DNA of 64,000 nucleotides from Planctomycetia bacterium. GTDB lineage: Bacteria; Planctomycetota; Planctomycetia; Pirellulales; PNKZ01. Every line of letters begins with the position of its first letter. Within the stretch, counting starts at the first letter, position 1. The translations under genes and the position numbers were made by a program. Location: positions 69,890-133,889 of the forward strand of contig JAIOPP010000084.1 of assembly GCA_021413845.1 (NCBI GenBank), read 5' to 3'. The notes under the pieces were generated by a model. The model did not search any database. It was not told the DNA's origin and worked only from the letters and a program-made list of their open reading frames with translations. Of the stretch, positions 1-64,000 are shown one piece after another.

Positions 1-303
1 GAGATGTACTACGGCATTCCGGAGCCCGATCGGGCCGAAGTGCGACGCATGACGGAAGCGGTGCGGCCGACCGATCCGCTGGTCCGGTTCGAGCATCGCA
101 TGGTCGAAGGAAGTCCGGCCGAAGAGATCGTTCGGGTGGCGGAAGAGGAGCATGTCGACATGATCGTGATCGGCACGCACGGGCGAACCGGTTTGAAGCG
201 CTTGCTGATGGGAAGCACGGCGGAATCGGTGATGCGCCATGCGAAGTGCCCGGTCTTCGTCTTTAAGACCGCCGAACATACAGCGGCGGCAAAAGCCCCC
301 TAG
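1..303 (+). CDS. Universal stress protein (UspA family), C-terminal part; probably truncated by the window edge
   Basis: USP C-terminal ATP-binding motif VIGTHGRTGLKRLLMGSTAESVMRHAKCPVFV. The ORF is open to position 1-4 and is only 99 aa, versus the usual ~140 aa or more. Confidence 0.8.
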   Translation, partial: EMYYGIPEPDRAEVRRMTEAVRPTDPLVRFEHRMVEGSPAEEIVRVAEEEHVDMIVIGTHGRTGLKRLLMGSTAESVMRHAKCPVFVFKTAEHTAAAKAP

Positions 304-349
304 CGAGGCGATAAATCATAGCTAAGGCAATACTAATACACGGCTTCCG

Positions 350-379
350 TTGACCCCTCGCGTTCCGCTTCGCTATAAT
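350..379 (+). promoter_or_regulatory. Sigma70-like promoter upstream of cysK
   Basis: TTGACC (350-355), an 18-nt spacer, then TATAAT (374-379), about 55 nt upstream of the cysK ATG. A GGGAAAGGG purine tract sits just before the ATG at 435. Confidence 0.5.
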
Positions 380-434
380 CCGCGACGTACACGGACGATA
401 CTCTGCGCAATCTTGGTTAAGGGAAAGGGCCCTC

Positions 435-1394
435 ATGGCTACCGCGACGACTTCGGGCATTCGCAACAACATCACTGAATGTGTAGGCAACACGCCACTC
501 GTACAGTTGCACAAAATCGCCGAGGGGAGCGTCGCTACCGTCGTCGCCAAGGTCGAGAACATGAACCCGCTTTGGAGCGTGAAAGATCGAATCGCTCGGG
601 CGATGATCGACGCCGCCGAGCGCGACGGCAAAATCAAGGCCGATACCGTGATTATCGAGCCGACGAGCGGTAACACCGGAATCGGATTGGCGTTCGTTTG
701 TGCGGCTCGGGGTTATCGCTTCATGGCGACGATGCCGGAAAGTATGAGCTTGGAGCGTCGACGGTTGCTCAAGGCCTTGGGTGCCGAGTTGGTGTTGACC
801 CCCGCCGCCGATGGGATGCCTGGCGCCGTGCGGAAGGCCGAAGAGTTGGCTGCCCAAAACCCCAACTACTTCGTGCCGCAACAATTCAAGAACCCTGCGA
901 ATCCGGAAATCCACCGCAAGACCACGGCCGAGGAAATTTGGCGCGATACCGACGGCCAAGTCGACATCTTCATCGCCGGCGTCGGCACGGGAGGCACGAT
1001 CACCGGCGTAGGTGAGATCCTTAAGCAACGTAAGCCGGGCGTGAAGATCATCGCGGTCGAACCGGTGAATAGTCCCGTCATCGCTCAACGCAAGGCAGGG
1101 CAGCCGCTCAAGCCGGGTCGCCACACGATTCAAGGAATCGGTGCCGGTTTCATTCCCGACGTGCTCAACGTCGACGTGATCGACGAAGTTATTCCCGTCG
1201 CCGACGACGACGCGATGGAGACGGCCCGCAATCTCGCGAAGCTGGAAGGGTTAATGTGCGGCATCAGTTGCGGAGCGGCAGCGTGGGCTGCGATCCAAGT
1301 CGGCAAACGTCCGGAGAACAAAGGCAAGCTGATCGTCGTCGTGTTGCCGGACATCGGCGAACGCTACCTCTCGACGAAGCTCTTCCCGGAATAA
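435..1394 (+). CDS. cysK: Cysteine synthase A (O-acetylserine sulfhydrylase)
   Basis: PLP lysine motif [11 protein letters not shown]; [12 protein letters not shown]; [10 protein letters not shown]; typical length of 319 aa. Confidence 0.95.
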
Positions 1395-1434
1395 TGGGGA
1401 AAAGTTAGAAGTCAGAAACTAGAAACCAGAAAAA

Positions 1435-1475
1435 GCGGCGGCTCGGAATTATCCGAGCCGCCGCTTTTTGTTTTG
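1435..1475. terminator. Bidirectional intrinsic terminator between convergent cysK and infC
   Basis: Perfect 13-bp stem GCGGCGGCTCGGA (1435-1447) / TCCGAGCCGCCGC (1452-1464) with a 4-nt loop. It is followed by TTTTTGTTTTG and preceded by AAAAA. Confidence 0.7.
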
Positions 1476-1547
1476 TCGTCGCGATGGAACCGGTACGCAG
1501 AACCGGCCGGTTTACACCGGCCGCTCGCCTCAGAGAAGTCTACGTTC

Positions 1548-1575
1548 ACTGACCCCTGACCACCGACCCCTGACC
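1548..1575. repeat. Heptamer microsatellite (ACTGACC/CCTGACC/ACCGACC/CCTGACC), reverse complement of the GGTCAGN family
   Basis: Four tandem 7-mers directly 3' of the infC stop (1584-1586). The reverse complement shares an exact 20-mer, GGTCAGGGGTCGGTGGTCAG, with 42779-42798. Confidence 0.75.
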
Positions 1576-1583
1576 ACTTCCTT

Positions 1584-2099
1584 CTACTTCGGCGTCAGCA
1601 TGCAGGTGATGCGCTTTCCCATCGTGCTCGGGTTGCCTTCGAGCTTGCTGATGTCTTCGAGCGACTTGATCATCTTCTCGACGACCTTGCGGCCTTCGTC
1701 CATGTGCGCCGCTTCGCGCCCTTTGAACACGACCGAGACGACGACTTTGTTTTTGGCCTCGAGGAATTCGCGCGCGTGATTCACCTTCACGAGGAAGTCG
1801 TGCGCGTCGGTCTTCGGGCGAAGTCGAATCTCTTTGATCTTCGCTTGATGCGTGTGGTTCTTATGGAGTCGTTTGTTTTGTTGGTATTTAAATTTACCGA
1901 AATCCATGATTCGGCAAACCGGCGGCTTCTCGGTCGGGGCCACCTCGACCAAATCCATTCCCGCGTCTCGGGCCAAGGCTATCGCTTGTTCGGCCGTCAT
2001 TACTCCTAGTTGAGCGCCATCCCCGCCGATGACTCGCACCGATGGGACGCGGATTTGTTCGTTCACTCGTTGAGACTTTTCGATCGCTGCGTCCTCCAC
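1584..2099 (-). CDS. infC: Translation initiation factor IF-3
   Basis: NEQIRVPSVRVIGGDGAQLGVM plus the C-terminal IF3 domain (VVSVVFKGRE...). Lies downstream of thrS as in many bacteria. The start is uncertain: GTG at 2099 or an SD-positioned ATC at 2084. Confidence 0.9.
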   Translation of the reverse strand: MEDAAIEKSQRVNEQIRVPSVRVIGGDGAQLGVMTAEQAIALARDAGMDLVEVAPTEKPPVCRIMDFGKFKYQQNKRLHKNHTHQAKIKEIRLRPKTDAHDFLVKVNHAREFLEAKNKVVVSVVFKGREAAHMDEGRKVVEKMIKSLEDISKLEGNPSTMGKRITCMLTPK

Positions 2100-2213
2100 A
2101 CAGACAAAGAAATGGTTCAGCGGTCCGAAGCCTTGGGTATCGACTTAGGAGTCCGCACGGAAAGCTCTTCGCTAACTCTCGTTCGCAACCACAAGCTCAT
2201 TCCTACAAACGCA

Positions 2214-2243
2214 AATATCGTTCGTAAAATCAGCGCCTGTCAA
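2214..2243 (-). promoter_or_regulatory. Candidate infC promoter in the thrS-infC spacer
   Basis: On the minus strand, TTGACA (2243-2238), an 18-nt spacer, then GATATT (2219-2214). The 199-bp spacer looks less GC-rich than its surroundings. Confidence 0.3.
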
Positions 2244-2298
2244 CTCTTTTCAAATGAATTACCGGTAACTCGCCATAATTCTTCGGGCAAATCGTCTC

Positions 2299-4356
2299 TT
2301 AATACTCATTCGCTTCCGCCACGCTTGCCGTCGCGGCGGGGGCCGCGCTCATCTTGACCTTTTGACGGATGCGCTTCGTGCGGATCTCTTCTTGCAACTT
2401 CTCGATCGCCGCGGCGATCGGCAGCGCTCCGACATCCCCATCGATTCGGTCGCGAATCGAGACGGTTCCTTCTTCCATTTCTCGCCCGCCGACGACGAGC
2501 ATGTACGGCACGAGGCGAATCTGAGCGTCGCGCACCTTCGAGCCGATCTTCTCGGCTCGGAAGTCGCCGGTCACGCGAATGCCTGCCTCGCGTAGTTGCT
2601 TTTCGACCTGTCGGCCGTACTCGCTGAACTTCTCGCTGACTGTGAGAATCCGCACCTGTTCCGGCGCGAGCCAAAGCGGGAACGCTCCGGCGTAATGTTC
2701 GATCAGTACGCCGATGAAGCGCTCCATCGAGCCGAGCGGAGCACGATGGATCATGATCGGGCGGTGGGTTTGATTGTCGGAGCCGACGTATTCGAGGCCG
2801 AACCGCTGTTCGCTCGGCAAGTTGTAGTCGAGCTGCACGGTGCCGAGTTGCCAGTCGCGGCCGATGCAGTCGGCGACGATGAAATCGGCTTTCGGTCCGT
2901 AGAACGCGGCTTCGCCCCGGGCGATGCTCATCTGCGGCAAGTCCATGCTGCGGCAGACTTCTTCTAGTTCGCGTTCCGCGCGGTCCCACACTTCCGCCTT
3001 GCCGACGTATTTGTCGCTCGTCGGGTCGCGGAAGCTGAGTCGCACGCGATAGTCGTCGAGGCCGAGAGTTTTCAAGATAAACTGAGTCATCTCGATGCAA
3101 CCGCGGAACTCGTCGGCCACTTGATCTTCCGTGCAGAACAGATGCGCGTCGTCTTGGCAAAAGCCGCGCACGCGGGTCATGCCGTTCAATTCTCCCGACT
3201 GCTCGAAGCGATAGACGGTGCCGAACTCCGCAAGCCGCACGGGCAAGTCGCGGTAACTGCGCGGTCGGCTCTTGTAGATCATGATGTGATGCGGACAGTT
3301 CATCGGTTTCAGCAGGTATTCATCTTCTTCGACATGCTTGCCGGCTTTGGCGTCGGCGATCGAATTCGGATGATCCTTCATCTTAATCGTCGGGAACTGC
3401 GCGTCGGCATAGTATGGGTAGTGGCCGCTGATCTTATAGAGATCGACCTTGCCGATGTTCGGAGTGTAAACCGGATCGTAGCCCCGCTTTTGCAGTTCGG
3501 CTTTGACGAAGGTTTCGAGTTCGCCCCGGATCGTCGCCCCGCGCGGATGCCAAAGAATCAGCCCGCCACCGACGAGCGGGTTGATGCTGAACAAATCCAA
3601 CTGCTTGCCGAGTACCCGATGGTCGCGCTTCTTCGCTTCTTCCATCTTCTGCAAGTAGGCGTCGAGGTCTTCCTTGGAGAACCAAGCGGTGCCGTAAAGT
3701 CGTTGAAGCTGCTTGGAGTTGGCGTCCCCTTTCCAATAAGCCCCCGCGACCGACATGAGCTTAAATGCTCCGATCGCGCCTGGGCTCGGAATATGCGGGC
3801 CGCGACAAAGGTCGATGAACTCCCCTTGCCGGTAGAACGACAACGTCGGGTGATCGGCCAAGCCGGTCGAGATATGTTCGATCTTGAACTCTTGACCCAG
3901 ATCGGTGACGACGCCGAGCGCTCGCTCGCGCGGCTCGACGATGCGCTCGAACCCTTCATCGGCCTTGATGATCCTCGCCATCTCGGCTTCGATCTTCGGG
4001 AAGTCTTCTTCGCTCAGCTTGTGCGGCATCGCGAAGTCGTAGTAGAAGCCGTCGCCGGTGGTCGGGCCGAAGGCGAGTTGCACGCCGTCGAAGAGTCGCA
4101 TCACGGCGCGAGCCATGATGTGTGCGCACGAGTGCCGCATTACGGCCAGTGCTTCGGCGTCTTTCTTAGTGAGCAGCCGTAAGGAAACTTCGCCCGTATT
4201 CGGAAGCTCGGTGTCGACACCGACGACTTTGCCGTCGACGACGCCGGCGAGCGTGGCTTTGGCGAGGCGGGGCCCGATGTCGTTGGCGACATCCAGCACA
4301 CGGGTCGGCTTGGAATAGTCTTTTACGCTGCCGTCGGGAAGTTTGACTTGAAGCAT
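2299..4356 (-). CDS. thrS: Threonine--tRNA ligase
   Basis: TGS N-terminus [11 protein letters not shown]; editing-domain HSCAHIMA; class II core FRDPT.., [13 protein letters not shown]; C-terminal anticodon-binding domain. Start trimmed to the ATG at 4354-4356, preceded by AAGGAA. Confidence 0.95.
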
Positions 4357-4668
4357 CGGTTCCTTGGTTGCGGTAGAGCCCGTCGAGCGCGACATCGCGG
4401 AGGCGCGTCGATACCAAGGACGCGATCCCCAAGTCCGCGAGGGGGCTCGACCGACGTAAAATATAATGAGTAACCGGTTTCCGGCAAGATCGGTCGCTCT
4501 TACGGTCAACGACGGCGCACCTGCGTCGGTGGTTCGCCTAAACGTCGTATTTGGTCTTCGGAGCGGGAAATTCCTGGGCTTTTCATGCTCTATCGCGGTA
4601 CGTTTGTTTTCGTGGTTCGGGTCGGTTCGCGTTTCGCTTCGCCGTGGCCGCCGACTACAATCATTCCC

Positions 4669-6060
4669 ATGGCAATCACACTGGAACAGTTCGGCAAAAG
4701 CATTATCTCGACCGGTCTCCTGACCAACGAGGAACTCCGCGCGTGGTGGACGTCGCTAGCAGCCGATCGCAAGCCGCGCGACGCCGAGTCGTTCGCTGCT
4801 TGCATCGTTCAAGACGGCAAGCTGACCTCCTATCAGTCCCAGGTATTGCTCCAAGGGAAGGGGGCCTCGCTGTCGTTCGGCAATTATTTGCTGCTGGCGC
4901 AGATCGGCGTAGGGGCTTCGGGGGCCGTCTTCAAGGGGAAGCATAAATCGTCGGGCCGGCTCGTCGCGATTAAAGTCCTCTCGAGTGCGATCGCGCAAGA
5001 TGACGTAGCCGTCCGTCGTTTTCAGCGAGAGATCGAAGCCGCCGGACGTCTGGCGCATCCGAACATCGTGCAATCGTTCGACGCCGGGCAGTTGAACGGA
5101 CAGCACTATCTCGTGATGGAATACGTCGACGGCGCCGACCTCACGACGCTCGTCAAAGACAACGGCGTCTTCTCGATCGACATGGCGATCCGCACGATTT
5201 CGCAAGCGGCTGCCGGCCTTCAATACGCCCACGAACAGGGAGTGATCCACCGCGACATCAAGCCCCGCAATCTCTTGCAAGATAAGCAAGGAGGCGTGCG
5301 GCTGCTCGATCTCGGTCTGGTTCGCTTCAGCGACGGTGGCAGCAGCATCACCGCAACGCAGGCGGTAATGGGGACCATCGACTACATGAGTCCCGAGCAA
5401 GCGGTCGATCCGAAGCGGGCCGATGTCCGAAGCGATATCTACAGCCTCGGCTGCACGCTCTGGTTCTTGCTCGTTGGCAGGAAGCTCTACGACGCAAAAG
5501 GGGTCGTCGATCGGATCATGATGCACCGGAGCTCACCGATCCCGCTGCTGATGAAAGAACGCGAGGCGCCGAAGGCTTTGCAAGCTGTCTTCGAAAAGAT
5601 GGTGGCGAAGCGGCCCGACGATCGTTATCAAACGATGTCGGAAGTTATCGTTGCGCTGGCCGCGGTTGCGAAGGAGATCGCCGGACCAAGTGGCGACGAT
5701 TCCGAACAAGAAGAGCCGGTCGAAATGCTCGCCGAAGTCGAAATGTTGAGCGAGCAATCCATCATGAACTTGCCCAGAATTCAACTACAAACGGCCGCCT
5801 ACTCCGAGCCGGGACCAAGTAAGCCGTTCTTGTTCGATCAAGGAGCCAAGGCGGTGTCGCAAGGCACTGCGAAATCGCCGTCGATTCAGCCTACGCCCGC
5901 GAAGGGGAAAGCGGCATCGCCGAAAGCTTTTGCCGACTCCGCCGAACCCGGCAATACGCTCGCTTCACGTTTCCCGGTCGAAAAGCGGACGCTTTACATC
6001 GCCGGAGCGGTTGTCGGCGTCGTGCTCTTGGCCGTGGTCGTGTGGCTAGTCATCGGCTAG
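4669..6060 (+). CDS. Ser/Thr protein kinase, C-terminally membrane anchored
   Basis: Hanks kinase motifs [34 protein letters not shown]. Single C-terminal [21 protein letters not shown]. Start trimmed to the ATG at 4669 (MAITLEQF). Confidence 0.9.
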
Positions 6061-6168
6061 AGATGGAATGTGCCGGTGTTTTTGGCGCACGATATGCATT
6101 TCATTCCGGTCATCGTTCGTTTCGCTGTCAATTCGGCAGCGGGTCGGACGGCGTAAAGGAGTGAGCTG

Positions 6169-6693
6169 GTGGCTATGAATTTCGCCCGTGATGATTCGGA
6201 GTTCGGACGCATTCCCCCGCGCCATGCGCATTCTTACCAAGCCGACAGTCGGCTTCGTTGGGTGGAGCACTTAGCGCGGCTGATGGATAGCCAATTTCAG
6301 ATTCCGGGCACGAACTTCAAGTTCGGCCTTGATCCGCTGATGAATTTGGTGCCGGTCATCGGCGGCATCCCCTCGGTGCTCGTATCGGCCTTGCTCATCT
6401 CGACGATGATGCGGCATGGCGCGAGCGGCGAAGTTGCCGTGCGGATGGTTGCCAACGTGGCGATCGATGCCATTCTCGGCGCGGTTCCCATTCTCGGCAC
6501 TATCTTCGACTTCACGTTTCGGGCCAACGATCGCAACGTGCGACTGTTGCGCGAACACTACAACGAGGGGCGTTACCAAGGGAGCGGCCGGGGTCTTGTT
6601 ACCGTGCTCCTCTTGGGGCTCATCGCCCTCTGCGGCGCGATTGCCTGGGGCGTATGGATGCTGCTTGCCGGATTATGGCATCTGATTTCGTGA
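6169..6693 (+). CDS. DUF4112-family membrane protein
   Basis: FKFGLDPLMNLVPVIGGIPS and AIDAILGAVPILGTIFDFTFRANDRN motifs. GTG at 6169 sits 7 nt after AAGGAG. Confidence 0.75.
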   Translation: MAMNFARDDSEFGRIPPRHAHSYQADSRLRWVEHLARLMDSQFQIPGTNFKFGLDPLMNLVPVIGGIPSVLVSALLISTMMRHGASGEVAVRMVANVAIDAILGAVPILGTIFDFTFRANDRNVRLLREHYNEGRYQGSGRGLVTVLLLGLIALCGAIAWGVWMLLAGLWHLIS

Positions 6694-6713
6694 GGCGTAG
6701 CTTCGGTTGAAGG

Positions 6714-7100
6714 CTACTTGGAAACGCGCTCGATGAAGCCCTTGGCCGTGTACGACACGGTTCGTGTGGCGTTATCGATTTGCGGATGGTCGTCGATGAA
6801 GAGATGGCACTCTTCCCCTTCGCTGAGCATTGCGGCCAGCGCCGTCTTGAGACGACGAACCTGTTCCTCGAACGTCTCCGCTTCCACGTCGAGGGACGAC
6901 GTAAAAACAACCGAGATCAGCCGGCCGGTATCGTCGATCGGCAGCACATGAATCCCGTCTCCGCCGTGCCAATTGTGGTGTGCAGCCCGTTTGTGGTAGC
7001 CGTGGTATCGATCGCGTAGCGGCTCCGCCTTGCCGTGATCGATGTTGAAGGCTTCGTCGATGCGGTGTTGAACGAAAGTTGCGTCGGTGAGAAACGGCAT
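6714..7100 (-). CDS. Hypothetical protein (His-rich, 128 aa)
   Basis: ATG at 7098-7100 preceded by AAGGAT. No family recognised. Coding is called on ORF length and position only. Confidence 0.4.
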   Translation of the reverse strand: MPFLTDATFVQHRIDEAFNIDHGKAEPLRDRYHGYHKRAAHHNWHGGDGIHVLPIDDTGRLISVVFTSSLDVEAETFEEQVRRLKTALAAMLSEGEECHLFIDDHPQIDNATRTVSYTAKGFIERVSK

Positions 7101-7339
7101 GGGAATATCCTTAAGGCGTAGTTGTGCGACAAGTGGTTGTGCGACGAACGAGGACGAGTTCGTGCGGTCGAAGTGCAGGGAGCCGCTCTCAATATAACGT
7201 ACGCCAAGCCCGCCGGCACGGTTCGCCTGCGCCTCTTGGCGACGAATCCACGGTACAAGGAGCACCGTTTGGTCGTTCTTTGTTCAATCGGCGCTGGAAC
7301 TATCCATGGCGTCGTTCGATTTCAAAGTGCGGCCGCTGT

Positions 7340-9010
7340 TTAGCGTCGCCAGGTCGCGAAATTGCCGTTGTCGGCCGGGGCGAACATCGGGCGGAACTGC
7401 GAGCGCTGCGCCGTGAAGGCCGTTCCGGGATAGAACAAGAAGCCGAACGAGAGATTCCATATCTCTTCCTTGCGCCCCATGTCTCCACCCGAACCGGGAA
7501 GCACATACTCGAACGCGCCGGTTACGGCCATATAGCAAGTCACGGCGACTTGGACGTTGGTGCCGTAAGTGATGTCGCTCGGCGATTCCGCGAGGCCCGC
7601 GAAAATGTTCGACGTTGCGAAGTCGCTCCAGTAGTGCTTCCAGTAAAGATTGCCTTGCGTGAGCGATTGGAAGCGGTTGTAGGAGACAGGTGTGCCGATG
7701 AAGCTCGACTCGCGCCGCTGCGGCAACGAGCCCCAAAGCCCGACTTCGTTGCAGGGATTGACTTGCCACGACGCGGCTACGCGAAATTGGCTGAAGTGGA
7801 AGTCGTCGTAATAGTTGTCGATGAGCCAATCGTGTGCCAGGCCGAAGCCGAGGCCCGTCGAGAGCGACCGCTGAAACAGTGCGACGGTGTTGAAGTTTTG
7901 GAACCGCATTTGATCGCCGGTGAATTGCGTTCCGCGCCAATCGTTCCAAGCGGCGGTCGAGCCGACTTGTCCGCCGAAGCCCCAATCGCGCATGATCGGG
8001 AAGGAGAAGCTCGCTCCGATGCGTTTGCCTAAGTTGGCGTTCAATCCATCCAAATCGAGTGGGGTCTTGAACGTGTCTAAGGTGCTGATGATCGAAAAGT
8101 TCGTGTACCACGGCTCGGTCGGAGCGCAAGGACAGGGGACGCCGGGATTGCAGGCTTCGCCCGGATAACTCGGACCACCCACGCTCGGATCTACGGACGC
8201 ATGGCTCGGCGGAGGAGGGACGGCACCATAGTTGGAGTTTTTCGGATTGTTGTCGTAGGCGGTGGCGGGCTGCGGAGCCCAGCTGCGCGGCAGCCAAGCC
8301 GTGTACGACGGCGGAGCGCTCCCCTTCGCATAAGGTGAGATCTCTTTTTGAGTGAGGCGTCCGACCTGCATGTCGGGCTGCTGTCCGTAGATCGGACCCG
8401 TGGTCGGCCCACTGCTGAGCGAATTGTTCGGCGAATAGTGCGGAATCGCCGGCGGCGTAGAGAAGTCCGGCGTCGGCGGAACATAGTTGCCGCTGACATA
8501 GTTCCCCGTGTTGTAGTTGCCGTTGTAGCTGCCTGGACCGTAGCTATTCGGTCCACTCTGCGGCCCGTTTGGCGAGCCGTTAGGAGACACGTTCGGCGAT
8601 AAGATCGTCGGGGCCGTTGTCGCGACCGGTGGTGCCGCAACGACGGGAACCGGAGGGGGGACGATAGGCGTCGCAATCGGCGTTGTGATCGGGGCCGTCA
8701 TGGGCGTGCCGTACGACACCGCCGGTGCACTGGTTGGCGATGCCGGGCCTGAATCGCCGTGCGACGAACTGTAAACGGGCGGCGACACGTAGGTCGGCGT
8801 GGTGCCCGTTCCGCTGCCGTTTACAGCGCTGTAGGGAACGATCTGCGGCGGGGCGCTGCTCGGGCTCACAGGGAATTGAGGCCCTGCGGCGATGGTGCCC
8901 GGTATCCGACCGCCGCCGTTAGGGTAGCCGGCCATCTGTGCGGATGTCGTTCCGGTCGAGGCCGAAATCGCGATGAGTCCGAGAGCAGTAATAAACGGGC
9001 GCGTTGCCAT
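7340..9010 (-). CDS. Secreted protein with a Pro/Asn/Gly/Tyr-rich low-complexity region and a C-terminal putative outer-membrane beta-barrel-like domain
   Basis: Signal peptide MATRPFITALGLIAISASTGTTSAQ. About 300 aa of P/S/G/N/Y repeats (GNYNTGNYVSGNYVPP). The C-terminal half shows alternating aromatic/hydrophilic patterns. GGGGAG SD before the ATG at 9010. Confidence 0.6.
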   Translation of the reverse strand: MATRPFITALGLIAISASTGTTSAQMAGYPNGGGRIPGTIAAGPQFPVSPSSAPPQIVPYSAVNGSGTGTTPTYVSPPVYSSSHGDSGPASPTSAPAVSYGTPMTAPITTPIATPIVPPPVPVVAAPPVATTAPTILSPNVSPNGSPNGPQSGPNSYGPGSYNGNYNTGNYVSGNYVPPTPDFSTPPAIPHYSPNNSLSSGPTTGPIYGQQPDMQVGRLTQKEISPYAKGSAPPSYTAWLPRSWAPQPATAYDNNPKNSNYGAVPPPPSHASVDPSVGGPSYPGEACNPGVPCPCAPTEPWYTNFSIISTLDTFKTPLDLDGLNANLGKRIGASFSFPIMRDWGFGGQVGSTAAWNDWRGTQFTGDQMRFQNFNTVALFQRSLSTGLGFGLAHDWLIDNYYDDFHFSQFRVAASWQVNPCNEVGLWGSLPQRRESSFIGTPVSYNRFQSLTQGNLYWKHYWSDFATSNIFAGLAESPSDITYGTNVQVAVTCYMAVTGAFEYVLPGSGGDMGRKEEIWNLSFGFLFYPGTAFTAQRSQFRPMFAPADNGNFATWRR

Positions 9011-9227
9011 GATCCGGCTCCCCTTGAGAAGCGGCTCGCGGTACGTTCGACCGCGAAACGCCGACTCTCTAGAAATCGGATCGGAGCCGTTAGACCCGGC
9101 ACTTCAGTTGCAACCGATGCCGGCGCTACGACCGACAAAACCGGCAAACCTATCCTGGCCCGCAAAACTTGCCGAAATGCAAGAGTGCCGCGATGAAAAT
9201 CGAGTAGCGGCGAATACTGCGTTGAGT

Positions 9228-10499
9228 TTAACGCCCCGGCCAGTCGATTACCGGCAGCTTCGTCTCGGCCTCGATCGCTAGCAGCCGGTTATATTTTGCG
9301 AGCCGCTCGCTTTGCGTGATCGAGCCGACCTTGATCTGATCGGCCCCCCAGCCGACCGCCAAGTCGGCCAGCCAGTCATCTTCCGTTTCTCCGCTTCGCG
9401 CGCTGACGGTCACACGCCAATTCGCCGCACGGGCGATTCGGAGCGCCTCGGCAGCTTCGCTGAGCGTACCGATCTGATTCACCTTCAAGAGCAGGGCATC
9501 TGCCGAGCCGGTTTCGATGGCGCGGCGAATCCGTTCGGGATTCGTGCAGAGGAAATCATCGCCGAGCGTGAGTGCCCGTCCGGTAAGTGCGCGCCGGAGC
9601 TCGGGCCAGTGGTCCCAGTCGTCTTCGGCGAGAGCATCTTCGAGGCTGACGATCGGGTACTTATCCAACCAACCGGCGACGAGGCCGATCATTTCGCTCG
9701 ACGACAGGCTACGATCGTCGAACCGGTATCGGCCGGCTTCGTAGAAGTGGCTCGAGGCCACGTCGACGGCGATTGCGACATCGCTGTTCGGTGCGAAGCC
9801 TGCGCGATGGATGGCATCGACGGCGTCGACGAGCATCGCTTCGGTCGCAGGAAACGGCGGCGCAAGTCCCCCTTCGTCCGCCTTGAGTGCGCGAGCGCCG
9901 TACTTTTCGTGAGTGAGCTTCGCAGCTGCTTGATACACGGCATACACGACCGCCAACCCTTCGTCGATCGTCGGTGCTGTGGCCGGCACGACGAGTACGT
10001 CTTGAATACACACCTGCCCGCCGGCATGTTTGCCGCCGCTGAAGAGATTGATCGTCATTCGGGGCAACGTGCGCGGCTCGCTGCCGATCGCCTGGGCGAA
10101 GTAGCGGTAAAGCGGCAAGTGTTGCGCAGCGGCTTGAGCCCGCGCGAAGGCCATGGAGACCGCCAAAACGGCATTTGCCCCCAGGTTCGACTTGTTCGGA
10201 GTACCGTCGAGCGCTAGCAGTTCGTCGTCGAGTTGGCGTTGCGTCTCGAACGATCGACCTGCGAGTCGGTCATGGATCGGGCCGCAGACGTTCGCGACCG
10301 CTTTACGGCAGCCGAGACCACCGTAGCGCTGCTGGTCGCCGTCGCGCAGTTCGAGCATCTCCGCTTTTCCGGTCGATGCTCCGCTCGGTATCGAAGCGGC
10401 GCCGGTAGCGCCGTCGGCGAACGTGCAGGAGGCCCACACCGTCGGTCGGCCTCGGCTATCGAGAATCTCGCGGGCCGCGATTTGCCGGATCTTCGCCAT
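9228..10499 (-). CDS. eno: Enolase-family protein (phosphopyruvate hydratase-like, divergent)
   Basis: REILDSRGRPTV, SGASTGKAEMLELRDGD, ADEGGLAP, SLEDALAEDDW, LGDDFLCTN, LLLKVNQIGTLSEA, SARSGETED, QIKVGS. Confidence 0.9.
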   Translation of the reverse strand: MAKIRQIAAREILDSRGRPTVWASCTFADGATGAASIPSGASTGKAEMLELRDGDQQRYGGLGCRKAVANVCGPIHDRLAGRSFETQRQLDDELLALDGTPNKSNLGANAVLAVSMAFARAQAAAQHLPLYRYFAQAIGSEPRTLPRMTINLFSGGKHAGGQVCIQDVLVVPATAPTIDEGLAVVYAVYQAAAKLTHEKYGARALKADEGGLAPPFPATEAMLVDAVDAIHRAGFAPNSDVAIAVDVASSHFYEAGRYRFDDRSLSSSEMIGLVAGWLDKYPIVSLEDALAEDDWDHWPELRRALTGRALTLGDDFLCTNPERIRRAIETGSADALLLKVNQIGTLSEAAEALRIARAANWRVTVSARSGETEDDWLADLAVGWGADQIKVGSITQSERLAKYNRLLAIEAETKLPVIDWPGR

Positions 10500-11549
10500 T
10501 TATTCCCTTTCGATTTCTTCCAAAAAGCGGTCGACCAGATCGAACACGTCGGCCGGCGGATCGGCGATCAGCTGGACCACCGCTTCCCGCTGCCGACTTC
10601 GCTCTTCGGTGCTGAGATATTCCAGCGGAGAGCGACCGACGACCCGAGCCAAGAGGCAGCCGAGTGTGTGACGCACGCAACGCTCGACCGGCATGACTTT
10701 ATCGATGCCGAAGAAGCGGCCGATGATCGAGTAGTTGTCCCAAAACACAATCGCACCATCGGCGAATTCATCGCGCTGCTTCGGCAGGTGATGCGCTTTG
10801 CTCAACAGGTGGGTGAGCGCGAAACCGACATCGAATGCCGGGTCGCCGAAGTGGATGACTTCGTGATCGAGCAGTACGAGTCTCTTGTTTCGGACGAGCA
10901 CGTTTTTCGGACTGTAGTCGCCATGTACGAGCGTGAGCTGCTGCGCTCGAGTATCGGCGATGAGTTGCGCATAAAACTCGGCTGCACGCGCTTCGGCCAC
11001 GGCACTGACTTCGTAATACGGATGCAGCCGGAGCGACTCGAAGAACGTGCGATCACCGAACAACGGGAGCAGTTCATCGCGCCTCGCAAAGCTCTTTCCA
11101 TGGATTCCGCCGAGCAGCAGGCCGAAATCTTTGATCAAATCGAGACCGACTTCGCCCCGCAGCAACATCGACTTCCAGTTCTCATGGGGCTCGGGCACCG
11201 CTTCCATCGCCAAGACATGATGTCGCTCGTCGTCGAAGATCAGCTTCGGAATCGCGCCGGCCGGAGCAAGCTCGCCGAGCACTTGCATGCCGAGTGCTTC
11301 ACGATGCACGCGACTCGGGTCGCTGAACCAATCGCCGGGGACGCGGAGCTTCGCGAGCGATTGCTTCAAGACCCAGGCTCGGCCGTCGGCAAACGTGGCG
11401 AGCACGGTGCGACTGGAGACCCCGCCGACTAAGACCTTGTGTGATGTGAGTTCTCCCGCGCGCATCCAGTCGGCAGTGAGGAGATACGTTTCCAACACAG
11501 TGCGGCATTCGATATCGAGTTCAGCAATGTCGTCGTTCGGATCGTTCAT
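10500..11549 (-). CDS. APH/MtnK-like small-molecule kinase (phosphotransferase family)
   Basis: Brenner motif LVHGDYSPKNVLV and LDHEVIHFGDPAFDVGF. The TAA stop at 10500-10502 directly abuts the enolase-like ATG at 10497-10499. Confidence 0.8.
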   Translation of the reverse strand: MNDPNDDIAELDIECRTVLETYLLTADWMRAGELTSHKVLVGGVSSRTVLATFADGRAWVLKQSLAKLRVPGDWFSDPSRVHREALGMQVLGELAPAGAIPKLIFDDERHHVLAMEAVPEPHENWKSMLLRGEVGLDLIKDFGLLLGGIHGKSFARRDELLPLFGDRTFFESLRLHPYYEVSAVAEARAAEFYAQLIADTRAQQLTLVHGDYSPKNVLVRNKRLVLLDHEVIHFGDPAFDVGFALTHLLSKAHHLPKQRDEFADGAIVFWDNYSIIGRFFGIDKVMPVERCVRHTLGCLLARVVGRSPLEYLSTEERSRQREAVVQLIADPPADVFDLVDRFLEEIERE

Positions 11550-11574
11550 GCGAGCATTCTAGCGAAGTGCGACC

Positions 11575-11701
11575 AAAGTAGCAGGCACGTTCCACGTGCC
11601 GTCCGCCACGAAACTCATTGCGGCGCGATACGGCTTCTTTACAAAACGATGCGTGTGGCTACGGCACGTGGAACGTGCCTGCAACGTTGGCCTGCTACTT
11701 T
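11575..11701. repeat. Nested REP-like palindromic element
   Basis: Perfect 22-nt inverted repeat GCAGGCACGTTCCACGTGCCGT (11581-11602) / ACGGCACGTGGAACGTGCCTGC (11661-11682). Outer arms AAAGTAGCAGG (11575-11585) / CCTGCTACTTT (11691-11701). Each arm holds its own GGCACGT..ACGTGCC mini-hairpin. Confidence 0.8.
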
Positions 11702-12414
11702 GCGGCCAGTCGCTTGGCTTCGGTGAGCACGTCGATCAGCATCGCGTGCGTGAGTACGCCGGTAAACGTGTTCTGCTGACTCGGGTGGTAGCAGCCGACG
11801 AGGCAGCGCCCGTCGACAAGCGGTGCGATGGCGCCGTGTCCGAACTTCGGGTTGCGGATCGGCCTGCCCGGCGCGGAGGGGACGAGCAGGTCGCGAGTTT
11901 TCAATTCGCGCACCGTCGCATTCCAGGCGATTTGCCCGAGTGCGAGAAAGACTCGCACCGGCAAGAGTTCGATGGTACGCGACATCCATTCGCGGCAGTT
12001 TGCCGTTTCCTCGACCGTAGGTTTGTTATCCGGCGGCGCACAGTGGCAAACGGCCGTGACCGCGCAGTCGTGTAATGCAAGACCGTCTTCGCGAGCAGTG
12101 GAAGTCGGTTGATTCGCGAGTCCGACTTCGTGCATTGCTCGAAAGAGAAAGTCGCCGCTCCGATCACCGGTGAAGACTCGGCCCGTCCGGTTGGCGCCAT
12201 GCGCGGCTGGGGCCAGGCCGACGATCAGAATTCGAGCCCGCACGTCGCCGAAATTCGGCACCGGCAAGCCCCAGTATTCCTCTTCGCGATGCGCCGCCTT
12301 CCGTTCCGCCGCCACGCGCAAGCAATAATCGCGTAGCCGCGGGCATCGATCGCAATCGACGATCGAACGATTGAGTCGCTCCCAATCGCCGTGCGAAGAA
12401 CGTTGCCGTGCCAT
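11695..12414 (-). CDS. Uracil-DNA glycosylase, family 5 (UdgB-like)
   Basis: Motif [23 protein letters not shown]-terminal Cys cluster C..C.RC, and C-terminal HPSQQN. The ORF track starts at GTG 12423; an ATG at 12412-12414 is also possible. Confidence 0.85.
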
Positions 12415-12423
12415 GGACGGCAC

Positions 12424-14379
<1,956 letters not shown>

Positions 14380-14662
14380 GCGAGGCTCCCAAGGAAGGCA
14401 ATCGGAAAAAATCGGCTTGAATTCGGAACTTGTAGGACGGCTCGGATCGGGTAACGAACTAGAAGACAAAGGGCTCACGGCGGCAGCGAGAAATACGCTA
14501 CCGCGCGGGCGAAACGAAGCTCTCGTCCCGATCGGAGGCCGCCGTTGAAAGCGGATCCGCGATTCTAAAGTGGGCGGAAAGCAGTGTCAAATACGCGAAA
14601 ATCGCGAAAACAGGCGGAGTCAACCGCATGTCGCGAAGCTGCGCGGCTAACGAGGCCTGTGC

Positions 14663-15403
14663 CTACGGCAACTCTTTAACGTAGATGTTCTTGAAAAAGA
14701 GGACGTTGCCGTGGTTCTGGAGTTCGATGGTTCCCTTGGGATAGATCGGAGTCTTGCGATCCTTGTCCCAATAGTTTTCCATCACGACATCGTCGACGAC
14801 GAGTTCGCCGTTGAGCTTTACGCACACACTATCGCCGACCATTTTGATCCAGAACGTGTTCCATTGGCCGATCGTTTTATCGGCGACCTTCGTCGGCTTG
14901 CTCGGATTCTTCGCGTTGTTGTAAATGCCGCCGGAGCCGATTCGCTCGTTCGATTTCTTGATTTGGAGGTCGGGATCCCAGATCTGAATCTGAGGGCTGC
15001 CGCGCAGATAGATGCCGCTGTCGCCGTCTTTTTCGATCTTCCAATCGACATAGAGTTCGAAGTTGCCGTAGTCCTTATCGGTGCAAAGGTTTTGCCCTTT
15101 GCCGTCGAACAGGATGACGCCGTCGACGGCCTTCCAATGTTGCTTGGCCGATTCGTCGCCGATTTTTTGCGCCGTGGCAAGCTCCTCAGGCGACGCAGCA
15201 AGCCGCTCCGGCATCGTCAGCCCGGTCGTCTTCGTCGGGTCTTTCGCTTGCGGCTTGAGCGGCAGGCCGCGCCAGTTGTCGAGATCCTTGCCGTTAAACA
15301 GCGCGACGAAGCCTTCCGGAGGTGTATTGTCGGCGGCAGAAGCGACGAACGGAAACGCCGCAAAGATACTTGCGAAGAAGAGCGTGGTGCGTGCGAACGA
15401 CAT
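14663..15403 (-). CDS. DUF1080 (3-keto-disaccharide hydrolase-like) secreted protein
   Basis: Signal peptide MSFARTTLFFASIFAAFPFVASA; LFNGKDLDNW, GNFELYVDWK, DSGIYLRG, IELQNHG..FFKNIYVKEL. Confidence 0.85.
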   Translation of the reverse strand: MSFARTTLFFASIFAAFPFVASAADNTPPEGFVALFNGKDLDNWRGLPLKPQAKDPTKTTGLTMPERLAASPEELATAQKIGDESAKQHWKAVDGVILFDGKGQNLCTDKDYGNFELYVDWKIEKDGDSGIYLRGSPQIQIWDPDLQIKKSNERIGSGGIYNNAKNPSKPTKVADKTIGQWNTFWIKMVGDSVCVKLNGELVVDDVVMENYWDKDRKTPIYPKGTIELQNHGNVLFFKNIYVKELP

Positions 15404-15539
15404 GGCGTGAACTCCGGAGGGAAATCGAAGGCGGTGCGCAGGGCGAGCAATCGCGCAAAGCATAATCCCCCCTCCGACACGACGCAAACGATTCCACCGG
15501 CCCGGCGTAAAACCAATGATCCACCGCCGCCATGCCCTG

Positions 15540-16709
15540 TTAGAGCGCGGCGGTCAATTTCTTCTCATCCGTTTTGCCGACATCGGTCGAACGGGTCAGG
15601 GCGAAAGGGCTTCCCTTCCGGCGCGTATCGCCGAAGCTGATGCCCAACGCTCGCGCCGCCCGTACGGCCGAGCTATCCGGCTCGACAGTCCGGAGTTTCG
15701 CCACGGCGTCGGTAATCCAGACGCTGTCGATCGACGGCGGATTAAAGCACACCATCCGACCGAATTCGCCGCGATGGATCAAGTCTACGGCGAACGCTCC
15801 GAACTGCGTGGCGAGCACGCGATCGAACGTCGTCGGCGGGCCGCCGCGTTGCAAGTGGCCGAGCACGACGCAGCGCGTCTCGCGTCCGAGGCGCGATTGA
15901 ATCTCGGCAGCGACGACGTTCCCGATTCCGCCGAGAGCGGCTTGGCTGTTTTCCTGAGCACCGGTTCTGGTAACGACGCCCCCTTGCGGCAGGTGAGCTC
16001 CTTCGGCAACGACGATGAGCGTGAATTTTTTTCCTTGATGATCCCGCTCGAGAATCTTTTGGCAGACCCCCTCGAAGGTCCAATCGATTTCCGGAAGGAG
16101 AATCACATCGCCGCCGCCGGCGATTCCGGCATGCAGGGCGATCCATCCGGCATGTCGGCCCATCACTTCGAGCACCATCACACGGTCGTGCGCCGCGGCC
16201 GTGGTGTGGAGACGATCCAGCGCATCGGTGGCGCAAGCAACCGCGCTATCGAAGCCGAACGTATAGGCCGTGGCCGAAAGGTCGTTGTCGATCGTTTTCG
16301 GAACTCCGACGACCGGAATTCCATGCTCGTGAAACTGTTGAGCGATCGAAAGGGAGCCGTCGCCGCCGATGCACACGATGCCGGACAAGTTCAATTGCTC
16401 GACCGTCGCCTGCACGCCGGCCAACAACTCCGGATCGAGTTCTTCGCGGTTGTCGACTCCCGATCGAGCGACGAAGCGCCCTTTGTTGGTCGAGCCGAGA
16501 ATCGTGCCTCCCTGATTGAGAATGCCCGAGGTGTTTTTCGAGTTGAGTTGCTTGTAAGTGACGGGATCGACGAGCCCTTCATAACCGCGCAAGAAGCCGA
16601 TGCATTCGTAGCCGAGTTGCTGCGAGCTTTTCACGGTGCCGCGAATAACCGCGTTGAGTCCCGGACAATCGCCGCCGCTGGTGAGAATGCCGATGCGCTT
16701 CGTGGTCAT
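15540..16709 (-). CDS. pfkA: 6-phosphofructokinase
   Basis: IGILTSGGDCPGLNAVIRG, IGGDGS, PKTIDNDL, MGRHAGW. Confidence 0.9.
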   Translation of the reverse strand: MTTKRIGILTSGGDCPGLNAVIRGTVKSSQQLGYECIGFLRGYEGLVDPVTYKQLNSKNTSGILNQGGTILGSTNKGRFVARSGVDNREELDPELLAGVQATVEQLNLSGIVCIGGDGSLSIAQQFHEHGIPVVGVPKTIDNDLSATAYTFGFDSAVACATDALDRLHTTAAAHDRVMVLEVMGRHAGWIALHAGIAGGGDVILLPEIDWTFEGVCQKILERDHQGKKFTLIVVAEGAHLPQGGVVTRTGAQENSQAALGGIGNVVAAEIQSRLGRETRCVVLGHLQRGGPPTTFDRVLATQFGAFAVDLIHRGEFGRMVCFNPPSIDSVWITDAVAKLRTVEPDSSAVRAARALGISFGDTRRKGSPFALTRSTDVGKTDEKKLTAAL

Positions 16710-17010
16710 GACGATGTCCGCAGTTTGGAGGAAGAGATACGTGAGCCCGAACGTAGCGTTGCGCGAATTGCAACTTCTTAGGAACAGCCGTTATCGCGAA
16801 AGAAAGAACGATCGGTCGACCCACAAACGTAGGTCGCGCTTAAGTCGTAGGGTGTTAAGCGGGCGATGCAGCGGTCGTCGTGTGCGGAGGGCGAGGCCGC
16901 GAACGGTTGTCGGACGTACGGCTTATGCTGGACATGCCGGTCGGTCGTATTATGCTGGCGGCGAGTTCGGTAATGCAAATCTCTGGATTTATTCGGAAAG
17001 TGCCACGCCC

Positions 17011-17820
17011 ATGAACGTCAGACTTAGGTTCGTTTCCGCTTTGTTCGGCCTAGCCGTCTCCTTCAGCGCGGCTCCGTTCGCGACGGCTCAAGCACCCGCG
17101 GTGCCGTCCGCACCGGTGATTCAGACGAAGCCGGCTCCTTCGGCCACGGCGAAGCCCGTCGAACCGCCGGAAGCGCCCGATGTTACGATCACACCCGTGT
17201 CGCGCGACGGCAAATGGATGATTCGGCATGAGCTGATTAACTCGCGCGCCGTTCCCGGCGAGGTCGACGTCATTTTCTTCGGCGACTCGATCACGCAAGG
17301 TTGGGAAGGAGACGGCAAGGAAGTATGGGCCAAGTATTACGGCTCGCGTAAGGCGATGAATGCCGGCATTAGCGGAGATAGGACGCAGCACGTTCTGTGG
17401 AGAATCGAAAACGGCAACATCAAAGGGATCACACCGAAGTTGGCGGTGTTGATGATCGGCACGAACAACTCCGGCAGAAACACGTCGGAGCAGATCGCCG
17501 ACGGCATTAAGGCCATCGTCGCCAAGCTTCGAGAGAAGTTGCCGCAGACGAAAGTGCTTGTTCTCGCGGTGTTTCCTCGCGGTCCGGATGCAGCCAGTAA
17601 GTTGCGCATCGTGAACGAGAAAGCCAACGCCATCGTGAAGTCGCTCGACGACGGTAAGTCGATCTTTTATCTCGACATCGGCCCGCAATTCCTCAGCGCC
17701 GATGGTACGCTCGACAAGAAGATTATGTACGACCTGCTACATCTCACCCCGGAAGGCTACGAGATCTGGGCGAAGAGCATCGAGCCGAAAGTCGTCGAGC
17801 TGCTCGGGGAGAAAAAGTAG
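17011..17820 (+). CDS. SGNH/GDSL hydrolase (PAF-acetylhydrolase / sialate O-acetylesterase-like), secreted
   Basis: Signal peptide MNVRLRFVSALFGLAVSFSAAPFATAQA. Block I FFGDSITQGW, block II GISGDRT, block III IGTNN, block V DLLHLTPEGY. Confidence 0.85.
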   Translation: MNVRLRFVSALFGLAVSFSAAPFATAQAPAVPSAPVIQTKPAPSATAKPVEPPEAPDVTITPVSRDGKWMIRHELINSRAVPGEVDVIFFGDSITQGWEGDGKEVWAKYYGSRKAMNAGISGDRTQHVLWRIENGNIKGITPKLAVLMIGTNNSGRNTSEQIADGIKAIVAKLREKLPQTKVLVLAVFPRGPDAASKLRIVNEKANAIVKSLDDGKSIFYLDIGPQFLSADGTLDKKIMYDLLHLTPEGYEIWAKSIEPKVVELLGEKK

Positions 17821-17879
17821 CAAGACCATGGCTCGATGTCGGCGAATCGCATTGAGCATGCGCCGACGTCGGCCGGTCT

Positions 17880-19076
17880 CTACGCATCGAACTCGAGGCG
17901 GTCCAAAATCGATAGTCCGATCTGTAGCGCACTCGTCGCTGCCGGTGATGGCGCATTGCAGACATTCACGACTCGCCCGAAGTTTTGGATGACGAAATCA
18001 TCGACGATCGAGCCATCGTTCGCGACGGCTTGCGCCCGCACTCCCGCCGGAGCCGCCGTGAGCTGATCGCTCGTGATCTCGGGAATGAGCCGTTGCAAGG
18101 CCGCGACGAACGCTCCTTTGCTGAACGAACGCCGCATTTCGCCGAGGCCCGTGCGCCAATGCTTCGCCGCGAGTTTGCGAAACCCACGATACGCGAGCGT
18201 CTCGCCGAGGTCGCGGAGGTTGATGTCGCGCTTCCGATATCCTTCACGTGCGAACGCCAACACGGCGTTCGGTCCGCATTCCACTTTGCCGCTCGTCATC
18301 CTTGTGAAGTGGACTCCGAGAAACGGAAAGCTTGGGTCGGGCACCGGATAGATCAGATTTCTGCAGAGGTGCTTGGCCTCGGGCTTGAGCTCGTAATACT
18401 CGCCGCGAAACGGCACGATCTTCACTTCCGGCTCGCGCCCGCTCAGCCGTGTCGTCCGATCGGAATGCAGACCGGTGCAGTTCACGATGCGCGACGCCCG
18501 AAATTCACCGGCCGTCGTCGTTACCACAACGCCGTCGGTTTCTTGCCGCATCGCCGTGACCTTGGCCTGCGTCGTGAACTCGCCGCCGGCTTCTTGAATT
18601 CGCTCGACGAGCCGGCGGCAAACTCCGCGATAGTCGACGATGCCCGCCTCCGGCACATGGATCGCTCGAATCCCTGCGGTATACGGCTCGAGTTCGCAGA
18701 GCCGTTCGCGACCGATCATCTCGCATTGCACGCCGTTGGCTTGGCCGCGCTCGAAAATCCGTTGCAAGCCCGGCAACTCTTGCTCGCTACAGGCGACGAT
18801 GACCTTGCCGCAAACGTCGTAAGCGACACCCTCGCGCTCGCAAAACTCTTCCATCAACTTTTTGCCGCTACGACAATTTAGCGCTCGCAACGAGCCCGGC
18901 TTGTAGTAGATTCCGGAGTGCAACACGCCGGAGTTGTGCCCCGTCTGATGAGCGGCGGGCCCGGCTTCTTTCTCCAGCACTCGAATCGTTCGTCCAGGAA
19001 AGCGCTGCGTGAATTGATACGCCGTGGAGAGCCCGACGATTCCTCCGCCGATCACGATCACATCGGATGTTTGCAT
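17880..19076 (-). CDS. lhgO: L-2-hydroxyglutarate oxidase/dehydrogenase (FAD)
   Basis: [18 protein letters not shown] fold; [27 protein letters not shown] signature. Start trimmed to the ATG at 19074-19076. Confidence 0.85.
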
Positions 19077-19111
19077 GCGAGTTCCGAAAAAACAACTTCG
19101 GCGAATCGAGA

Positions 19112-21028
19112 TCAGCGCAACAACAGCAAGCGATAGCGTCGCCGCTCGCCGTCGACATCGCTGTGCCACTCGCCGACGGTCGTCGGGCCGGTCGTGGGTC
19201 GGGCCGCCATCGCCGTGTCGGCCAGCGTCGACAGCGTGGCATCATAGCCGATCGTGCGGCTGCTTGCTCCGTCGTCGGCCTCGTTCTCGGCGAGAAAAAG
19301 ATGGGTAAAACCCGCGGCTTTTAATCGCTGCTCGAACGGTGTCGCGTCGGCGAGCGTCGGGCGATTGTAGCCCGTATAGCGACGATAGATGTTCTCGCGC
19401 GTCCAACGAGGGTAGTAGTAAAACGCGCGTTGTTCTTGGCTCAGCACATGCGCATCGCTCGACAGATTGCGATTGATCCACGCGGCCGAATCGAACGTCG
19501 GCTCGCGACGCGCGAGAAACGCTTCCCGCGATTCCATTCCCGTCGCCACGGCGAATAGAGGGCGTGCTCTCACCATAGGAATCGTTGCAAGGCAGAGCAG
19601 CACGATTACGAAAGCCGAGCGTGCGATGCGTCGTGGCAACGGCGACCAGTTCGCCATCTCGCAGAGAGCCGCCATCGCGATGACGGAGAAGATCGGTACC
19701 AGCGGAAACAGAAACCGCACGTTTTGTCGTAACAGCACGCAGCCCATTCCGTAGAACGCCGCCGTGATCGCAAGCGGTCGCAATTCGCGGCGTCTGGAAG
19801 AAACGATCACGCAGGGGGCCAGCATCAGGAATAACGGCCCGAGTTGTTGCCCGCGCCCCCCGAATCGCTCGGGCTCCATCGTCATCGACCAAGGTGCTAA
19901 GAGCAGAGCCCCGAAGCCACGGCCGAGCGGCGTCTTCGATTCCGGGAAGGTCGACGGTGCTCCCTCGGTAAAGTGTGTGGAGAGAAACGGAAACACCGGA
20001 TCGCCTCGATGATAGCCGGCTCGCAGGTACCAAGGTCCGGCGACGACCGCGGCCGCGGCAACCGCGACGCACGTACCTCGGATCCACTGCGGCCGGCTGG
20101 AAAGTCGCGCTCGCGCGATCGTCGCGAAAGCGAGAGTCGCAAGTACGCCCGCGAAGACGAGACCGGTGTACTTCACGGCCAACGCTCCGCCGACCATCAA
20201 GCCGAGCATCGTTAACGATGATTTTCGCGGCAACGAATCTCGATTCGGATCTTGCGCCGCGCGCAGCCAGGCGGTGAGCGCCAATGTCGTATAAAGCGAA
20301 AGCGCAACGTCGTTCAAGGGGGCGGTCATCTGATTGTTGATGCCGGGCGTAAGCAGCACGATGCAAGCCGCACCGGCGCTCCCGTTCCGTCCTAGCAGCG
20401 GCAAGGCCAGCACATAAGCAGCTCCTGCCAAAAGTGCGCCGCTGAACCAGTGCATCAGTTGAGCACCGCTTGCGCCATCGATCGCGAGCCCCCACAGAAA
20501 CCACATCTCGGCGAGCAACGGAAACGTCGAGTTATCGTTGTCGCGATAGTAAGTCAGCGCATTATCAGCGAGAAACCGCTTCGGCAATTCCAAGTGATAA
20601 CAAAGCGCATCGCCTGCGAGCGGGGGAGCGAGCGCCGCAACAAACGAAGCCGCAAGTGCGATACCGGCGCATCCTGCGACGAGCCTCCGCAAGTTCAAGG
20701 GGAGTGTATCGTCCAGCGTCCTCGCGACCGGTTGTTCGCTCCAAAAACGGCGAAGTTCGCTACGCATCCGAACGACGCCGAGCGTGGCGGCTACGAGCGT
20801 CAGCGCGACGATCCAGTTTTCGTATAGCATGCCGGCCAACCCGAGCAGCCCTAAAAACGTTCCCCACAGCAACAACCCTAATGCCGCTTCCCAGACGACC
20901 CGACCACGCCGCTCGCTCGCGATCGTAACACAGCAATAGGGGAGCGCGATGCTGCCGACCGACCATGCCGCCGTTGCGATCGTCGCGAAGGCGAGCACCG
21001 TACGAAGTTGCAGCAGCAGGGGAATCAT
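19112..21028 (-). CDS. Polytopic membrane protein, GT-C (ArnT/PMT-like) glycosyltransferase candidate
   Basis: About 10 or more hydrophobic helices followed by a ~150-aa soluble C-terminal domain. The YHLELPKRF loop resembles GT39/GT83 families. ATG at 21026-21028; the track uses TTG at 21040. Confidence 0.55.
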
Positions 21029-21056
21029 GGCGTCGCTCAATCGCTCGGAAACCGAA

Positions 21057-21281
21057 TCAATTCGAAACGAAATAGCCGCTCAACATTTTCACGAGATACA
21101 CGACGGCAACCGTCGAGATCCAAATCGCGCCGAGCCAATGTTGCCAAGCTGCCGTCGGATGGCGGCGAGGTTCCGCGTCGGGACGCGAGAGCAAGCTTTT
21201 CACGATCCATTGACGCGCCTTGCGACTTTCCGCCGACATGCGCGAACGCTGCGATTTCGGCTCTCGGATGGGTGCGATCAT
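21057..21281 (-). CDS. Small (74 aa) basic protein with one C-terminal TM helix
   Basis: Its ATG overlaps the stop of the upstream GT9 gene as ATGA (21278-21281). TM segment WLGAIWISTVAVVYLVKML. Confidence 0.35.
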   Translation of the reverse strand: MIAPIREPKSQRSRMSAESRKARQWIVKSLLSRPDAEPRRHPTAAWQHWLGAIWISTVAVVYLVKMLSGYFVSN

Positions 21282-22537
21282 GGTCGTTTATCGTTTCCGA
21301 GTCGCTTGTTCGACTGTGCGTTCGATAAGAAATGCGGCGCCATCGTGGCCGGCGTATCGAGGATTCGTCGAACGGTCTGCATCACATCGTCGGGCGTGAG
21401 TTCGCTCATGCACGGATGATTCGCCACCGGACAACGCGAAGCGAAGCACGGCGCACACGCCACGGCATGACGCACCACGGCAACGCGATGTCCCCACGGT
21501 TGCCATTGGTCCGACACGGTCGAGCCGCTGAATAAGGACACGACGCGCGCACCGGTCGCTGCCGCAAGATGCGCCGGGCCGCTATCGGCACCGATGAACA
21601 GTTCCGTCCGTTGCACGAGCGATGCGAGTTGGTCGAGCGTAAGCCGTCCGGTCCAATCCATGACCCCCGGCCAGAACATTTCTTGCGTGATTTCGCGCCC
21701 CGTTTCGACGTCTCCTTGGCCTCCGACCAAGATCACGCGGGCATGACGTTCAACGATGGCTCGGCCCAAGAGTTCGCGCCAATGCTTCACCGGCCAAGCC
21801 TTCGCTGAAGTTCCGGCGCCGACATGCAAGGCCCACAACGGTCGACTTCCTTGTCGGAACTCGCCGAGCATGTGCGTGACGAAACGAATCGCTTCCGACG
21901 ACGGAACGAACTTCGGCCCTTCCGTGGAGCGGACGTCGGCTCCGAGAGCCGCGAGTAGCGCTCGCCGCGAATCGACTTCATGCCGCCCGCGTACGAACTC
22001 CGCCGAATCCGTAAGCAGGAAACCTCCGCCGGCGCAAGCCCAACCGACGCGCCGCGGGATGCCGCACAGCCGCATCAGCACGGCATTAGGAAAGTCGCCT
22101 CGGACATCGATTGCGAGATCGTAGCATCGAGCTCGAAGCGCCGGAGCCCAGAGATAGAACGGGAACGGCCAACCCGCCTTAAAGTTTCGGCGAAAACGGT
22201 TCCAACGGCTGACGTAAATGCGCCCGATCTCCTTCGAGGCCGCGAAGACTTCGCAATTCCACGGTGCCGCGAGCACATCGATCGTCGCTTGCGGAAACCG
22301 TCGCTTGAGCGACGCAAACATCGAGGTCGTCATGACGGCATCGCCGAGATGATCGAGTTGAATCAAGAGGATCTTGCCGACCGCTTCCGGATCGAGCGGT
22401 TTCGCAGCGGCTTCGCCGAACACCCTTCGCCAAGCATGCAACCATGCCGCGCCGATCGCATCGACGACGGCGAATAGCCATCGCCAGCGCGCGCGGACGA
22501 ACCGGTAGCGAGTTGTGAGAGAGTTATTGAAGTTCAT
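21278..22537 (-). CDS. Glycosyltransferase family 9 (heptosyltransferase-like)
   Basis: ILLIQLDHLGDAVMTTSMFASLKRRFP and LFIGADSGPAHLAAATGARVVSLF motifs. Confidence 0.85.
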   Translation of the reverse strand: MNFNNSLTTRYRFVRARWRWLFAVVDAIGAAWLHAWRRVFGEAAAKPLDPEAVGKILLIQLDHLGDAVMTTSMFASLKRRFPQATIDVLAAPWNCEVFAASKEIGRIYVSRWNRFRRNFKAGWPFPFYLWAPALRARCYDLAIDVRGDFPNAVLMRLCGIPRRVGWACAGGGFLLTDSAEFVRGRHEVDSRRALLAALGADVRSTEGPKFVPSSEAIRFVTHMLGEFRQGSRPLWALHVGAGTSAKAWPVKHWRELLGRAIVERHARVILVGGQGDVETGREITQEMFWPGVMDWTGRLTLDQLASLVQRTELFIGADSGPAHLAAATGARVVSLFSGSTVSDQWQPWGHRVAVVRHAVACAPCFASRCPVANHPCMSELTPDDVMQTVRRILDTPATMAPHFLSNAQSNKRLGNDKRP

Positions 22538-23669
22538 AAGCTGCGCGCGTTGCGACGGCGACCTGTTTCCAAGTAAACGAGTCGGCGACCAACCGTGAAA
22601 GTTCCGCTGAACGAGGGCGTTCGATGGCGCGAAGCACCGCCGAATGAATCTGTTTTAAGTCGTGCGGTAAGACGTACTCCGCGTGCGGTCCGAAATATTC
22701 TTCGGCGCAACCTCCGCGCGGCAGCACGAGCGGCGTTCCGGTCGCAGCGGCTTCGAGTGCGGCCAGTCCGGGCGTCTCGTACCACCCGACGAGCGTCAGG
22801 CAACGACAGGCCGCATAGGCCGAGGCGAGCAACGGGTCGTTGTGCCCTAGAGCGCCGAGAAAGTGAACGTTCGAGTCCGCTTCATGTCGGCATGTCGCCG
22901 CATACTTTTCATGGCCGGGCACGACATCGCCAAGAATCACCAGCGTTTGTCCGGAGTTGCGCAGCGCGCGTATCAAACCGAGTTGGTTCTTGCGCGGCTC
23001 GATCCGTCCGACGCAGAGCACGAAATCGCGCAACCCGAAACGGCGCGTAAAAGCCTGATCGTCGGCGAGTGCGAATCGTTCGTCGAACCCGTTTGGAACG
23101 ACGCGAATCTTCTCGGCCGGTACTTCAAATAACCGCATCAATTGTTCCGCTTCCGACTGCGAGTTCGGCAGCAGCAGATCGGCCGTGTGATAGAGCCGCC
23201 GTCGCCAACTAGATAAGCCCGGCAGCGCGGCCCGCACGGCATATCGCGCGGCGGCGCGACCGCGCGCCAACCAGCCGGCGGATTCTCGCCAAGCATTGCG
23301 CCAGTCGAACCAGGCGATTGTCGACAGCGCGACGCGCTTCCCGTTTCGACGAGCGGCTTCGACGAGCGGCAGAAAGTCTTGTCTGCTTCCGAAAAAATGG
23401 AGCAGGTCGACGTCGTGGTTAAGCGAATCTTCCCATGGTCGCCAGAGCCTCGCGTCGAGTCCCGCTTCGCGTAAGCCGGCGGTCGTTTGCATGAGTTGAA
23501 CTTCCCCACCGCCGGGAGCCGCACAAGCGTCGAACCGTCCGATCGTGCGAACGCGGAAGGGTTTGGTCGACAGTGCGGCCGCTTGCGCAGTCGCTTCTCG
23601 TCCGTGCGTTGTCGCAGCGGCAAGCCAATTGCCGCGATCCTCTGCGGGAGTGTGGTAAACGTTGTGCAT
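22524..23669 (-). CDS. Glycosyltransferase family 4 (GT-B, group 1)
   Basis: GGGEVQLMQTTAGLREAG, VGRIEPRKN, ETPGLAALEAAATGTPLV. The ATG at 23667-23669 overlaps the upstream TGA by 1 nt (TGATG). Confidence 0.85.
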   Translation of the reverse strand: MHNVYHTPAEDRGNWLAAATTHGREATAQAAALSTKPFRVRTIGRFDACAAPGGGEVQLMQTTAGLREAGLDARLWRPWEDSLNHDVDLLHFFGSRQDFLPLVEAARRNGKRVALSTIAWFDWRNAWRESAGWLARGRAAARYAVRAALPGLSSWRRRLYHTADLLLPNSQSEAEQLMRLFEVPAEKIRVVPNGFDERFALADDQAFTRRFGLRDFVLCVGRIEPRKNQLGLIRALRNSGQTLVILGDVVPGHEKYAATCRHEADSNVHFLGALGHNDPLLASAYAACRCLTLVGWYETPGLAALEAAATGTPLVLPRGGCAEEYFGPHAEYVLPHDLKQIHSAVLRAIERPRSAELSRLVADSFTWKQVAVATRAAYELQ

Positions 23670-25153
23670 CAGCCGCGGATCCGTCGCAAAGTTTTCTTCA
23701 TCATGCCCGACCAATGGCCGGCATCGATCTCATCGACCGGCGTCACACGTTCCCAATCAAGGGCCCGACGGAGGATTGCTTTCACGTCGAGCGGCTTCGG
23801 CAGTCGCACCGGCGCGGGTAAGCGATAGGGTTCCCTAGAAGCGAACGAAAGTGCGCCGCGGGCGATGCGCAGCCGTGCCCGATCGAGCGCCACGCTAGCC
23901 GTTCGATCCTCGTCCACGATTTCGAGCGAGCAGGGACATTGCTGCGGCAAGCGATCTGCGGCTACAAGCCAACCATCGTCGGTGGCATACACTTCGAGTT
24001 CGATTCGGTTGCGAAGTCGCCACCAACGTTGGAACTCGAAGAGACTCGTGCGCCATACGTCCGGCAACTGCGAGATCGATCCGAGCACGCGCCGGAGCAA
24101 CTCCGGGTAGCGGCCTACGCGGCCGTCGGGATGGCCGTAGAAGAAAATCGGTATTCGCGCTGCGTGCAAAGAGTCGGCCGCCGCGAGGAAGTGTTCGATC
24201 GTCGCTTCCACGGCTTCCCGTCGCGTCGATTCGTCGAGCACTTGCCTATTCACCGCAAGGTCGGCAGCCGCTTCCAGAACGATACCGAGGCACACCGGAT
24301 GGATCGGGATCTGTAAGACGTCGGTTCTCGTCGGGAAAAAAGGGAGCTCGTCGTAAGCGAAACCGAACTCGGAGCTATGCGTGATGCCGAGCGTTTCGAG
24401 AGCCGTCGCGAGGCCTGGGTTGTAGCGTCCGTGCGGAGCTGCGAAGCCGGCGGGCTCAATGCCGCAACCGCGAAGCACGGCGATGCCGCGCTCGATATTC
24501 GCGATGTTTTCCGCTGCCGTGCGGTAAGTGTGATGACGGTAGCCATGCGAGCCGATGTCGAGTCCTGCGAGTTTGCGAACGGCATCTGCGTGTCGTTCGT
24601 GAGTCGAGCCGCAGACGAAGTGCGTCGTCATCGACGAATGCGGCGCGATTGCGTCGAGCGTCCGCTCGAAATCTTCGGCGACGAATTCATCGTGATCGAA
24701 ACGAAAATTGGCGACGGTCCGATAGGGCCGCGGATAGGGTGCAACGCGCATCCACACACCGCCGCGCCTGTCGACTTCCGCGCGTAACAAGTTCATCACC
24801 TGTTCGCGAATCGCTCGTCGATCCATGGCGGCAATCTCTTCCGTCGCATCCCATTCGCCGACTCGCCAGGCAGCCCGCGAGGCTACCGCGGTTTCAATCG
24901 AGGCGAAAGCATCGCTGCCCAGGCCTTGATCTGCGAGGCGTTTTCGAAGCGTATCGACGTCGATCGCTTGCTGCTGCGAGGTTAAGAGTGGGTGATCTCG
25001 ACGCGTATGCGAATCGAAGAGCACGAACCTGCCGTTCGACCGGCCCGGCTGGAATTTTACGGTTGGAATTCCCTCTTGCGCGAGCATCGAAGCGAGCGCG
25101 TCGGGCACCGCGTCGAGCAATAGCGGCAGCAGCGGAGGAGTCGCGGGCTTCAT
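23669..25153 (-). CDS. Polysaccharide deacetylase (CE4/NodB-like) with extra N- and C-terminal regions
   Basis: FRFDHDEF..., IGSHGYRHHTY, GFAAPHGRY: NodB-like Asp/His motifs in the central domain. Confidence 0.7.
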   Translation of the reverse strand: MKPATPPLLPLLLDAVPDALASMLAQEGIPTVKFQPGRSNGRFVLFDSHTRRDHPLLTSQQQAIDVDTLRKRLADQGLGSDAFASIETAVASRAAWRVGEWDATEEIAAMDRRAIREQVMNLLRAEVDRRGGVWMRVAPYPRPYRTVANFRFDHDEFVAEDFERTLDAIAPHSSMTTHFVCGSTHERHADAVRKLAGLDIGSHGYRHHTYRTAAENIANIERGIAVLRGCGIEPAGFAAPHGRYNPGLATALETLGITHSSEFGFAYDELPFFPTRTDVLQIPIHPVCLGIVLEAAADLAVNRQVLDESTRREAVEATIEHFLAAADSLHAARIPIFFYGHPDGRVGRYPELLRRVLGSISQLPDVWRTSLFEFQRWWRLRNRIELEVYATDDGWLVAADRLPQQCPCSLEIVDEDRTASVALDRARLRIARGALSFASREPYRLPAPVRLPKPLDVKAILRRALDWERVTPVDEIDAGHWSGMMKKTLRRIRG

Positions 25154-25986
25154 GCGGCTTCTCCTGCGCTAAGGCTCAAGCGCGCAACCGTCGCCGGTTC
25201 GCGATGCTCATGTCGCTCGGCGAGCATCTGCCGCCAGAGTCGGCGATGCTTCGTCGCCAATACCCATTCCGAGTAGCCGCTTAAGCCGCAAAATGTCCAG
25301 CCGACGGGACCGTCGAGCCAGCCTTGTTTCCAAACGAGCCGTCGAAATAGTTCTAGGCCGGGGCGCAGCCAAGCGTCGGTAAACGACGGCCGTTGCCAGC
25401 GAGCAACGCGGGCCTCGGCTTCCAGCGTCGTGTAGCGTTGCATCTTGCGATGAAAAGCTTCCGTCGTCGGGAGCGTGAAATGTTCGAGATGCGCATCGAG
25501 CTTGCCGACCGCGCCTGTGATCGCAAATCGTTCGTGGACGGCACCGCCCCAGCGTCCGGAGCCGCGACGCATGAGCCTGAGCGGGATGTCGTTTTGCGTG
25601 CCGCTGAAGCGAAATCGCCGACCAAAGATCGTGCTGCGGATCGGCACGCGATAGCCGGAACAAGCTTCGGTTCGAATGCGATGGCGAACCTCGGCGACAA
25701 GCCGCTCGGTCGAGCGTTCGTCGGCGTCGATGAAGAAGATCCAATCGCTATGGGCACCGTCGATAGCGGCGTTGCGCTGGTTGGCGAAGTTATCGAACGG
25801 ACGCTCGATCACGTGTGCTCCGTGGCGCCGAGCGACTTCGACGGATCGATCGCGCGAGCCGCCGTCGACGACGACGATTTCGTCGGCCCATGCGAGGCGC
25901 GGAAGCAGATCGTCGAGGTGCGATTCCTCGTCGAGTGCGATCACGGCCGCGGTAATCGAGTTTGCGACGTCGAGCTTCGACTTCAC
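25150..25986 (-). CDS. Glycosyltransferase family 2
   Basis: ITAAVIALDEE, VVVDGGSRDRS, FFIDADER (DxD). The GTG start at 25984-25986 overlaps the upstream TGA (GTGA). Confidence 0.85.
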   Translation of the reverse strand: MKSKLDVANSITAAVIALDEESHLDDLLPRLAWADEIVVVDGGSRDRSVEVARRHGAHVIERPFDNFANQRNAAIDGAHSDWIFFIDADERSTERLVAEVRHRIRTEACSGYRVPIRSTIFGRRFRFSGTQNDIPLRLMRRGSGRWGGAVHERFAITGAVGKLDAHLEHFTLPTTEAFHRKMQRYTTLEAEARVARWQRPSFTDAWLRPGLELFRRLVWKQGWLDGPVGWTFCGLSGYSEWVLATKHRRLWRQMLAERHEHREPATVARLSLSAGEAA

Positions 25987-27767
25987 GCGACGACCCTCAC
26001 TGTCGCGCGGATTCGAGCCGTTCTCGTGAGCAAAAAGAATCGCGCAATCCAGCGCGCGTTGTAGTAGCAGGCGATCAAGGCGAGTTCGGCGGTGAGATAA
26101 CCGGTTGCGAGCGCGGCTGCGGTCAGATGAATGCGCACGTCCGCATTTGCCGGTAGATGGTAGAGATACCGCGGCCACGACATCGCTTGCGGGTGTGCGT
26201 CGGCCGCTTGGTTCGATGCGTCCGCTGCGGTCGTGTCAGCGAGTTGAGTGGGGCCGAATAGCGTCTCTCCGGCGGCGAGGCCGTACATCAGCAAGTATTT
26301 TCCGAATAGAAATCCGATTAGGCAGACCCAAGGCCATTGCGATTGTGTCGCGTTCGCAGCGCAAACGGCCATGCAGACGTGCAGCCCGAGATCGACCGCT
26401 TCATCGACGTTGGCATCGAGCCAAGCCCCGAGCGGCGTTGCGCGGGCTTGTCGTCGGGCGAGAATTCCGTCGGCCCGATCGAAGAACCAAGCGACCAAGA
26501 CGAGGATTGCAGCGACAAGCCCGTAGGTTGGCGACGCAAGGAGGCACGCGGCTGCCGAGCAGGCGCATATCAGACCTAGAAGCGTAAGATGCCACGGACG
26601 AACGCGTGTTTCGGCAAGCCCCTTGGAGAATAGGGCAGCTGCCGGACGGGAATACCATCGAGCGAGCGGATAATTCACGGCGCGACGTGCTTCTTCGGCG
26701 TCGAGTTCCGTCGCTTGATCACGACATGATTGAGCAGCGGTAATTACGAGCAGGCGAGTCGGTGAATGCCGTGAGAAGAATTCTCGCTCGCGAGCCGCCG
26801 AGTCAGCGCCGGTCGAGGCTTGGAAGCGGACGTTGCCCGAGCGCGCTTGCCATACGGCCCGTGCTTCCGAATAGGCGCGCAGGAATGGGAAGCGATCGCC
26901 GACGGGGGGTCCTATAGCGCGCACAAGATCGCGAGCAGCGCGTAGCGGCAGTCGGCAAAAATACGCCGCACGATGCCGCAGGCAGCGCAGGTTTTTCCAT
27001 TGAAATAAGAGGGTGTTTCGGAGTGCTAGTCGGTCGGATTCGGTGTTGCCGAAGACACGGCCGAACGTCGCACAGCCGCGATGCAAAGCCACGGCTTCCG
27101 GTATGTAAACGGCCTGATATCCGGCTAGAAAACCTCGATAAGCGAAATCGAGATCCTCGATTCGGCCCGGCAGGTACAGCGGGTCGAAGCCGCCGAGTGC
27201 GACGAAGATGCGACGATCGACGGCCAGCGCCGCGCCTGCCGATGCGGTCGGGCCCGGCAGGTCGGCAACCTCTTCGCAGCCGGCAAACAGAGACGTCGCT
27301 TGTACGATTCCGTGGCGCATTACAACCGAGGTCTTGAAGCCTTCATAGGTCACGCCGTCGAACAGGTAGCAACGAGGCGCGGTCATGAAGATCTGCTCGT
27401 TCGCAAATGTCGGTTCGCAAGGAGCGTCTGAGGAATGCTGCGCGAGGAGCGGTTCGACGAGCGGATCGATGGCATCGTCGGCGAGCTTAATGTCGTTGTT
27501 CAGGAGCACAAGGACACGGCTCGAGAGTTCGCGCGCAATGGTATTGAACGAGGAGAGGCCGTCGTTCGGGAGGGAGCGAACCGCGACCGTTGGAAACTCG
27601 GCGGCGAGCCAGGCCGTAGGGTCGTCGCTCGATCGATTGTCGACGACGGTCACCCGGCAAGTGTGGCGCGAGGCGGCGGCCGCACGTACGATGCTCGGCA
27701 AACACTCGGCCAGCAGTGCGCGGCCGTCGTAGTTCAACACCAAGACATCGATGTCGGCAGCGTCCAT
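25983..27767 (-). CDS. Fusion protein: N-terminal GT2 glycosyltransferase plus C-terminal CDP-alcohol phosphotransferase membrane domain
   Basis: N-terminus: DVLVLNYDG, VVDNRSSDD, LLNNDIKL (GT2). C-terminus: canonical D-x2-DG-x2-AR-x8-G-x3-D-x3-D = DRADGILARRQARATPLGAWLDANVD (26403-26480) within TM helices. ATG at 27765-27767 preceded by GGGGGAAG. Confidence 0.8.
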   Translation of the reverse strand: MDAADIDVLVLNYDGRALLAECLPSIVRAAAASRHTCRVTVVDNRSSDDPTAWLAAEFPTVAVRSLPNDGLSSFNTIARELSSRVLVLLNNDIKLADDAIDPLVEPLLAQHSSDAPCEPTFANEQIFMTAPRCYLFDGVTYEGFKTSVVMRHGIVQATSLFAGCEEVADLPGPTASAGAALAVDRRIFVALGGFDPLYLPGRIEDLDFAYRGFLAGYQAVYIPEAVALHRGCATFGRVFGNTESDRLALRNTLLFQWKNLRCLRHRAAYFCRLPLRAARDLVRAIGPPVGDRFPFLRAYSEARAVWQARSGNVRFQASTGADSAAREREFFSRHSPTRLLVITAAQSCRDQATELDAEEARRAVNYPLARWYSRPAAALFSKGLAETRVRPWHLTLLGLICACSAAACLLASPTYGLVAAILVLVAWFFDRADGILARRQARATPLGAWLDANVDEAVDLGLHVCMAVCAANATQSQWPWVCLIGFLFGKYLLMYGLAAGETLFGPTQLADTTAADASNQAADAHPQAMSWPRYLYHLPANADVRIHLTAAALATGYLTAELALIACYYNARWIARFFLLTRTARIRATVRVVA

Positions 27768-27836
27768 GCTTCCCCCTTGCAAGAACTCGTCCTGAGTTCC
27801 GCGAGGGAGCAATTTAGAAGCGCGGCGAGGGTCGGG

Positions 27837-28802
27837 TCAAGATGATACGCCGGCATCGGCTCCGACGAACTGCGGTGTTTCGGCATAGGTAACCGTTGCC
27901 GTTACCGACAGCGGATCTGCCGGCACGGGCTCAGCGAACCACCAACCATCGCGAAACTCCAGCGTGTCGGTCTCGCGAACGCGATACCACGCGGCAAATT
28001 CTCGCTCGGCTTCGTCGTTCTTCAATCCTCGCACGACAAGGACCAACGCTAGAACCGGTGCCGGCAGCGCCATCGTGCCGACATAAATACCGGCCAGAAA
28101 TGGGCCCGACTCCAAAAAGAAAATACGAAAGATACCGACGATCGCCAAAGCGAACATCACGATATGCGTTTCATACGCCTTGAGCACCAGCCATTTAATC
28201 CATCCGATCGGCGAACGGCGCGGCATCGTCGCAGCCTCGGGGCGGCCGCCCCCTCCGCCGACGATGCGCAGTTCGCCGTGCAGCAGCTTCAGACGTTGCA
28301 CGAACGCCTTGTAGCGGGCATCGTGGCGCAGCCCGAGGATGAGCGCACTCCAGCCCCAAAGAATTCCCGCGACGCACCAAATCGAAAAACCGGTCTCGCG
28401 CATCAGGCCGAAGCCGAGCCCGATCGGTAATAGCATGTTCACGCTATGGTGCATTAAATAGTCGATCATCGTCCCATCGAGCGAAGCGGTGCGATGCCAT
28501 CGAGCGAGCTGACCATCGACATGGTCGAGTAGATACCACAACGGCAAGAGCAGCGCGCCGATGAGCCAGCCCCAAGCGGTGCCGAAACCGAATGCGACGA
28601 TCGCGGCCGATGCGACGAGCATCGCTCCGGCCGTCGCCTGATTCGCCGACATGCCCCATGGCGCAACGATACTTGTAATGTGCAACGCCGCAGGACGTCC
28701 GAGCCGTCGAGCGGTCCAAGAGCCGAGCCGATTTGGATCCGGTTTCAAACACCGCCGACGAAACGTCTCCCAATCGGTCAAAGAAGCGATGGTTTCATCC
28801 AT
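27837..28802 (-). CDS. CDP-alcohol phosphotransferase-family membrane protein (variant motif)
   Basis: DHVDGQLARWHRTASLDGTMIDYLMH (28449-28526) fits DxxDGxxAR-x8-G-x3-D, but the last Asp position reads His. Polytopic membrane protein. Confidence 0.7.
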   Translation of the reverse strand: MDETIASLTDWETFRRRCLKPDPNRLGSWTARRLGRPAALHITSIVAPWGMSANQATAGAMLVASAAIVAFGFGTAWGWLIGALLLPLWYLLDHVDGQLARWHRTASLDGTMIDYLMHHSVNMLLPIGLGFGLMRETGFSIWCVAGILWGWSALILGLRHDARYKAFVQRLKLLHGELRIVGGGGGRPEAATMPRRSPIGWIKWLVLKAYETHIVMFALAIVGIFRIFFLESGPFLAGIYVGTMALPAPVLALVLVVRGLKNDEAEREFAAWYRVRETDTLEFRDGWWFAEPVPADPLSVTATVTYAETPQFVGADAGVSS

Positions 28803-30663
28803 GTGCAGCTTCCTCGCTTATCGCCGGTGCATGCAATCGACCGAAATGCGAATCGGGAATGCATTGCGACGCGTCATGCGATCGGTCGAACAACAATTCG
28901 ACGATGCGAACCGCGGCCTTCTTCGTCGTTTTTTCGGTGGTTTCCGGTGTCGATGGATTCGTTGTGGGGGACGTGCGGCGCAGGGCCATCTGCAGTAACG
29001 GGCGAAGCTCTACGAGCAAACGTGCCGAACCGGCGAGGCCGTACCAGTCGGCGGGGAGTACTTGGCCCGACCCTTGCGGCAAGAGTTGGATGACGGGCAA
29101 GCCTGCCGCCGCGGCATCGACGCCGGCGCTCGACGCGCAACTTAAGACGCAATCGCTCTCGGCTAAGACTTCGGCTAAGGACTGTTTCGCGATCGTACGA
29201 TGGCGTAGAGTCGGAAACTGCTTTAAGGTGCGCGTGAGAATCGGATCTTGGATAGCGCGGGGATGTGGCTTTACGATCAGTTCGGCATCTCCGAGTTCCG
29301 CGACCGCCGCGCAAGCTATGTGCAGCATCGCGGCGTAAGTTCGACTGGTTAAATGAAACTCAACGGCGTCGGGCCGGTCGTCGCGCGGCGGCACCGTCGC
29401 CAGGAGGACGATGCGGTGCTTAGCGTCGGAAGTTGAGTTGCGATTTTCCGGAGAGGCGCGATTCCGTAATGCTTTGCAAGCAACCTGTTGCTGGGCCGGT
29501 GCGCCGGTAACGACGATACGGTCTCTCGCCACGCCCCAGGCTTCGAGTTGCCGCCGCGTTCCTTCGTTCCACGCGCAGAATAGATCGGCTGCTAAAGGCG
29601 CGAAACCGAATCGAATGCAACAGACTCCATGCTGTACGACGAACGACGGAATGCCGAGCCGACTCGCATGTGCCACGGTAATACGAGCCAGAGGCGTAGC
29701 ATCTTCGTCCACTACGACATGCGTCGGCCGTAGCGAAGCTAGGTGCTCGCCGACGCGCCGCCATTGTCGTGCTTGAGCGATCGCCAATCGCTTACGCCAG
29801 CGGCGGTACCAAGTCTCGACGACATCGCCGAGATCGATATCGCCGTAGGCGACCGTCTCTCGTAGGAGCGTCTGCGGAAAAGCGTCGACGGCCGTCTCTT
29901 CATCATCGCAAGTAAGCCAGGCGATGCCGCTCGCTCGACGTTCGATCCACGCGCCGACGGCGAAACGGTCGTAAAGCCAGGCAGCATGCGCACCACGGTC
30001 GAGCACGGCATCGCACACGTCGTCGAGAATCCGCGGATTGCCTACGAACAAGACTCGGGCACGATGGTCGGAAGCGGCAGGAGAGAATTCGTGCGTTCGC
30101 GCCGCACCACGGTTCACACCGCGGTTGGCGAAGATCCAAGCGAGCGCTCGCCGCCACCAAGCATTTCGCGGCACCGAAAACGGCGCGACGGTTTCATCAT
30201 CGCGCATAATGAAATGGATTCGTAACGTGAAGCCGTAGGTTTGCGACATCGCGCGCCAGAGCGCGACGTATTCGTTGTCGCAGCGCGGGGAGACATAAAG
30301 CTCGATTTTCGCAGAAACGTCGTCGTTGGGGCAATTCTGCCAAAAGGCGATGATTCTAAGCCAACGCAGCGCTTCATATCGCAAACGAAGAATGTTGATA
30401 TCGGCGAAGTTCGGTCGCACACTACCAATGTGTGAAGATTCGGCCGGCGCAGCGGCGGCACCGATCTTCGTCGCCAATCGTTCCGCTTCGATGTCTAGAT
30501 GCGCGAAGTGGGAGGCGTCGATATAGGTGTCGAGTGATATGAAATTTTTCGAAACGCCGGCTTCCCAATCCCCTTCCAAGAGCAGTAGTCGTTCGCTCGC
30601 TGATGGCGAATCCGGCTGGAGCAACAGGTCGGGTACCAAGTTGCGGCGTGCGAAAACCAGCAT
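28795..30663 (-). CDS. GT-B-like capsule/teichoic-type transferase candidate (KpsS/KpsC- or TagF-like C-terminal half), 622 aa
   Basis: AELIVKPHPR plus VLSCASSAGVDAAAAGLPVI resemble the K-x-HP and C-terminal Rossmann motifs of the Capsule_synth and Glyphos_transf families. True start is the ATG at 30661-30663 (MLVFARRN), 2 nt after the HAD stop. The longer 838-aa ORF overlaps the HAD gene. Confidence 0.5.
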   Translation of the reverse strand: MLVFARRNLVPDLLLQPDSPSASERLLLLEGDWEAGVSKNFISLDTYIDASHFAHLDIEAERLATKIGAAAAPAESSHIGSVRPNFADINILRLRYEALRWLRIIAFWQNCPNDDVSAKIELYVSPRCDNEYVALWRAMSQTYGFTLRIHFIMRDDETVAPFSVPRNAWWRRALAWIFANRGVNRGAARTHEFSPAASDHRARVLFVGNPRILDDVCDAVLDRGAHAAWLYDRFAVGAWIERRASGIAWLTCDDEETAVDAFPQTLLRETVAYGDIDLGDVVETWYRRWRKRLAIAQARQWRRVGEHLASLRPTHVVVDEDATPLARITVAHASRLGIPSFVVQHGVCCIRFGFAPLAADLFCAWNEGTRRQLEAWGVARDRIVVTGAPAQQQVACKALRNRASPENRNSTSDAKHRIVLLATVPPRDDRPDAVEFHLTSRTYAAMLHIACAAVAELGDAELIVKPHPRAIQDPILTRTLKQFPTLRHRTIAKQSLAEVLAESDCVLSCASSAGVDAAAAGLPVIQLLPQGSGQVLPADWYGLAGSARLLVELRPLLQMALRRTSPTTNPSTPETTEKTTKKAAVRIVELLFDRSHDASQCIPDSHFGRLHAPAISEEAAHG

Positions 30664-30665
30664 GG

Positions 30666-31439
30666 TCAGGCTGCCTCGCGAAAAGCGGATTCGTCGCCGA
30701 GGCGCGTCTCGAAGAGTTGCAGCAATTCTTCGAAGCGATGGAGAAACACCTCGGCCACGGCATCGCGCTCGTAGTGAATCGCAACGGCAGGCATGCCCGC
30801 CCGTCGCGCGCCGATCAATTCCTCGGCGTCGTGGCCGACGAACGCCGTTTGTGCCGGTGCGAGGCGCAGTCGCTCGATGGCAGTTCGATAGCAAACGCCG
30901 GCGGGTTTCGTTTGTTTCAGATCGGCCGACGAGACGACGGCGCTGAAGTAGCGACCGATCCCCATCTGCGCGAGCCGTGGCTCGATCGCCTCGGCCGGCG
31001 ATTCCGAATCGCTCAGCACCGCCAGTCGCAGGCCGTTCGCATGCAGTCGTTCCAGCGTGGCTCGGACTCCCGGAAACGGCCGAACATCTTGCTCGAAGTC
31101 CCGCTTTTGTCGGTTGGAAGCCAAGATCACTTCGTCGACTTGGCTTTCGGTCAGGCCGGTGTCGCGAAGGAAGGTATGAAACGCCTCGGCGTAGTCGCGC
31201 TCGCCGCGGTGCACGGCATCGAGATAGTCGCGGTCCCACACTTGAAAAAAGCTGCGGTAGGTGGTTTGCAGCCCCATTCGATGAAGCTGTTGCAGGAGCC
31301 ATCGCCGCCACACGGTTGCATCGAACAAGACATCGCCCATGTCGAACACGATGCCGCGCACTTTTTGAAACCGCGGCGACGCATTAATACCGTCGTCGTC
31401 GTGCGGCGTGTCGTCGTGAGAGAAAAGCCGGAGCGGCAT
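30666..31439 (-). CDS. HAD-superfamily hydrolase (phosphatase)
   Basis: Motif I IVFDMGDVL; motif III/IV region VGHDAEELIGARRAGM. Confidence 0.8.
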   Translation of the reverse strand: MPLRLFSHDDTPHDDDGINASPRFQKVRGIVFDMGDVLFDATVWRRWLLQQLHRMGLQTTYRSFFQVWDRDYLDAVHRGERDYAEAFHTFLRDTGLTESQVDEVILASNRQKRDFEQDVRPFPGVRATLERLHANGLRLAVLSDSESPAEAIEPRLAQMGIGRYFSAVVSSADLKQTKPAGVCYRTAIERLRLAPAQTAFVGHDAEELIGARRAGMPAVAIHYERDAVAEVFLHRFEELLQLFETRLGDESAFREAA

Positions 31440-31483
31440 GAGATTGGACTTTCGTACGTGTATGCTGGGGTGTTGCGGCGCGG

Positions 31484-32536
31484 CTATTGAACATCGCTAC
31501 GGTAGATCGTTTCGTCCGCGTCGATGTCGCGGAGCAATCTGCGGCCGACAATCGTCTCTCGCTGCGTCCAGGCGATACCGTCGCCCGGCGATTTCAGCGT
31601 GAACATCGACTCTTCGAGCACGGTGCCGGCCGGAAGCGAGCGCACCGTCACGAGGCTGCGTCCGAGTTTGTTCCGCGTCGGTTCGACCTCGGCGATGGCC
31701 GGCTTTTCGGCACTCCCTAGGGCTAGCTCGATGCGGCGAATCTGTTCGATGAGCGTGCGCAGCTCTTCCGGTTCGGCCGAGCAAGCATGGTCGGTCCCTT
31801 TCAGCGTTCGATCGAGCGTCAGATGCTTTTCGATGATCGACGCACCGAGCGCCACTGCGGAAGTCGCGATGAGCGTGCCTGTCGTATGATCGGAGAAACC
31901 GACGACCGAGTCGTAGCGTCGACGCAGCGTTTCGATGCTGCGCAAATGTGCCTGATCGTCGGGCGTCGGATAGAGCGATGTGCATTGCAACACGGCCGTT
32001 GGGCAGCGTGCCTCGGCCGCCACGGTCATCGCGGCATCGATCTCCGACCACGACGACATGCCCGTGGAAAGGATGAGCGGCTTACCCAGCTCGGCGACGA
32101 ACCGCACGAGCGGCAGGTTATTCAAATCGCGCGAGGCGATCTTAAATGCGTCGACCTCGGCGTTCGCAAATTCCCGTGCGCTGGCAACGTCGCACACCGT
32201 GACGACGAAATGCATGCCATGCGATCGGGTTCGCGCCGCGAGCGCTAAGTGCGTCTCGACCGACAGTTCAAGCACGCTCCGATGTGCGCCGTAGGTGTCG
32301 CCGAACGAATGGGCCGAGTCGTAGCGCCGATTGCGTGACGCCTTCGTAAGCTCCGAGGGGAGGTGTCGTTTGACGAGTTTCACGGCGTCGGCACCGGCCC
32401 AGGCCGCGGCGTCGACGAGTTGTTCGGCTAATTCTCGGCTGCCGTTATGGTTCTGTCCGAGTTCGGCGACGACGAACGTCGGGCTTCCGGGCCCGATCGA
32501 GCGGCGCGCATTGATTCGAAGCGAATTGCCGTGCAT
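31484..32536 (-). CDS. NeuB-family nonulosonic/ulosonic acid synthase with C-terminal SAF domain
   Basis: FVVAELGQNHNGS..A..LVDAAAWAGADAVK; GFSDHT; C-terminal SAF-like SLVTVRSLPAGTVLEESMFTLKSPGDGI. ATG at 32534-32536 preceded by GGAAAGGA. Confidence 0.85.
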   Translation of the reverse strand: MHGNSLRINARRSIGPGSPTFVVAELGQNHNGSRELAEQLVDAAAWAGADAVKLVKRHLPSELTKASRNRRYDSAHSFGDTYGAHRSVLELSVETHLALAARTRSHGMHFVVTVCDVASAREFANAEVDAFKIASRDLNNLPLVRFVAELGKPLILSTGMSSWSEIDAAMTVAAEARCPTAVLQCTSLYPTPDDQAHLRSIETLRRRYDSVVGFSDHTTGTLIATSAVALGASIIEKHLTLDRTLKGTDHACSAEPEELRTLIEQIRRIELALGSAEKPAIAEVEPTRNKLGRSLVTVRSLPAGTVLEESMFTLKSPGDGIAWTQRETIVGRRLLRDIDADETIYRSDVQ

Positions 32537-32911
32537 GAGCGGAATCCTTTCCGCAAAGTGTTGTCCGAGCGAAATCATTTCACTCGGTTGCGAGACTGCT
32601 AGTTGCGCGACGATGTTCGAGGTCGTAGCGGGGCGGGAGTTTAGCGATGCCCGATTCGCGACGTCAAGATAAGACGTGTGATAAACAGGCGTTCTTAAAG
32701 CGATAGCGTGGCGCTCGCTCGGCTCAAGCCTAAGTTTGCTAGCGTCCGTTCGTTGCGATTCGCGCCCCTGTGCGGAACACACCTTGGCCCGACTGCAGAG
32801 CGACGATACAATCCCGCCCTCTTGCGTCGGGCATAGTAGCGGCCGAATCTGCCGATTCTGCGTCCGAGCATGGTTTGCAAATCATCGAAACGTCAGGCAT
32901 GGAGGCCGAAC

Positions 32912-33886
32912 GTGGACAGACTTCTCGTGACGCGCACCGACTCACTGGTCGGAGCCAACGCCGCGCTTGTTTTAGCGGATCGCATGGATGTGATCGGCTT
33001 AAGCAATCCGTCGTCGCAAGCACCGCTCGGCACCAATGTGCTCGACTACTCAAGCGACGATCCGGCGGCGATCGTTGCCTCGGTACGTCAAGAGCGCCCG
33101 CAAATGGTGCTGCATTCCGGTCCGTTCGCCGCTTCCGGTTGGGACGTCGGCGGTCTTGGGGCGGCGCAACTCGCGCCGCGCACCGATACGCGCCGCGAAA
33201 CCGCGACCGTTAAGGCGCTGGCCGAAGGTTGCCGAGAGGTCGGGGCGCAATTGGTCGTCGTGATTACCGATGGACTGTTTGCCGGTCCGCATATGTTCCA
33301 TAACGAAAGTGCTCGCCCGAACGCCGGTGGGGCTTTCGGTCGCGGCGCCGCGGCGGTCGAACTCGCGGCACTCGCAGCCGGCGCGCTGGTCGTGCGTAGT
33401 CATGTCTATGGCTGGAGCCCGACGTCGTACGGCGTGAATTATGCCGAACGGATGTTTCATGAACTGACCGGCGAGTTGTCGTGTCCCGTCGATGCGGTTC
33501 GCCATGCGACTCCCATTCTCGCGACCGACCTCGCGGAACGCTTATTCGTCGCTCATCGCCTCGGCCTGAAAGGTCTGTATCACATTACGGGCGCCGAGCG
33601 AACGAGCCCTTATCGCTTCGCCGCCGAGTTGACCGCCGCGCTCGGCGTGCCGGGCCGGTTCGTGCAGCTGACTTCCAAGCCGGAGCGGGGGACGCGCGTC
33701 AACGTCGAAGAGACGTCGCTGAATACGCTGCATTTCCGCCACGCCACGCGAGCGCCGCTGCCGATGCTACGCGAAGGGCTGAGCCGTTTTATCGCACAAG
33801 CCTTCGCCGGCTTTCGCGAACAACTGGGCTGCAAGGACAAGGCGAAGATCGTCGTCGGACGAGAACTGCTGTCCGTCGCCGCATGA
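32912..33886 (+). CDS. RmlD/NAD-dependent epimerase-like protein with degenerate cofactor and catalytic motifs
   Basis: SDR-like fold pattern (LLVTRTDSLVG..., LYHITGAERTSPYRFA). GTG at 32912 sits 6 nt after GGAGG. Confidence 0.55.
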   Translation: MDRLLVTRTDSLVGANAALVLADRMDVIGLSNPSSQAPLGTNVLDYSSDDPAAIVASVRQERPQMVLHSGPFAASGWDVGGLGAAQLAPRTDTRRETATVKALAEGCREVGAQLVVVITDGLFAGPHMFHNESARPNAGGAFGRGAAAVELAALAAGALVVRSHVYGWSPTSYGVNYAERMFHELTGELSCPVDAVRHATPILATDLAERLFVAHRLGLKGLYHITGAERTSPYRFAAELTAALGVPGRFVQLTSKPERGTRVNVEETSLNTLHFRHATRAPLPMLREGLSRFIAQAFAGFREQLGCKDKAKIVVGRELLSVAA

Positions 33887-33907
33887 CGGCGTGCCGAATG
33901 GTAAATA

Positions 33908-33950
33908 GGGGAACGCTCTACATCGAGAACGTAGTGCGTTCCCCTTTTAT
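33908..33950. terminator. Intrinsic terminator between convergent genes
   Basis: GGGGAACGC (33908-33916) / GCGTTCCCC (33936-33944) stem, extended by TCTAC/GTAG, then TTTTATATTTT. The stop codon of the minus-strand HAD gene (33947-33949) lies in the T-tract. Confidence 0.6.
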
Positions 33951-34648
33951 ATTTTAAGAAGCTCGTAAATTCGCGGGTCTGCCAACGTTTCCGCTTCGAA
34001 CGCGGCTCCTGGGAAACTGTGCGTTCGGCTATGGCCCGACGGCACTGCGACCGCGATCGCTCCGGCAGCCACCGCCGCACGGCAGCCGTTTTGGCTGTCT
34101 TCGAGCACCATGATTTCGTCGGAGCGCAGGCCGAAACGCTTCGCAGCCGTAAGATAAATCTCCGGGTTCGGTTTCCCTTCGACGACGTCTTCGGCCGACA
34201 AGATGAACTGAAACCTCGGTTCCAATTGGAATCGCGCAAGGCAGCCGACCACGAAACTGCGCCGACTGCTCGTCGCGATCGCTTTCGGAATGCCGGCCTT
34301 TTCGAGCGCGGCCGCAAGTTCCATAAAACCGGGCATCGTTTCCAAGCGAGCGTCGAGAATCGCCGGAAAAATTTCGTCGGTCTCGGCGGTAAGTTGATCG
34401 ACGGTTGCCTCAAGATGATGCATGTCGATCATGATCTGTAGTGCGATCCGGCCAGGTCGCCCCATCATTCGGTCGAGCAATTCCGGCGTAAATGCACAGC
34501 CGCGCCGGCGAAGCAACTCGCCGCCGACATCTTGGTAGAGGTCTTCCGTATTGAAGATCAAGCCGTCGTGGTCGAACACGACAGCCTTTGGTCGACCGCT
34601 TCGGCCGAGCTTCTCAAAACCATTCGTCGGATTCATCATGCCGTGCAT
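33947..34648 (-). CDS. HAD hydrolase, beta-phosphoglucomutase/CbbY-like subfamily
   Basis: AVVFDHDGLIFNTE (DxD), ATSS, LEDSQNG. An alternative ATG at 34637-34639 forms ATGA with the upstream stop. Confidence 0.8.
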   Translation of the reverse strand: MHGMMNPTNGFEKLGRSGRPKAVVFDHDGLIFNTEDLYQDVGGELLRRRGCAFTPELLDRMMGRPGRIALQIMIDMHHLEATVDQLTAETDEIFPAILDARLETMPGFMELAAALEKAGIPKAIATSSRRSFVVGCLARFQLEPRFQFILSAEDVVEGKPNPEIYLTAAKRFGLRSDEIMVLEDSQNGCRAAVAAGAIAVAVPSGHSRTHSFPGAAFEAETLADPRIYELLKI

Positions 34649-35316
34649 TCCTTAGAATCGTGTTTTGAATCATCGACGTTTGCGTCGTCGTGGACCGCGA
34701 GAAATTCGCTGAGAATCATTGCCGTCGCGCCCCAGATTCTTTCGACTTGCGAGTCCAGTCGCCAGTCGAAGTGAGGAACCGCTTGCCTGATTCCTCGCAC
34801 GACCCGCGGATGTGTTCCACGATTCGCGGGATCCGTTATGTACGCGATCGGCACTTCAAACAGTTCGCCCACCTCGGCGACGTTCGGCAAGAATGCCGGT
34901 CGATGATCGCATCCCGCGACCCAGGGGATTACATAAAAATGGGTACCGAAGATATACAATGGTGATAAGTTGCCGAGCACTTCCACACTGCTTTGCGGAA
35001 CGTTCAACTCTTCCTCCAACTCACGCAACGCCGCACTCTTCGTGGTTTCATCCGCCTCGACATAGCCCCCCGGCAAGCTCACTTGGCCGGGATGCGCGGG
35101 AAGATCGTCGCGGCGTTTCGTAAGCGCGAGATGCCATGCGCCGTCGTGCGGATAAACTAAGATCAAAACGGCGGCCCGGCGCGCGTCGTGCGGCGGCGGG
35201 CCGAAGTGGCGACCATAGGCCAACTCCGGCTCGAACAGCGCTTGTGCTGAGCGTCCGGGCAACGGTCTCTCCAAGCGGCTGCGCAAGCGCTCGAGGTAGT
35301 CGCTGGAGGGCGTCAT
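34636..35316 (-). CDS. NUDIX hydrolase, CoA pyrophosphatase-like
   Basis: LALTKRRDDLPAHPGQVSLPGG upstream signature plus Nudix box GGYVEADETTKSAALRELEEELN. ATGA overlap with the upstream gene at 35313-35316. Confidence 0.8.
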   Translation of the reverse strand: MTPSSDYLERLRSRLERPLPGRSAQALFEPELAYGRHFGPPPHDARRAAVLILVYPHDGAWHLALTKRRDDLPAHPGQVSLPGGYVEADETTKSAALRELEEELNVPQSSVEVLGNLSPLYIFGTHFYVIPWVAGCDHRPAFLPNVAEVGELFEVPIAYITDPANRGTHPRVVRGIRQAVPHFDWRLDSQVERIWGATAMILSEFLAVHDDANVDDSKHDSKECTA

Positions 35317-36917
35317 GGCCCGTCCCCTCGCGGTTCGACCGCGTAGACGACATAGACATCGTTGCGATATACGACCGGGAGCGCAAGCGGCGGCTCCGCA
35401 TACGTGACGACATGCGTGATGCCGTACTTACGACAGACACGAAGCATTTGGTCGTGGGGTATATAGTTCACCCAGCGCTCGTTAGGGCCGTAGAGTTCCT
35501 GAAGCCTGCGTTCCCATTCGAGAAGCGAGCGAGCATCTTGCGGGATGTCTTTCCAGGTCACGAACTCCGCCCGCTCGGCGTGCCATTTGAATGTCGTATA
35601 GGCGCGCGGGGCGAGCACGAGCGCGTCGCGCGGAGTCGTTTGCCGAATCCAACGACAAACGTCGAGCCAGCGTTCGAGTGTCGGGGCATCTACGACAGCT
35701 TCCCCCCGCGGAAGCCCGTCGGCTGCGCTCCGTTCTCGCCAAATGCTCGCGAAATGGAGGCCACCGCAGAGTAACAGCAGCCCGATAGCGACTTTGCGAA
35801 GCACAGGCCTACCGGACTGCTGTGCCGCCACGGCCGCTAGTTCGAGAACCACGGAGACTGCCGTCACGACGTCGGACAAGCGAAACCAATAGAACTTCAA
35901 TAACGCCGCAGCCCAAGAAGTCGGCTCCGGCGAGGCATAGGAAATCGCCAAGCCGCCAAGCGATGCGGTGATCGAGGCAAGCGTGAACCAGCGCAGCCGA
36001 CGCCGCGGACCATCGGCCGGCACGATGCAACAGAGCAGCCCCCACGCACCGCACAGGGCGAAATGGCGCAGCCCGAACTTCGCGAAGAACGCACCTGCCC
36101 AGAGGTGATGCGCTAAGCGATCGAAGACGTAAATGCGATTCGCGATCGCGACGGATTCCGAGTCGACGCCGCGCGAGAGCGCCAGCCCCGGCACGATGCC
36201 GGCCAGAGCGATCAACCCGCCGACACAAAGCCCGGGCACGATCTGCTTCAGTGCTGGCCGCGACCGTCGATCTCCAAGCCATACGAAGCCGGCCGCGAGA
36301 ACCGACCAGCCGCCGACGAGCACATGAAATGCGGACCCGATGCCGAACGCAATGAACGCTTGGTTCCAACGACAGAGCACCAGATCGGCCAAGCCCCAGA
36401 AGACGCACGCATACGCGACTCCCTTGGCTTCACAACCGCCGACGAACCATTCGCCCGACATCTGAAAATGGGCATTGAGTGAAAGGGCTGCCACTGCGGT
36501 GATCGCCGCCGAGCCAAAGCCGGTGACGAAGACTTGGCTCAACCGCCGCCAAGCGCAGGCCGTTAGGAACCAAATGGCGATGCGTCCGCACCAGGCGGCA
36601 CGATCGAAGCTCAGAACCGTCGTCAACCAACCGAATGTCCGGTAGAAGACGACATGCGAATCGGACGACGACAAAAAGAAATCGTGTTCGATCCAGCGAG
36701 GCTCCCAAAAATGTTTCGCTTTCGTCAGATAGTGCGCTTCGTTCGTGTCCGGTGTCGGGCGGCCGGCGATGAGAAAAAAAACCGCGAACACCAGCAGCAC
36801 ATCCAGAACCGCCTTGAAACGGCTGCGCGTCGACATGCGGAACGTAGCGTCGGCGGTTTCGTACCGGCCGGCGACCGGCGTATCGAGCGCGACATTGAGT
36901 GGATGCTGTGCCGACAA
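35313..36917 (-). CDS. Polytopic membrane protein (GT-C-like, function unknown)
   Basis: Many TM helices, the EAHYLTKAKHFWEPRW periplasmic-loop motif, and a soluble C-terminal domain. Start is TTG at 36917 or ATG at 36836. Confidence 0.5.
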   Translation of the reverse strand: MSAQHPLNVALDTPVAGRYETADATFRMSTRSRFKAVLDVLLVFAVFFLIAGRPTPDTNEAHYLTKAKHFWEPRWIEHDFFLSSSDSHVVFYRTFGWLTTVLSFDRAAWCGRIAIWFLTACAWRRLSQVFVTGFGSAAITAVAALSLNAHFQMSGEWFVGGCEAKGVAYACVFWGLADLVLCRWNQAFIAFGIGSAFHVLVGGWSVLAAGFVWLGDRRSRPALKQIVPGLCVGGLIALAGIVPGLALSRGVDSESVAIANRIYVFDRLAHHLWAGAFFAKFGLRHFALCGAWGLLCCIVPADGPRRRLRWFTLASITASLGGLAISYASPEPTSWAAALLKFYWFRLSDVVTAVSVVLELAAVAAQQSGRPVLRKVAIGLLLLCGGLHFASIWRERSAADGLPRGEAVVDAPTLERWLDVCRWIRQTTPRDALVLAPRAYTTFKWHAERAEFVTWKDIPQDARSLLEWERRLQELYGPNERWVNYIPHDQMLRVCRKYGITHVVTYAEPPLALPVVYRNDVYVVYAVEPRGDGP

Positions 36918-37102
36918 ACTTGTCCGCCTATCGGAGCGAATCGTTCGGGAAACGTGTCATTATGCCGGCAAGCGACGTCGAATAGAACCACTTGATCGAC
37001 CTGCACGCGAAACATCTCCGGCCTACGTGTTGCTCAAACGGTGCGCTACGTCCTATATTTCCTACGGTGGATCGTTTCTTACATCAGCTTTGAGTCGTCG
37101 CT

Positions 37103-37993
37103 ATGTCTAATGCAGAATCACCGGGTGAGCGTCTTCGTGCGGCTGTTCGAGGCGATACGTTGCTGGTGCCCGGCGCTTTCAACGCGTTGACGGCACGGCT
37201 CATCGAGGCGACCGGTTTTCAAGCCGCATACCTTTCCGGGGCGGCATTCTCTGCCGGAGCATTGGCACTCCCGGATATCGGGCTCTTCACGCTCAGCGAA
37301 CTTGCCGAAGAGACACGACGGCTAAGCCATGCCGCACCCCGATTGGCGTGGATCGTCGATGCCGATACCGGATTCGGCGAAGCGGTTAATGTGGAGCGGA
37401 CGGTCGGCGAACTTGAAGCGGCCGGCGCGGCGGCGATTCAACTCGAAGATCAACGCTTGCCGAAACGCTGCGGCCACCTGTCGGGCAAGTCGCTCGTCGA
37501 CACGGCCGAGATGTGTGCGAAGTTGCGCGCAGCCGCTGCGGCGCGTCGCGATAAACAAACCATTATCTTGGCTCGCACCGATGCCCGCGGGGTCGAAGGT
37601 TTCGAGGCTGCGGTCGAGCGGGCGAAGCGGTATCTCGAAGCCGGCGCGGATTGGATCTTTCCCGAGGCGTTGGAAACGCCGGATGAATTCTCGCGGTTTG
37701 GCGCCGCCGTAAAGGTGCCGCTCGTGGCGAACATGACGGAGTTCGGCCGGAGCCCGTTGCTGACGCAAGCGGAACTCACCCAGCTTGGCTATGCGGCGGC
37801 TCTGATGCCCGTGACGACTTTACGAATCGCGATGCGCGCGGTTGAGCAAGCACTGACGACGATGTATGCCGAAGGAACTCAGAAGTCGCTTGTGGGGAAG
37901 ATGCAAACCCGGCAGGAACTTTACGAACTGCTCGGCTATTCCGATTTCGAGGCTCGCGACCAAAGCTACTTCCAAGGAGATGGACGGAAATGA
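37103..37993 (+). CDS. prpB: 2-methylisocitrate lyase
   Basis: VPGAFNALTARLIE, DADTGFG, EDQRLPKRCGHLSGK, ILARTDA. Confidence 0.9.
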   Translation: MSNAESPGERLRAAVRGDTLLVPGAFNALTARLIEATGFQAAYLSGAAFSAGALALPDIGLFTLSELAEETRRLSHAAPRLAWIVDADTGFGEAVNVERTVGELEAAGAAAIQLEDQRLPKRCGHLSGKSLVDTAEMCAKLRAAAAARRDKQTIILARTDARGVEGFEAAVERAKRYLEAGADWIFPEALETPDEFSRFGAAVKVPLVANMTEFGRSPLLTQAELTQLGYAAALMPVTTLRIAMRAVEQALTTMYAEGTQKSLVGKMQTRQELYELLGYSDFEARDQSYFQGDGRK

Positions 37994-39114
37994 AAGCTGC
38001 CACCGGCGGTAATGCGGGAGGTTTGGAAGGAATCGTCGCAGGGCAAACGGCGGTCTGCACTCTGGCAGGCCGGATGCTTTATCGCGGCTATCCGATCGAG
38101 GAACTCGCAGCCGAGTCGACGTTCGAGGAAGTCGCCTATCTGCTGTTATACGGCGAGTTGCCTTCGTCCACGGCCTTAGCCGAGTTTCGGATTCGCATCG
38201 GCGCGGAGATGACGTTGCCGCCGGCGATCGTCGACACGCTCCGCTCCATTCCGGCAGCGACGCCAGGCATGGATGTCATGCGCACCGGTTGCAGCATGCT
38301 CGCGCATTTCGATGCGGAGACGGCCGACGATACCCGCCCGGCGAACTTGCGCAAAGCGGAACGGTTGCTCGCGAAGTTGCCGTTGATCATGGCGACGAAA
38401 TATCGGCTCGATGCCGGACTAAAGCCGCTCGCCGCGGAGCCGGACCGCTCGATCGCGGAAAACATTTTGCGCCAGATCACCGACCGTAAGCCGGAACCTC
38501 GGGCCGTGCAGGCGCTCGACACTTCGCTCATTCTCTACGCCGAACACGAATTCAATGCCTCCACTTTCACGGCTCGTTGCGTGGCTTCGACCCTCGCCGA
38601 TCTACACTCGGCGGTCACCGCGGCGATCGGCGCGTTGAAGGGGCCGTTGCATGGGGGTGCGAACGAGCGTGTGCTTGAAGTGCTGCGACAAGTCGGCGCC
38701 CCGGCGAACGCGGAGCCGTGGATTCGCCAAGCTTTGGCGAACAAGGTTCGCATCATGGGCTTCGGGCATCGCGTTTATAAACACGGTGACCCTCGCACCG
38801 TGATCATTACGCCGCTCTGCGCCGAACTGGCGCAACTGACCGGTAACGAAGCGATGGAGCAAACCGCAGCGACGATCGAGCGGATCATCGTCGCCGATAA
38901 AAGTCTGCCGGCAAACGTCGATTGGCCGAGTGCGCGGCTGTATCACTACCTGGGCCTACCCGTGTCGCTCTATACGCCGCTCTTCGTCTGCGCGCGTGTT
39001 TCCGGCTGGTCGGCTCACGTGATGGAGCAGTTAGAGAACAACCGGCTCATTCGCCCGGCGGCGGAATACATCGGGCCCGAGCAGCGGAAGTTCGTACCGA
39101 TCACAAAGCGCTAA
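37990..39114 (+). CDS. prpC: 2-methylcitrate synthase / citrate synthase family
   Basis: GLEGIVAGQTAV, YRGYPIEEL, HAEHEFNAST, GPLHGGANE, MGFGHRVYK..DPR. ATGA overlap with prpB. Confidence 0.9.
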   Translation: MKAATGGNAGGLEGIVAGQTAVCTLAGRMLYRGYPIEELAAESTFEEVAYLLLYGELPSSTALAEFRIRIGAEMTLPPAIVDTLRSIPAATPGMDVMRTGCSMLAHFDAETADDTRPANLRKAERLLAKLPLIMATKYRLDAGLKPLAAEPDRSIAENILRQITDRKPEPRAVQALDTSLILYAEHEFNASTFTARCVASTLADLHSAVTAAIGALKGPLHGGANERVLEVLRQVGAPANAEPWIRQALANKVRIMGFGHRVYKHGDPRTVIITPLCAELAQLTGNEAMEQTAATIERIIVADKSLPANVDWPSARLYHYLGLPVSLYTPLFVCARVSGWSAHVMEQLENNRLIRPAAEYIGPEQRKFVPITKR

Positions 39115-40076
39115 CGGCGCACGATCGCGTGACCGGCCCGCGTGACGCACCAGCCGCCGGCAAAAGCGACGAGCGTTCCCAAGATCGCGATCGCTACGGC
39201 AGCGACGGCACTCGTCGCACCTAGCGAAGCCGGGAGTTCGTAGTCGGTTAGCGGAGCATTCCAAAAAGAACTTCCTGTCGAGAAGTTTCCACCCACGAGC
39301 GCCACTTCTAAACCATCCGGAGAAGCGCTCGCCAGGGGAGCCAAAAACGCGGCGATCGCTAAGGCCGCGATGAGCCCGAGGAGTGCTCCCTTAGTACGGG
39401 CCTGAATTGTAGGGGCTTGAGTCGCCGAGTCGGCTCCGTTTGCGAAGCTTTTCGTTTGATAGCTCGCGACGATGGCGATCACGCCTGCCGTCATCAAGCC
39501 TTCGACTGCTCCGATCGCTAAGTGATACGTCAGCATCGGGCGAATAATCGCCCCGGCCTCTGCACCGCCGCTCGCCAGTAATTCCTGCGAGCAAACACCG
39601 GCAGCCGCGACGACGCTGATGAATCCTGCTAGCGCAGCGGTCGGAATGCCGACCGTTCCGTTTTTCGCAATCGCTCGTCGCACGCCCCACGCGGCCCAGA
39701 CGCCGACGATCGCCATGTTCAGCACATTCGCGCCGAGGGCCGATAGACCACCGTCGCCGAAGACGAGGCATTGCACCACGAGGACGACGATCATGACCCC
39801 CATCGCGGCCCAAGGGCCGAGCAACAAGGCGGCGATGGCGCCTCCGAGTAAATGGCCGCTTACCCCTTCGCCGGTCCCGTTAAAGGGCAGCGTATAGTTC
39901 ACCATCTGTCCGGCGAAGACCAGCGCTGCGACTGCCGCAACCAACCCGGCATGTTGCGCGGCTCGGTTGTCGGTCGACCGCCTCATGTGCCATGCGCCGA
40001 GCAATGCCGTTCCCGCCGCGGCGATGGCCGTAGCAAGCGTCACAGTCGGGCTCAAAATATGATCGGGCATGTGCAT
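39111..40076 (-). CDS. cbiM: ECF-type Co/Ni transporter component CbiM/NikM fused to a C-terminal PDGLE domain
   Basis: N-terminal MHMPDHILS (Met-His N-terminus typical of CbiM), 6-7 TM helices, and C-terminal SASPDGLE motif. Confidence 0.75.
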   Translation of the reverse strand: MHMPDHILSPTVTLATAIAAAGTALLGAWHMRRSTDNRAAQHAGLVAAVAALVFAGQMVNYTLPFNGTGEGVSGHLLGGAIAALLLGPWAAMGVMIVVLVVQCLVFGDGGLSALGANVLNMAIVGVWAAWGVRRAIAKNGTVGIPTAALAGFISVVAAAGVCSQELLASGGAEAGAIIRPMLTYHLAIGAVEGLMTAGVIAIVASYQTKSFANGADSATQAPTIQARTKGALLGLIAALAIAAFLAPLASASPDGLEVALVGGNFSTGSSFWNAPLTDYELPASLGATSAVAAVAIAILGTLVAFAGGWCVTRAGHAIVRR

Positions 40077-40208
40077 GGCGACGAGCATCGAGAGATTCCT
40101 CATTCGAGCGCAGAATTCCGTGGATCGACTCTTCAAGCGTAAAGCAAAAGCGAACTGTTGTAAATCGAGGCTTCGGCCGTTCGTGCGAAGCTCCGCTTTA
40201 CACGCGAC

Positions 40209-41165
40209 TTAAAACGGCAACGATGTGCCGATGCCCGCAGCCTTGGCGCGCTTCAGCACTTCTGCGGCGAGCGCGACGTCTTCCATCGCCAGCCCGACCG
40301 ACTTGAACACGATGATCTCTTCGGCCGAGGTTCGACCGTCGGCCTTGCCGGCGATGACGTCTCCGAGCGATACGGCCGATTCCCAGCGGAAAACTCCTTC
40401 ACGCAAGGCAGGCTGCAGGTCGCCGGCCTCGTGCATGCACGCCGCTATGTCGTCGCATACGACTCGGCTTGCGCGACGCACGGCTCGCACATCGATTTCG
40501 GCCTTGTTCAGCCAGTTCGATCCTGCGGCGCAGACGAGCGTTCCGGTCGCGAGATCGTCCCCCGCAAAGACCGGTTCACGGCTCGTCGTCGCCGTCACGA
40601 CGATCGGCATCTCCCGCACCGCCTGCGCGGGCGAATCGACCGGAACAACTTCGATCGCAAGTTCCTCACTGAGCCATGTCGCGAAGCTTGCGCGGCGTTC
40701 CGGATCGCGTCCGTAGACAAACGCCTTTTTCAACTTGCGTACCGCGGCTACCGCGGCGAGTTGCGTCCGGGCCTGCGTTCCCGTGCCGAACAATCCGACT
40801 TGATCGGCCCCCTTGGCCGCCAGATGCTTTACGGCCACGCCGGTTACCGCGCCGGTGCGAAGCTGCCCGAGGCTATCGGCTTCGATCAACGCCACGAGTT
40901 CGCCGGTCGCGTGCTCGTAGAGGCCTACGAGAAATCGAGCGCCGGAGTGTGTGGTCGTATACGACTTCCAACCGCAATAGCCTAAGTAGTCGGCCGCGGC
41001 GCTCATTGTGTGCAGCACGACACCGGGGGCCGTGGCCCGATTGCGCGGGATATTGCTGACCTCACCGAGCCCGAGTTTATGGAAAGCTTGTTCGACGACG
41101 TCGATCGTCGTTGGCATGTCGACGAGGCGAGTTACGTCCGCCTCGGTGAGATATAAGGTCGGCAT
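40209..41165 (-). CDS. Ornithine cyclodeaminase / mu-crystallin family protein
   Basis: LYLTEADV..L..M...I..VE.AF N-terminus and GTGTQA Rossmann motif; typical length. Confidence 0.85.
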   Translation of the reverse strand: MPTLYLTEADVTRLVDMPTTIDVVEQAFHKLGLGEVSNIPRNRATAPGVVLHTMSAAADYLGYCGWKSYTTTHSGARFLVGLYEHATGELVALIEADSLGQLRTGAVTGVAVKHLAAKGADQVGLFGTGTQARTQLAAVAAVRKLKKAFVYGRDPERRASFATWLSEELAIEVVPVDSPAQAVREMPIVVTATTSREPVFAGDDLATGTLVCAAGSNWLNKAEIDVRAVRRASRVVCDDIAACMHEAGDLQPALREGVFRWESAVSLGDVIAGKADGRTSAEEIIVFKSVGLAMEDVALAAEVLKRAKAAGIGTSLPF

Positions 41166-41205
41166 GAGTTGAATTCCGTGGAGGTGGCGGAATGAGTCTC
41201 TAGCT

Positions 41206-42738
41206 TTACTTTTGCAGCTCGGCGATCTTCTTGAAGTCTTTCTTGAGCGATCGATAAAGATCTTGATAGATCGGAAATGCCTTGTCGTAGCCTTTCGCCG
41301 CGACTTTATTCGGCGCGGTTTCTTCCTTCACGCGGATCGTCGCTTTGCAGGCCTCTTGAATGGTCTTGAACGCGCCGCAGCCGACCGCCGCGAGAAGCGC
41401 CACGCCGTATCCGGGGCCTTCCTCCGCATTGAGCGTCACGACTTTGCGGCCGAATACGTCGGCCTGAATTTGCCGCCAAAGCGGACTGCGTGAGCCGCCG
41501 CCCGAGGCGCGAATTTGTTTCACCGGCACGCCGAGCTCCGTGAAGATCGCGAGCGCGTCGCGCAGAGAATACGTGACCCCTTCCATGATCGATCGCGCCA
41601 TGTGGCCGCGCGTGTGGGTAAGGTTCAGGCCGATGAAGCTGCCGCGTGCGTCGGGATCGGCGTGCGGTGTCCGTTCGCCCGAGAGATAGGGGAGGAAGAA
41701 GAGTCCTGCCGCGCCGGCGGGAGTCGCGGCGGCTTCTTTCGTGAGCAACTCGTAGGCATCGACCCCTTGCTTCTCGGCTTCGGCTTTGAAATCGCCGCAA
41801 AGCTGGTTGCGAAACCATTGCAGCGAGCCGCCGGCGGAAAGGGTCACTCCCATCATGTGCCACTTACCTCGCACGGCGTGGCAGAACGTGTGGACGCGTC
41901 CTTCCGGATCGATCTTTACTTCGTCGCTATGCACGAACATCACGCCCGACGTGCCGATCGAGGTCGAAAGCGAGCCGGCTTCGACGATCCCGTTACCGAC
42001 CGCACCGGCCGCGCAGTCTCCCGCTCCGCCGACGACCTTGCATGCCGTCGTCAAGCCGAGCAATTCGGCCGCTTCGCGCGTTAGCGTGCCGGTCACTTCT
42101 TCCGATTCGTAGCACCGCGCGAACAGGCTTTCGTCAAGTTCCAGTTTCGAGAGCAACGGCTTCGACCATTTCCGATTCACGACGTCGAGCAAGAGCATGC
42201 CGCTGGCATCGCTCACTTCCGTTGCGAATTCGCCGGTCAGACGGCGCCGGATTTCATCTTTCGGCAGCAGCACTTTGGCGAGCTTGTCGAAGTTCTTCGG
42301 TTCTTTGTTGCGCAGCCAAAGAATTTTCGGCGCAGTGAAGCCGGTCAGCGCCGGATTGGCGACCATCTTGATGAGCTTCTTCCGGCCGCCGGCGCGCTCT
42401 TCGATCTCGGCACATTCTTCGCCGGTTCGTTGATCGTTCCACAGCAGCGCCCGCCGGATGACTTTGTTTTGCTTGTCGAGAAACACGGAGCCGTGCATTT
42501 GGCCGGAGAGGCCGATGCCCGCCACGTCGCTCGGCTTGAGCTTCCCCTTTTCCATCACGCTGCGAACCGTCGTCACGACGGCTTGCCACCAATCTTCCGG
42601 ATCTTGTTCGCTCCAAAGAGGCTTTGGTGCATAGCACGGATATTCGGCCGTTGCATCGCCGAGAATTTTCCCCCGCGCGTCGATCGCCAGGGTCTTAGTG
42701 CCGGAAGTACCGATATCGATGCCGAGGAAGATGGACAT
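41206..42738 (-). CDS. xylB: Xylulokinase (FGGY family)
   Basis: [49 protein letters not shown]. Confidence 0.9.
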
Positions 42739-42750
42739 GGGGCGGGCAGT

Positions 42751-42806
42751 GGTCAGTGGTCAGTGGTCAGGGGTCAGGGGTCAGGGGTCGGTGGTCAGTG
42801 GTCAGT
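42751..42806. repeat. Heptamer microsatellite (GGTCAGT)2(GGTCAGG)3(GGTCGGT)(GGTCAGT)2
   Basis: Eight perfect-phase 7-mers read directly, beginning 13 nt upstream of the xylB start codon on the other strand. Confidence 0.9.
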
Positions 42807-42862
42807 TGGGACGCTGCGATAGCGCGTGATATTCCGAGAAGGGGTCGAACGGCTTCCACTCT

Positions 42863-43228
42863 CTATTCGAGAAAAACAGTCTCTCTATTCGGGCTCGAAA
42901 ACGAGATCACGCAGACGACGTCGTTCGTACCCGTGTTGACGAGATTATGCTTTACGCCGACGGGAATGACAATCGTGTCGCCAGCCGCGAGCGGCGCGGT
43001 TGTGCCATCGTAGCTGTTTTCGCAACTTCCGGAGACGACGAAGAGAATCTCCTCGCAATTCGGATGGTAATGCAACGGGTTTCGCAGGCCCGGGCCGATC
43101 GTCGAGATGCCGAACGTCTGTTCGCAACCGGGAATCGTCCGGCCGGCGACAAGCCATTGCAGCTTGCCCCACTCGAACAACTCAATCGGGGCTTCCTCGC
43201 TGCGAACGATCGTGGTGCTTAAGGGCAT
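42863..43228 (-). CDS. Cupin-domain protein
   Basis: Cupin motifs NPLHYHPNCEEILFVVSG and GDTIVIPVGVKHNLVN. Start trimmed to the ATG at 43226-43228. Confidence 0.8.
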   Translation of the reverse strand: MPLSTTIVRSEEAPIELFEWGKLQWLVAGRTIPGCEQTFGISTIGPGLRNPLHYHPNCEEILFVVSGSCENSYDGTTAPLAAGDTIVIPVGVKHNLVNTGTNDVVCVISFSSPNRETVFLE

Positions 43229-43399
43229 GGCTTCGGTTAGAGGCTTTCGCGAAGAAATACGAAATACACAGTTGCCGGTACACTCGCAGCGACGGCCATT
43301 GCAATCCACGGCGAATATGCTTTGTCGCCGGCGCGCATTGTCATACACTTACCGACTCGCCGAGACAAGTAACCGAGGCTGTGCAGGGAGAGCCGCCGA

Positions 43400-44992
43400 A
43401 TGCCGAACCGCCGCCGTTTCCAACTGATGCGTGTGGTCGCTGTCGTGGCGTGTTCGCTGCTGATCGGGGCCGTGATCGAGCCGATCTTTTTCGGCCACGG
43501 CCGAGTCGACGGTGCGGAACTCGACGCGGCGCACATAGCGCGCGTGCGGGAACGCCTCAAGTCGAACGTCCTGCGCTGGGGGGGCGATGCCGAAGGGGGG
43601 GCGCCGTTCCAGTTTTACGAAGCGGCTAAGCCCGACACTTTGGTCGGCTTCGAGGTCGATTTGGTGGCCGCGCTCGTCGAAGAAATGCGCAAGCAATACG
43701 ATCTGCCTGAACTCCGACCTGAATTTGTCCAATACGAATGGGTAAGCTTGCCGCAAGGCTTAGAGAAAGGGGATTTCGACGCCATCGTGAGCGGCTTCGA
43801 GATCACGACCGACAATCTGAACAAGGTTCGTATGTCGCGGCCCTACTATCTTTTTTGGCAGCAGCTCACGATTCGTAACGACGAAAGCTCGATCTATTCG
43901 CTCGACGATTGCCGCACGAAGACGATCGGCACCCTTGCCTCGAGCGCCGCAAGCGAATATCTCGCGAGCCGGCATTTTACCGGCGTCACCGCTTACGAGG
44001 GGCAGATCGAGCCGTATCAAGATCTGACGAATCATCGGATCGATGCCGTGCTGCTTGATTCGCCGATCGCGATCTACAACACCGGCGGTCGGCCGATGCT
44101 TCGGTTGGTTGGTAAGCCCGAAGGTTGGGGCGGCTACGGAGTCGCGTCGCGTAAAGCCGAGACGGATTTGATCGATGCCGTCGATCACTCGCTCGCGACG
44201 CTGCAGAAGAGCGGCAAGCTCGAAACGATTTATCGTCGCTGGAATATGTGGAACGACGACCAGACACGTCTGGCTGAACTCGACACACCGCTGAAGCTCA
44301 CGCAGTGGACGCAATCGCTGAGGACCGATCGTGTCGAATCGACGCAAGAATGGACCTTCTCCCGTTATGCGCCGCTGCTGCTCGCGGCCGCATGGGTCAC
44401 CATCCGATTGACGTTCCTGAGTATGGCCGTAGCGATGACGCTCGGTCTGCTCGTGGCCGTATGTCGCTTGTTCGGGCCGGCGCCGATTCGGGCCGGAGCG
44501 CTCATCTACGTCGAACTGTTTCGCGGGACGCCGTTGCTGCTGCTGTTGACGTTTCTTTACTATGGATGCCCAAGCATCGGCATCACGCTTTCCGCGTGGC
44601 AGGCCGCGATTATCGGCTTTGGGCTCAACTATGCGGCCTTCGAGGCGGAGATCTATCGCAGCTCGATTTTAAGCGTTCCGCAAGGGCAGTGGGAAGCGGC
44701 CCGAGCGCTAGGGATGAGCGATACGGCAACCTTTCGCCGCATCATCTTCCCGCAAGCGATTCGTACGGCGCTCGGCCCGATGACGAACGACTTCGTTGCG
44801 ATGTTTAAGGATACGAGCTTGGTAAGCGTGATCGCGGTCGTCGAGCTGACGAAACAGTATCAGATCCTCGCGCGAACGAGTTTGAAGTTCGTCGAACTCG
44901 GCTTGCTCACGGCGGCTCTCTATTTGGCGATGTCGGTGCCGCTGGGATATCTCGCGCGATACTTGGAAGAGAAGTGGAGCGGAGGGAAGTGA
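43400..44992 (+). CDS. Amino-acid ABC transporter, fused periplasmic substrate-binding domain plus permease
   Basis: N-terminal TM, type-2 PBP domain (GFEVDLV..., DAIVSGF), and C-terminal HisM/GlnP-type permease with the EAA loop region (EAARALGMS..FRRIIFPQA). Confidence 0.9.
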   Translation: MPNRRRFQLMRVVAVVACSLLIGAVIEPIFFGHGRVDGAELDAAHIARVRERLKSNVLRWGGDAEGGAPFQFYEAAKPDTLVGFEVDLVAALVEEMRKQYDLPELRPEFVQYEWVSLPQGLEKGDFDAIVSGFEITTDNLNKVRMSRPYYLFWQQLTIRNDESSIYSLDDCRTKTIGTLASSAASEYLASRHFTGVTAYEGQIEPYQDLTNHRIDAVLLDSPIAIYNTGGRPMLRLVGKPEGWGGYGVASRKAETDLIDAVDHSLATLQKSGKLETIYRRWNMWNDDQTRLAELDTPLKLTQWTQSLRTDRVESTQEWTFSRYAPLLLAAAWVTIRLTFLSMAVAMTLGLLVAVCRLFGPAPIRAGALIYVELFRGTPLLLLLTFLYYGCPSIGITLSAWQAAIIGFGLNYAAFEAEIYRSSILSVPQGQWEAARALGMSDTATFRRIIFPQAIRTALGPMTNDFVAMFKDTSLVSVIAVVELTKQYQILARTSLKFVELGLLTAALYLAMSVPLGYLARYLEEKWSGGK

Positions 44993-45105
44993 GAGAAGTC
45001 GGAAGTAAAAATGCAAAATGCAAAACGGCGGAGGTGTCGCGGCATTTTGCGTGGGTTTGAACAGGTCTTCGTTTTGCCTTCTTCATTTTAACTTTTGCGT
45101 TTCCT

Positions 45106-45852
45106 ATGGCTCCTGTCGTTTCGCTCACGAATATCGTTAAGCGCTATCACTCGAAGGTGATTCTCGATCGTGTCTCGCTCGATTTTCACGCCGGTCAGAT
45201 CACGGCGTTGGTCGGCCCGAGCGGCGGCGGGAAGTCGACTCTCTTGCGCTCGATCAATGGGCTCAACACGATCGATGAAGGAGAGATTCGAGTCGGCGAG
45301 CATCGGCTTTCGGCCGCACAAGCGAACACGCGCGAGGCGCACAGCGCAGTGCGGCGCATGGTCGGGATGGTATTTCAAGACTTTCAGTTGTTCCCGCATC
45401 TGACGGCGCTGGGCAATGTGGCCGAAGCGCCGCAGCGGGTTGCCGGAAAGTCGAAAAGCGAAGCCGAGGCCCGAGCGCGGGACTTGTTGCAGCGCGTGGG
45501 CCTCGGAGAGCGATGCGATCATTACCCTTCGCAACTGTCGGGCGGGCAGAAGCAGCGCGTGGCGATCGCCCGCGCCTTGGCGATGGAGCCGAAGGTCCTG
45601 CTCTGCGATGAAATCACGAGCGCGCTCGATCCGGAATTGAAACATGAAGTGCTCGACGTGCTTGAGGACCTCCGCCGCGACGGCCTAACGCTCATCATGG
45701 TGACGCACGAAATCGGGTTCGCACGCCGCGCGGCCGATCGCGTGGCGGTCTTGGCGGGGGGCAAAGTCGTCGAAGAGGGGCCGCCGTCGCAAGTGATCGA
45801 CAACCCGACGACGGAACGAACCCAGCAGTTCTTCACGAACGTGCTCGGCTAG
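45106..45852 (+). CDS. Amino-acid ABC transporter ATP-binding protein
   Basis: Walker A GPSGGGKST, signature LSGGQKQRVAIARAL, Walker B LLCDE, H-loop VTHE. Confidence 0.95.
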   Translation: MAPVVSLTNIVKRYHSKVILDRVSLDFHAGQITALVGPSGGGKSTLLRSINGLNTIDEGEIRVGEHRLSAAQANTREAHSAVRRMVGMVFQDFQLFPHLTALGNVAEAPQRVAGKSKSEAEARARDLLQRVGLGERCDHYPSQLSGGQKQRVAIARALAMEPKVLLCDEITSALDPELKHEVLDVLEDLRRDGLTLIMVTHEIGFARRAADRVAVLAGGKVVEEGPPSQVIDNPTTERTQQFFTNVLG

Positions 45853-45876
45853 CTCGCGAGCAGCTTTCGGAGCCCG

Positions 45877-47493
45877 TTATACGGCGCTCGGTTCAATGTC
45901 GAACATCCGGCGAACGAGCGCCTCATCGGGCGGGGGCGTCAGTAGACTCACCGTGATGCCCGCGACCGCGGAAACGGCGATTCCCCACACGACCGGTTCG
46001 AGCCCTAATAGGAAGTATGGGCGGAAAGCCGTCGCCTGGGCGATGCCGGGATCGCTCCAGCCGCCGAGTCCGTAACCGATCCAACCGGTCGCGTAGAGCG
46101 CGAGCAACGTGAGCGCACCGGAGGCCATCGCCGCGATGACCCCTTGTTTGGTCGCGCGCCGCCAGTAGCAAGCCATTACGAGCGGAACGAGGAAGCCGCC
46201 CGTTTGTCCCGAGGTGCAAAACACGACTAGCGATTGTAAGAACCGCGGAGGATAAATGTTCGCCACGAGCGCTACGGCGCCGATGAAGATCATGGCGCCA
46301 TGCGTCATGAAGCGAATCTGCTTTTCGGAGGCGTGTGGATTGAAGACTCGCTGATAAATGTCGTGCACGATTCCCGACGCGATCACGACGAGATAGCAAC
46401 TCACGGTTGCCATCACCGCTCCGAACGGGGCGGCAAGAATCAGGCCGGAGATGAACGAGCCGCCGGTGAATTGCTTGGTCAACATGATCGACATTCGCGG
46501 AATGACTTCATCCGGCTGATCGAGATGGGGAATCAACGATCGAGCGCAAATGCAGACGACGATCAGCGGCAAATAGATGAACAGATTATAAACGGCCAAC
46601 ACGACGATCGAGCGCCGCAAAGTCGCCGTGCTCTTGGCGGCCATCACGCGCACGACGCTTGCCGGCGAAGAGATGCCGCCCCAAATCCAAACGAAGAAAT
46701 AGGAACAGGCCAACCCTAAGGGGAGAAAATCGCGGCCATAGCCCGGGCCCGTTACGAAGCCGACGTCGGTATTTGCGACGGCGTCGTGCGTTGCTTTTTC
46801 CAATCCTCCGGCGGCATTGAGCGAGAGGCAAAGCAGAATGGTCACGCCGATCGCCATCAGCACGCTTTGAAACATGTCGGTCCAAACGCTTGCCAGAAAG
46901 CCGCCGAAGAGCGTATAGCCGACGACGACGATCGTGAAGATCGTGAGGCCGATATAGTATTGCCTGTCGAGGTCGATCGTATCTTCAGCGAGAACCATCA
47001 CGGCGTTCTCGGGCCAAGCGAGCTTCATCACGATCGCGCCGGCTTTGAATTGCGCCATGAGCATAAAGCTCAAGAAGAAGAGCAGCACGATGCTCGACGT
47101 TAGCCCCAGCGCAGGGCTATCGAACCGGCCGCGAAAAAGGTCGGGCACCGTCACGGCGTTGGTCCGTCGCGACAGATGCGAAAGCCGTTTGCCGACCACC
47201 GCGAAACCGGTGAGCGGCACGAGCATGTAGCTGCCGATCCAAAGCGCGACGATGAATCCGAAAGTGTAGATGAGCGACGGAACGCCCATAAAAGTGCCGC
47301 CGCTTTGCACCGTGGCCGTGAGTGCCATCGCCCACACGCCGAGCCCTCGATTGCCGAGGAAGAATCCTTTCAAGAACGAACCGCGGCTGACGGCCCTTTG
47401 CGCGACGACGCCGATCCAGCCGCTGATGCCGATGATCGTGACGAGTGCGAACAACACGCCGTATTGCGAAAGATTTTCGAGCAAGGAGCCCAT
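45877..47493 (-). CDS. Sodium:solute symporter family protein (PanF-like)
   Basis: 13-14 TM SSS topology. It is translationally linked (TAATG at 47491-47495) to an upstream YhdT-like small membrane protein, the pairing typical of panF. Confidence 0.8.
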   Translation of the reverse strand: MGSLLENLSQYGVLFALVTIIGISGWIGVVAQRAVSRGSFLKGFFLGNRGLGVWAMALTATVQSGGTFMGVPSLIYTFGFIVALWIGSYMLVPLTGFAVVGKRLSHLSRRTNAVTVPDLFRGRFDSPALGLTSSIVLLFFLSFMLMAQFKAGAIVMKLAWPENAVMVLAEDTIDLDRQYYIGLTIFTIVVVGYTLFGGFLASVWTDMFQSVLMAIGVTILLCLSLNAAGGLEKATHDAVANTDVGFVTGPGYGRDFLPLGLACSYFFVWIWGGISSPASVVRVMAAKSTATLRRSIVVLAVYNLFIYLPLIVVCICARSLIPHLDQPDEVIPRMSIMLTKQFTGGSFISGLILAAPFGAVMATVSCYLVVIASGIVHDIYQRVFNPHASEKQIRFMTHGAMIFIGAVALVANIYPPRFLQSLVVFCTSGQTGGFLVPLVMACYWRRATKQGVIAAMASGALTLLALYATGWIGYGLGGWSDPGIAQATAFRPYFLLGLEPVVWGIAVSAVAGITVSLLTPPPDEALVRRMFDIEPSAV

Positions 47494-47801
47494 TAGTTAA
47501 GCTCCTCTTCGGCGTCGACATCGAGATCGTCGGCCAGTTTGCCGTCGCGCATGAAGACGAACGCAAATAGCGCCGACACGACGACGCACGTCAGCCACGG
47601 CACGACGATTCCCCAAAAAACCCAATCGGGCCACCCGAAGTAAAACTTCATTCCGGCGAGCGACTTATCCAGCGGGCGATTGTAGCCGTAGCGATAGCAA
47701 TAGCTCACGCTGTAGACGAGTGCCGTACACCAAATGAGCAACGTCCAGATCGCCTCGCGGCGTGAACTGGTCACTACGGGATCTTCGTTCGGGTGCTTCA
47801 T
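47493..47801 (-). CDS. YhdT/DUF997-like small membrane protein
   Basis: Two TM helices (EAIWTLLIWCTALVYSV; WVFWGIVVPWLTCVVVSALFAFVF) directly upstream of the symporter. Confidence 0.65.
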   Translation of the reverse strand: MKHPNEDPVVTSSRREAIWTLLIWCTALVYSVSYCYRYGYNRPLDKSLAGMKFYFGWPDWVFWGIVVPWLTCVVVSALFAFVFMRDGKLADDLDVDAEEELN

Positions 47802-48123
47802 CGTGGCGAGGGCCGGTGGTTCTGGTGCTCAAGGGCAACGCGGCCGTGCCGCTTCGAAGGAAGCGAGCAACGGCGAGCCCCGCCACGATAAACCTGCGGC
47901 TCGGCCGATGCAAGCGCGAGTCGAGAGATAAGTTCGGCACGAGGCATGTTAGGAATAATCGTTCGAGTCTACGCGATAAGATCGTGCTGCATGTCGGGCG
48001 AAGGCAAACTCGGCGAATCGTTTCCGAGGTCGTAGAAACCGACGGTGCTCCGCGGCTATTCTAAAGAGACGACGAGTGTCATCAAAAACGGCGCATATTG
48101 CGTTATCGATCAAAAGGCCCGAT

Positions 48124-51100
48124 ATGTCTGCTCCGCAAGGAACCGTAGCCGATCGACTGACGAAAACGAAGCAAGGCTTGCTCGATCTGACTTTACGCAA
48201 TCGTCTGCTCAATACGCCGCGGAAAGCGAAAGGGCGCAATATCGAGATCGTCGGCGAACGGGCCGAAGATCTGTTCCGACTGCTCGTTACCGAGAAGAAG
48301 AGCTTTGCTTTCGCTTCTCGTCTCGGCGCGAAAGACGACGAGGAGCCGAAGAAGGGAAAGAAATCTTTTCGCGATGCGCCGCAAGTCGATTTCGAATCGA
48401 AGAACGCCGCCGGCGAAGCGTCGACGGCCGCGGAAGCCGAGGCGGCAGCGTCCGACGACGATGCCGAGCTGCGGCTCTACCAACCGGACGAAACGGAAGC
48501 CGAAGCGACGAAGCGCCACACCGACAATCGACTTCAAACGGGTCTCTCGTCCGAAGCGTTGCAGAAGCGCTTGCTCGGTCTGTTCTACGATGCCCGCACG
48601 TACGAAGAGGAGCAGGGAGTCAACATTCTGTATTTGGCGCTGGGCTTCTTGAAATGGTACGAGCCTGAGAAGGCCGATCAAGCACGTTACGCGCCGCTGT
48701 TGTTGATCCCGGTCGAACTGAGTCGCTCGGATGTCGGCTCGAATTTTCGCTTAAGCTGGCGCGAGGAAGAAACGGCTACGAATCTTTCGTTGCAAGCGAA
48801 GCTCTTCGCCGACTTCGGCTTGAAGTTCCCCGAGGTGATCGAGTCCGACGAATTCTCGCCGACGGCCTACTTCGATGAAGTGCGCCGCGCGATCGAGGGG
48901 AAGGCCGGTTGGGAAGTTTTGCCCGACGACATGCTTGTCTGGTTCTTTTCGTTCACGAAGTTTCTGATGTACCGCGACCTCGATCCGGCAACTTGGCCCG
49001 AGGCTGCGTCGATCGAGAAGCATGCGCTGATCTCTTCGTTGCTCGGCAACGGTTTCCGGCCGCAGCCGCCGTTCTGTTCCGAGACCGATCGATTGGATAC
49101 TCTGCTGACGCCGCTCGATCAGACGCACGTCGTCGATGCCGACAGCTCGCAAGCGATGGCGACGGAAGAAACGAGGCGCGGGCAGAACCTTGTCATCCAA
49201 GGCCCTCCCGGCACGGGAAAGTCGCAGACGATCGCGAACATCATCGCGACGGCCGTAAAAGCAGGCAAAAAGGTCTTGTTCGTCGCCGAGAAGATGGCGG
49301 CTTTGAGTGTCGTCAAACGGCGGTTCGATAACATCGGCCTCGGCGACATCTGCTTGGAACTCCATAGCGCCAAGGCCAATAAGCGGCTCGTTCTTCAAGA
49401 GCTCGAACGCACGCTCGCACTCGGAGCCCCTAAGCAAGAGTACACCGAACAACAAGCGACCTCGCTGGCGAAGCTGAAAGATCGGCTGAACGCCCACGTC
49501 GCCGATTTGCATGCGCCGCTCATGCCCGCGGGCCTGTCTCCGTTTAAGATCCTCGGCGACGTTTGTCGGTTGCAAGCCTCCGGTATTCAAACGACCGACT
49601 TCGCACTGGTCGAGCCATTGAAATGGACGCCGGATGCCGTTGCTGAAAAAGTGAATTTGCTCCGCAATACCGCGACGCATATTACCGACATCGGTGTTCC
49701 TGCGCAGCACCCCTGGCGCGGCGTGATGCTCGAGGCTTGGCTGCCGATGAACGCACCGCGATTGCAGCAGCGCTTGCCGCCGCTGGTCGAACGACTCGGC
49801 GCTTTGATCGCTACGAGCGATACGCTAGCCGTTGAACTGCATCAACCGCAGGGCGCGCGCTCGATGTCCGAAACCGCAGGGCTGGTTCGAATGGTCGATG
49901 CGTTGGCGAAAGCGCCGGCGATGGATCGTGCGGCGATTGCCGACGCGGTGTGGGACAAGAATCGTGAGTTGATCACGGCTTTAGTGGAAGCTGGCTTTAC
50001 GCTCGGTGATACCCGCGCGAAGCTCGAGCAAGTGTTAAGGCCCGAGGCGTGGACGCGCGACATGACCGAGGTGCGCGATGTGATCGTCAAGTACGGTCGC
50101 ATTTGGTATCGCTGGTTTTTCGGCGTTTATCGGGCCGCGATCGCGTCGTTTCAAGCCATTCTGATCGGCCCGCTGCCGAAACACTTCGACGACCGCGTCG
50201 CCATTCTCGATGCCTTGGCACGTCGACAAGCGGCGCAAAAAAAACTCGGCACCGAACAGCAAACGGCCGAAGTCGGGCGCTCGGCTTTCGGGAGTTTGTG
50301 GACCGGTGAGAAATCCGATTGGGGAGCGTTGCGAGCCATCGAGCAATGGGAAGCGGAGTGCCGTACGGCAGGAATCTCCGCTCCGCTACGGGCCGCGATG
50401 TCGGGCCTGCAACCCACGCCGAAGGGGCGGGAGGCCGCAAACGTCGTCGCCGCCGATGCGCAGAAGTTGCTCGCCGATGTACGCGATGTCTTTCAGGAGT
50501 TGAAGCTCGATGTGCCCAGCGGCTTCGAGCGCGCAACGCTTGAGGAAGTGCCCCTCACCGCATTGCGAGATCGGCTCAGGGCGTGGCAAGGAGAGTTCGA
50601 GTCGCTGACGAAATGGATCGCTTACCGGCATGGTCGCGCCGCTCTAGAAAAAGAAGGGCTCGGCAACTTACCGAGCATGTTGGAGGGGGGCACGATCGCA
50701 CCGGCGGCGGCAGTCGATCAGTTTACGATGGGTTATTTCGAGAGTCTGATTCGCGCCTCATTCGCGGCTCGGCCAAGCCTTGCGCAGTTCGATGGGAAGT
50801 CGTATGCTCAAGTTCGCGAGCTTTTCCAAGCCGCCGACCGGCAGCGGATCGATCTTACCCGGCTCGAAGTCGCCGCGGCCCATCATCGTTCAATTCCGAC
50901 CGGAACTTCGGAGCTCGGCGAACTTGGAATCGTGCAGCATGAAATCAAGAAGCGCAAGAATCATAAGCCGATACGCCGGTTGATCAAAGAAGCCGGCCGC
51001 GCGATCCAAGCGATCAAGCCGGTGTTCATGATGAGCCCGATGTCGGTCGCGCAATATCTCGATCCGACCAGCACGACTTTCGATCTGCTTGTGTTCGATG

Positions 51101-53034
51101 AGGCGAGCCAGGTTCGGCCGGAAGATGCGCTCGGAGCGATTGCGCGTGCCGGGCAAGTCGTCGTGGTCGGCGATGATAAACAATTGCCGCCGACTCGATT
51201 TTTCGACGTGTTGGAAGGGAGCGATACCGAAAGCGAAGAAGGTGTCGATGATTTCAACGTCGGAGATCTCGATAGCGTGTTGGCGCTTTGCAAATCGCAA
51301 CAGATGGCCGAACGGATGTTGCGCTGGCATTATCGAAGCCGTCATCAATCGCTGATCGCCGTCTCGAACCATGAATTCTACGACGACAAGCTGTTCATTT
51401 TTCCTAGCCCCCTACGCGCCGCCGGCGAAGGGTTGAAGTTCAATCTCGTTAAGGAGGGCCGCTTCGATCGTGGCGCTACGGCGACGAATCGAATCGAAGC
51501 GCATGTCGTGGCGGAAGCGGTGATGAAACACGCCCGCACGCAGCCGCAAGTCTCGCTTGGGGTCGGGGCGTTTTCCGTCAGCCAACGCGATGCCATTCTC
51601 GACGAGCTCGAAGTTCTCCGTCGCGACTCGAAGGACACGGAAGAATTCTTTGCGACCGGTGGGCCGGAGCCGTTCTTCGTGAAGAATTTGGAGAACATTC
51701 AAGGAGACGAACGAGAAACGATTTTCATTTCCGTCGGCTATGCGCGCGATAAGTCCGGCTCGCTGGCGATGAACTTCGGCCCGCTCTCGAACAAGGGAGG
51801 GGAACGACGCTTAAACGTGCTGATCAGCCGTGCCCGAGCCAGTTGCGAAGTGTTCTCCTCGATCACGGCCGACGATATCGATCTCGGGCGAGCTACGGCG
51901 GTTGGCGCGAAAGCGTTTAAGACGTTTCTCCAATACGCGCAAACCGGTTTACTCGACGCCGGCGCGACGACCGCCTCGCGTTTCGCAACCGAGTTCGAGC
52001 GGCAAGTGGCCGAGGCATTGCACAAGGCCGGCTATCAAGTCGAAGCACAGGTCGGAGTGGCGGGCTTCTTCGTCGATCTGGCAGTCGTCGATCCGGAACT
52101 GCCCGACGGTTACGTGCTCGGTATCGAGTGCGATGGTCTGCAATACGATGCGGCGCGCTCCTCACGCGATCGAGATCGACTGCGACAGCAGGTGCTGGAA
52201 GATCGTGGTTGGAAGATTCATCGGATCTGGAGCATCGATTGGTTTAACCGCCCGAAAGAGCAACTCGCCAAGCTCACGACGGCGATCGATGCTGCGAAGG
52301 CCGCGGCGCTACTCGCGGCGAAGTCGAAAGCCGAGGCTTTGAAAGCGGAAGCGGAAAAAGCGAGGCTCGTAAAACCGCAACCGGCGACGGTGGCGAACGT
52401 CGCACCGGCGGAGAATAAGCCGGTTGCCCCGACGAAAACCGTGGTGCCCGTCATTGCGCGTGAAGAGCGACAAGAGGCCGCAGAGCCGAGCGTTCCTTAT
52501 GAAGAAGCGATCTTCAAAATCAGCGGCAAGCAATCGATTCCCGACATGCCGCTATCGACATTGATGGAGTTCGCGGTGCGTGTCGTGCGCGTCGAAGGGC
52601 CGATTCACGAAGAGGAAATCGAGCGCCGGTTGGTGTCGCTCAGCGGTGCGTCGCGCACCGGAACGCGTATCGCTCAGGCCGTGGCGGCGGCTTTGGCCGA
52701 GGCTGTGAAAGCGAGGGCGGTCGTTGTCGATGGTGGTTTCTATCGGCCGGCCGAGCAGACGATCGTGCCGATTCGCAATCGCGAGGATGTGACATCGAGC
52801 GGCTTGAAGAAGCCCGAGATGTTGCCGCCGGCCGAGATCGAGCGGGCCGTAAAAGTATTGATCGCGGGTCATCTCGGCGTCGTGGACGACGAGTGCATCG
52901 TCGCGGTTGCCCGAATGCTTGGTTTCAAGACGACGACACCCGCCCTGAAAGAGGTCATCGCCGGCAGCTTAGAACGATTGGTTACATCCGGTAACGTCGT
53001 CCGGAAGAACGACACACTTCATCTCGCACCGTGA
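48124..53034 (+). CDS. Giant DUF4011 / Upf1-like SF1 helicase (AAA_11/AAA_12) / REase-like nuclease domain / DUF3320 protein
   Basis: LLDLTLRNRLLN and GVNILYLALGFLKW (DUF4011). Walker A QGPPGTGKSQT, DEASQ, VVVGDDKQLPP, RWHYRSRH, QGDERETIF, RRLNVLISRAR. REase-like EAQVGVAGFFVDLAV...GIECDG..Y.....RDRDR..VLEDRGWKIHRIW. C-terminal EGPIHEEEI (DUF3320-like). The ATG at 48124 is preferred over the GTG at 48076. Confidence 0.9.
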   Translation: MSAPQGTVADRLTKTKQGLLDLTLRNRLLNTPRKAKGRNIEIVGERAEDLFRLLVTEKKSFAFASRLGAKDDEEPKKGKKSFRDAPQVDFESKNAAGEASTAAEAEAAASDDDAELRLYQPDETEAEATKRHTDNRLQTGLSSEALQKRLLGLFYDARTYEEEQGVNILYLALGFLKWYEPEKADQARYAPLLLIPVELSRSDVGSNFRLSWREEETATNLSLQAKLFADFGLKFPEVIESDEFSPTAYFDEVRRAIEGKAGWEVLPDDMLVWFFSFTKFLMYRDLDPATWPEAASIEKHALISSLLGNGFRPQPPFCSETDRLDTLLTPLDQTHVVDADSSQAMATEETRRGQNLVIQGPPGTGKSQTIANIIATAVKAGKKVLFVAEKMAALSVVKRRFDNIGLGDICLELHSAKANKRLVLQELERTLALGAPKQEYTEQQATSLAKLKDRLNAHVADLHAPLMPAGLSPFKILGDVCRLQASGIQTTDFALVEPLKWTPDAVAEKVNLLRNTATHITDIGVPAQHPWRGVMLEAWLPMNAPRLQQRLPPLVERLGALIATSDTLAVELHQPQGARSMSETAGLVRMVDALAKAPAMDRAAIADAVWDKNRELITALVEAGFTLGDTRAKLEQVLRPEAWTRDMTEVRDVIVKYGRIWYRWFFGVYRAAIASFQAILIGPLPKHFDDRVAILDALARRQAAQKKLGTEQQTAEVGRSAFGSLWTGEKSDWGALRAIEQWEAECRTAGISAPLRAAMSGLQPTPKGREAANVVAADAQKLLADVRDVFQELKLDVPSGFERATLEEVPLTALRDRLRAWQGEFESLTKWIAYRHGRAALEKEGLGNLPSMLEGGTIAPAAAVDQFTMGYFESLIRASFAARPSLAQFDGKSYAQVRELFQAADRQRIDLTRLEVAAAHHRSIPTGTSELGELGIVQHEIKKRKNHKPIRRLIKEAGRAIQAIKPVFMMSPMSVAQYLDPTSTTFDLLVFDEASQVRPEDALGAIARAGQVVVVGDDKQLPPTRFFDVLEGSDTESEEGVDDFNVGDLDSVLALCKSQQMAERMLRWHYRSRHQSLIAVSNHEFYDDKLFIFPSPLRAAGEGLKFNLVKEGRFDRGATATNRIEAHVVAEAVMKHARTQPQVSLGVGAFSVSQRDAILDELEVLRRDSKDTEEFFATGGPEPFFVKNLENIQGDERETIFISVGYARDKSGSLAMNFGPLSNKGGERRLNVLISRARASCEVFSSITADDIDLGRATAVGAKAFKTFLQYAQTGLLDAGATTASRFATEFERQVAEALHKAGYQVEAQVGVAGFFVDLAVVDPELPDGYVLGIECDGLQYDAARSSRDRDRLRQQVLEDRGWKIHRIWSIDWFNRPKEQLAKLTTAIDAAKAAALLAAKSKAEALKAEAEKARLVKPQPATVANVAPAENKPVAPTKTVVPVIAREERQEAAEPSVPYEEAIFKISGKQSIPDMPLSTLMEFAVRVVRVEGPIHEEEIERRLVSLSGASRTGTRIAQAVAAALAEAVKARAVVVDGGFYRPAEQTIVPIRNREDVTSSGLKKPEMLPPAEIERAVKVLIAGHLGVVDDECIVAVARMLGFKTTTPALKEVIAGSLERLVTSGNVVRKNDTLHLAP

Positions 53035-53052
53035 GCCTGGGAAACTATCGAT

Positions 53053-54009
53053 ATGATGGACGCTTGGAAATTAAAAACGAAATCGATCGTCGGCCCTCTC
53101 GATGGGCCGCATCTGCTGATTACCGGCGGCGTGCATGGAGATGAGTTCGAGCCGATGGCGGCGATACGCCGACTGCTCGAAACGATCGATCCGGCACAGG
53201 TTCGCGGACGAATTACGTTGGTGCCGGTCGTCAATGAGCCGGCTTTCTTACGTGGCGAACGAACGGCCGAAGACGAACTCGATCTCGCGCGCACCTGTCC
53301 CGGTCGCGATGATGGCTCGACGACCGAGCGTATCGCGGCAGCGCTGAGTCGCTTGATTCGCGAAGCCGATTTCTATATCGACCTGCATACCGCCGGCACC
53401 GTGTTTCAAATGCTTCCGTTGGCCGGCTACGTTTTGCATGAAGATCCGAACATCCTCGCTCAGCAGCGTGTGATGGCTCGGGCTTTCGGCCTGCCCGTGG
53501 TTTGGGGAACGAACGGTCGACTGCAAGGTCGTTCGCTTTCGATCGCGCGCGATGCCGGGGTGCCTGCGATTTATGTCGAAAACGGCGGAGGCGGGATGTG
53601 CGATGCGCGTCGTGTCTCCGAGATGGTTGAAGGTTGTCGCAACGTCGCTCGGGCCTTCGGCATCTTAGACGATGGTTCGCTCCAAGAGTCGACGCCGGCG
53701 GCACCGGAGCCGTGTCGATATTTCATCGAAGACGATCGGGACCAGAGCGGGCATTTGCAAGTGCAGAGCCAAGCACCGGTCGCAGGATATTTCGCGCCGC
53801 GCGTCGCACTTGGCGACGTAATCGAACGAGGTCAAATCATCGGCACGATTACCGATCCGCTCGGCGAACAGGCCGTCGATATCGCAGCATACGACTCCGG
53901 CACGGTTCTCTTGTTGCGGACGTTTCCTACGGTGCGCGCAGGGGATCCGCTGATGGTCGTGTTGCCGATCTCGGAACCGGGCACGGCGACGTTCGCGCGC
54001 GAGGCTTAG
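53053..54009 (+). CDS. Succinylglutamate desuccinylase/aspartoacylase-family (M14-like) Zn hydrolase
   Basis: LLITGGVHGDEFEP zinc motif and IDLHTAG. Starts 18 nt after the helicase stop. Confidence 0.8.
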   Translation: MMDAWKLKTKSIVGPLDGPHLLITGGVHGDEFEPMAAIRRLLETIDPAQVRGRITLVPVVNEPAFLRGERTAEDELDLARTCPGRDDGSTTERIAAALSRLIREADFYIDLHTAGTVFQMLPLAGYVLHEDPNILAQQRVMARAFGLPVVWGTNGRLQGRSLSIARDAGVPAIYVENGGGGMCDARRVSEMVEGCRNVARAFGILDDGSLQESTPAAPEPCRYFIEDDRDQSGHLQVQSQAPVAGYFAPRVALGDVIERGQIIGTITDPLGEQAVDIAAYDSGTVLLLRTFPTVRAGDPLMVVLPISEPGTATFAREA

Positions 54010-55511
54010 AGCCCGAAGCAGAGCAAAGCTTCGCGCGTTCGGACGAAGAGTCGGCCGTCGGCGATGGCCGGCGTGGCGACGATCGAGCCGTCGACCGTGT
54101 TCTTTGCCAGCACTTCCAGTTCGGGCGTGTCGTTGAGCACGACGATGGTGCCGTTTTCCCCGGCGACGTATATCTTTCCGTCGCCGTAAACCGGCGATGC
54201 GAAGTAGTCGCCGCCGTTCTCGATGCGCTTCGGCCCCCACAGGAGCTTGCCTGCGTCCGTTTCGAAGCAAGTGGCGATGCCGCCGCATTTCACTAAGAGC
54301 ATCCTCCCGGCGACGACCATCGGCGACACGATGTGGTCGGTGTGCTTCGTCGAATGACGCCATAAGACGTGCGTTTTGGTTACGTCTCCTTCGCCTCCGC
54401 CGCGCACCGCCAGCACGTATTCATCGGCCGGATTCGCGGAGTCGAAGCTTGCGCCGGCGGAGTTGCCCGGCGGCAGAAACGCTTTGTCGAGCTCTTCTCC
54501 TTCCAGTGCGCCGTCGCCGTTGAGGTCGCCGCGGGCAAACGTTTTCTTGAAAAACGCTTCAGGCACTTTCTTCTTGCCGACGAAGGCCTGCAACTCTTCT
54601 CGCGTCACTTTGCCGTCGCGATTGTTCGTCTGCCATTGATCGATCGACGCGATCCATTGCCTGGCGACACCGCTGCTTTGGAGGGAGATGTAGACGATCC
54701 CATCGCGACTCACCGGCGTGGTCTTGATATTCCGCAACAGCGAACGGGCGAACCACTTGCGGCGGCCGGTGGCGAGATCGTAACCGAGCAGCATGCCGGT
54801 CCCTGCTACGACGAGCTCATCACCTTGCGGCGTGGTGTTGATGATCGGGTGCGAATAGCCGGCGCACATATCATCGCGATCGTCTTTCCAGCGGAGCTTT
54901 CCGGTCGCTTTGTCGAAAGCATAAATAGCCGGCGAAAGATCGTCGTCTTGGCAGAAGATCAGGAGATCGTCATGCAAGATGGGAGACATGCCCGGCCCCC
55001 ACTTGAAGACATAGTACGGTTCGGGCAACTCGGCTTTCCAACGATCGGCGCCGGTCGCGGCATCGACGCATTGCATACCGAGCGTCGCGAAGTAGAAGTA
55101 GACGCGCTCGGCATCGGCAGCCGGAGTGGTCGACGCTTGGCTGTTCGTCATGTGGACGTCGGGCAACTCACCGGTCGGCCAAGTCCGTTGCCAGAGCTTC
55201 GCGCCTGATTTGCCGTCGAATGCCGTCAGGGCGACTTCGTTCGGCCCGGTCATCGAAGAGATGAACACGCGCCCCGCTGCGATCGTCGGAGAGCCGACGC
55301 CATCGCCGAGCGGCGCAGTCCATTTGAGGTTCTCCGTCGCCGAGAATGTCGCCGGCAAGGGAAGTTTCGACGTCGAAATTCCCGAGCAGTTCGGGCCGCG
55401 GAATTGCGGCCAATCTTCCGCCACGGCCGGCATTGTCGAAAGCTTAGGCGCAAATAATACAAGAGCGACGATAACAATGCGTCTAAGCCTGTCCGCGATA
55501 GTGCGAACCAT
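54006..55511 (-). CDS. Secreted PQQ-like beta-propeller protein with an inserted EF-hand pair
   Basis: Signal peptide; DWPQFRGPN start typical of PQQ-repeat propellers; repeated G.l.a.D..tGk.lW blades; EF loop DLNGDGALEGEE. Confidence 0.8.
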   Translation of the reverse strand: MVRTIADRLRRIVIVALVLFAPKLSTMPAVAEDWPQFRGPNCSGISTSKLPLPATFSATENLKWTAPLGDGVGSPTIAAGRVFISSMTGPNEVALTAFDGKSGAKLWQRTWPTGELPDVHMTNSQASTTPAADAERVYFYFATLGMQCVDAATGADRWKAELPEPYYVFKWGPGMSPILHDDLLIFCQDDDLSPAIYAFDKATGKLRWKDDRDDMCAGYSHPIINTTPQGDELVVAGTGMLLGYDLATGRRKWFARSLLRNIKTTPVSRDGIVYISLQSSGVARQWIASIDQWQTNNRDGKVTREELQAFVGKKKVPEAFFKKTFARGDLNGDGALEGEELDKAFLPPGNSAGASFDSANPADEYVLAVRGGGEGDVTKTHVLWRHSTKHTDHIVSPMVVAGRMLLVKCGGIATCFETDAGKLLWGPKRIENGGDYFASPVYGDGKIYVAGENGTIVVLNDTPELEVLAKNTVDGSIVATPAIADGRLFVRTREALLCFGL

Positions 55512-55698
55512 ATTTCATTTTCCTTCGTAAATCGGAACGCTATCGGAAGATGCAGCAATAAGCTTGCCTTGTTGGAGAGCTCCAGTCAAACATTCTCACC
55601 AAGCGTCCGTTTTCTATTTTCTATTTGTTTAACCAATTCGTATTGGATATCGCTGTGCGTTAGGATGACGCGCATAAACGACATATCGCGAATCTTTA

Positions 55699-56031
55699 AT
55701 GGAGATGAGCATGATGGGCATGCGGAGGGATGGCAATCCAAGCACCGGGCTCTTGAAGGCAATGTTGCGCATCATTCATCAACGCGGACCGTCAAGACCT
55801 TTCCGATCCAACGAAATTACTAAAATTCTCTTAGATCAGGAGTTCTGGAGAGACACCACAGCGTCAACTCCAGCACGTACCGTAAATAGTTACTGCTCGA
55901 CAAACTCAGACTATTTCGACAATATCGGCAGGGACGTATATCGACTACGAGAGTCCCTTTGGAAGAAGACGTTAGCAGAGTTAACAATTTGTAGGCCTAG
56001 CAACGCAATAGATTCCTCCTTTATTCGTTAG
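55699..56031 (+). CDS. Small HARE-HTH-like winged-helix protein (orphan, in an AT-rich islet)
   Basis: Pattern ...RPFRSNEITKILLDQEFW..TASTPARTVNSYCS.....YFDNIGRDVYRLRE fits the HARE-HTH layout. The likely start is ATG 55711 or 55714, after GGAG at 55701-55704. Confidence 0.45.
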   Translation: MEMSMMGMRRDGNPSTGLLKAMLRIIHQRGPSRPFRSNEITKILLDQEFWRDTTASTPARTVNSYCSTNSDYFDNIGRDVYRLRESLWKKTLAELTICRPSNAIDSSFIR

Positions 56032-56064
56032 TGAATCCGAATGCGATAGGTTGGAGATGGCCCC

Positions 56065-56812
56065 TTAGAAAACGCCGACCATGCGCAGCCCGGCAACGGC
56101 GGCGAAGGTGAGCAGCAAGCTATCGAACAAGCGCTGCGGGATGTAATGCACGAGCTTTCGGCCGACAAGCAGGCCCGCCACGACGGCCGGCGCAAGAGTC
56201 AGATTCAGCGATAGAGTGTCGGGGCGAATGAGCCCGAGCCCGGTGCTGAAGGGAATTTTCAGCACGTTGATGATGAGAAAGAACCAAGCGCTGGTGCCGA
56301 CGAACTCGTACTTGGGCAAGCTCACGGCGACCAGGTAGATCGCCACGATCGGGCCCGCCGCGTTCGCCAACATCGTCGTCATGCCGGCCGTGAAGCCGAG
56401 CGTCCAGGCGAAAGCACGGGCATGCGGGATCTCGGAAAACCAAGCGGGCTTCCACATCCGGGCTGCTTGCAGCACGGCCAAGAGCAAGATGATCGCGCCG
56501 ATGAGGGGCTTGAACGTGGTGTCGTCGAGCCGGCCCATCATCCACCAGCCGACGACGACGCCGACCACGGCCGGCGGCAGGATTCGGCGTATGTAGTCCC
56601 AGCGCGCATGCCGACGAAACACCGACACGGCGGTGACATCGCCGACGATCAGAAGCGGGAGCAGGATCCCGGTTGATTCTCGCGCTCCGAACAAACCGGA
56701 AAAGATCACGATGTGGAACAGGCCGAAGCCCGCGAAGCCGCTCTTCGAGATACCGATTCCGGAAGCGGCGACGAAGGCCAACGTCCATTGCCACGCGGTC
56801 AGGTCAGGCATT
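56065..56812 (-). CDS. TauE/SafE-family anion exporter membrane protein
   Basis: SGIGISKSGFAGFG, a duplicated 4-TM pattern, and C-terminal GRKLVHYIPQRLF. Start trimmed to the ATG at 56810-56812; the longer ORF overlaps the next gene. Confidence 0.85.
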
Positions 56813-56876
56813 GCGTTCGGCCGATCACGAAGTTTGGAAAATGAAGTTGCGACCGGTGAGCCGCCGACGCGGTAGT

Positions 56877-58028
56877 CTACCGGATGTCGATACTCGGCGT
56901 GGCCGTGACGTTCAAGTGCCGTACGAATGCGGCGACATTCGCCAACCGCCGACCGGCACGACCGGGAAGCTCTGTCGGAAGCGGGACGACTCCTTCGGCG
57001 GCGAGTTGTTCTTCGAGCGTGACGAACCGGCGCTGCGGATCCAGATCGACCGATTTTAGGACCAGCGTGCGGCAGAAGTCGGCATCGGTCTGGGTTAGCA
57101 AACGAGCGGTGCCGGGGTTGTAGACGGCGAGGATTTCGTCGTCGTCGATGAACGAACGCCAAGCTTCGCGAAATTCGGAAATCGTCAAGGCTTCGGCGAA
57201 GTCGGTCTCGCTGAGTTCGAGATGTTCGAGAAACGTGTTTGAGAAGGGAGCGGCCGGTCGGAGCGTGGCTTGAAAGCGTTCGCCGGTGCTCAACCGCTCG
57301 GCGACCCAATAGACCGGTGCTCTCGCACGGCTTTCGCTTCCACGACCTCCGATCGAGGATTCTCCGTAGGCGACGACGACGTTCCGCAAGTCGCCGAGTA
57401 GCGCCGAGGGAATATTCTTCGGAGTGATCCGATGACGTCGGATGTGTCGCCGGCCGTACTCCGCTTTGGGATGCGCCAATTGGCGCTCGACCATCGCATC
57501 GAATGCTCCGATGAGCCGATCGAGGTCCGGCGTGTCGGGCTCCAACGCCAATAGTGCGGCGACGGTCGCTTCGACCGTGGAAAGGGAAATCGCGTCCGGT
57601 TCGCGGCGAATTCTGTAGCGCCCAGGCATCGTCGGCGCAAGCCGAAAGCGAGGCAACGTGCCGAGGATCGGAATGTCGCGCATCATCGTTTTCGCATGAT
57701 GCCAGGTACCGTCGAGAATGAGGAGTTGCTGCGGGCGTCGGTCGACCGGCAAATCGTCGAGGAGCGCGGCATCGCGACCGGGATAAAGAATTGCGGAGTT
57801 TGGCTGGAGAGCAAGCCGCGCTGCGATGCGATCGGTTTGATCTACGAGGAGCGTGGAATTCCGTAAGGCTCGGCTGACGATGCGGGCCGTATTAAACGGA
57901 TGAAATCGCTCGCGCACATGCTGCAAGATCACGATCTCAGTCCGGTTTGCGATGCTGGGAATCGCGGCGCAAAAGCAATCGCCTCGGGGACGAAAACAGC
58001 CGTAGCAACGGTCGCGCGAGATAGTCAT
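56877..58028 (-). CDS. DTW-domain protein (tRNA acp3U transferase TapT-like) with a ~170-aa C-terminal extension
   Basis: CYGCFRPRGDCFC Cys cluster, EIVILQH, LLILDGTWHHAK (DTW), YRIRRE. The C-terminal half is unassigned. Confidence 0.8.
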   Translation of the reverse strand: MTISRDRCYGCFRPRGDCFCAAIPSIANRTEIVILQHVRERFHPFNTARIVSRALRNSTLLVDQTDRIAARLALQPNSAILYPGRDAALLDDLPVDRRPQQLLILDGTWHHAKTMMRDIPILGTLPRFRLAPTMPGRYRIRREPDAISLSTVEATVAALLALEPDTPDLDRLIGAFDAMVERQLAHPKAEYGRRHIRRHRITPKNIPSALLGDLRNVVVAYGESSIGGRGSESRARAPVYWVAERLSTGERFQATLRPAAPFSNTFLEHLELSETDFAEALTISEFREAWRSFIDDDEILAVYNPGTARLLTQTDADFCRTLVLKSVDLDPQRRFVTLEEQLAAEGVVPLPTELPGRAGRRLANVAAFVRHLNVTATPSIDIR

Positions 58029-58097
58029 GGTGCGACAAGAATACCCGATGCACGGGATTCGTCGCAGCCTCAAGTCGCAGGAACGCGCCTGTCGGGC

Positions 58098-58559
58098 TTA
58101 CGCCGACTTCCGCTTGCCGAGCGGCTTCGGCTTCGATTTCGGCTTTGCCTGCGGAGCGACCAAATGAAGTTGCTTCGGATCGACGATCCAGCCGAGGCAC
58201 TTCTCCGTGCCGCAACGGCAGGGGACGGCGTCTTTCGCTGCCCAGCCATAGGAGATCGTCAATTCTTCGCCCAGCTTGATGCGTCGCAACGCACCGACGA
58301 ACATCCGGAGATGCTTGCCGCGCTTCCGCTCGTCGGTGAAGAACTCGGCATTGGGGCGGCAAGAATGGTTTAAGAACCGAAATGGCGCGGCGGGATCGAG
58401 CGTAAAGGTGTCGTCCAAACCGATCGCGTATTCGTCTCCCTCGCCAGCCAATACCTGACCGCGGACTTCGCCGATGATGTCGCCTCGTTTGAATTCGTGT
58501 TCGGCAAAAACGCCTGATCCGACAAACGAAGCGGCGACGGAAACCTTAGCTTTCATCAT
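58098..58559 (-). CDS. Minimal SET-domain protein-lysine methyltransferase with post-SET Cys motif and a Lys/Pro-rich tail
   Basis: RFLNHSCRPNAEF, GEELTISYGW, CRCGTEKC; tail PQAKPKSKPKPLGKRKSA. Confidence 0.85.
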   Translation of the reverse strand: MMKAKVSVAASFVGSGVFAEHEFKRGDIIGEVRGQVLAGEGDEYAIGLDDTFTLDPAAPFRFLNHSCRPNAEFFTDERKRGKHLRMFVGALRRIKLGEELTISYGWAAKDAVPCRCGTEKCLGWIVDPKQLHLVAPQAKPKSKPKPLGKRKSA

Positions 58560-58985
58560 GAATCCGAATGGTTGCTTCTTGCAAAATACTTCGAGTTAGC
58601 GGGTAGCCGAAGGCTTCGTCGCTAAGTCTGCGAGGGGAGAATCTTATGTGTTCTCGCCTTAGTTTCAAGATGTTCGGCAGACTTACTGAAAATTGGAGCA
58701 GGCTGCGATCCCTTCAACGTCCGTGCGAAGCCGATGAATCGAACGGATCGGAAATTATCGTGATCTCTCAGTTGATTCCTTCGGAAAATAGGGTGCGAGA
58801 GCGAGGTCGGCCGACTAGATTATATGGAATTCTCTCGCCCAGCCGCGACGTATTCACGGCTGGCCGAGCCCCGCTAGACGTTTGCTTCCCGCCTTCTTCG
58901 CTCCGTTCGTTCTACTGTTTGTCCCTCCTGCACTCGTTGAGTTTGCTCGTCGAGTTTCCCCTTCGGGGCTTTTCCGGTACTCGTC

Positions 58986-60068
58986 ATGTTTTCGACGGAG
59001 TTGAACCCGAACTACTTTGCCGCGCCGCTCGCAGCGGTCGTGTTGCTAATGGCGGTTTGGGCCGAGCGAATCCATAGTCAGCGTTCTCGGGCCGTCGGCT
59101 GGCTGGCATTCGGGCCCAGTGGCGCACCGCGGCGTTGGACGCGAGCCGTACCGCTATTGCGCGTCGTTGCGGCGACTGCCTTGGCTTGGGGATTCACCGT
59201 GCTCGCTATCTCTCCGACCGAAGGACTCGACACGACCGGCAATACGACCGAAGAAATCAAGCCCGAAGACTTACAGCGGGTTATCCTCTTGCTCGACGTA
59301 TCGCCCAGCATGGCGATCAGCGACTCCGGCCCGAACCGCGATCTGCAACGACGCGCGCGGGTGCTGCAAGTGATCGAAGGAATCTTCCCCCGCATCTCAC
59401 TCGGGCGAACGCGGTTCAGCATCATCGCGTTCTTCTCTTCGGCCCGACCGGTGGTCGTCGATGCCTTCGATACGTCCGTGATTCGGAACGTGCTCGACAA
59501 TTTGCCGCTCGTTTGGGCCTTCGAGCCCGGCAAGACGGACGTCATCGCAGGGATTCAAGCCGCGGCCGATATGGCTCGCGATTGGACTCCCAAAAGTACG
59601 ACTCTGATTCTTTGCACGGACGGTGACACAGTCGATTTTAGTCAGATTCCGAGGCTGCCTCGATCGGTTCATCAAGTGCAGATCTACGCCGTCGGCGATC
59701 CGATTATCGGCACGATCATCGACGGCCACGACTCGCGGCAGCAAGTAGGTATTCTTCGCCGATTAGCGTCGGAAATGGGTGGCGCTTACTACGATGTGAA
59801 CAATCGCCATGTGCCGACATCGGCGCTCGCGCAACTGGCGATCACGCCGCCGCAGCCCGCACGGCGCGGATTGACTTGGAAAGATTTGGCTTTGGTGGCG
59901 GTTGCCGTTGGAGCGGCGTTGTTCACACTCATTCCGCTCTTATTGGAATACTTCGGTAGTAGTTGGAACGCCGAACGCGAGCTCCCGGTTTCGCGACGCC
60001 GCGAGGACGACGACGATGAGCCGGTAGTGCCGACGATACCGATGCGTGAGCCGGAGGTGGTCGCATGA
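58986..60068 (+). CDS. VWA-domain membrane protein (BatA/BatB-like)
   Basis: N-terminal TM helices, MIDAS ILLLDVSPSMAISD, LILCTDGD, C-terminal TM, acidic tail. Confidence 0.8.
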   Translation: MFSTELNPNYFAAPLAAVVLLMAVWAERIHSQRSRAVGWLAFGPSGAPRRWTRAVPLLRVVAATALAWGFTVLAISPTEGLDTTGNTTEEIKPEDLQRVILLLDVSPSMAISDSGPNRDLQRRARVLQVIEGIFPRISLGRTRFSIIAFFSSARPVVVDAFDTSVIRNVLDNLPLVWAFEPGKTDVIAGIQAAADMARDWTPKSTTLILCTDGDTVDFSQIPRLPRSVHQVQIYAVGDPIIGTIIDGHDSRQQVGILRRLASEMGGAYYDVNNRHVPTSALAQLAITPPQPARRGLTWKDLALVAVAVGAALFTLIPLLLEYFGSSWNAERELPVSRRREDDDDEPVVPTIPMREPEVVA

Positions 60069-60814
60069 AATACGCTAAGCAAATCAAGAAGTGGTTGGTG
60101 TTGTTGTGGTTGCTCGTTCCGGTCGCGTTGTTGAGTTATCACTTCGGCCCCGGCCGACAGGCTCTTGCCTGGCAAGATGCGGCGAAGCTTCGCGCTAAGG
60201 CCGGCGCCGCGGAAACCGCAGGGCATTGGGAACAAGCGGTCGCGGCGTATGGCGAAGCGCTCAGTGCGGTGCCGTCGTCGAACGACGATGCCTCGGCCGT
60301 GGCGATGTCGCGCGATCAACTACGGCTTTCCCAAATTCGGGCCGCCTTTCAACTCGGCAAACTCGCCGACACGATCGCCGACTTGGAGCAGTTCGTGAAG
60401 CAGACGGAAGCGACGCATGGGCCGGCGTCGCCGGTTACGCTCGACGCTCGCGACCTGCTCGGTCGGGTTCACTATCAAGCGATGGCCGCGCTTCGGCTCG
60501 AATCGGCCGAGAAGCAAGTTTGGATGAAACACTGGGAACTATCGCGGCAGAACTTTCGTTTCCTCGCGGAGCATAGCCCGGCGAGTCGCAACGGCTTGGA
60601 TCGGAAGAATCTCGAGGTGGTGATCAAGTCGGCGAACTTGCCGCAACCGCCGACTCCGAGCGGCGGCGGAGGAGGGGGAGGCGCCGCACTCGCTTTCGTT
60701 CGGCCGACTCCGCCGACCACCGGCAGTGGTGTGGCACCGCCAGACAATCGTCCCCGCGCTCCGACGCTCAACTCCAGCGAGTTGACGCCCCCTGAGTTCG
60801 AATTAGGTAATTAA
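60065..60814 (+). CDS. Membrane-anchored helical (TPR-like) protein with a Gly/Pro-rich tail
   Basis: ATGA overlap with the VWA gene; N-terminal TM WLVLLWLLVPVALL; helical repeat region; GGGGGGG/PP tail. Confidence 0.5.
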   Translation: MKYAKQIKKWLVLLWLLVPVALLSYHFGPGRQALAWQDAAKLRAKAGAAETAGHWEQAVAAYGEALSAVPSSNDDASAVAMSRDQLRLSQIRAAFQLGKLADTIADLEQFVKQTEATHGPASPVTLDARDLLGRVHYQAMAALRLESAEKQVWMKHWELSRQNFRFLAEHSPASRNGLDRKNLEVVIKSANLPQPPTPSGGGGGGGAALAFVRPTPPTTGSGVAPPDNRPRAPTLNSSELTPPEFELGN

Positions 60815-60845
60815 AGTTCGTCACGCATTCGTTCGAGATCATGAG

Positions 60846-63800
60846 ATGTTGATTTCCATGTTGAGACTTCGCTTACGCACGATCGCCTGCTTCGGCTTGG
60901 TTCTAGCTGCAACGAACGCGCTGCCGGTTGTGGCCCACGCTGCCGACAAAACGGCCGAAGAAAAACAAGCTGAAGCGAAGCAGCTTGAAGCGAAACAGGC
61001 CGAACTTAAGCAATTGGAACTCAAGCAAGCGGAAGCGAAGAAAGCCGAAGAGAAGGCTGCCGCTGACGCCAAGAAAGCGGCGGACGCACAAAAGGCCGCC
61101 GAGGCTGCAAAAGCGATCGAGGCCGCGAAGCGAAAAGCCGAGGAAGCCAAGCTTGCCGAAGAACGCAAGAAGGCCGAAGAGGCTCGCCTGGCACGCGAAG
61201 CGCAACTTAAAGCGGAAGCCGATGCTCGCGCCGTGCGCGAAGCGGCGATGAAAGCCGAGGCCGATGCCAGAGCCGCCGCGCGGCTCGTTATCGACCGCGC
61301 CGAAGCGCTTCTTCGAGTCAAAATCTCGCGCACTCCCGATGATGTCTTCCGCGCCGTCACCCGTTGGAACGCCGGTGCCGAGAAGAACGCAAACGAAGAG
61401 GAGCGGTTTCTGCTTTATATCCAGGCCGGCGAGTGGGAAAAGTTGCGGGCCTTGATCGCTCCGTTTCCTCCGGAGATGGCCAGCCGGATCTACGTGAAAT
61501 TGCTCAACGATCTAGTCTGGGGCAATCCGAAGCCGCTGATTCTGCCGACCGATGCACTAGGTGTAGCCGATGCGGCTCCCGCACCGTTGGACGACAAAGA
61601 AACGGTGCAAATCGGCCGGTTGTTGAGTTATTCGATCGGTAAGACCGAGACGAAAACGGAACTCATGGCCGCGCTCAGAAAAGGGACGGTTCGGCTCGGC
61701 GGAAACGATCCGAAGCTGCGCAGCGCGACGGCACGCGCCTTAGCGGCTGCCGAATTCTGGACCGAAGCGAAGGAGTTCGGCCTCAAGGGGAGCGACATTC
61801 CCAGCGTGGTCGCCGACGTCAAGGCAGACACTCCCGCCAAGGTGGCCGATGAAGCGTGGGACCGGCTCGTCGTCGTGTTGCACGATCCGGCAAGAACCGC
61901 CGACGAACGAGATGAAGCGCTTACCGGCTTGCACCAAGCGATGGTTCAACTGACGCCGCAAGCCGTCGACGCGAAGCTCGGGGCTCTCTTGCGCGACGGT
62001 GCGCATCCGGAGCTCGTCTGGGAAGTCGTCGGACTCATCGGGCGAACGACGGCTCGCGGGCAAGACAATTTCGATTTCGACGTCCGCAGTACCAATCTCG
62101 AATTGCAAGAAGCCGCGCTGCGATTGATCGCCGGGAGCAAGCCGCTCGCTGCACCCCCTGCTCGCACCTTCGCCAATCTTTTCGCGCGCAACTGGCTCGC
62201 CGAAGCGCAAGCCACGCTCGTGACCTACCCCAACTGGAAGAACGCGCCGCCCGACTACCGCAGTAAGCACCAGCATGTGTCGATCGAGGACGTCTTGCAC
62301 TCGGCTCCTAACGCGGCTTGGCTCGCTGTGTTGGAGCCACAGTTGTCGAGCGCGGCGAAGTTGACCGTCGCGCGTCTGACGTTGATGTCGGACAACATCG
62401 ATCGTCTGCTGCCGCAATTGACCGAGTTTGCCGGGCGCGACAAGACGGCTGCCGTTGAGTTGGCAAACGCCTATCTAACGCGTTGGGCTCAGTTGCACGA
62501 TCCCAACTTCACGCCCGAGGCGCTGCGACAATACCGGCTCGAAGGGCAAGCGATCGTGCTAAGCCGGGCCGAGCAAGAGCAGAGCTTACGGCAATTGGGC
62601 GCGATGTTGACCAAGCTCGATGCCGGAACGCGCGCGCAGCTCGACGAAGCGCTCTTGGTCACGGCGTTCGACGTCTGCCATAGCAAGGCCGAGCCTTACA
62701 CGCGCGACCAAATCATCGAAGTGTTCGGGCCGTTGGAGCAGATACCGCCGACGTTGTTGTCGTCGCTGCTCGACAAAATGCGACAAAAGCTGGCCTTGAA
62801 CTGGCGCGACCTTTCGGTGCAGCGCGATGCCGCGACCAAACGAGATAGCGGCGACGTTTTTCAACTAGTAAACGACGGCTACGGCGAAGCCGAAAAGATC
62901 ACGAGCGCTTGGCTCAAGACCCACGCCGACGATTGGCAAGTGAATTGCGTCGCCGGATCGTTTCTTTCCGATTGGGCCGAGTTCGCCTACTTCCAAGCGG
63001 TCGCATCCGGCGACGATGCCGATCGCTTCGCCGTCTATTTGAAGCGGAGCGGCGAAGCGCTCGACCGATTCCGCGTCGGCGCGAAATCGTATGCCGCGGC
63101 GGTGTCGAAGTTGCCACGCGATGAGTTTTCATTGGTCCCGTATAAGGCGTGGTTCTATGGCCTGCTCGGCATCTCGCACGACGCTGGGATCAATCTGCGC
63201 AAGGGTGTGACGCGCGAGGGATTGCAAGAGATCGCGAAGGCGATGCAAAGCTTGCCCAACGGTGCGGGAGCCGTTCACCTCGGCCTCTTTTCGACGATGG
63301 TCGCCGACAACGTGAAAGCGAACGTGATCGCCCCGGAAATGAAGTTTCGCTACCTATCGAGCGCGGTCGAAATTACAGGCCGCAAAGGGACCGTTTATCC
63401 GGCTCAAGAGAAAGTGCAGTATTACGAATCGTTGTTGAAGGAAATTCGTTTGCGCTCCCGGCTCGACGGCTCGGACAAGATTCATCGTGCCGGCGAGTTC
63501 GGCGTCTTCGTGACGTTGGTGCATTCAGCGGACTTGGCGCGCGAAAGCGGCGGCTTCGGTAAATACCTCCAGAACGAAACACGACGCGTCGTCTCGGGCC
63601 GAACGATTACCGAGCAACCTTTTTATCGCGACCGGTTCGAGGAGGCGTTGCGCAACGCGCTCGGTGGTTTCTTTGAGATCAAGAAAATCGTGTTCGCCGA
63701 TCCGAACGCCGGCGCTCGACCCGCGGTAGCCGACGAAGCAGGCGTTGCCGCCGCGCCCGACAAGGCCGTCGCGACGACATCGAAATGGCAAGAAACACCG

Positions 63801-64000
63801 CTGGCCTATTTGCATTTGGTCGCCAAGGATGCGACGGTCGATCGCGTACCGCCGCTTGAAATCGAACTCGACTTCTTCGACCGCGACGGGAAGGTCGTCA
63901 TCCCGGTGCCGTCGAATCCGTTGTTGATCGAAGTCTCCGACGCCGCCCCGGCTCGTCGCGCGGCCGCGAAGGTTGCCATCAGCGAGACCGTCGACGCACG
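60846..64000 (+). CDS. Large secreted protein (more than 1040 aa, open at the window end) with an N-terminal Lys/Ala/Glu coiled coil
   Basis: Not in the ORF track because no stop is reached. Frame 0 is open from 60807 to 64000. ATG at 60846 or 60858. Signal peptide MLRLRLRTIACFGLVLAATNALPVVAHA, then AEEKQAEAKQLEAKQAELKQLELKQAEAKKAEEK... Confidence 0.7.
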   Translation, partial: MLISMLRLRLRTIACFGLVLAATNALPVVAHAADKTAEEKQAEAKQLEAKQAELKQLELKQAEAKKAEEKAAADAKKAADAQKAAEAAKAIEAAKRKAEEAKLAEERKKAEEARLAREAQLKAEADARAVREAAMKAEADARAAARLVIDRAEALLRVKISRTPDDVFRAVTRWNAGAEKNANEEERFLLYIQAGEWEKLRALIAPFPPEMASRIYVKLLNDLVWGNPKPLILPTDALGVADAAPAPLDDKETVQIGRLLSYSIGKTETKTELMAALRKGTVRLGGNDPKLRSATARALAAAEFWTEAKEFGLKGSDIPSVVADVKADTPAKVADEAWDRLVVVLHDPARTADERDEALTGLHQAMVQLTPQAVDAKLGALLRDGAHPELVWEVVGLIGRTTARGQDNFDFDVRSTNLELQEAALRLIAGSKPLAAPPARTFANLFARNWLAEAQATLVTYPNWKNAPPDYRSKHQHVSIEDVLHSAPNAAWLAVLEPQLSSAAKLTVARLTLMSDNIDRLLPQLTEFAGRDKTAAVELANAYLTRWAQLHDPNFTPEALRQYRLEGQAIVLSRAEQEQSLRQLGAMLTKLDAGTRAQLDEALLVTAFDVCHSKAEPYTRDQIIEVFGPLEQIPPTLLSSLLDKMRQKLALNWRDLSVQRDAATKRDSGDVFQLVNDGYGEAEKITSAWLKTHADDWQVNCVAGSFLSDWAEFAYFQAVASGDDADRFAVYLKRSGEALDRFRVGAKSYAAAVSKLPRDEFSLVPYKAWFYGLLGISHDAGINLRKGVTREGLQEIAKAMQSLPNGAGAVHLGLFSTMVADNVKANVIAPEMKFRYLSSAVEITGRKGTVYPAQEKVQYYESLLKEIRLRSRLDGSDKIHRAGEFGVFVTLVHSADLARESGGFGKYLQNETRRVVSGRTITEQPFYRDRFEEALRNALGGFFEIKKIVFADPNAGARPAVADEAGVAAAPDKAVATTSKWQETPLAYLHLVAKDATVDRVPPLEIELDFFDRDGKVVIPVPSNPLLIEVSDAAPARRAAAKVAISETVDA

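Follow-up and report, generated by a model that had tools for sequence, protein, structure and literature searches.

The minus strand of the 64-kb stretch of DNA analysed here (the window) carries, at positions 19112–32536, eleven consecutive open reading frames (ORFs) for sugar- or lipid-handling proteins. In gene order, these are a NeuB-family synthase, a HAD phosphatase, a GT-B-fold protein, a variant CDP-alcohol phosphotransferase (CDPa), a fusion of a GT2 to a CDP-alcohol phosphotransferase (CDP-AP), a soluble GT2, a CE4 deacetylase, a GT4, a GT9, a 74-amino-acid (aa) peptide and a GT-C membrane protein. A sequence-only reading had described these genes as tightly joined, and re-reading the DNA returned every ORF and all ten junctions as described: gaps of 44 nt (NeuB stop at 31484 to HAD ATG at 31439) and 2 nt (HAD TGA at 30666–30668 to GT-B ATG at 30663); an 8-nt overlap of GT-B and CDPa (28795–28802); a 69-nt gap between CDPa and the fusion (27768–27836); 4-nt overlaps at GTGA (fusion and GT2, 25983–25986) and ATGA (GT2 and CE4, 25150–25153); a 1-nt overlap within TGATG (CE4 and GT4, 23667–23671); a 14-nt overlap of GT4 and GT9 (22524–22537); a further 4-nt ATGA overlap (GT9 and the 74-aa peptide, 21278–21281); and a last gap of 16 nt if GT-C starts at TTG 21040, as that reading chose, or 28 nt from ATG 21028, the start in the public gene call. 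Genes overlap at six of the ten junctions, and a seventh is the 2-nt gap. For the fusion and the GT-B, database gene calls made independently (P0001 and P0121) use the same starts as that reading, and tight coupling of the fusion to GT2 and of GT2 to CE4 also appears in the gene calls of two related loci (L084 and L002). Promoter and terminator consensus scans gave counts not above shuffled expectation; we therefore infer co-transcription of the eleven genes from their spacing only.

HMM searches upheld all the family assignments, with scores above the Pfam gathering threshold for NeuB and SAF, HAD, CDP-OH_P_transf (twice), Glycos_transf_2 (twice), Polysacc_deac_1, Glycos_transf_1, Glyco_transf_9 and PMT/PMT_2. 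The first gene (31484–32536) encodes a 350-aa NeuB-family ulosonic (nonulosonic) acid synthase (PF03102, 243.9 bits, plus SAF) that scores 305 bits against the NeuB model TIGR03569, under the equivalog cut-off of 399, and 224 bits against PseI. It is followed by a 257-aa HAD-IA phosphatase (30666–31439; PF00702, 84.5 bits), for which the best NCBIfam match, TIGR02253 ‘CTE7’ (66.7 bits), is below its cut-off. The 622-aa protein encoded at 28795–30663 reached no Pfam gathering score, and its assignment is borne out by a GT-B fold in the AF2 model (pLDDT 85.8). Its best Foldseek matches are UDP-GlcNAc 2-epimerases, NeuC and MurG, and its family profile matches KpsC, a CMP-Kdo transferase, across the HP motif (E = 1.2e-3). 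Family members conserve the HP (36/36) and DED (35/36) motifs and never QxxxKD (0/36). This HP-motif protein is a candidate CMP-ulosonic-acid transferase; given its nearest structural matches and the missing QxxxKD, it could instead be a NeuC-like precursor enzyme. CDPa (321 aa, 27837–28802; PF01066, 27 bits against a gathering score of 22) has the signature DxxDGxxAR..GxxxDxxxH, with His in place of the fourth Asp in all locus orthologues seen and in relatives at about 30% identity.

Downstream of the 69-nt gap, the 594-aa fusion (25983–27767; PF00535 and PF01066) joins an N-terminal, cytoplasmic, WbbL-like GT2 domain to a canonical CDP-AP membrane domain, with an invariant DxxDGxxAR..GxxxDxxxD motif (alignment A1). 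The best matches of its CDP-AP domain are AF2299 (57.8 bits) and Mycobacterium tuberculosis PgsA1 (42.7 bits), and the domain scores 55 bits against the archaetidylinositol-phosphate synthase model and 39 bits against PIP synthase. Among 548 homologues of the fusion, all those with a named source are from Planctomycetota. The 278-aa GT2 (25150–25986; PF00535, 52.7 bits) starts at a GTG inside the stop overlap of the fusion and has no predicted transmembrane helix; in the PDB it is closest to GmaR (40 bits) and SunS, enzymes that glycosylate proteins or peptides. Next comes a 494-aa cytoplasmic CE4/DUF2334 deacetylase (23669–25153; PF01522, 38.2 bits; PF10096, 27 bits) with no convincing transmembrane segment or signal peptide and a single weak hydrophobic window (residues 279–297). 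The retaining GT-B-fold GT4 (381 aa, 22524–23669; PF00534, PF13692 and PF13439) best matches MshA (44.7 bits) and PimB′ (33 bits) in the PDB. The 419-aa GT9 (21278–22537; PF01075, 124 bits) is heptosyltransferase-like, scoring 125 bits against TIGR02195 heptosyltransferase II, just under the equivalog cut-off of 134.6, and matching WaaF (78.7 bits) and WaaC (42 bits). The 74-aa micro-protein (21057–21281), which we call MIAP, has a MIAPxR N terminus, a basic middle, an AWxAW motif and one C-terminal transmembrane helix. In 36 of 48 loci, the interval between GT9 and GT-C holds an orthologous small ORF that can be aligned with it, and products of 71 and 93 aa were independently called at this position in L084 and L002. 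The run closes with a 638-aa GT39/ArnT-like GT-C (19112–21028; PF02366, 30.3 bits; PF13231, 28.6 bits). Its AF2 model (pLDDT 86.6) best matches ArnT (5ezm, E = 3.8e-9), with AftA, STT3 and ALG9 next; about 590 columns align to ArnT compared with about 295 to Pmt structures. It is a predicted polyprenyl-phosphate-sugar-dependent membrane glycosyltransferase. The previously described enzyme mix is upheld: LPS-core-type (GT9, GT4, GT2, CE4 and ArnT-like GT-C), capsule-type (NeuB and KpsC-like GT-B) and phospholipid-type (two CDP-alcohol phosphotransferases).

Comparison with related loci, all from metagenome-assembled genomes and all but one labelled Planctomycetota, divided this run. Seven genes, from the fusion to GT-C (19112–27767), form a conserved core. 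Of 41 independent loci with 8.5 kb or more of downstream flank, 36 have it complete and with its gene order unchanged, a recurrence that exceeds chance. Fusion-protein identities across the synteny-compared loci are 39–62%, and retention of gene order at this divergence is more in keeping with a housekeeping structure (an LPS core, for example) than with a capsule or O-antigen that varies between strains. The four upstream genes (27837–32536) are a facultative accessory module found in about half of the related loci; where present, it always adjoins the core directly on the upstream side and shares its orientation. The single 13-kb operon proposed earlier therefore stands as a contiguous, tight run, but the eleven genes are two modules rather than one evolutionary unit, with the 69-nt gap as their boundary. 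As that reading supposed, the combination appears not to be a described locus: our literature search found no published account of the gene cluster.

The accessory module varies in content. Among 51 loci with 6 kb or more of upstream sequence, HAD-IA is syntenic with GT-B and CDPa in 29 and a Polysacc_synt_3 (Wzx-like) gene lies between GT-B and CDPa in 28, whereas NeuB occupies its position in just 4 (6 loci overall: L004, L005, L008, L020, L081 and L082). In most loci this position holds a cytidylyltransferase, whose profile matches PDB 6oew (58 bits), then KdsB and NeuA; in L082 the two genes are adjacent. Core-only loci have no Wzx-like gene, and many have no cytidylyltransferase nearby. 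In the 64-kb window, Wzx, cytidylyltransferase and polysaccharide ABC exporter genes are all missing, as the sequence-only reading observed, but most related loci carry both a flippase and a nucleotidyltransferase, which makes the absence of these two from the window lineage-specific rather than system-wide.

The locus extends upstream. A divergent plus-strand gene (32870–33886) for an RmlD-fold, sugar-nucleotide-reductase-like SDR (PF04321, 68.8 bits; only 59 bits against TIGR01214, cut-off 224) occupies the same position in at least 11 loci. Beyond it on the minus strand are a second HAD hydrolase of the beta-phosphoglucomutase family (33947–34648; PF13419, 98 bits; TIGR02009, 106.8 bits), a CoA-pyrophosphatase-like Nudix hydrolase (34636–35316; PF00293, 53 bits; 85 bits against NF007980, under the cut-off of 134) and a 534-aa DUF6798 polytopic membrane protein (35313–36917; PF20604, 94.8 bits) with at least eight hydrophobic segments. 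These three genes, previously noted as following the run, are syntenic in 14, 9 and 6 of the 51 loci, respectively, which makes them part of an extended locus. The DUF6798 protein has no sequence match in the PDB, and the proposal that it is a second GT-C found no confirmation.

Natural fusions tie the phosphotransferases to glycan enzymes. Besides GT2–CDP-AP, we found GT-B–CDPa (P0380), Wzx–CDPa (P0381, P0382 and P0392) and CDP-AP–CDPa (P0393) proteins, which indicates that the phosphotransferases share intermediates with the flippase and the glycosyltransferases. In about ten loci the core is otherwise entire but the CDP-AP motif is missing on both strands, which fits a decorating role for this domain better than an anchor-forming one.

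We give about an even chance to the reading that the locus builds a lipid-anchored, LPS-core-like surface oligosaccharide of Pirellulales-type planctomycetes, substituted through phosphodiesters. We infer every substrate, the order of steps and the anchor. The product would contain heptose, an amino sugar, an ulosonic acid and phosphodiester-linked substituents, and the phosphodiester-decorated glycolipid or LPS-like molecule suggested earlier is plausible. Acting as soluble or peripheral enzymes on the cytoplasmic side of the inner membrane, the WbbL-like GT2 domain, GT4 and GT9 would extend a lipid-linked acceptor with hexose or HexNAc and heptose-type sugars. The CDP-AP domain would use a CDP-activated donor to place a phospho-alcohol or a phosphatidyl group on the same membrane-bound intermediate, forming a phosphodiester. 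Together, the 278-aa GT2 and CE4, which is translationally coupled to it, may supply an N-deacetylated amino sugar, possibly converting polyprenyl-P-HexNAc to polyprenyl-P-HexN as ArnC and ArnD do. After translocation, the ArnT-like GT-C would add, on the periplasmic side, a sugar from a polyprenyl-phosphate donor, with MIAP perhaps a small subunit or tether of the assembly machinery. NeuB and HAD would produce the ulosonic acid, the HP-motif GT-B would transfer it, presumably in a CMP-activated form made elsewhere in the genome, and CDPa would attach a second phospho-alcohol.

Most likely, the acceptor is the lipid A–Kdo region and the product an LPS inner-core-type oligosaccharide with phosphodiesters. 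The nearest matches of GT9 are WaaF and WaaC, and the structure of GT-C most resembles that of ArnT, which modifies lipid A; the ulosonic-acid module, with NeuB and cytidylyltransferase alternating at one position, has a GT-B that shares its HP region with KpsC. Lipid A-core is flipped by MsbA, so the Wzx-type flippase of related loci is unexpected and weighs against an LPS core. The sub-cut-off heptosyltransferase II score of GT9 and the unanchored 278-aa GT2 with its GmaR/SunS kinship also count against the favoured reading, as does the absence of lipid A, Kdo (waaA, kdsA/B) and ADP-heptose genes from the window and the gene-called flanks of the related loci examined. The window also has no CMP-sugar synthetase, which the accessory pathway needs; this weighs against the favoured reading.

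It seems unlikely, if worth serious consideration, that the product is instead a phosphatidyl-anchored glycolipid of the PIM/LM/GPI type, in which CDP-AP makes a phosphatidylinositol-phosphate-like anchor from CDP-diacylglycerol, the fused GT2, GT4, deacetylase and GT9 build a GlcN-containing glycan, and GT-C extends it in the periplasm as PimE/PIG-M do, giving an LPS-core-like glycan on a glycerophospholipid. The CDP-AP domain is indeed closest to inositol-phosphate-type enzymes and GT4 to MshA and PimB′, which both act on inositol acceptors, but these matches are at a generic family level (33–58 bits), and the window has no inositol-phosphate synthase. A deacetylase beside a glycosyltransferase suits a GlcNAc-to-GlcN step, the many core-only loci without a nearby cytidylyltransferase suit a housekeeping CDP-diacylglycerol donor, and GT-B occurs fused to CDPa, phosphatidylglycerol being a known acceptor of KpsS/KpsC-type enzymes. 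However, we know of no GT9 in such pathways, the fold search places GT-C closer to ArnT than to PimE, and the roughly ten loci that keep the rest of the core without CDP-AP have no such domain within 10–20 kb and would have to make the anchor in trans. A published parallel is a putative Bacteroidetes inositol-lipid cluster of an NTP-transferase, a CDP-AP and a HAD (PMC9246714).

An undecaprenyl-(pyro)phosphate-linked glycan, destined for a polysaccharide or for the glycosylation of proteins or peptidoglycan, appears less probable still. Here the cytoplasmic glycosyltransferases would make an oligosaccharide or repeat for export by a Wzx-type flippase whose gene lies elsewhere in the genome, and a PMT/GT39-like GT-C would place sugar on envelope proteins or another polymer (for example, holdfast or a surface glycoprotein). 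The Wzx-like gene of the accessory module favours this scheme but is missing from core-only loci and the window, and GT-C matches the protein O-mannosyltransferase models PMT and PMT_2, yet Pmt structures align over about half the columns that ArnT does. The GmaR/SunS kinship of the 278-aa GT2 would fit, as would the deacetylase, cytoplasmic CE4 enzymes such as Caulobacter HfsH acting on lipid-linked GlcNAc oligomers in holdfast-type pathways. Against this, the window and annotated related loci have no WecA/WbaP-type initiating phosphoglycosyltransferase, Wzy, chain-length regulator, ligase or outer-membrane export gene, and gene order is kept over an order-level clade, unlike in typical polysaccharide loci. 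We consider it very improbable that two or three unrelated, separately transcribed functions (the supply of an ulosonic acid, a pair of phospholipid head-group enzymes and a set of LPS-core glycosyltransferases) simply adjoin, with spacing that reflects genome compaction only. About half of the loci lack the accessory module, CDP-AP can be missing from the core, a promoter-like hexamer pair lies within the module-boundary gap and promoter- and terminator-like sites are no commoner than in shuffled sequence; however, the fusions physically join the groups, the module keeps its place and orientation, and most junctions overlap or nearly so.

To our knowledge, no CDP-alcohol phosphotransferase has been shown to decorate a glycan, which weighs against the reading that we favour. 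If this reading is correct, the locus would represent an unusual use of phospholipid-type enzymes in the making of an envelope glycan.

Eleven consecutive open reading frames (ORFs) occupy the minus strand of the window DNA at 19112-32536. They encode, in order, a NeuB-like synthase (NeuB), a HAD protein, a 622-aa protein (GT-B), a 321-aa variant CDP-alcohol phosphotransferase (CDPa), a 594-aa fusion of a GT2 and a CDP-alcohol phosphotransferase (CDP-AP) domain, a 278-aa GT2, a 494-aa CE4 deacetylase, a GT4, a GT9, a 74-aa peptide and a GT-C. Each junction was re-read from the DNA, which bore out both the run and all ten junctions reported in the sequence-only reading. NeuB and HAD lie 44 nt apart and HAD and GT-B 2 nt apart, GT-B overlaps CDPa by 8 nt, and 69 nt separate CDPa from the fusion. 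Overlaps follow at fusion–GT2 (4 nt, GTGA), GT2–CE4 (4 nt, ATGA), CE4–GT4 (1 nt, TGATG), GT4–GT9 (14 nt) and GT9–peptide (4 nt, ATGA), and the peptide is 16 nt from a TTG (21040) or 28 nt from an ATG (21028) of GT-C, the ATG being the start in the public gene call. The starts chosen for the fusion (594 aa) and GT-B (622 aa) are the same as in independent database gene calls. Consensus scans of 17.5–37.4 kb, judged against shuffled sequence, returned 3 promoter-like sites (4.8 expected) and 15 terminator-like sites (21.5 expected), neither above expectation, so that 'operon' and 'translationally coupled' are terms we infer from spacing and conservation. GC content is 0.57–0.63 across the window and an unbroken 0.60–0.62 over the locus region, and this uniformity puts a horizontal-transfer island out of favour.

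Gene neighbourhoods were compared across Planctomycetota by mapping the window proteins with tblastn onto 84 fetched loci. The order fusion–GT2–CE4–GT4–GT9–GT-C is kept complete in 36 of the 41 loci with at least 8.5 kb downstream, with 39–62% fusion-protein identity in the core-complete loci. Among the 51 loci with at least 6 kb upstream, CDPa and HAD are found upstream in 29 and GT-B in 28; a flippase gene of about 1.7 kb (Polysacc_synt_3, Wzx/MOP-type) sits between GT-B and CDPa in 28, and a cytidylyltransferase of about 250 aa takes the exact slot of the window's NeuB in 26. NeuB itself is in that slot in only 4 of the 51, and in one locus (L082) genes for cytidylyltransferase, NeuB and HAD follow one another. 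By this synteny, the 13-kb 'operon' of the sequence-only reading survives as a conserved seven-gene core (fusion to GT-C) but not as one unit, the four-gene accessory module (NeuB to CDPa) being facultative. The window holds a reduced variant of this core and accessory arrangement, with the boundary at the 69-nt gap. Further upstream, recurrent genes encode DUF6798 (a putative second GT-C in the sequence-only reading), Nudix, a second HAD, a divergently placed RmlD-fold reductase and, in some loci, Acetyltransf_6; given this recurrence in related loci, the genes at 32870-36917 are part of an extended locus.

The fusion has more than 500 homologs, of which all source-named ones are from Planctomycetota; every named homolog comes from a metagenome-assembled genome (MAG) and none from a cultured isolate. 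A scan of one genome per GTDB species gave 80 loci, in MAGs of Pirellulales, Thermoguttaceae or 'Planctomycetaceae' and, in one case, on a contig that bears the label Nealsonbacteria. The latter (L059, JABMRB010001388.1), a 7-kb contig assigned to 'Candidatus Nealsonbacteria', encodes CDPa, the fusion and GT2 at 51–56% identity and is most likely a mis-binned planctomycete contig. One Pirellulales MAG lineage (L035, L044-L046, L061, L062, L064, L066, L068, L070) keeps the whole core with a GT2-only first gene of 330–390 aa, and no CDP-AP domain was found in the 5–21 kb fetched for these loci. L063 and L078 carry divergent versions (about 39–48% identity) with the CDP-AP motif DRLDGAVAR..GARLDACCD, and in L081 NeuB is directly upstream of a fusion-type gene that matches only the GT2 part of the query, with no GT2 gene after it; these three loci point to further architectural variants.

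Several other features of the window adjoin the locus or lie further out. In the 69-nt gap that forms the boundary between accessory module and core, sigma-70-like hexamers (TTGACC, 18 nt, TAAATT; 27811-27840, minus strand) precede a ribosome-binding-like stretch, GGGGGAAGC, ahead of the fusion ATG; the scan overall was not above chance. An L-2-hydroxyglutarate oxidase gene (17880-19076, minus strand; NF008726, 558 bits), which shares the strand of GT-C and lies about 35 nt downstream of it, may be on the locus transcript. It also follows GT-C in L004, L005, L015 and L020, and has no obvious tie to glycan synthesis. The locus is adjoined by a methylcitrate-cycle pair (37103-39114, plus strand) that is not in the sequence-only reading: a methylisocitrate lyase gene (prpB equivalog, 375 bits) and, overlapping by 4 nt, a citrate-synthase-family gene that is probably a 2-methylcitrate synthase. 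At 10233-16781 (plus strand) lie long ORFs with no Pfam match (10233-11432, 12391-14454, 14711-15640 and 15516-16781), of which 12391-14454 (687 aa) has a GC3 of only 0.59; third-position GC lower than that of the neighbours suggests that some of these ORFs may not be real genes, or may be lineage-specific. Two very large plus-strand ORFs are found at 48076-53034 (1652 aa) and at 60846-63998 (more than 1050 aa, running off the window).

The family calls of the sequence-only reading for the eleven-gene run hold on HMM search, with one exception in score, the 622-aa GT-B protein, which reaches no curated cut-off. The fusion matches Glycos_transf_2 and CDP-OH_P_transf (PF01066, 42.1 bits) and CDPa matches PF01066 at 27 bits, both above the gathering score of 22 bits. 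In the fusion, the signature D1xxD2GxxAR...GxxxD3xxxD4 is complete (DRADGILARRQARATPLGAWLDANVD) and invariant in the alignment carrying this motif (A1) and in all loci and orthologs. The corresponding CDPa sequence, DHVDGQLARWHRTASLDGTMIDYLMH, has His in place of the fourth Asp and so departs from the complete signature. This His is present in every ortholog of the loci (DHVDGQ[LI]AR..GxxxDxxxH) and in relatives of about 30% identity, and we regard CDPa as a distinct subfamily of putative phosphotransferases. The best matches of the fusion CDP-AP domain are AF2299 (57.8 bits), Mycobacterium tuberculosis PgsA1 (42.7 bits) and the archaetidylinositol-phosphate synthase model (55 bits). Against the phosphatidylinositol-phosphate and archaetidylinositol-phosphate synthase models NF045883 and NF040950 (cut-offs 170 and 180 bits), the fusion scores 39 and 55 bits and CDPa 18.5 and 38 bits; inositol-phosphate-type enzymes thus appear to be the closest subfamily of the fusion domain, at scores far below equivalog cut-offs.

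An exhaustive search of a 50%-identity library found 1850 relatives of CDPa at E <= 1e-3 and 255 at E <= 1e-10. Some are natural fusions: database protein P0380 joins a GT-B (32% identity to that of the window over 540 aa) to CDPa, P0381, P0382 and P0392 are Wzx-like + CDPa fusions, P0393 is a tandem of canonical CDP-AP and CDPa, and P0438 unites CDPa with an FkbM methyltransferase. By Rosetta-stone reasoning, these fusions and the GT2–CDP-AP fusion provide strong evidence that the phosphotransferases would share their membrane-bound intermediates with the glycosyltransferases and flippase. In about ten loci the core is whole, its first gene is GT2-only and neither strand carries a CDP-AP motif, which makes the CDP-AP step a predicted add-on to the core in cis. 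As a separate observation, the variant DHVDGQ[IL]AR..G...D...H reaches well past this locus, into 255 representative clusters at E <= 1e-10; P0423 and P0431 are listed with P0393 and P0438 as proteins of this group.

The remaining core proteins are predicted glycan enzymes and one micro-protein. The 278-aa GT2 matches Glycos_transf_2 (nearest GmaR and SunS), CE4 matches Polysacc_deac_1/DUF2334 with weak similarity to chitin deacetylases, and GT4 matches Glycos_transf_1 and related models, with MshA and PimB' nearest at generic scores. GT9 matches PF01075 at 124 bits (gathering score 22), reaches 125 bits with the heptosyltransferase II model TIGR02195, just below its cut-off of 134.6, and has WaaF (78.7 bits) and WaaC as its nearest proteins in the PDB. 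Neither the 64-kb window nor the annotated flanks of L001, L002 and L084 yielded genes for lipid A, Kdo or ADP-heptose synthesis. A C-terminal four-Cys cluster in GT9 (21278-22537, minus strand; residues ~368–391, ACAPCFASRCPVANHPC) could bind metal. GT-C matches PMT and PMT_2 at 30.3 and 28.6 bits, above the gathering scores. Searched by sequence against the PDB, GT-C, GT-B and DUF6798 gave no usable match, and the GT-B and GT-C folds come from structure prediction. The GT-C model (pLDDT 86.6) has ArnT as top match (E = 3.8e-9, TM-score 0.55), followed by AftA, STT3 and ALG9, with PimE and Pmt lower; its GT-C fold with a periplasmic C-terminal domain places it among ArnT-like/GT39-GT83 proteins. 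Between GT9 and GT-C, a small ORF aligns in 36 of 48 loci, encoding an N-terminal MIAPxR, a basic middle, an AWxAW motif and one C-terminal transmembrane (TM) helix, and on this evidence the gene for the 74-aa peptide (MIAP) is real and conserved. Hydropathy assigns NeuB, HAD, GT-B, GT2, CE4, GT4 and GT9 to the cytoplasm, and CDPa, the C-terminal half of the fusion, the 74-aa peptide and GT-C to the membrane.

The accessory module has the marks of ulosonic-acid metabolism. NeuB has both the TIM barrel (PF03102, 243.9 bits) and the C-terminal SAF domain (PF08666, 42.3 bits); at 305 bits against the NeuB equivalog (cut-off 399.65) and 224 against PseI (340.25) it stays below both, a level of score that points to no specific product. 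HAD belongs to HAD-IA, with TIGR02253 'CTE7' as best NCBIfam match, which we take to be the subfamily holding animal Neu5Ac-9-phosphate phosphatase. A cytidylyltransferase profile built from 23 loci has PDB 6oew ('Cytidylyltransferase') as a full-length match at 58 bits, with KdsB, IspD and NeuA next, and the protein looks like a CMP-ulosonate-type enzyme. The AlphaFold model of GT-B, built from a 36-sequence alignment (pLDDT 85.8), shows a GT-B fold and, at the N-terminus, an additional domain of about 200 aa; the nearest folds are UDP-GlcNAc 2-epimerases, NeuC and MurG. All 36 members of its family contain HP, and 35 of the 36 contain DED. H467-P468, in the C-terminal nucleotide-binding half, aligns with the HP motif of the CMP-Kdo transferase KpsC, and the family profile aligns with that region at E = 1.2e-3. 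GT-B scores 13.6 bits against Capsule_synth (PF05159, gathering score 20), to which 16 of the 36 members are weakly similar (best E-value 6.5e-6); QxxxKD, a motif of beta-Kdo transferases, is present in none of the 36. Because GT-B is found fused to a membrane enzyme, we consider it a probable CMP-ulosonic-acid transferase. A NeuC-like precursor enzyme, to which the similarity in fold is real, is a minority alternative: the match to PF02350 (24.3 bits, gathering score 30.6) is below cut-off, and the strand end corresponding to HGD(T), where UDP-GlcNAc 2-epimerase/NeuC has its catalytic acidic residue, reads VVQHGV and lacks the Asp. A TagF-type CDP-glycerol transferase was rejected, with no Glyphos_transf match in the 36 members.

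Among known systems, LPS inner- and outer-core loci (waa/rfa: WaaC/WaaF GT9, WaaG GT4, WaaE-type GT2 and WabH/WabN GlcNAc transferase plus deacetylase) served as a reference set. They share with this locus a GT9 closest to WaaF/WaaC, a GT4, a small soluble GT2, a transferase paired with a cytoplasmic deacetylase so as to give, presumably, an amino sugar, cytoplasmic-face enzymes and an order conserved over a large clade. Unlike them, this locus is without linked waaA, lipid A, Kdo or ADP-heptose genes, its GT9 is under the equivalog cut-off, and its two CDP-alcohol phosphotransferases, its GT-C and its conserved micro-protein are not waa components. In the Arn/Lgm/Flm lipid A pathways (ArnC GT2, ArnD CE4 deformylase, ArnE/F small membrane proteins, ArnT GT-C), a polyprenyl-phosphate-linked N-acyl aminosugar is made, de-N-acylated, flipped and transferred in the periplasm. 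The subset of GT2, CE4 N-deacylase, small membrane protein and GT-C may by analogy parallel this logic, with ArnT the best structural match of the GT-C. It differs in that the GT2 lacks a TM anchor and does not score as ArnC-like, the small protein is single-TM where ArnE/F are four-TM SMR-like proteins, the ArnA/ArnB sugar-nucleotide tailoring genes are missing, and four more glycosyltransferases are embedded in the operon.

We propose, holding the reading about as firmly as we doubt it, that the two-module locus assembles a conserved lipid-anchored envelope oligosaccharide. Assembly would take place at the cytoplasmic face; the oligosaccharide would bear phosphodiester substituents installed by CDP-AP as well as an amino sugar and a heptose-type sugar, joined in this lineage by a ulosonic acid that derives from NeuB, and the ArnT-like GT-C would complete it in the periplasm. 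The most likely anchor is lipid A-Kdo, as in an LPS core. A phosphatidyl(inositol)-anchored PIM/GPI-like glycolipid, which we consider unlikely, would draw on the same enzyme classes as the mycobacterial PIM/LM and eukaryotic GPI-anchor pathways (CDP-AP: PgsA1/PIS; GT4: PimA/PimB or PIG-A; N-deacetylase: PIG-L; GT2: Ppm1/DPM1; GT-C: PimE/PIG-M), and the nearest relatives of the CDP-AP (inositol-phosphate-type enzymes) and GT4 (MshA, PimB') agree with it. Unlike those pathways, this locus has a GT9, a CE4 rather than an LmbE/PIG-L deacetylase, no linked inositol-phosphate synthase and a CDP-AP that is dispensable in about ten loci, and these CDP-AP-less core loci weaken CDP-AP as an obligatory anchor-forming step. 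The nearest published parallel for part of the locus is a putative 'NTP-transferase + CDP-AP + HAD' inositol-lipid cluster of Bacteroidetes (PMC9246714). As in that cluster and IPCT/DIPPS, the canonical accessory module unites cytidylyltransferase, HAD and CDP-AP, and the fusion CDP-AP domain matches AF2299 and DIPPS. Unlike the cluster, the trio is interleaved with GT-B and flippase and joined to a five-GT core, the cytidylyltransferase of related loci looks CMP-ulosonate-type (6oew, KdsB, NeuA), and NeuB takes its place in the window. In the lipocone paper (PMC12419801), CDP-AP enzymes come up solely as unrelated analogues.

A polyprenyl-linked pathway that makes a polysaccharide or glycosylates proteins seems quite improbable. 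Of the Wzx/Wzy-pathway genes, related loci carry a Wzx-like gene only, and the initiating phosphoglycosyltransferase, Wzx and Wzy are all missing from the window. The earlier claim that the window lacks Wzx/Wzy, ABC exporter and nucleotidyltransferase genes was borne out, with no Wzx, cytidylyltransferase or polysaccharide ABC exporter found there, although related loci do carry the Wzx-like gene and a cytidylyltransferase. The sole ABC system in the window (43400-45852) has solute-uptake domains (SBP_bac_3 and BPD_transp_1). The Group 2 capsule anchor system (KpsS/KpsC beta-Kdo transferases acting on phosphatidylglycerol, with KdsB/KpsU and KpsF) resembles the locus in the HP-motif region shared by GT-B and KpsC, a neighbouring ulosonic-acid synthase or CMP-ulosonate-type cytidylyltransferase, and association with a phospholipid head-group enzyme. 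It differs in that here Capsule_synth falls under its gathering score, QxxxKD is missing, the synthase is NeuB (nine-carbon sugars) rather than KdsA, and neither a KpsM/KpsT ABC exporter nor KpsD/KpsE is present. That unrelated functions are merely juxtaposed is, with a facultative accessory module on one side and natural fusions on the other, very unlikely in our judgement.

A tentative and somewhat doubtful reading is that the CDP-AP enzymes are dedicated glycoconjugate-pathway enzymes, or that an LPS-core-like glycan sits on a phospholipid anchor. One CDP-AP is fused to a glycosyltransferase; the other belongs to the hitherto unremarked Asp-to-His subfamily, whose members include fusions with a Wzx flippase or with a KpsC-like GT-B. 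The pathway would yield either an LPS-core-like oligosaccharide that contains heptose and ulosonic acid and has a glycerophospholipid (phosphatidyl) anchor in place of lipid A, or a lipid-linked glycan given phospho-alcohol substituents by the CDP-AP mechanism; we know of no description of either in bacteria. A literature search found no paper on this locus, in keeping with the sequence-only reading that it is not a described one. All its enzyme classes are already known; new are their conserved combination, the GT2–CDP-AP architecture, the Asp-to-His CDP-AP subfamily with its fusions, and the MIAP micro-protein.

Planctomycete envelopes are poorly understood, and to our knowledge neither an LPS core nor a major surface glycolipid has been defined chemically in any member of the Pirellulales. 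Since order and content are conserved across many uncultured lineages, the locus product is likely to be a standard envelope component. CDP-alcohol phosphotransferases are, as far as we know, known only for bulk phospholipid head groups and the solute di-myo-inositol phosphate. If CDP-AP enzymes act on lipid-linked glycans here, the catalytic repertoire of the superfamily would extend past phospholipid head groups and compatible solutes, and would include a new subfamily, DxxDGxxAR..GxxxDxxxH, with hundreds of members. The natural fusions and the conserved 74-aa micro-protein offer concrete handles for biochemistry.

Follow-up and report, generated by a model that had tools for sequence, protein, structure and literature searches.

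CDP-alcohol phosphotransferases (CDP-APs) are known almost only for making phospholipid head groups and polyol-phosphate solutes; the gene considered here joins one to a GT2 glycosyltransferase domain. In PDB profile searches, the best match of its C-terminal domain is AF2299 of Archaeoglobus fulgidus (PDB 4O6M; 2.4e-15 over the juxtamembrane helix to TM4), a CDP-AP without an assigned physiological substrate. Like the fusion, AF2299 has an N-terminal cytoplasmic domain before a six-TM core with the full signature motif; however, that domain is not a glycosyltransferase, and the protein is archaeal and encoded outside any glycosyltransferase cassette. IPCT-DIPPS (PDB 4MND) likewise places an N-terminal cytoplasmic Rossmann-like nucleotide-binding domain before a CDP-AP, performing consecutive steps in one polypeptide, and it matches the fusion protein by Foldseek (1.5e-8) and by profile (6e-8), but its partner is a cytidylyltransferase making the CDP-alcohol donor, whereas the GT-A domain of the fusion does not supply a donor. 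Identity with IPCT-DIPPS was rejected, as the N-terminal domain is GT2/GT-A and not a cytidylyltransferase and the NF041135 score is 29 against 580 bits. In the mycobacterial pathway from PgsA1 through PimA/PimB to GT-C (PIM/LM/LAM), the head group made by a CDP-AP is glycosylated in the cytoplasm, flipped and extended by GT-C, and PIPS is the second-best structural-sequence relative of the CDP-AP domain (1.5e-11), the basic residues on TM4, TM5 and TM6 of the fusion being a positional analogy to the PIPS acceptor pocket. Unlike the fusion, the mycobacterial enzymes are separate genes with glycosyltransferases of GT4 rather than GT2, and no inositol-phosphate synthase is linked to the fusion, whose PIPS equivalog score is 39 against 170 bits.

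The alternative inositol-lipid cluster of Bacteroides vulgatus and Prevotella comprises an NTP transferase, a CDP-alcohol phosphatidyltransferase and a HAD protein, with predicted functions, and in P. veroralis a CDP-AP is fused to the HAD enzyme of a neighbouring step (PMC9246714); cytidylyltransferases, the only partners named in the preliminary description of this DNA, are thus not the sole reported ones. Here, however, the NTase/HAD trio is tied to a His-variant paralogue and not to the GT2-fused domain, and the fusion partner is another one. Group 2 capsules are primed by KpsS/KpsC on (lyso)phosphatidylglycerol (PMC10148158), a likeness in that an envelope glycan is built by cytoplasmic glycosyltransferases straight onto a glycerophospholipid, and a weakly KpsC-like GT-B protein is encoded two genes upstream of the fusion; in contrast to the fusion, that lipid is phosphatidylglycerol from the housekeeping PgsA, no CDP-AP takes part and export is by an ABC transporter. 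GT2 enzymes of the WbbL and GlfT2 type, which use lipid-linked acceptors, resemble the fusion in having a GT-A fold that is extended by helices at its C-terminus (GlfT2, Foldseek 1.3e-8), but at the position of the metal-binding motif the fusion reads NND, not DxD. Several homologues bear the JGI automated name 'N-acetylglucosaminyl-diphospho-decaprenol L-rhamnosyltransferase'; identity with WbbL was rejected, as there is no NCBIfam WbbL match and no PF00953/PF02397 gene in the cassette, the JGI names being automated only.

In the analysed window (the whole 64-kb stretch of DNA), an ORF at 25983..27812 on the minus strand was assigned a start at the ATG at 27767, giving a protein of 594 aa (Table 1). 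AAGGGGGA is the ribosome-binding site ahead of this ATG, which encodes the same Met at which homologues begin in the alignment. The presence of GT2 and CDP-AP domains in one gene, as previously described, is borne out by profile scores above both gathering cut-offs: 26.8 bits for PF00535 (cut-off 23.3), placing the protein in GT2, and 42.1 bits for PF01066 (cut-off 22), placing it in the CDP-AP superfamily. Structure prediction likewise returned a confident fold with a GT-A domain and six TM helices. The fusion is a real single gene of an uncultured freshwater planctomycete, its DNA coming from a freshwater metagenome; in a second, independent assembly (Logan contigs, freshwater metagenome run, ~9x), positions 25900-27900, within which the domain junction falls, were matched with 0 differences and 0 gaps. 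Most relatives encode the two domains separately, with a 4-nt overlap, so that one indel could fuse them, but that an assembly or sequencing artefact joined two genes here is scarcely credible: the independent assembly is identical and gap-free, the fused form recurs in 24 loci and in >90 protein clusters that stem from numerous samples and assemblers, and the nearest relatives (67-74% identity) are without exception fused, with a linker that can be aligned. The fusion thus survives the frameshift objection raised earlier.

Table 1. Features of the locus, with coordinates in the window
Feature	Position	Strand	Basis
Fusion gene: GT2 (GT-A) + helical linker + six-TM CDP-AP	25983..27767	-	ORF, PF00535 + PF01066, AF2 pLDDT 88
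GT-A catalytic domain, aa 1-~230	27078..27767	-	Invariant alignment columns, Foldseek, PDB profile matches
Helical GT2 extension + linker, aa 235-365	26673..27065	-	AF2 helices 235-365
CDP-AP domain, aa 373-586	26010..26651	-	Juxtamembrane helix + TM1-TM6 (AF2), PDB profile matches
Signature D430-x2-D433-G434-x2-A437-R438-x8-G447-x3-D451-x3-D455	26403..26480	-	Invariant in 29/29 homologues
GT2b, second GT2 glycosyltransferase, 278 aa	25150..25986	-	PF00535 52 bits; syntenic in nearly all loci
CE4-type polysaccharide deacetylase / DUF2334, 494 aa	23669..25153	-	PF01522 38 bits, PF10096 27 bits; syntenic
GT4 glycosyltransferase	22524..23714	-	Pfam Glycos_transf_1 / Glyco_transf_4; syntenic
GT9 heptosyltransferase-like	21278..22537	-	PF01075 124 bits; PDB 1psw 4.4e-21
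Small ORF, 74 aa, C-terminal TM helix	21057..21281	-	ORF list; overlaps GT9 stop
GT-C (PMT/ArnT-like) polytopic glycosyltransferase	19112..21040	-	PMT 30, PMT_2 28.6 bits; syntenic
Stand-alone CDP-AP paralogue, 321 aa	27837..28802	-	PF01066 27 bits
GT-B-fold protein, 622 aa, variable upstream module, next to NeuB	28795..30663	-	AF2 pLDDT 84.6
NeuB-family nonulosonic-acid synthase + SAF domain, upstream module	31484..32782	-	Pfam NeuB 243 bits

The strings that the preliminary description quoted were all found at their positions in the ORF: VLVLNYDG (aa 8-15, nt 27723-27746), VVDNRSSDD (aa 41-49, nt 27621-27647), NNDIKL (aa 90-95, nt 27483-27500) and, in the CDP-AP domain, DRADGILARRQARATPLGAWLDANVD (aa 430-455, nt 26403-26480, minus strand), which fits D-x2-DG-x2-AR-x8-G-x3-D-x3-D at every position. 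In the GT-A domain, the canonical DxD position reads N90-N91-D92, invariant in 29/29 homologues, with D43, N44 and D48 upstream and E204-D205-x-D207 (nt 27147-27158) downstream also invariant in the alignment; GT2 includes single-Asp variants of the DxD motif. The best Foldseek matches of this domain in the AF2 model are ppGalNAc-T2 (9.6e-12) and GlfT2, at a probability of 1.00, and PDB profile matches include chondroitin synthase and DPM synthase. Where relatives have the two domains as separate genes, the break falls at the C-terminal end of the helical extension, GT2-only homologues being 340-378 aa long.

A search of all six reading frames of the window gave a single instance of the full CDP-AP motif, against 0 in 200 shuffles. 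AF2 predicts helices at residues 373-384 (juxtamembrane), 391-411, 413-439, 445-474, 478-503, 542-555 and 558-586 (pLDDT mostly >90), that is, the juxtamembrane helix and six-TM core of the CDP-AP superfamily in the model, and the N-terminus of the domain would be cytoplasmic, judging by the soluble GT domain in front. Neither domain varies in its catalytic residues across 29 aligned homologues of 45-74% identity, and the eight signature residues of the CDP-AP are also kept in all 71 loci with this domain, a pattern that at the sequence level indicates strong purifying selection on its active site. Outside the signature, K490 (TM4), D543 and R545 (TM5), and Y568, R572 and W573 (TM6) are invariant. 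The AIPS, PIPS and DIPPS models were the top three families in 18/18 members scanned, all far below their cut-offs; assignment to the PIPS or AIPS equivalogs was rejected for this reason (NF045883, 39.3 against 170 bits; NF040950, 55 against 180 bits), and the domain is in these comparisons nearest to the inositol-phosphate clade (AF2299, AIPS, PIPS, DIPPS) with none of the cut-offs reached. Characterised members of this clade use inositol-1-phosphate as acceptor. In MtPIPS the acceptor pocket is formed by S132 and K135 (TM4), R155 (TM5) and R195 (TM6) (PMC4634129), and K490, R545 and R572 may be likened to these residues by their places on TM4, TM5 and TM6, which is a positional analogy and not an alignment, the similarity to PIPS and AF2299 ending after TM4 in HMM alignments.

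The same architecture is present in >90 protein clusters (90% identity clustering) at 45-74% identity, and 88 Planctomycetota loci divide into 24 fused, 47 split, 13 without a CDP-AP and 4 truncated. It is not a rare architecture, and it already carries the label 'GT2 family glycosyltransferase/phosphatidylglycerophosphate synthase' from automated pipelines; a literature search found no published function for the GT2-CDP-AP fusion. With GT2a denoting the GT2 partner of the CDP-AP, whether fusion domain or separate gene, fused forms turn up in more than one part of the GT2a tree, in several distinct clades, and split pairs are adjacent, with a 4-nt stop/start overlap in 28 of 47. The fusion gene is thus one state of a conserved gene pair, usually coupled in translation, whose members are neighbours or fused in ~70 related genomes, and such repeated fusion and fission is a clean Rosetta-stone signal for which two activities go together. 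These data strengthen the linkage of the two activities (adjacency in 47 split loci, overlap in 28, recurrent fusion), but the earlier proposal that a single product is given both the sugar and the phospho-alcohol is still an inference, and 13 related cassettes have no CDP-AP. There is good support for a bifunctional enzyme that acts on one membrane-bound intermediate of an envelope glycoconjugate; the donor, the acceptor and the order of steps are proposed more tentatively. It seems very improbable that the polytopic domain is a membrane anchor or scaffold holding the soluble GT2a near a lipid-linked acceptor, its own catalysis secondary or lost: GT2a of split relatives (340-378 aa) lacks TM segments and some genomes have GT2a without a CDP-AP, as such a role would allow, but the signature is complete in every aligned homologue and every locus with the domain, further invariant residues lie on TM4-TM6, and in split forms the CDP-AP is a separate protein, which makes covalent anchoring impossible.

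The pair belongs to a cassette with the conserved order GT2a-[CDP-AP]-GT2b-CE4 deacetylase-GT4-GT9-small TM ORF-GT-C, syntenic in ~80 species-level genomes, which is a cell-envelope glycoconjugate cluster of uncultured Pirellulales-type Planctomycetota. The GTG start of GT2b overlaps the TGA stop of the fusion gene (GTGA), and its PDB matches are GmaR (2.5e-9) and SunS; the GT4 protein has weak NCBIfam matches to MshA and GlcNAc-PG synthase. The GT9 protein matches 1psw over its full length and scores 125 bits against TIGR02195 heptosyltransferase II (cut-off 134.6), and no WaaA or lipid A genes were found in the window or in loci with called genes. A gene of 71-93 aa takes the position of the small TM ORF in L001, L003 and L005-L007, the GT-C protein has many hydrophobic segments, a Wzx-like flippase gene accompanies the cassette in many genomes, and an RmlD-like gene lies near the fusion gene. 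Loci without a CDP-AP fall mostly in one clade and keep GT2a, GT2b, CE4, GT4, GT9 and GT-C, with GT2a fused directly to GT2b in 2 of the 13.

We tentatively favour a role in which the CDP-AP makes a phosphatidyl head group from CDP-diacylglycerol and the GT2 glycosylates it, priming an envelope phosphoglycolipid. On the cytoplasmic side of the inner membrane, the CDP-AP domain would take housekeeping CDP-diacylglycerol, a donor suggested because no cytidylyltransferase travels with it, and transfer the phosphatidyl group, with release of CMP. The acceptor would be a small polyol or sugar, probably a phosphorylated one, bound by the invariant Lys (TM4), Arg (TM5) and Arg (TM6). An acceptor of the inositol-1-phosphate type is favoured because of these three residues and the nearest relatives AF2299, PIPS and DIPPS. 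The tethered GT2 would then add a sugar from a nucleotide-sugar onto the phosphatidyl head group, GT2b, GT4 and GT9 would extend the primer, CE4 would de-N-acetylate it and, after flipping, GT-C would finish the glycan on the periplasmic side, in parallel to assembly from PI through PIM to lipoglycan, or to GPI assembly. In this scheme the fusion would fix two consecutive enzymes in a 1:1 membrane-bound complex. A primer-making CDP-AP is favoured because the cassette has no initiating transferase of the WecA/WbaP type (PF00953, PF02397). Against this stand the 13 of 88 loci without a CDP-AP, as a primer enzyme should be needed unless another lipid substitutes; the closeness of GT9 to LPS heptosyltransferase II, which points to an LPS-core-like acceptor and not a phosphatidyl-polyol; the AIPS and PIPS scores (55 and 39 bits) far under their cut-offs; and the end of similarity after TM4, which makes the 'phosphate-binding triad' an analogy of position only. 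The lack of a myo-inositol-1-phosphate synthase among Pfam-scanned ORFs of the window and called genes of the fetched loci L001-L007 also argues against it.

The main rival to a phosphatidyl primer is decoration of a lipid-linked oligosaccharide, LPS-core-like or of another kind. The CDP-AP would move a phospho-alcohol (glycerol-P, inositol-P, ethanolamine-P or choline-P, for example) from a soluble CDP-alcohol onto a hydroxyl of the sugar just added by the attached GT2, as an optional, lineage-variable substituent. We regard this as possible but rather unlikely. It would account for the dispensability of the CDP-AP in cassettes that keep all glycosyltransferases and for the near-threshold GT9 with its full-length 1psw match, and the extended cluster has a second, variably present CDP-AP paralogue with a nucleotidyltransferase-like gene. 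Kennedy-pathway members of the family use a lipid hydroxyl as acceptor, and two of them, CEPT1 and CHPT1, are weak PDB matches. However, no cytidylyltransferase was found in the window, and among the 48 loci whose upstream sequence extends for 7 kb or more, 12 have the CDP-AP with no linked nucleotidyltransferase; the nearest relatives all use a small inositol-phosphate acceptor, the invariant Lys/Arg/Arg pocket suggests a small anionic molecule, and we know of no characterised CDP-AP family member acting on a glycan acceptor. Synthesis of a compatible solute is highly unlikely. Here the CDP-AP would act like DIPPS and the GT2 on the soluble product, giving a glycosylated polyol-phosphodiester analogous to the di-myo-inositol phosphate of hyperthermophiles and its mannosylated derivative. 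DIPPS is among the nearest relatives of the domain, and Thermotoga has a GT that uses di-myo-inositol phosphate, but neither an inositol-1-phosphate cytidylyltransferase nor a synthase is linked, the source is a freshwater metagenome, and the company of GT9, GT4, CE4, the small TM protein, GT-C and often a Wzx-like flippase argues for an exported lipid-linked product.

A CDP-AP is thus locked physically and genetically to a glycosyltransferase in a seven-gene envelope cassette of planctomycetes all known from metagenomes only, and the cassette points to a chemically undescribed class of glycoconjugate, with a phosphoglycolipid as anchor or else a core decorated with phosphodiesters. There is some, though a limited, chance that this is an undescribed envelope phosphoglycolipid analogous to PIM or GPI anchors, primed by a dedicated CDP-AP that has joined, more than once, with the glycosyltransferase opening its pathway, or the first case of a CDP-AP putting a phospho-alcohol on a glycan. 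Under both readings the cassette and the His-variant paralogue would represent new reaction specificities in the CDP-AP superfamily, while practical impact will be modest until the product is identified.

Upstream of the fusion gene lies a variable module. The NeuB-family protein scores 304 bits against TIGR03569 (cut-off 399.65), and the 622-aa GT-B protein has its best Foldseek matches among UDP-GlcNAc 2-epimerases, NeuC and MurG, with KpsC (3.5e-4) as the only PDB sequence match. The CDP-AP paralogue directly upstream, on which the preliminary description was silent, as it was on the conserved cassette, is of a family seen only in Planctomycetota MAGs. Many relatives have it in their extended cluster together with a HAD hydrolase and a nucleotidyltransferase-like gene, the latter co-occurring with the stand-alone paralogue in 25/25 cases. 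Its motif reads D-x2-DG-x2-AR-x8-G-x3-D-x3-H, the fourth Asp being replaced by His in 44/44 orthologues, and a paralogue with His for the catalytic-base Asp provides a natural test of the mechanism proposed for the CDP-AP family.

The gene at 25983-27767 on the minus strand, which encodes a GT2 glycosyltransferase domain (GT2a) followed by a CDP-alcohol phosphotransferase (CDP-AP) domain, lies within an open reading frame at 25983..27812. As AAGGGGGA is found four bases upstream of the ATG at 27767 and the same Met begins the homologues, this codon is the biologically sensible start, giving a protein of 594 aa and exactly the span proposed in the preliminary description. The GT2 strings quoted there are located at aa 8-15, 41-49 and 90-95, and DRADGILARRQARATPLGAWLDANVD (aa 430-455, nt 26403-26480) does fit D-x2-DG-x2-AR-x8-G-x3-D-x3-D at all positions; six-frame translation of the whole window yields a single copy of the full motif, and 200 shuffles yield none. 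Both domains exceed their Pfam cut-offs of 23.3 and 22 bits: Glycos_transf_2 (aa 8-109) scores 26.8 bits and CDP-OH_P_transf (aa 391-486) 42.1 bits.

That the gene is an artefact is unlikely, and the specific case named at the outset, a frameshift or assembly error joining two genes, is ruled out. Positions 25900-27900, domain junction included, are reproduced at ~9x with 0 differences and 0 gaps in an independent assembly (Logan contigs of a freshwater metagenome run). The metatranscriptome from that sample yielded no contig here, which at a size of 10 Mb carries no information. Among 5.8 billion proteins searched, >90 clusters carry both Pfam domains and align to 96-100% of the query with identities of 45-74%; where named, they derive from Pirellulales, Thermoguttaceae or Planctomycetota MAGs. 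With the 24 fused loci described below, the architecture is common within the lineage and not rare. In the alignment (n=29 homologues), the CDP-AP signature D430, D433, G434, A437, R438, G447, D451 and D455 is invariant, as are GT2 positions D43, N44, D48, N90-N91-D92 and E204-D205-x-D207; it is unlikely that the CDP-AP domain serves purely as an anchor for GT2a. The AlphaFold2 model built on this 29-member alignment (pLDDT 88, pTM 0.65) shows a GT-A domain with its helical extension (aa 235-365), then a juxtamembrane helix ahead of six TM helices; only a loop at aa 504-540 is poorly predicted. Foldseek matched it to the GT-A enzymes ppGalNAc-T2 (9.6e-12) and GlfT2 (1.3e-8) and to IPCT-DIPPS (1.5e-8).

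With each GTDB species represented by one genome, a scan yielded 80 related loci, all from Planctomycetota MAGs except by label for one, JABMRB010001388.1, which is assigned to Candidatus Nealsonbacteria, carries the planctomycete cassette and is probably mis-binned. The retrieved loci and the window were sorted according to whether a single ORF holds both the GT2 and the CDP-AP motif, which gave 24 fused, 47 split, 13 without CDP-AP and 4 truncated loci. A 4-nt overlap between the GT2 stop and the CDP-AP start codon, as is classic for translationally coupled genes, is seen in 28 of the 47 split pairs. In a neighbour-joining tree built from GT2 domains, fused forms are spread over no fewer than six clades with split forms in between, so fusion or fission has occurred repeatedly, and the gene in the window represents one form that a widespread pair can take rather than a singular invention. 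Such recurrence is a Rosetta-stone signal that GT2a and CDP-AP work as a complex. Some split calls, although not most, are probably sequencing errors: in L005/L025 (JASGKB010000010.1), a Nanopore-based MAG, NeuB and GT4 are broken up as well, and the split state there therefore probably results from frameshifts. A second kind of fusion within the same cassette joins GT2a straight to the next glycosyltransferase, GT2b, in an ORF of ~615-650 aa with no CDP-AP between, as seen in two Pirellulales MAGs (L052, nt 714-2666; L069, nt 3737-5578).

When the window proteins were compared with all loci by tblastn, one cassette was found to be conserved in nearly every locus, in the order GT2a-[CDP-AP]-GT2b-CE4 deacetylase/DUF2334-GT4-GT9-small TM ORF-GT-C (PMT-like). 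In the window, the GTG start of GT2b overlaps the TGA stop of the fusion gene. The GT9 protein reaches 125 bits against a cut-off of 134.6 for the LPS heptosyltransferase II model, and its entire length aligns with PDB 1psw (4.4e-21). The GT-C protein has no relative among PDB sequences. A gene of 71-93 aa fills the slot of the small ORF between GT9 and GT-C in L001, L003 and L005-L007. Neither the window nor any locus with called genes contains a WecA/WbaP-type initiating transferase, a Kdo transferase or an inositol-phosphate synthase. A polyprenyl-phosphate amino-sugar route of the ArnC/ArnD/ArnT or FlmF2/NaxD/FlmK type, to which GT2b, CE4 and GT-C might have belonged, is unsupported for GT2b, as it has no TM segments, its PDB relatives are the GT2 enzymes GmaR and SunS, and models of polyprenyl-phosphate hexose synthases score <25 bits; for the CE4 and GT-C proteins this route is an unproven possibility. 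GT2b may resemble the WaaE/KdtX core glucosyltransferases, a likeness that was given no weight. The L-2-hydroxyglutarate oxidase-like gene keeps its place beside the cassette in L001, L005, L008, L009 and L019 (65-76% identity) and has no obvious functional link to it.

Features of the window and of related loci, with positions in the window unless a locus is named
Feature	Position	Strand	Remarks
L-2-hydroxyglutarate oxidase-like gene	17880-19169	-	558 bits (cut-off 299); just downstream of GT-C
Small ORF, 74 aa, C-terminal hydrophobic helix	21057-21281	-	Overlaps GT9 stop codon
Stand-alone CDP-AP paralogue	27837-28802	-	Directly upstream of fusion gene; D-x2-DG-x2-AR-x8-G-x3-D-x3-H
GT-B-fold protein, 622 aa	28795-30663	-	pLDDT 84.6; adjoins NeuB
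PEP_mutase/isocitrate-lyase-family gene, then citrate synthase	37103-39114	+	Methylcitrate-cycle PrpB/PrpC-like pair
Nucleotidyltransferase-like protein, 249 aa	L006 3682-4431; L007 3661-4410; ~28 other loci		Heads extended cluster

The module upstream of the cassette is variable among loci. In the window it includes, besides the paralogue and the GT-B-fold protein, NeuB, an HAD hydrolase, a NUDIX hydrolase and a DUF6798 protein. A separate small curiosity is that all 44 orthologues of the paralogue have His in place of the fourth Asp of the CDP-AP motif, the proposed catalytic base; in the mycobacterial enzyme MtPIPS, the equivalent D93N change nearly abolishes activity (PMC4634129). The ORF called at 28795-31311 (838 aa) is over-extended relative to the conserved 622-aa protein, which probably belongs, as it adjoins NeuB, to a nonulosonic-acid (NulO) branch as an epimerase or transferase. 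Assignment of this protein as a KpsC-like Kdo transferase was rejected, as KpsC is its sole PDB sequence match and a weak one (3.5e-4), while Foldseek places UDP-GlcNAc 2-epimerases/NeuC and MurG first. In many relatives the module opens with the nucleotidyltransferase-like gene; behind it come an HAD hydrolase, the GT-B protein and a Wzx-like flippase. Neither the nucleotidyltransferase-like gene nor the flippase is present in the 64-kb window. The 249-aa product is weakly similar to CMP-Kdo synthetase (KdsB), MobA and IspD (<=34 bits).

The distribution of these genes bears on the donor. Of the 48 non-duplicate loci whose upstream sequence extends for 7 kb or more, 25 carry the nucleotidyltransferase-like gene; the paralogue accompanies it in 25/25, and the GT2-linked CDP-AP is missing from two of them. 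Twelve of the 48 carry the GT2-linked CDP-AP without nucleotidyltransferase, flippase, GT-B protein or paralogue, and no cytidylyltransferase is present anywhere in the 64-kb window; the simplest inference is that the GT2-linked CDP-AP uses housekeeping CDP-diacylglycerol. The paralogue would in that case use a CDP compound made by the linked nucleotidyltransferase. A phosphonate route feeding a CMP/CDP-phosphonate donor from the PEP_mutase-family gene at 37103-37993 was discarded, as this gene pairs with citrate synthase.

In profile searches against PDB sequences, the CDP-AP domain ranks closest to AF2299 (2.4e-15), followed by mycobacterial PIP synthases (~1.5e-11) and IPCT-DIPPS (6e-8), with CEPT1, PssA and CHPT1 far weaker. 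The top three NCBIfam models in 18/18 members scanned are archaetidylinositol-phosphate synthase, PIP synthase and IPCT-DIPPS, with every score well short of the equivalog cut-offs (for the first two models, the window protein reaches 55 of 180 and 39 of 170). These rankings and sub-cut-off scores place the domain near the inositol-phosphate-using clade and in no characterised family. The acceptor pocket of MtPIPS comprises S132/K135 (TM4), R155 (TM5) and R195 (TM6), its arginines binding the phosphate of inositol-1-phosphate (PMC4634129). Invariant in the fusion family are K490 (TM4), D543/R545 (TM5) and Y568/R572/W573 (TM6); profile alignments with PIPS/AF2299 end at TM4 and gave no residue-level alignment of TM5-TM6. 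By positional analogy only, these invariant residues suggest a small anionic acceptor.

With good confidence, the fusion protein is bifunctional, its two activities serving one membrane-bound intermediate of the envelope. Its specific chemistry is proposed more tentatively, at somewhat below even chances: the CDP-AP domain would transfer the phosphatidyl group of CDP-diacylglycerol to a small polyol or sugar (phosphate), the tethered GT2 would then glycosylate this head group, and the remaining cassette enzymes would carry out extension, de-N-acetylation, export and finishing of the glycolipid. The main rival, in which CDP-AP decorates an LPS-core-like glycan with a phospho-alcohol, is somewhat less likely; the WaaF-like GT9 and the 13 cassettes, mostly of one clade and with L052 and L069 among them, that lack CDP-AP and keep all glycosyltransferases are in its favor, but it has no linked CDP-alcohol supply, and to our knowledge there is no precedent for a glycan acceptor in the CDP-alcohol phosphotransferase family. 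A compatible-solute role for the protein is unlikely. The proposed phosphatidyl head-group route parallels the logic by which PI leads to PIM and then to lipoglycan, or that of GPI assembly, as well as group 2 capsules, whose primer is phosphatidylglycerol-(Kdo)n (PMC10148158).

Each domain by itself belongs to a large known superfamily and is ordinary for it, and homologues bear generic names in public annotation ('CDP-alcohol phosphatidyltransferase family protein', 'glycosyltransferase' or a JGI double COG label). Fusion of CDP-AP to the enzyme of a neighbouring step is known from IPCT-DIPPS. Cytidylyltransferases are not the sole fusion partners, since a CDP-AP-HAD fusion is predicted in Prevotella (PMC9246714). 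The papers searched contained nothing relevant on GT2/CDP-AP fusion or coupling, the surrounding cassette or its product, nor on inositol lipids in Planctomycetes. Significance is limited by the familiar parts and an architecture common in the lineage; the GT2a/CDP-AP linkage is nonetheless robust and points to undescribed envelope chemistry in an uncultured lineage.

Elsewhere in the window, a family-3 solute-binding domain and an ABC permease domain (SBP_bac_3 + BPD_transp_1) share one ORF at 43400-44992 (+), followed by an ABC ATPase at 45106-45852. The 1652-aa protein at 48076-53034 (+), with DUF4011, AAA_11/AAA_12 helicase, REase_MTES_1575 and DUF3320 domains, is a predicted large helicase-nuclease.
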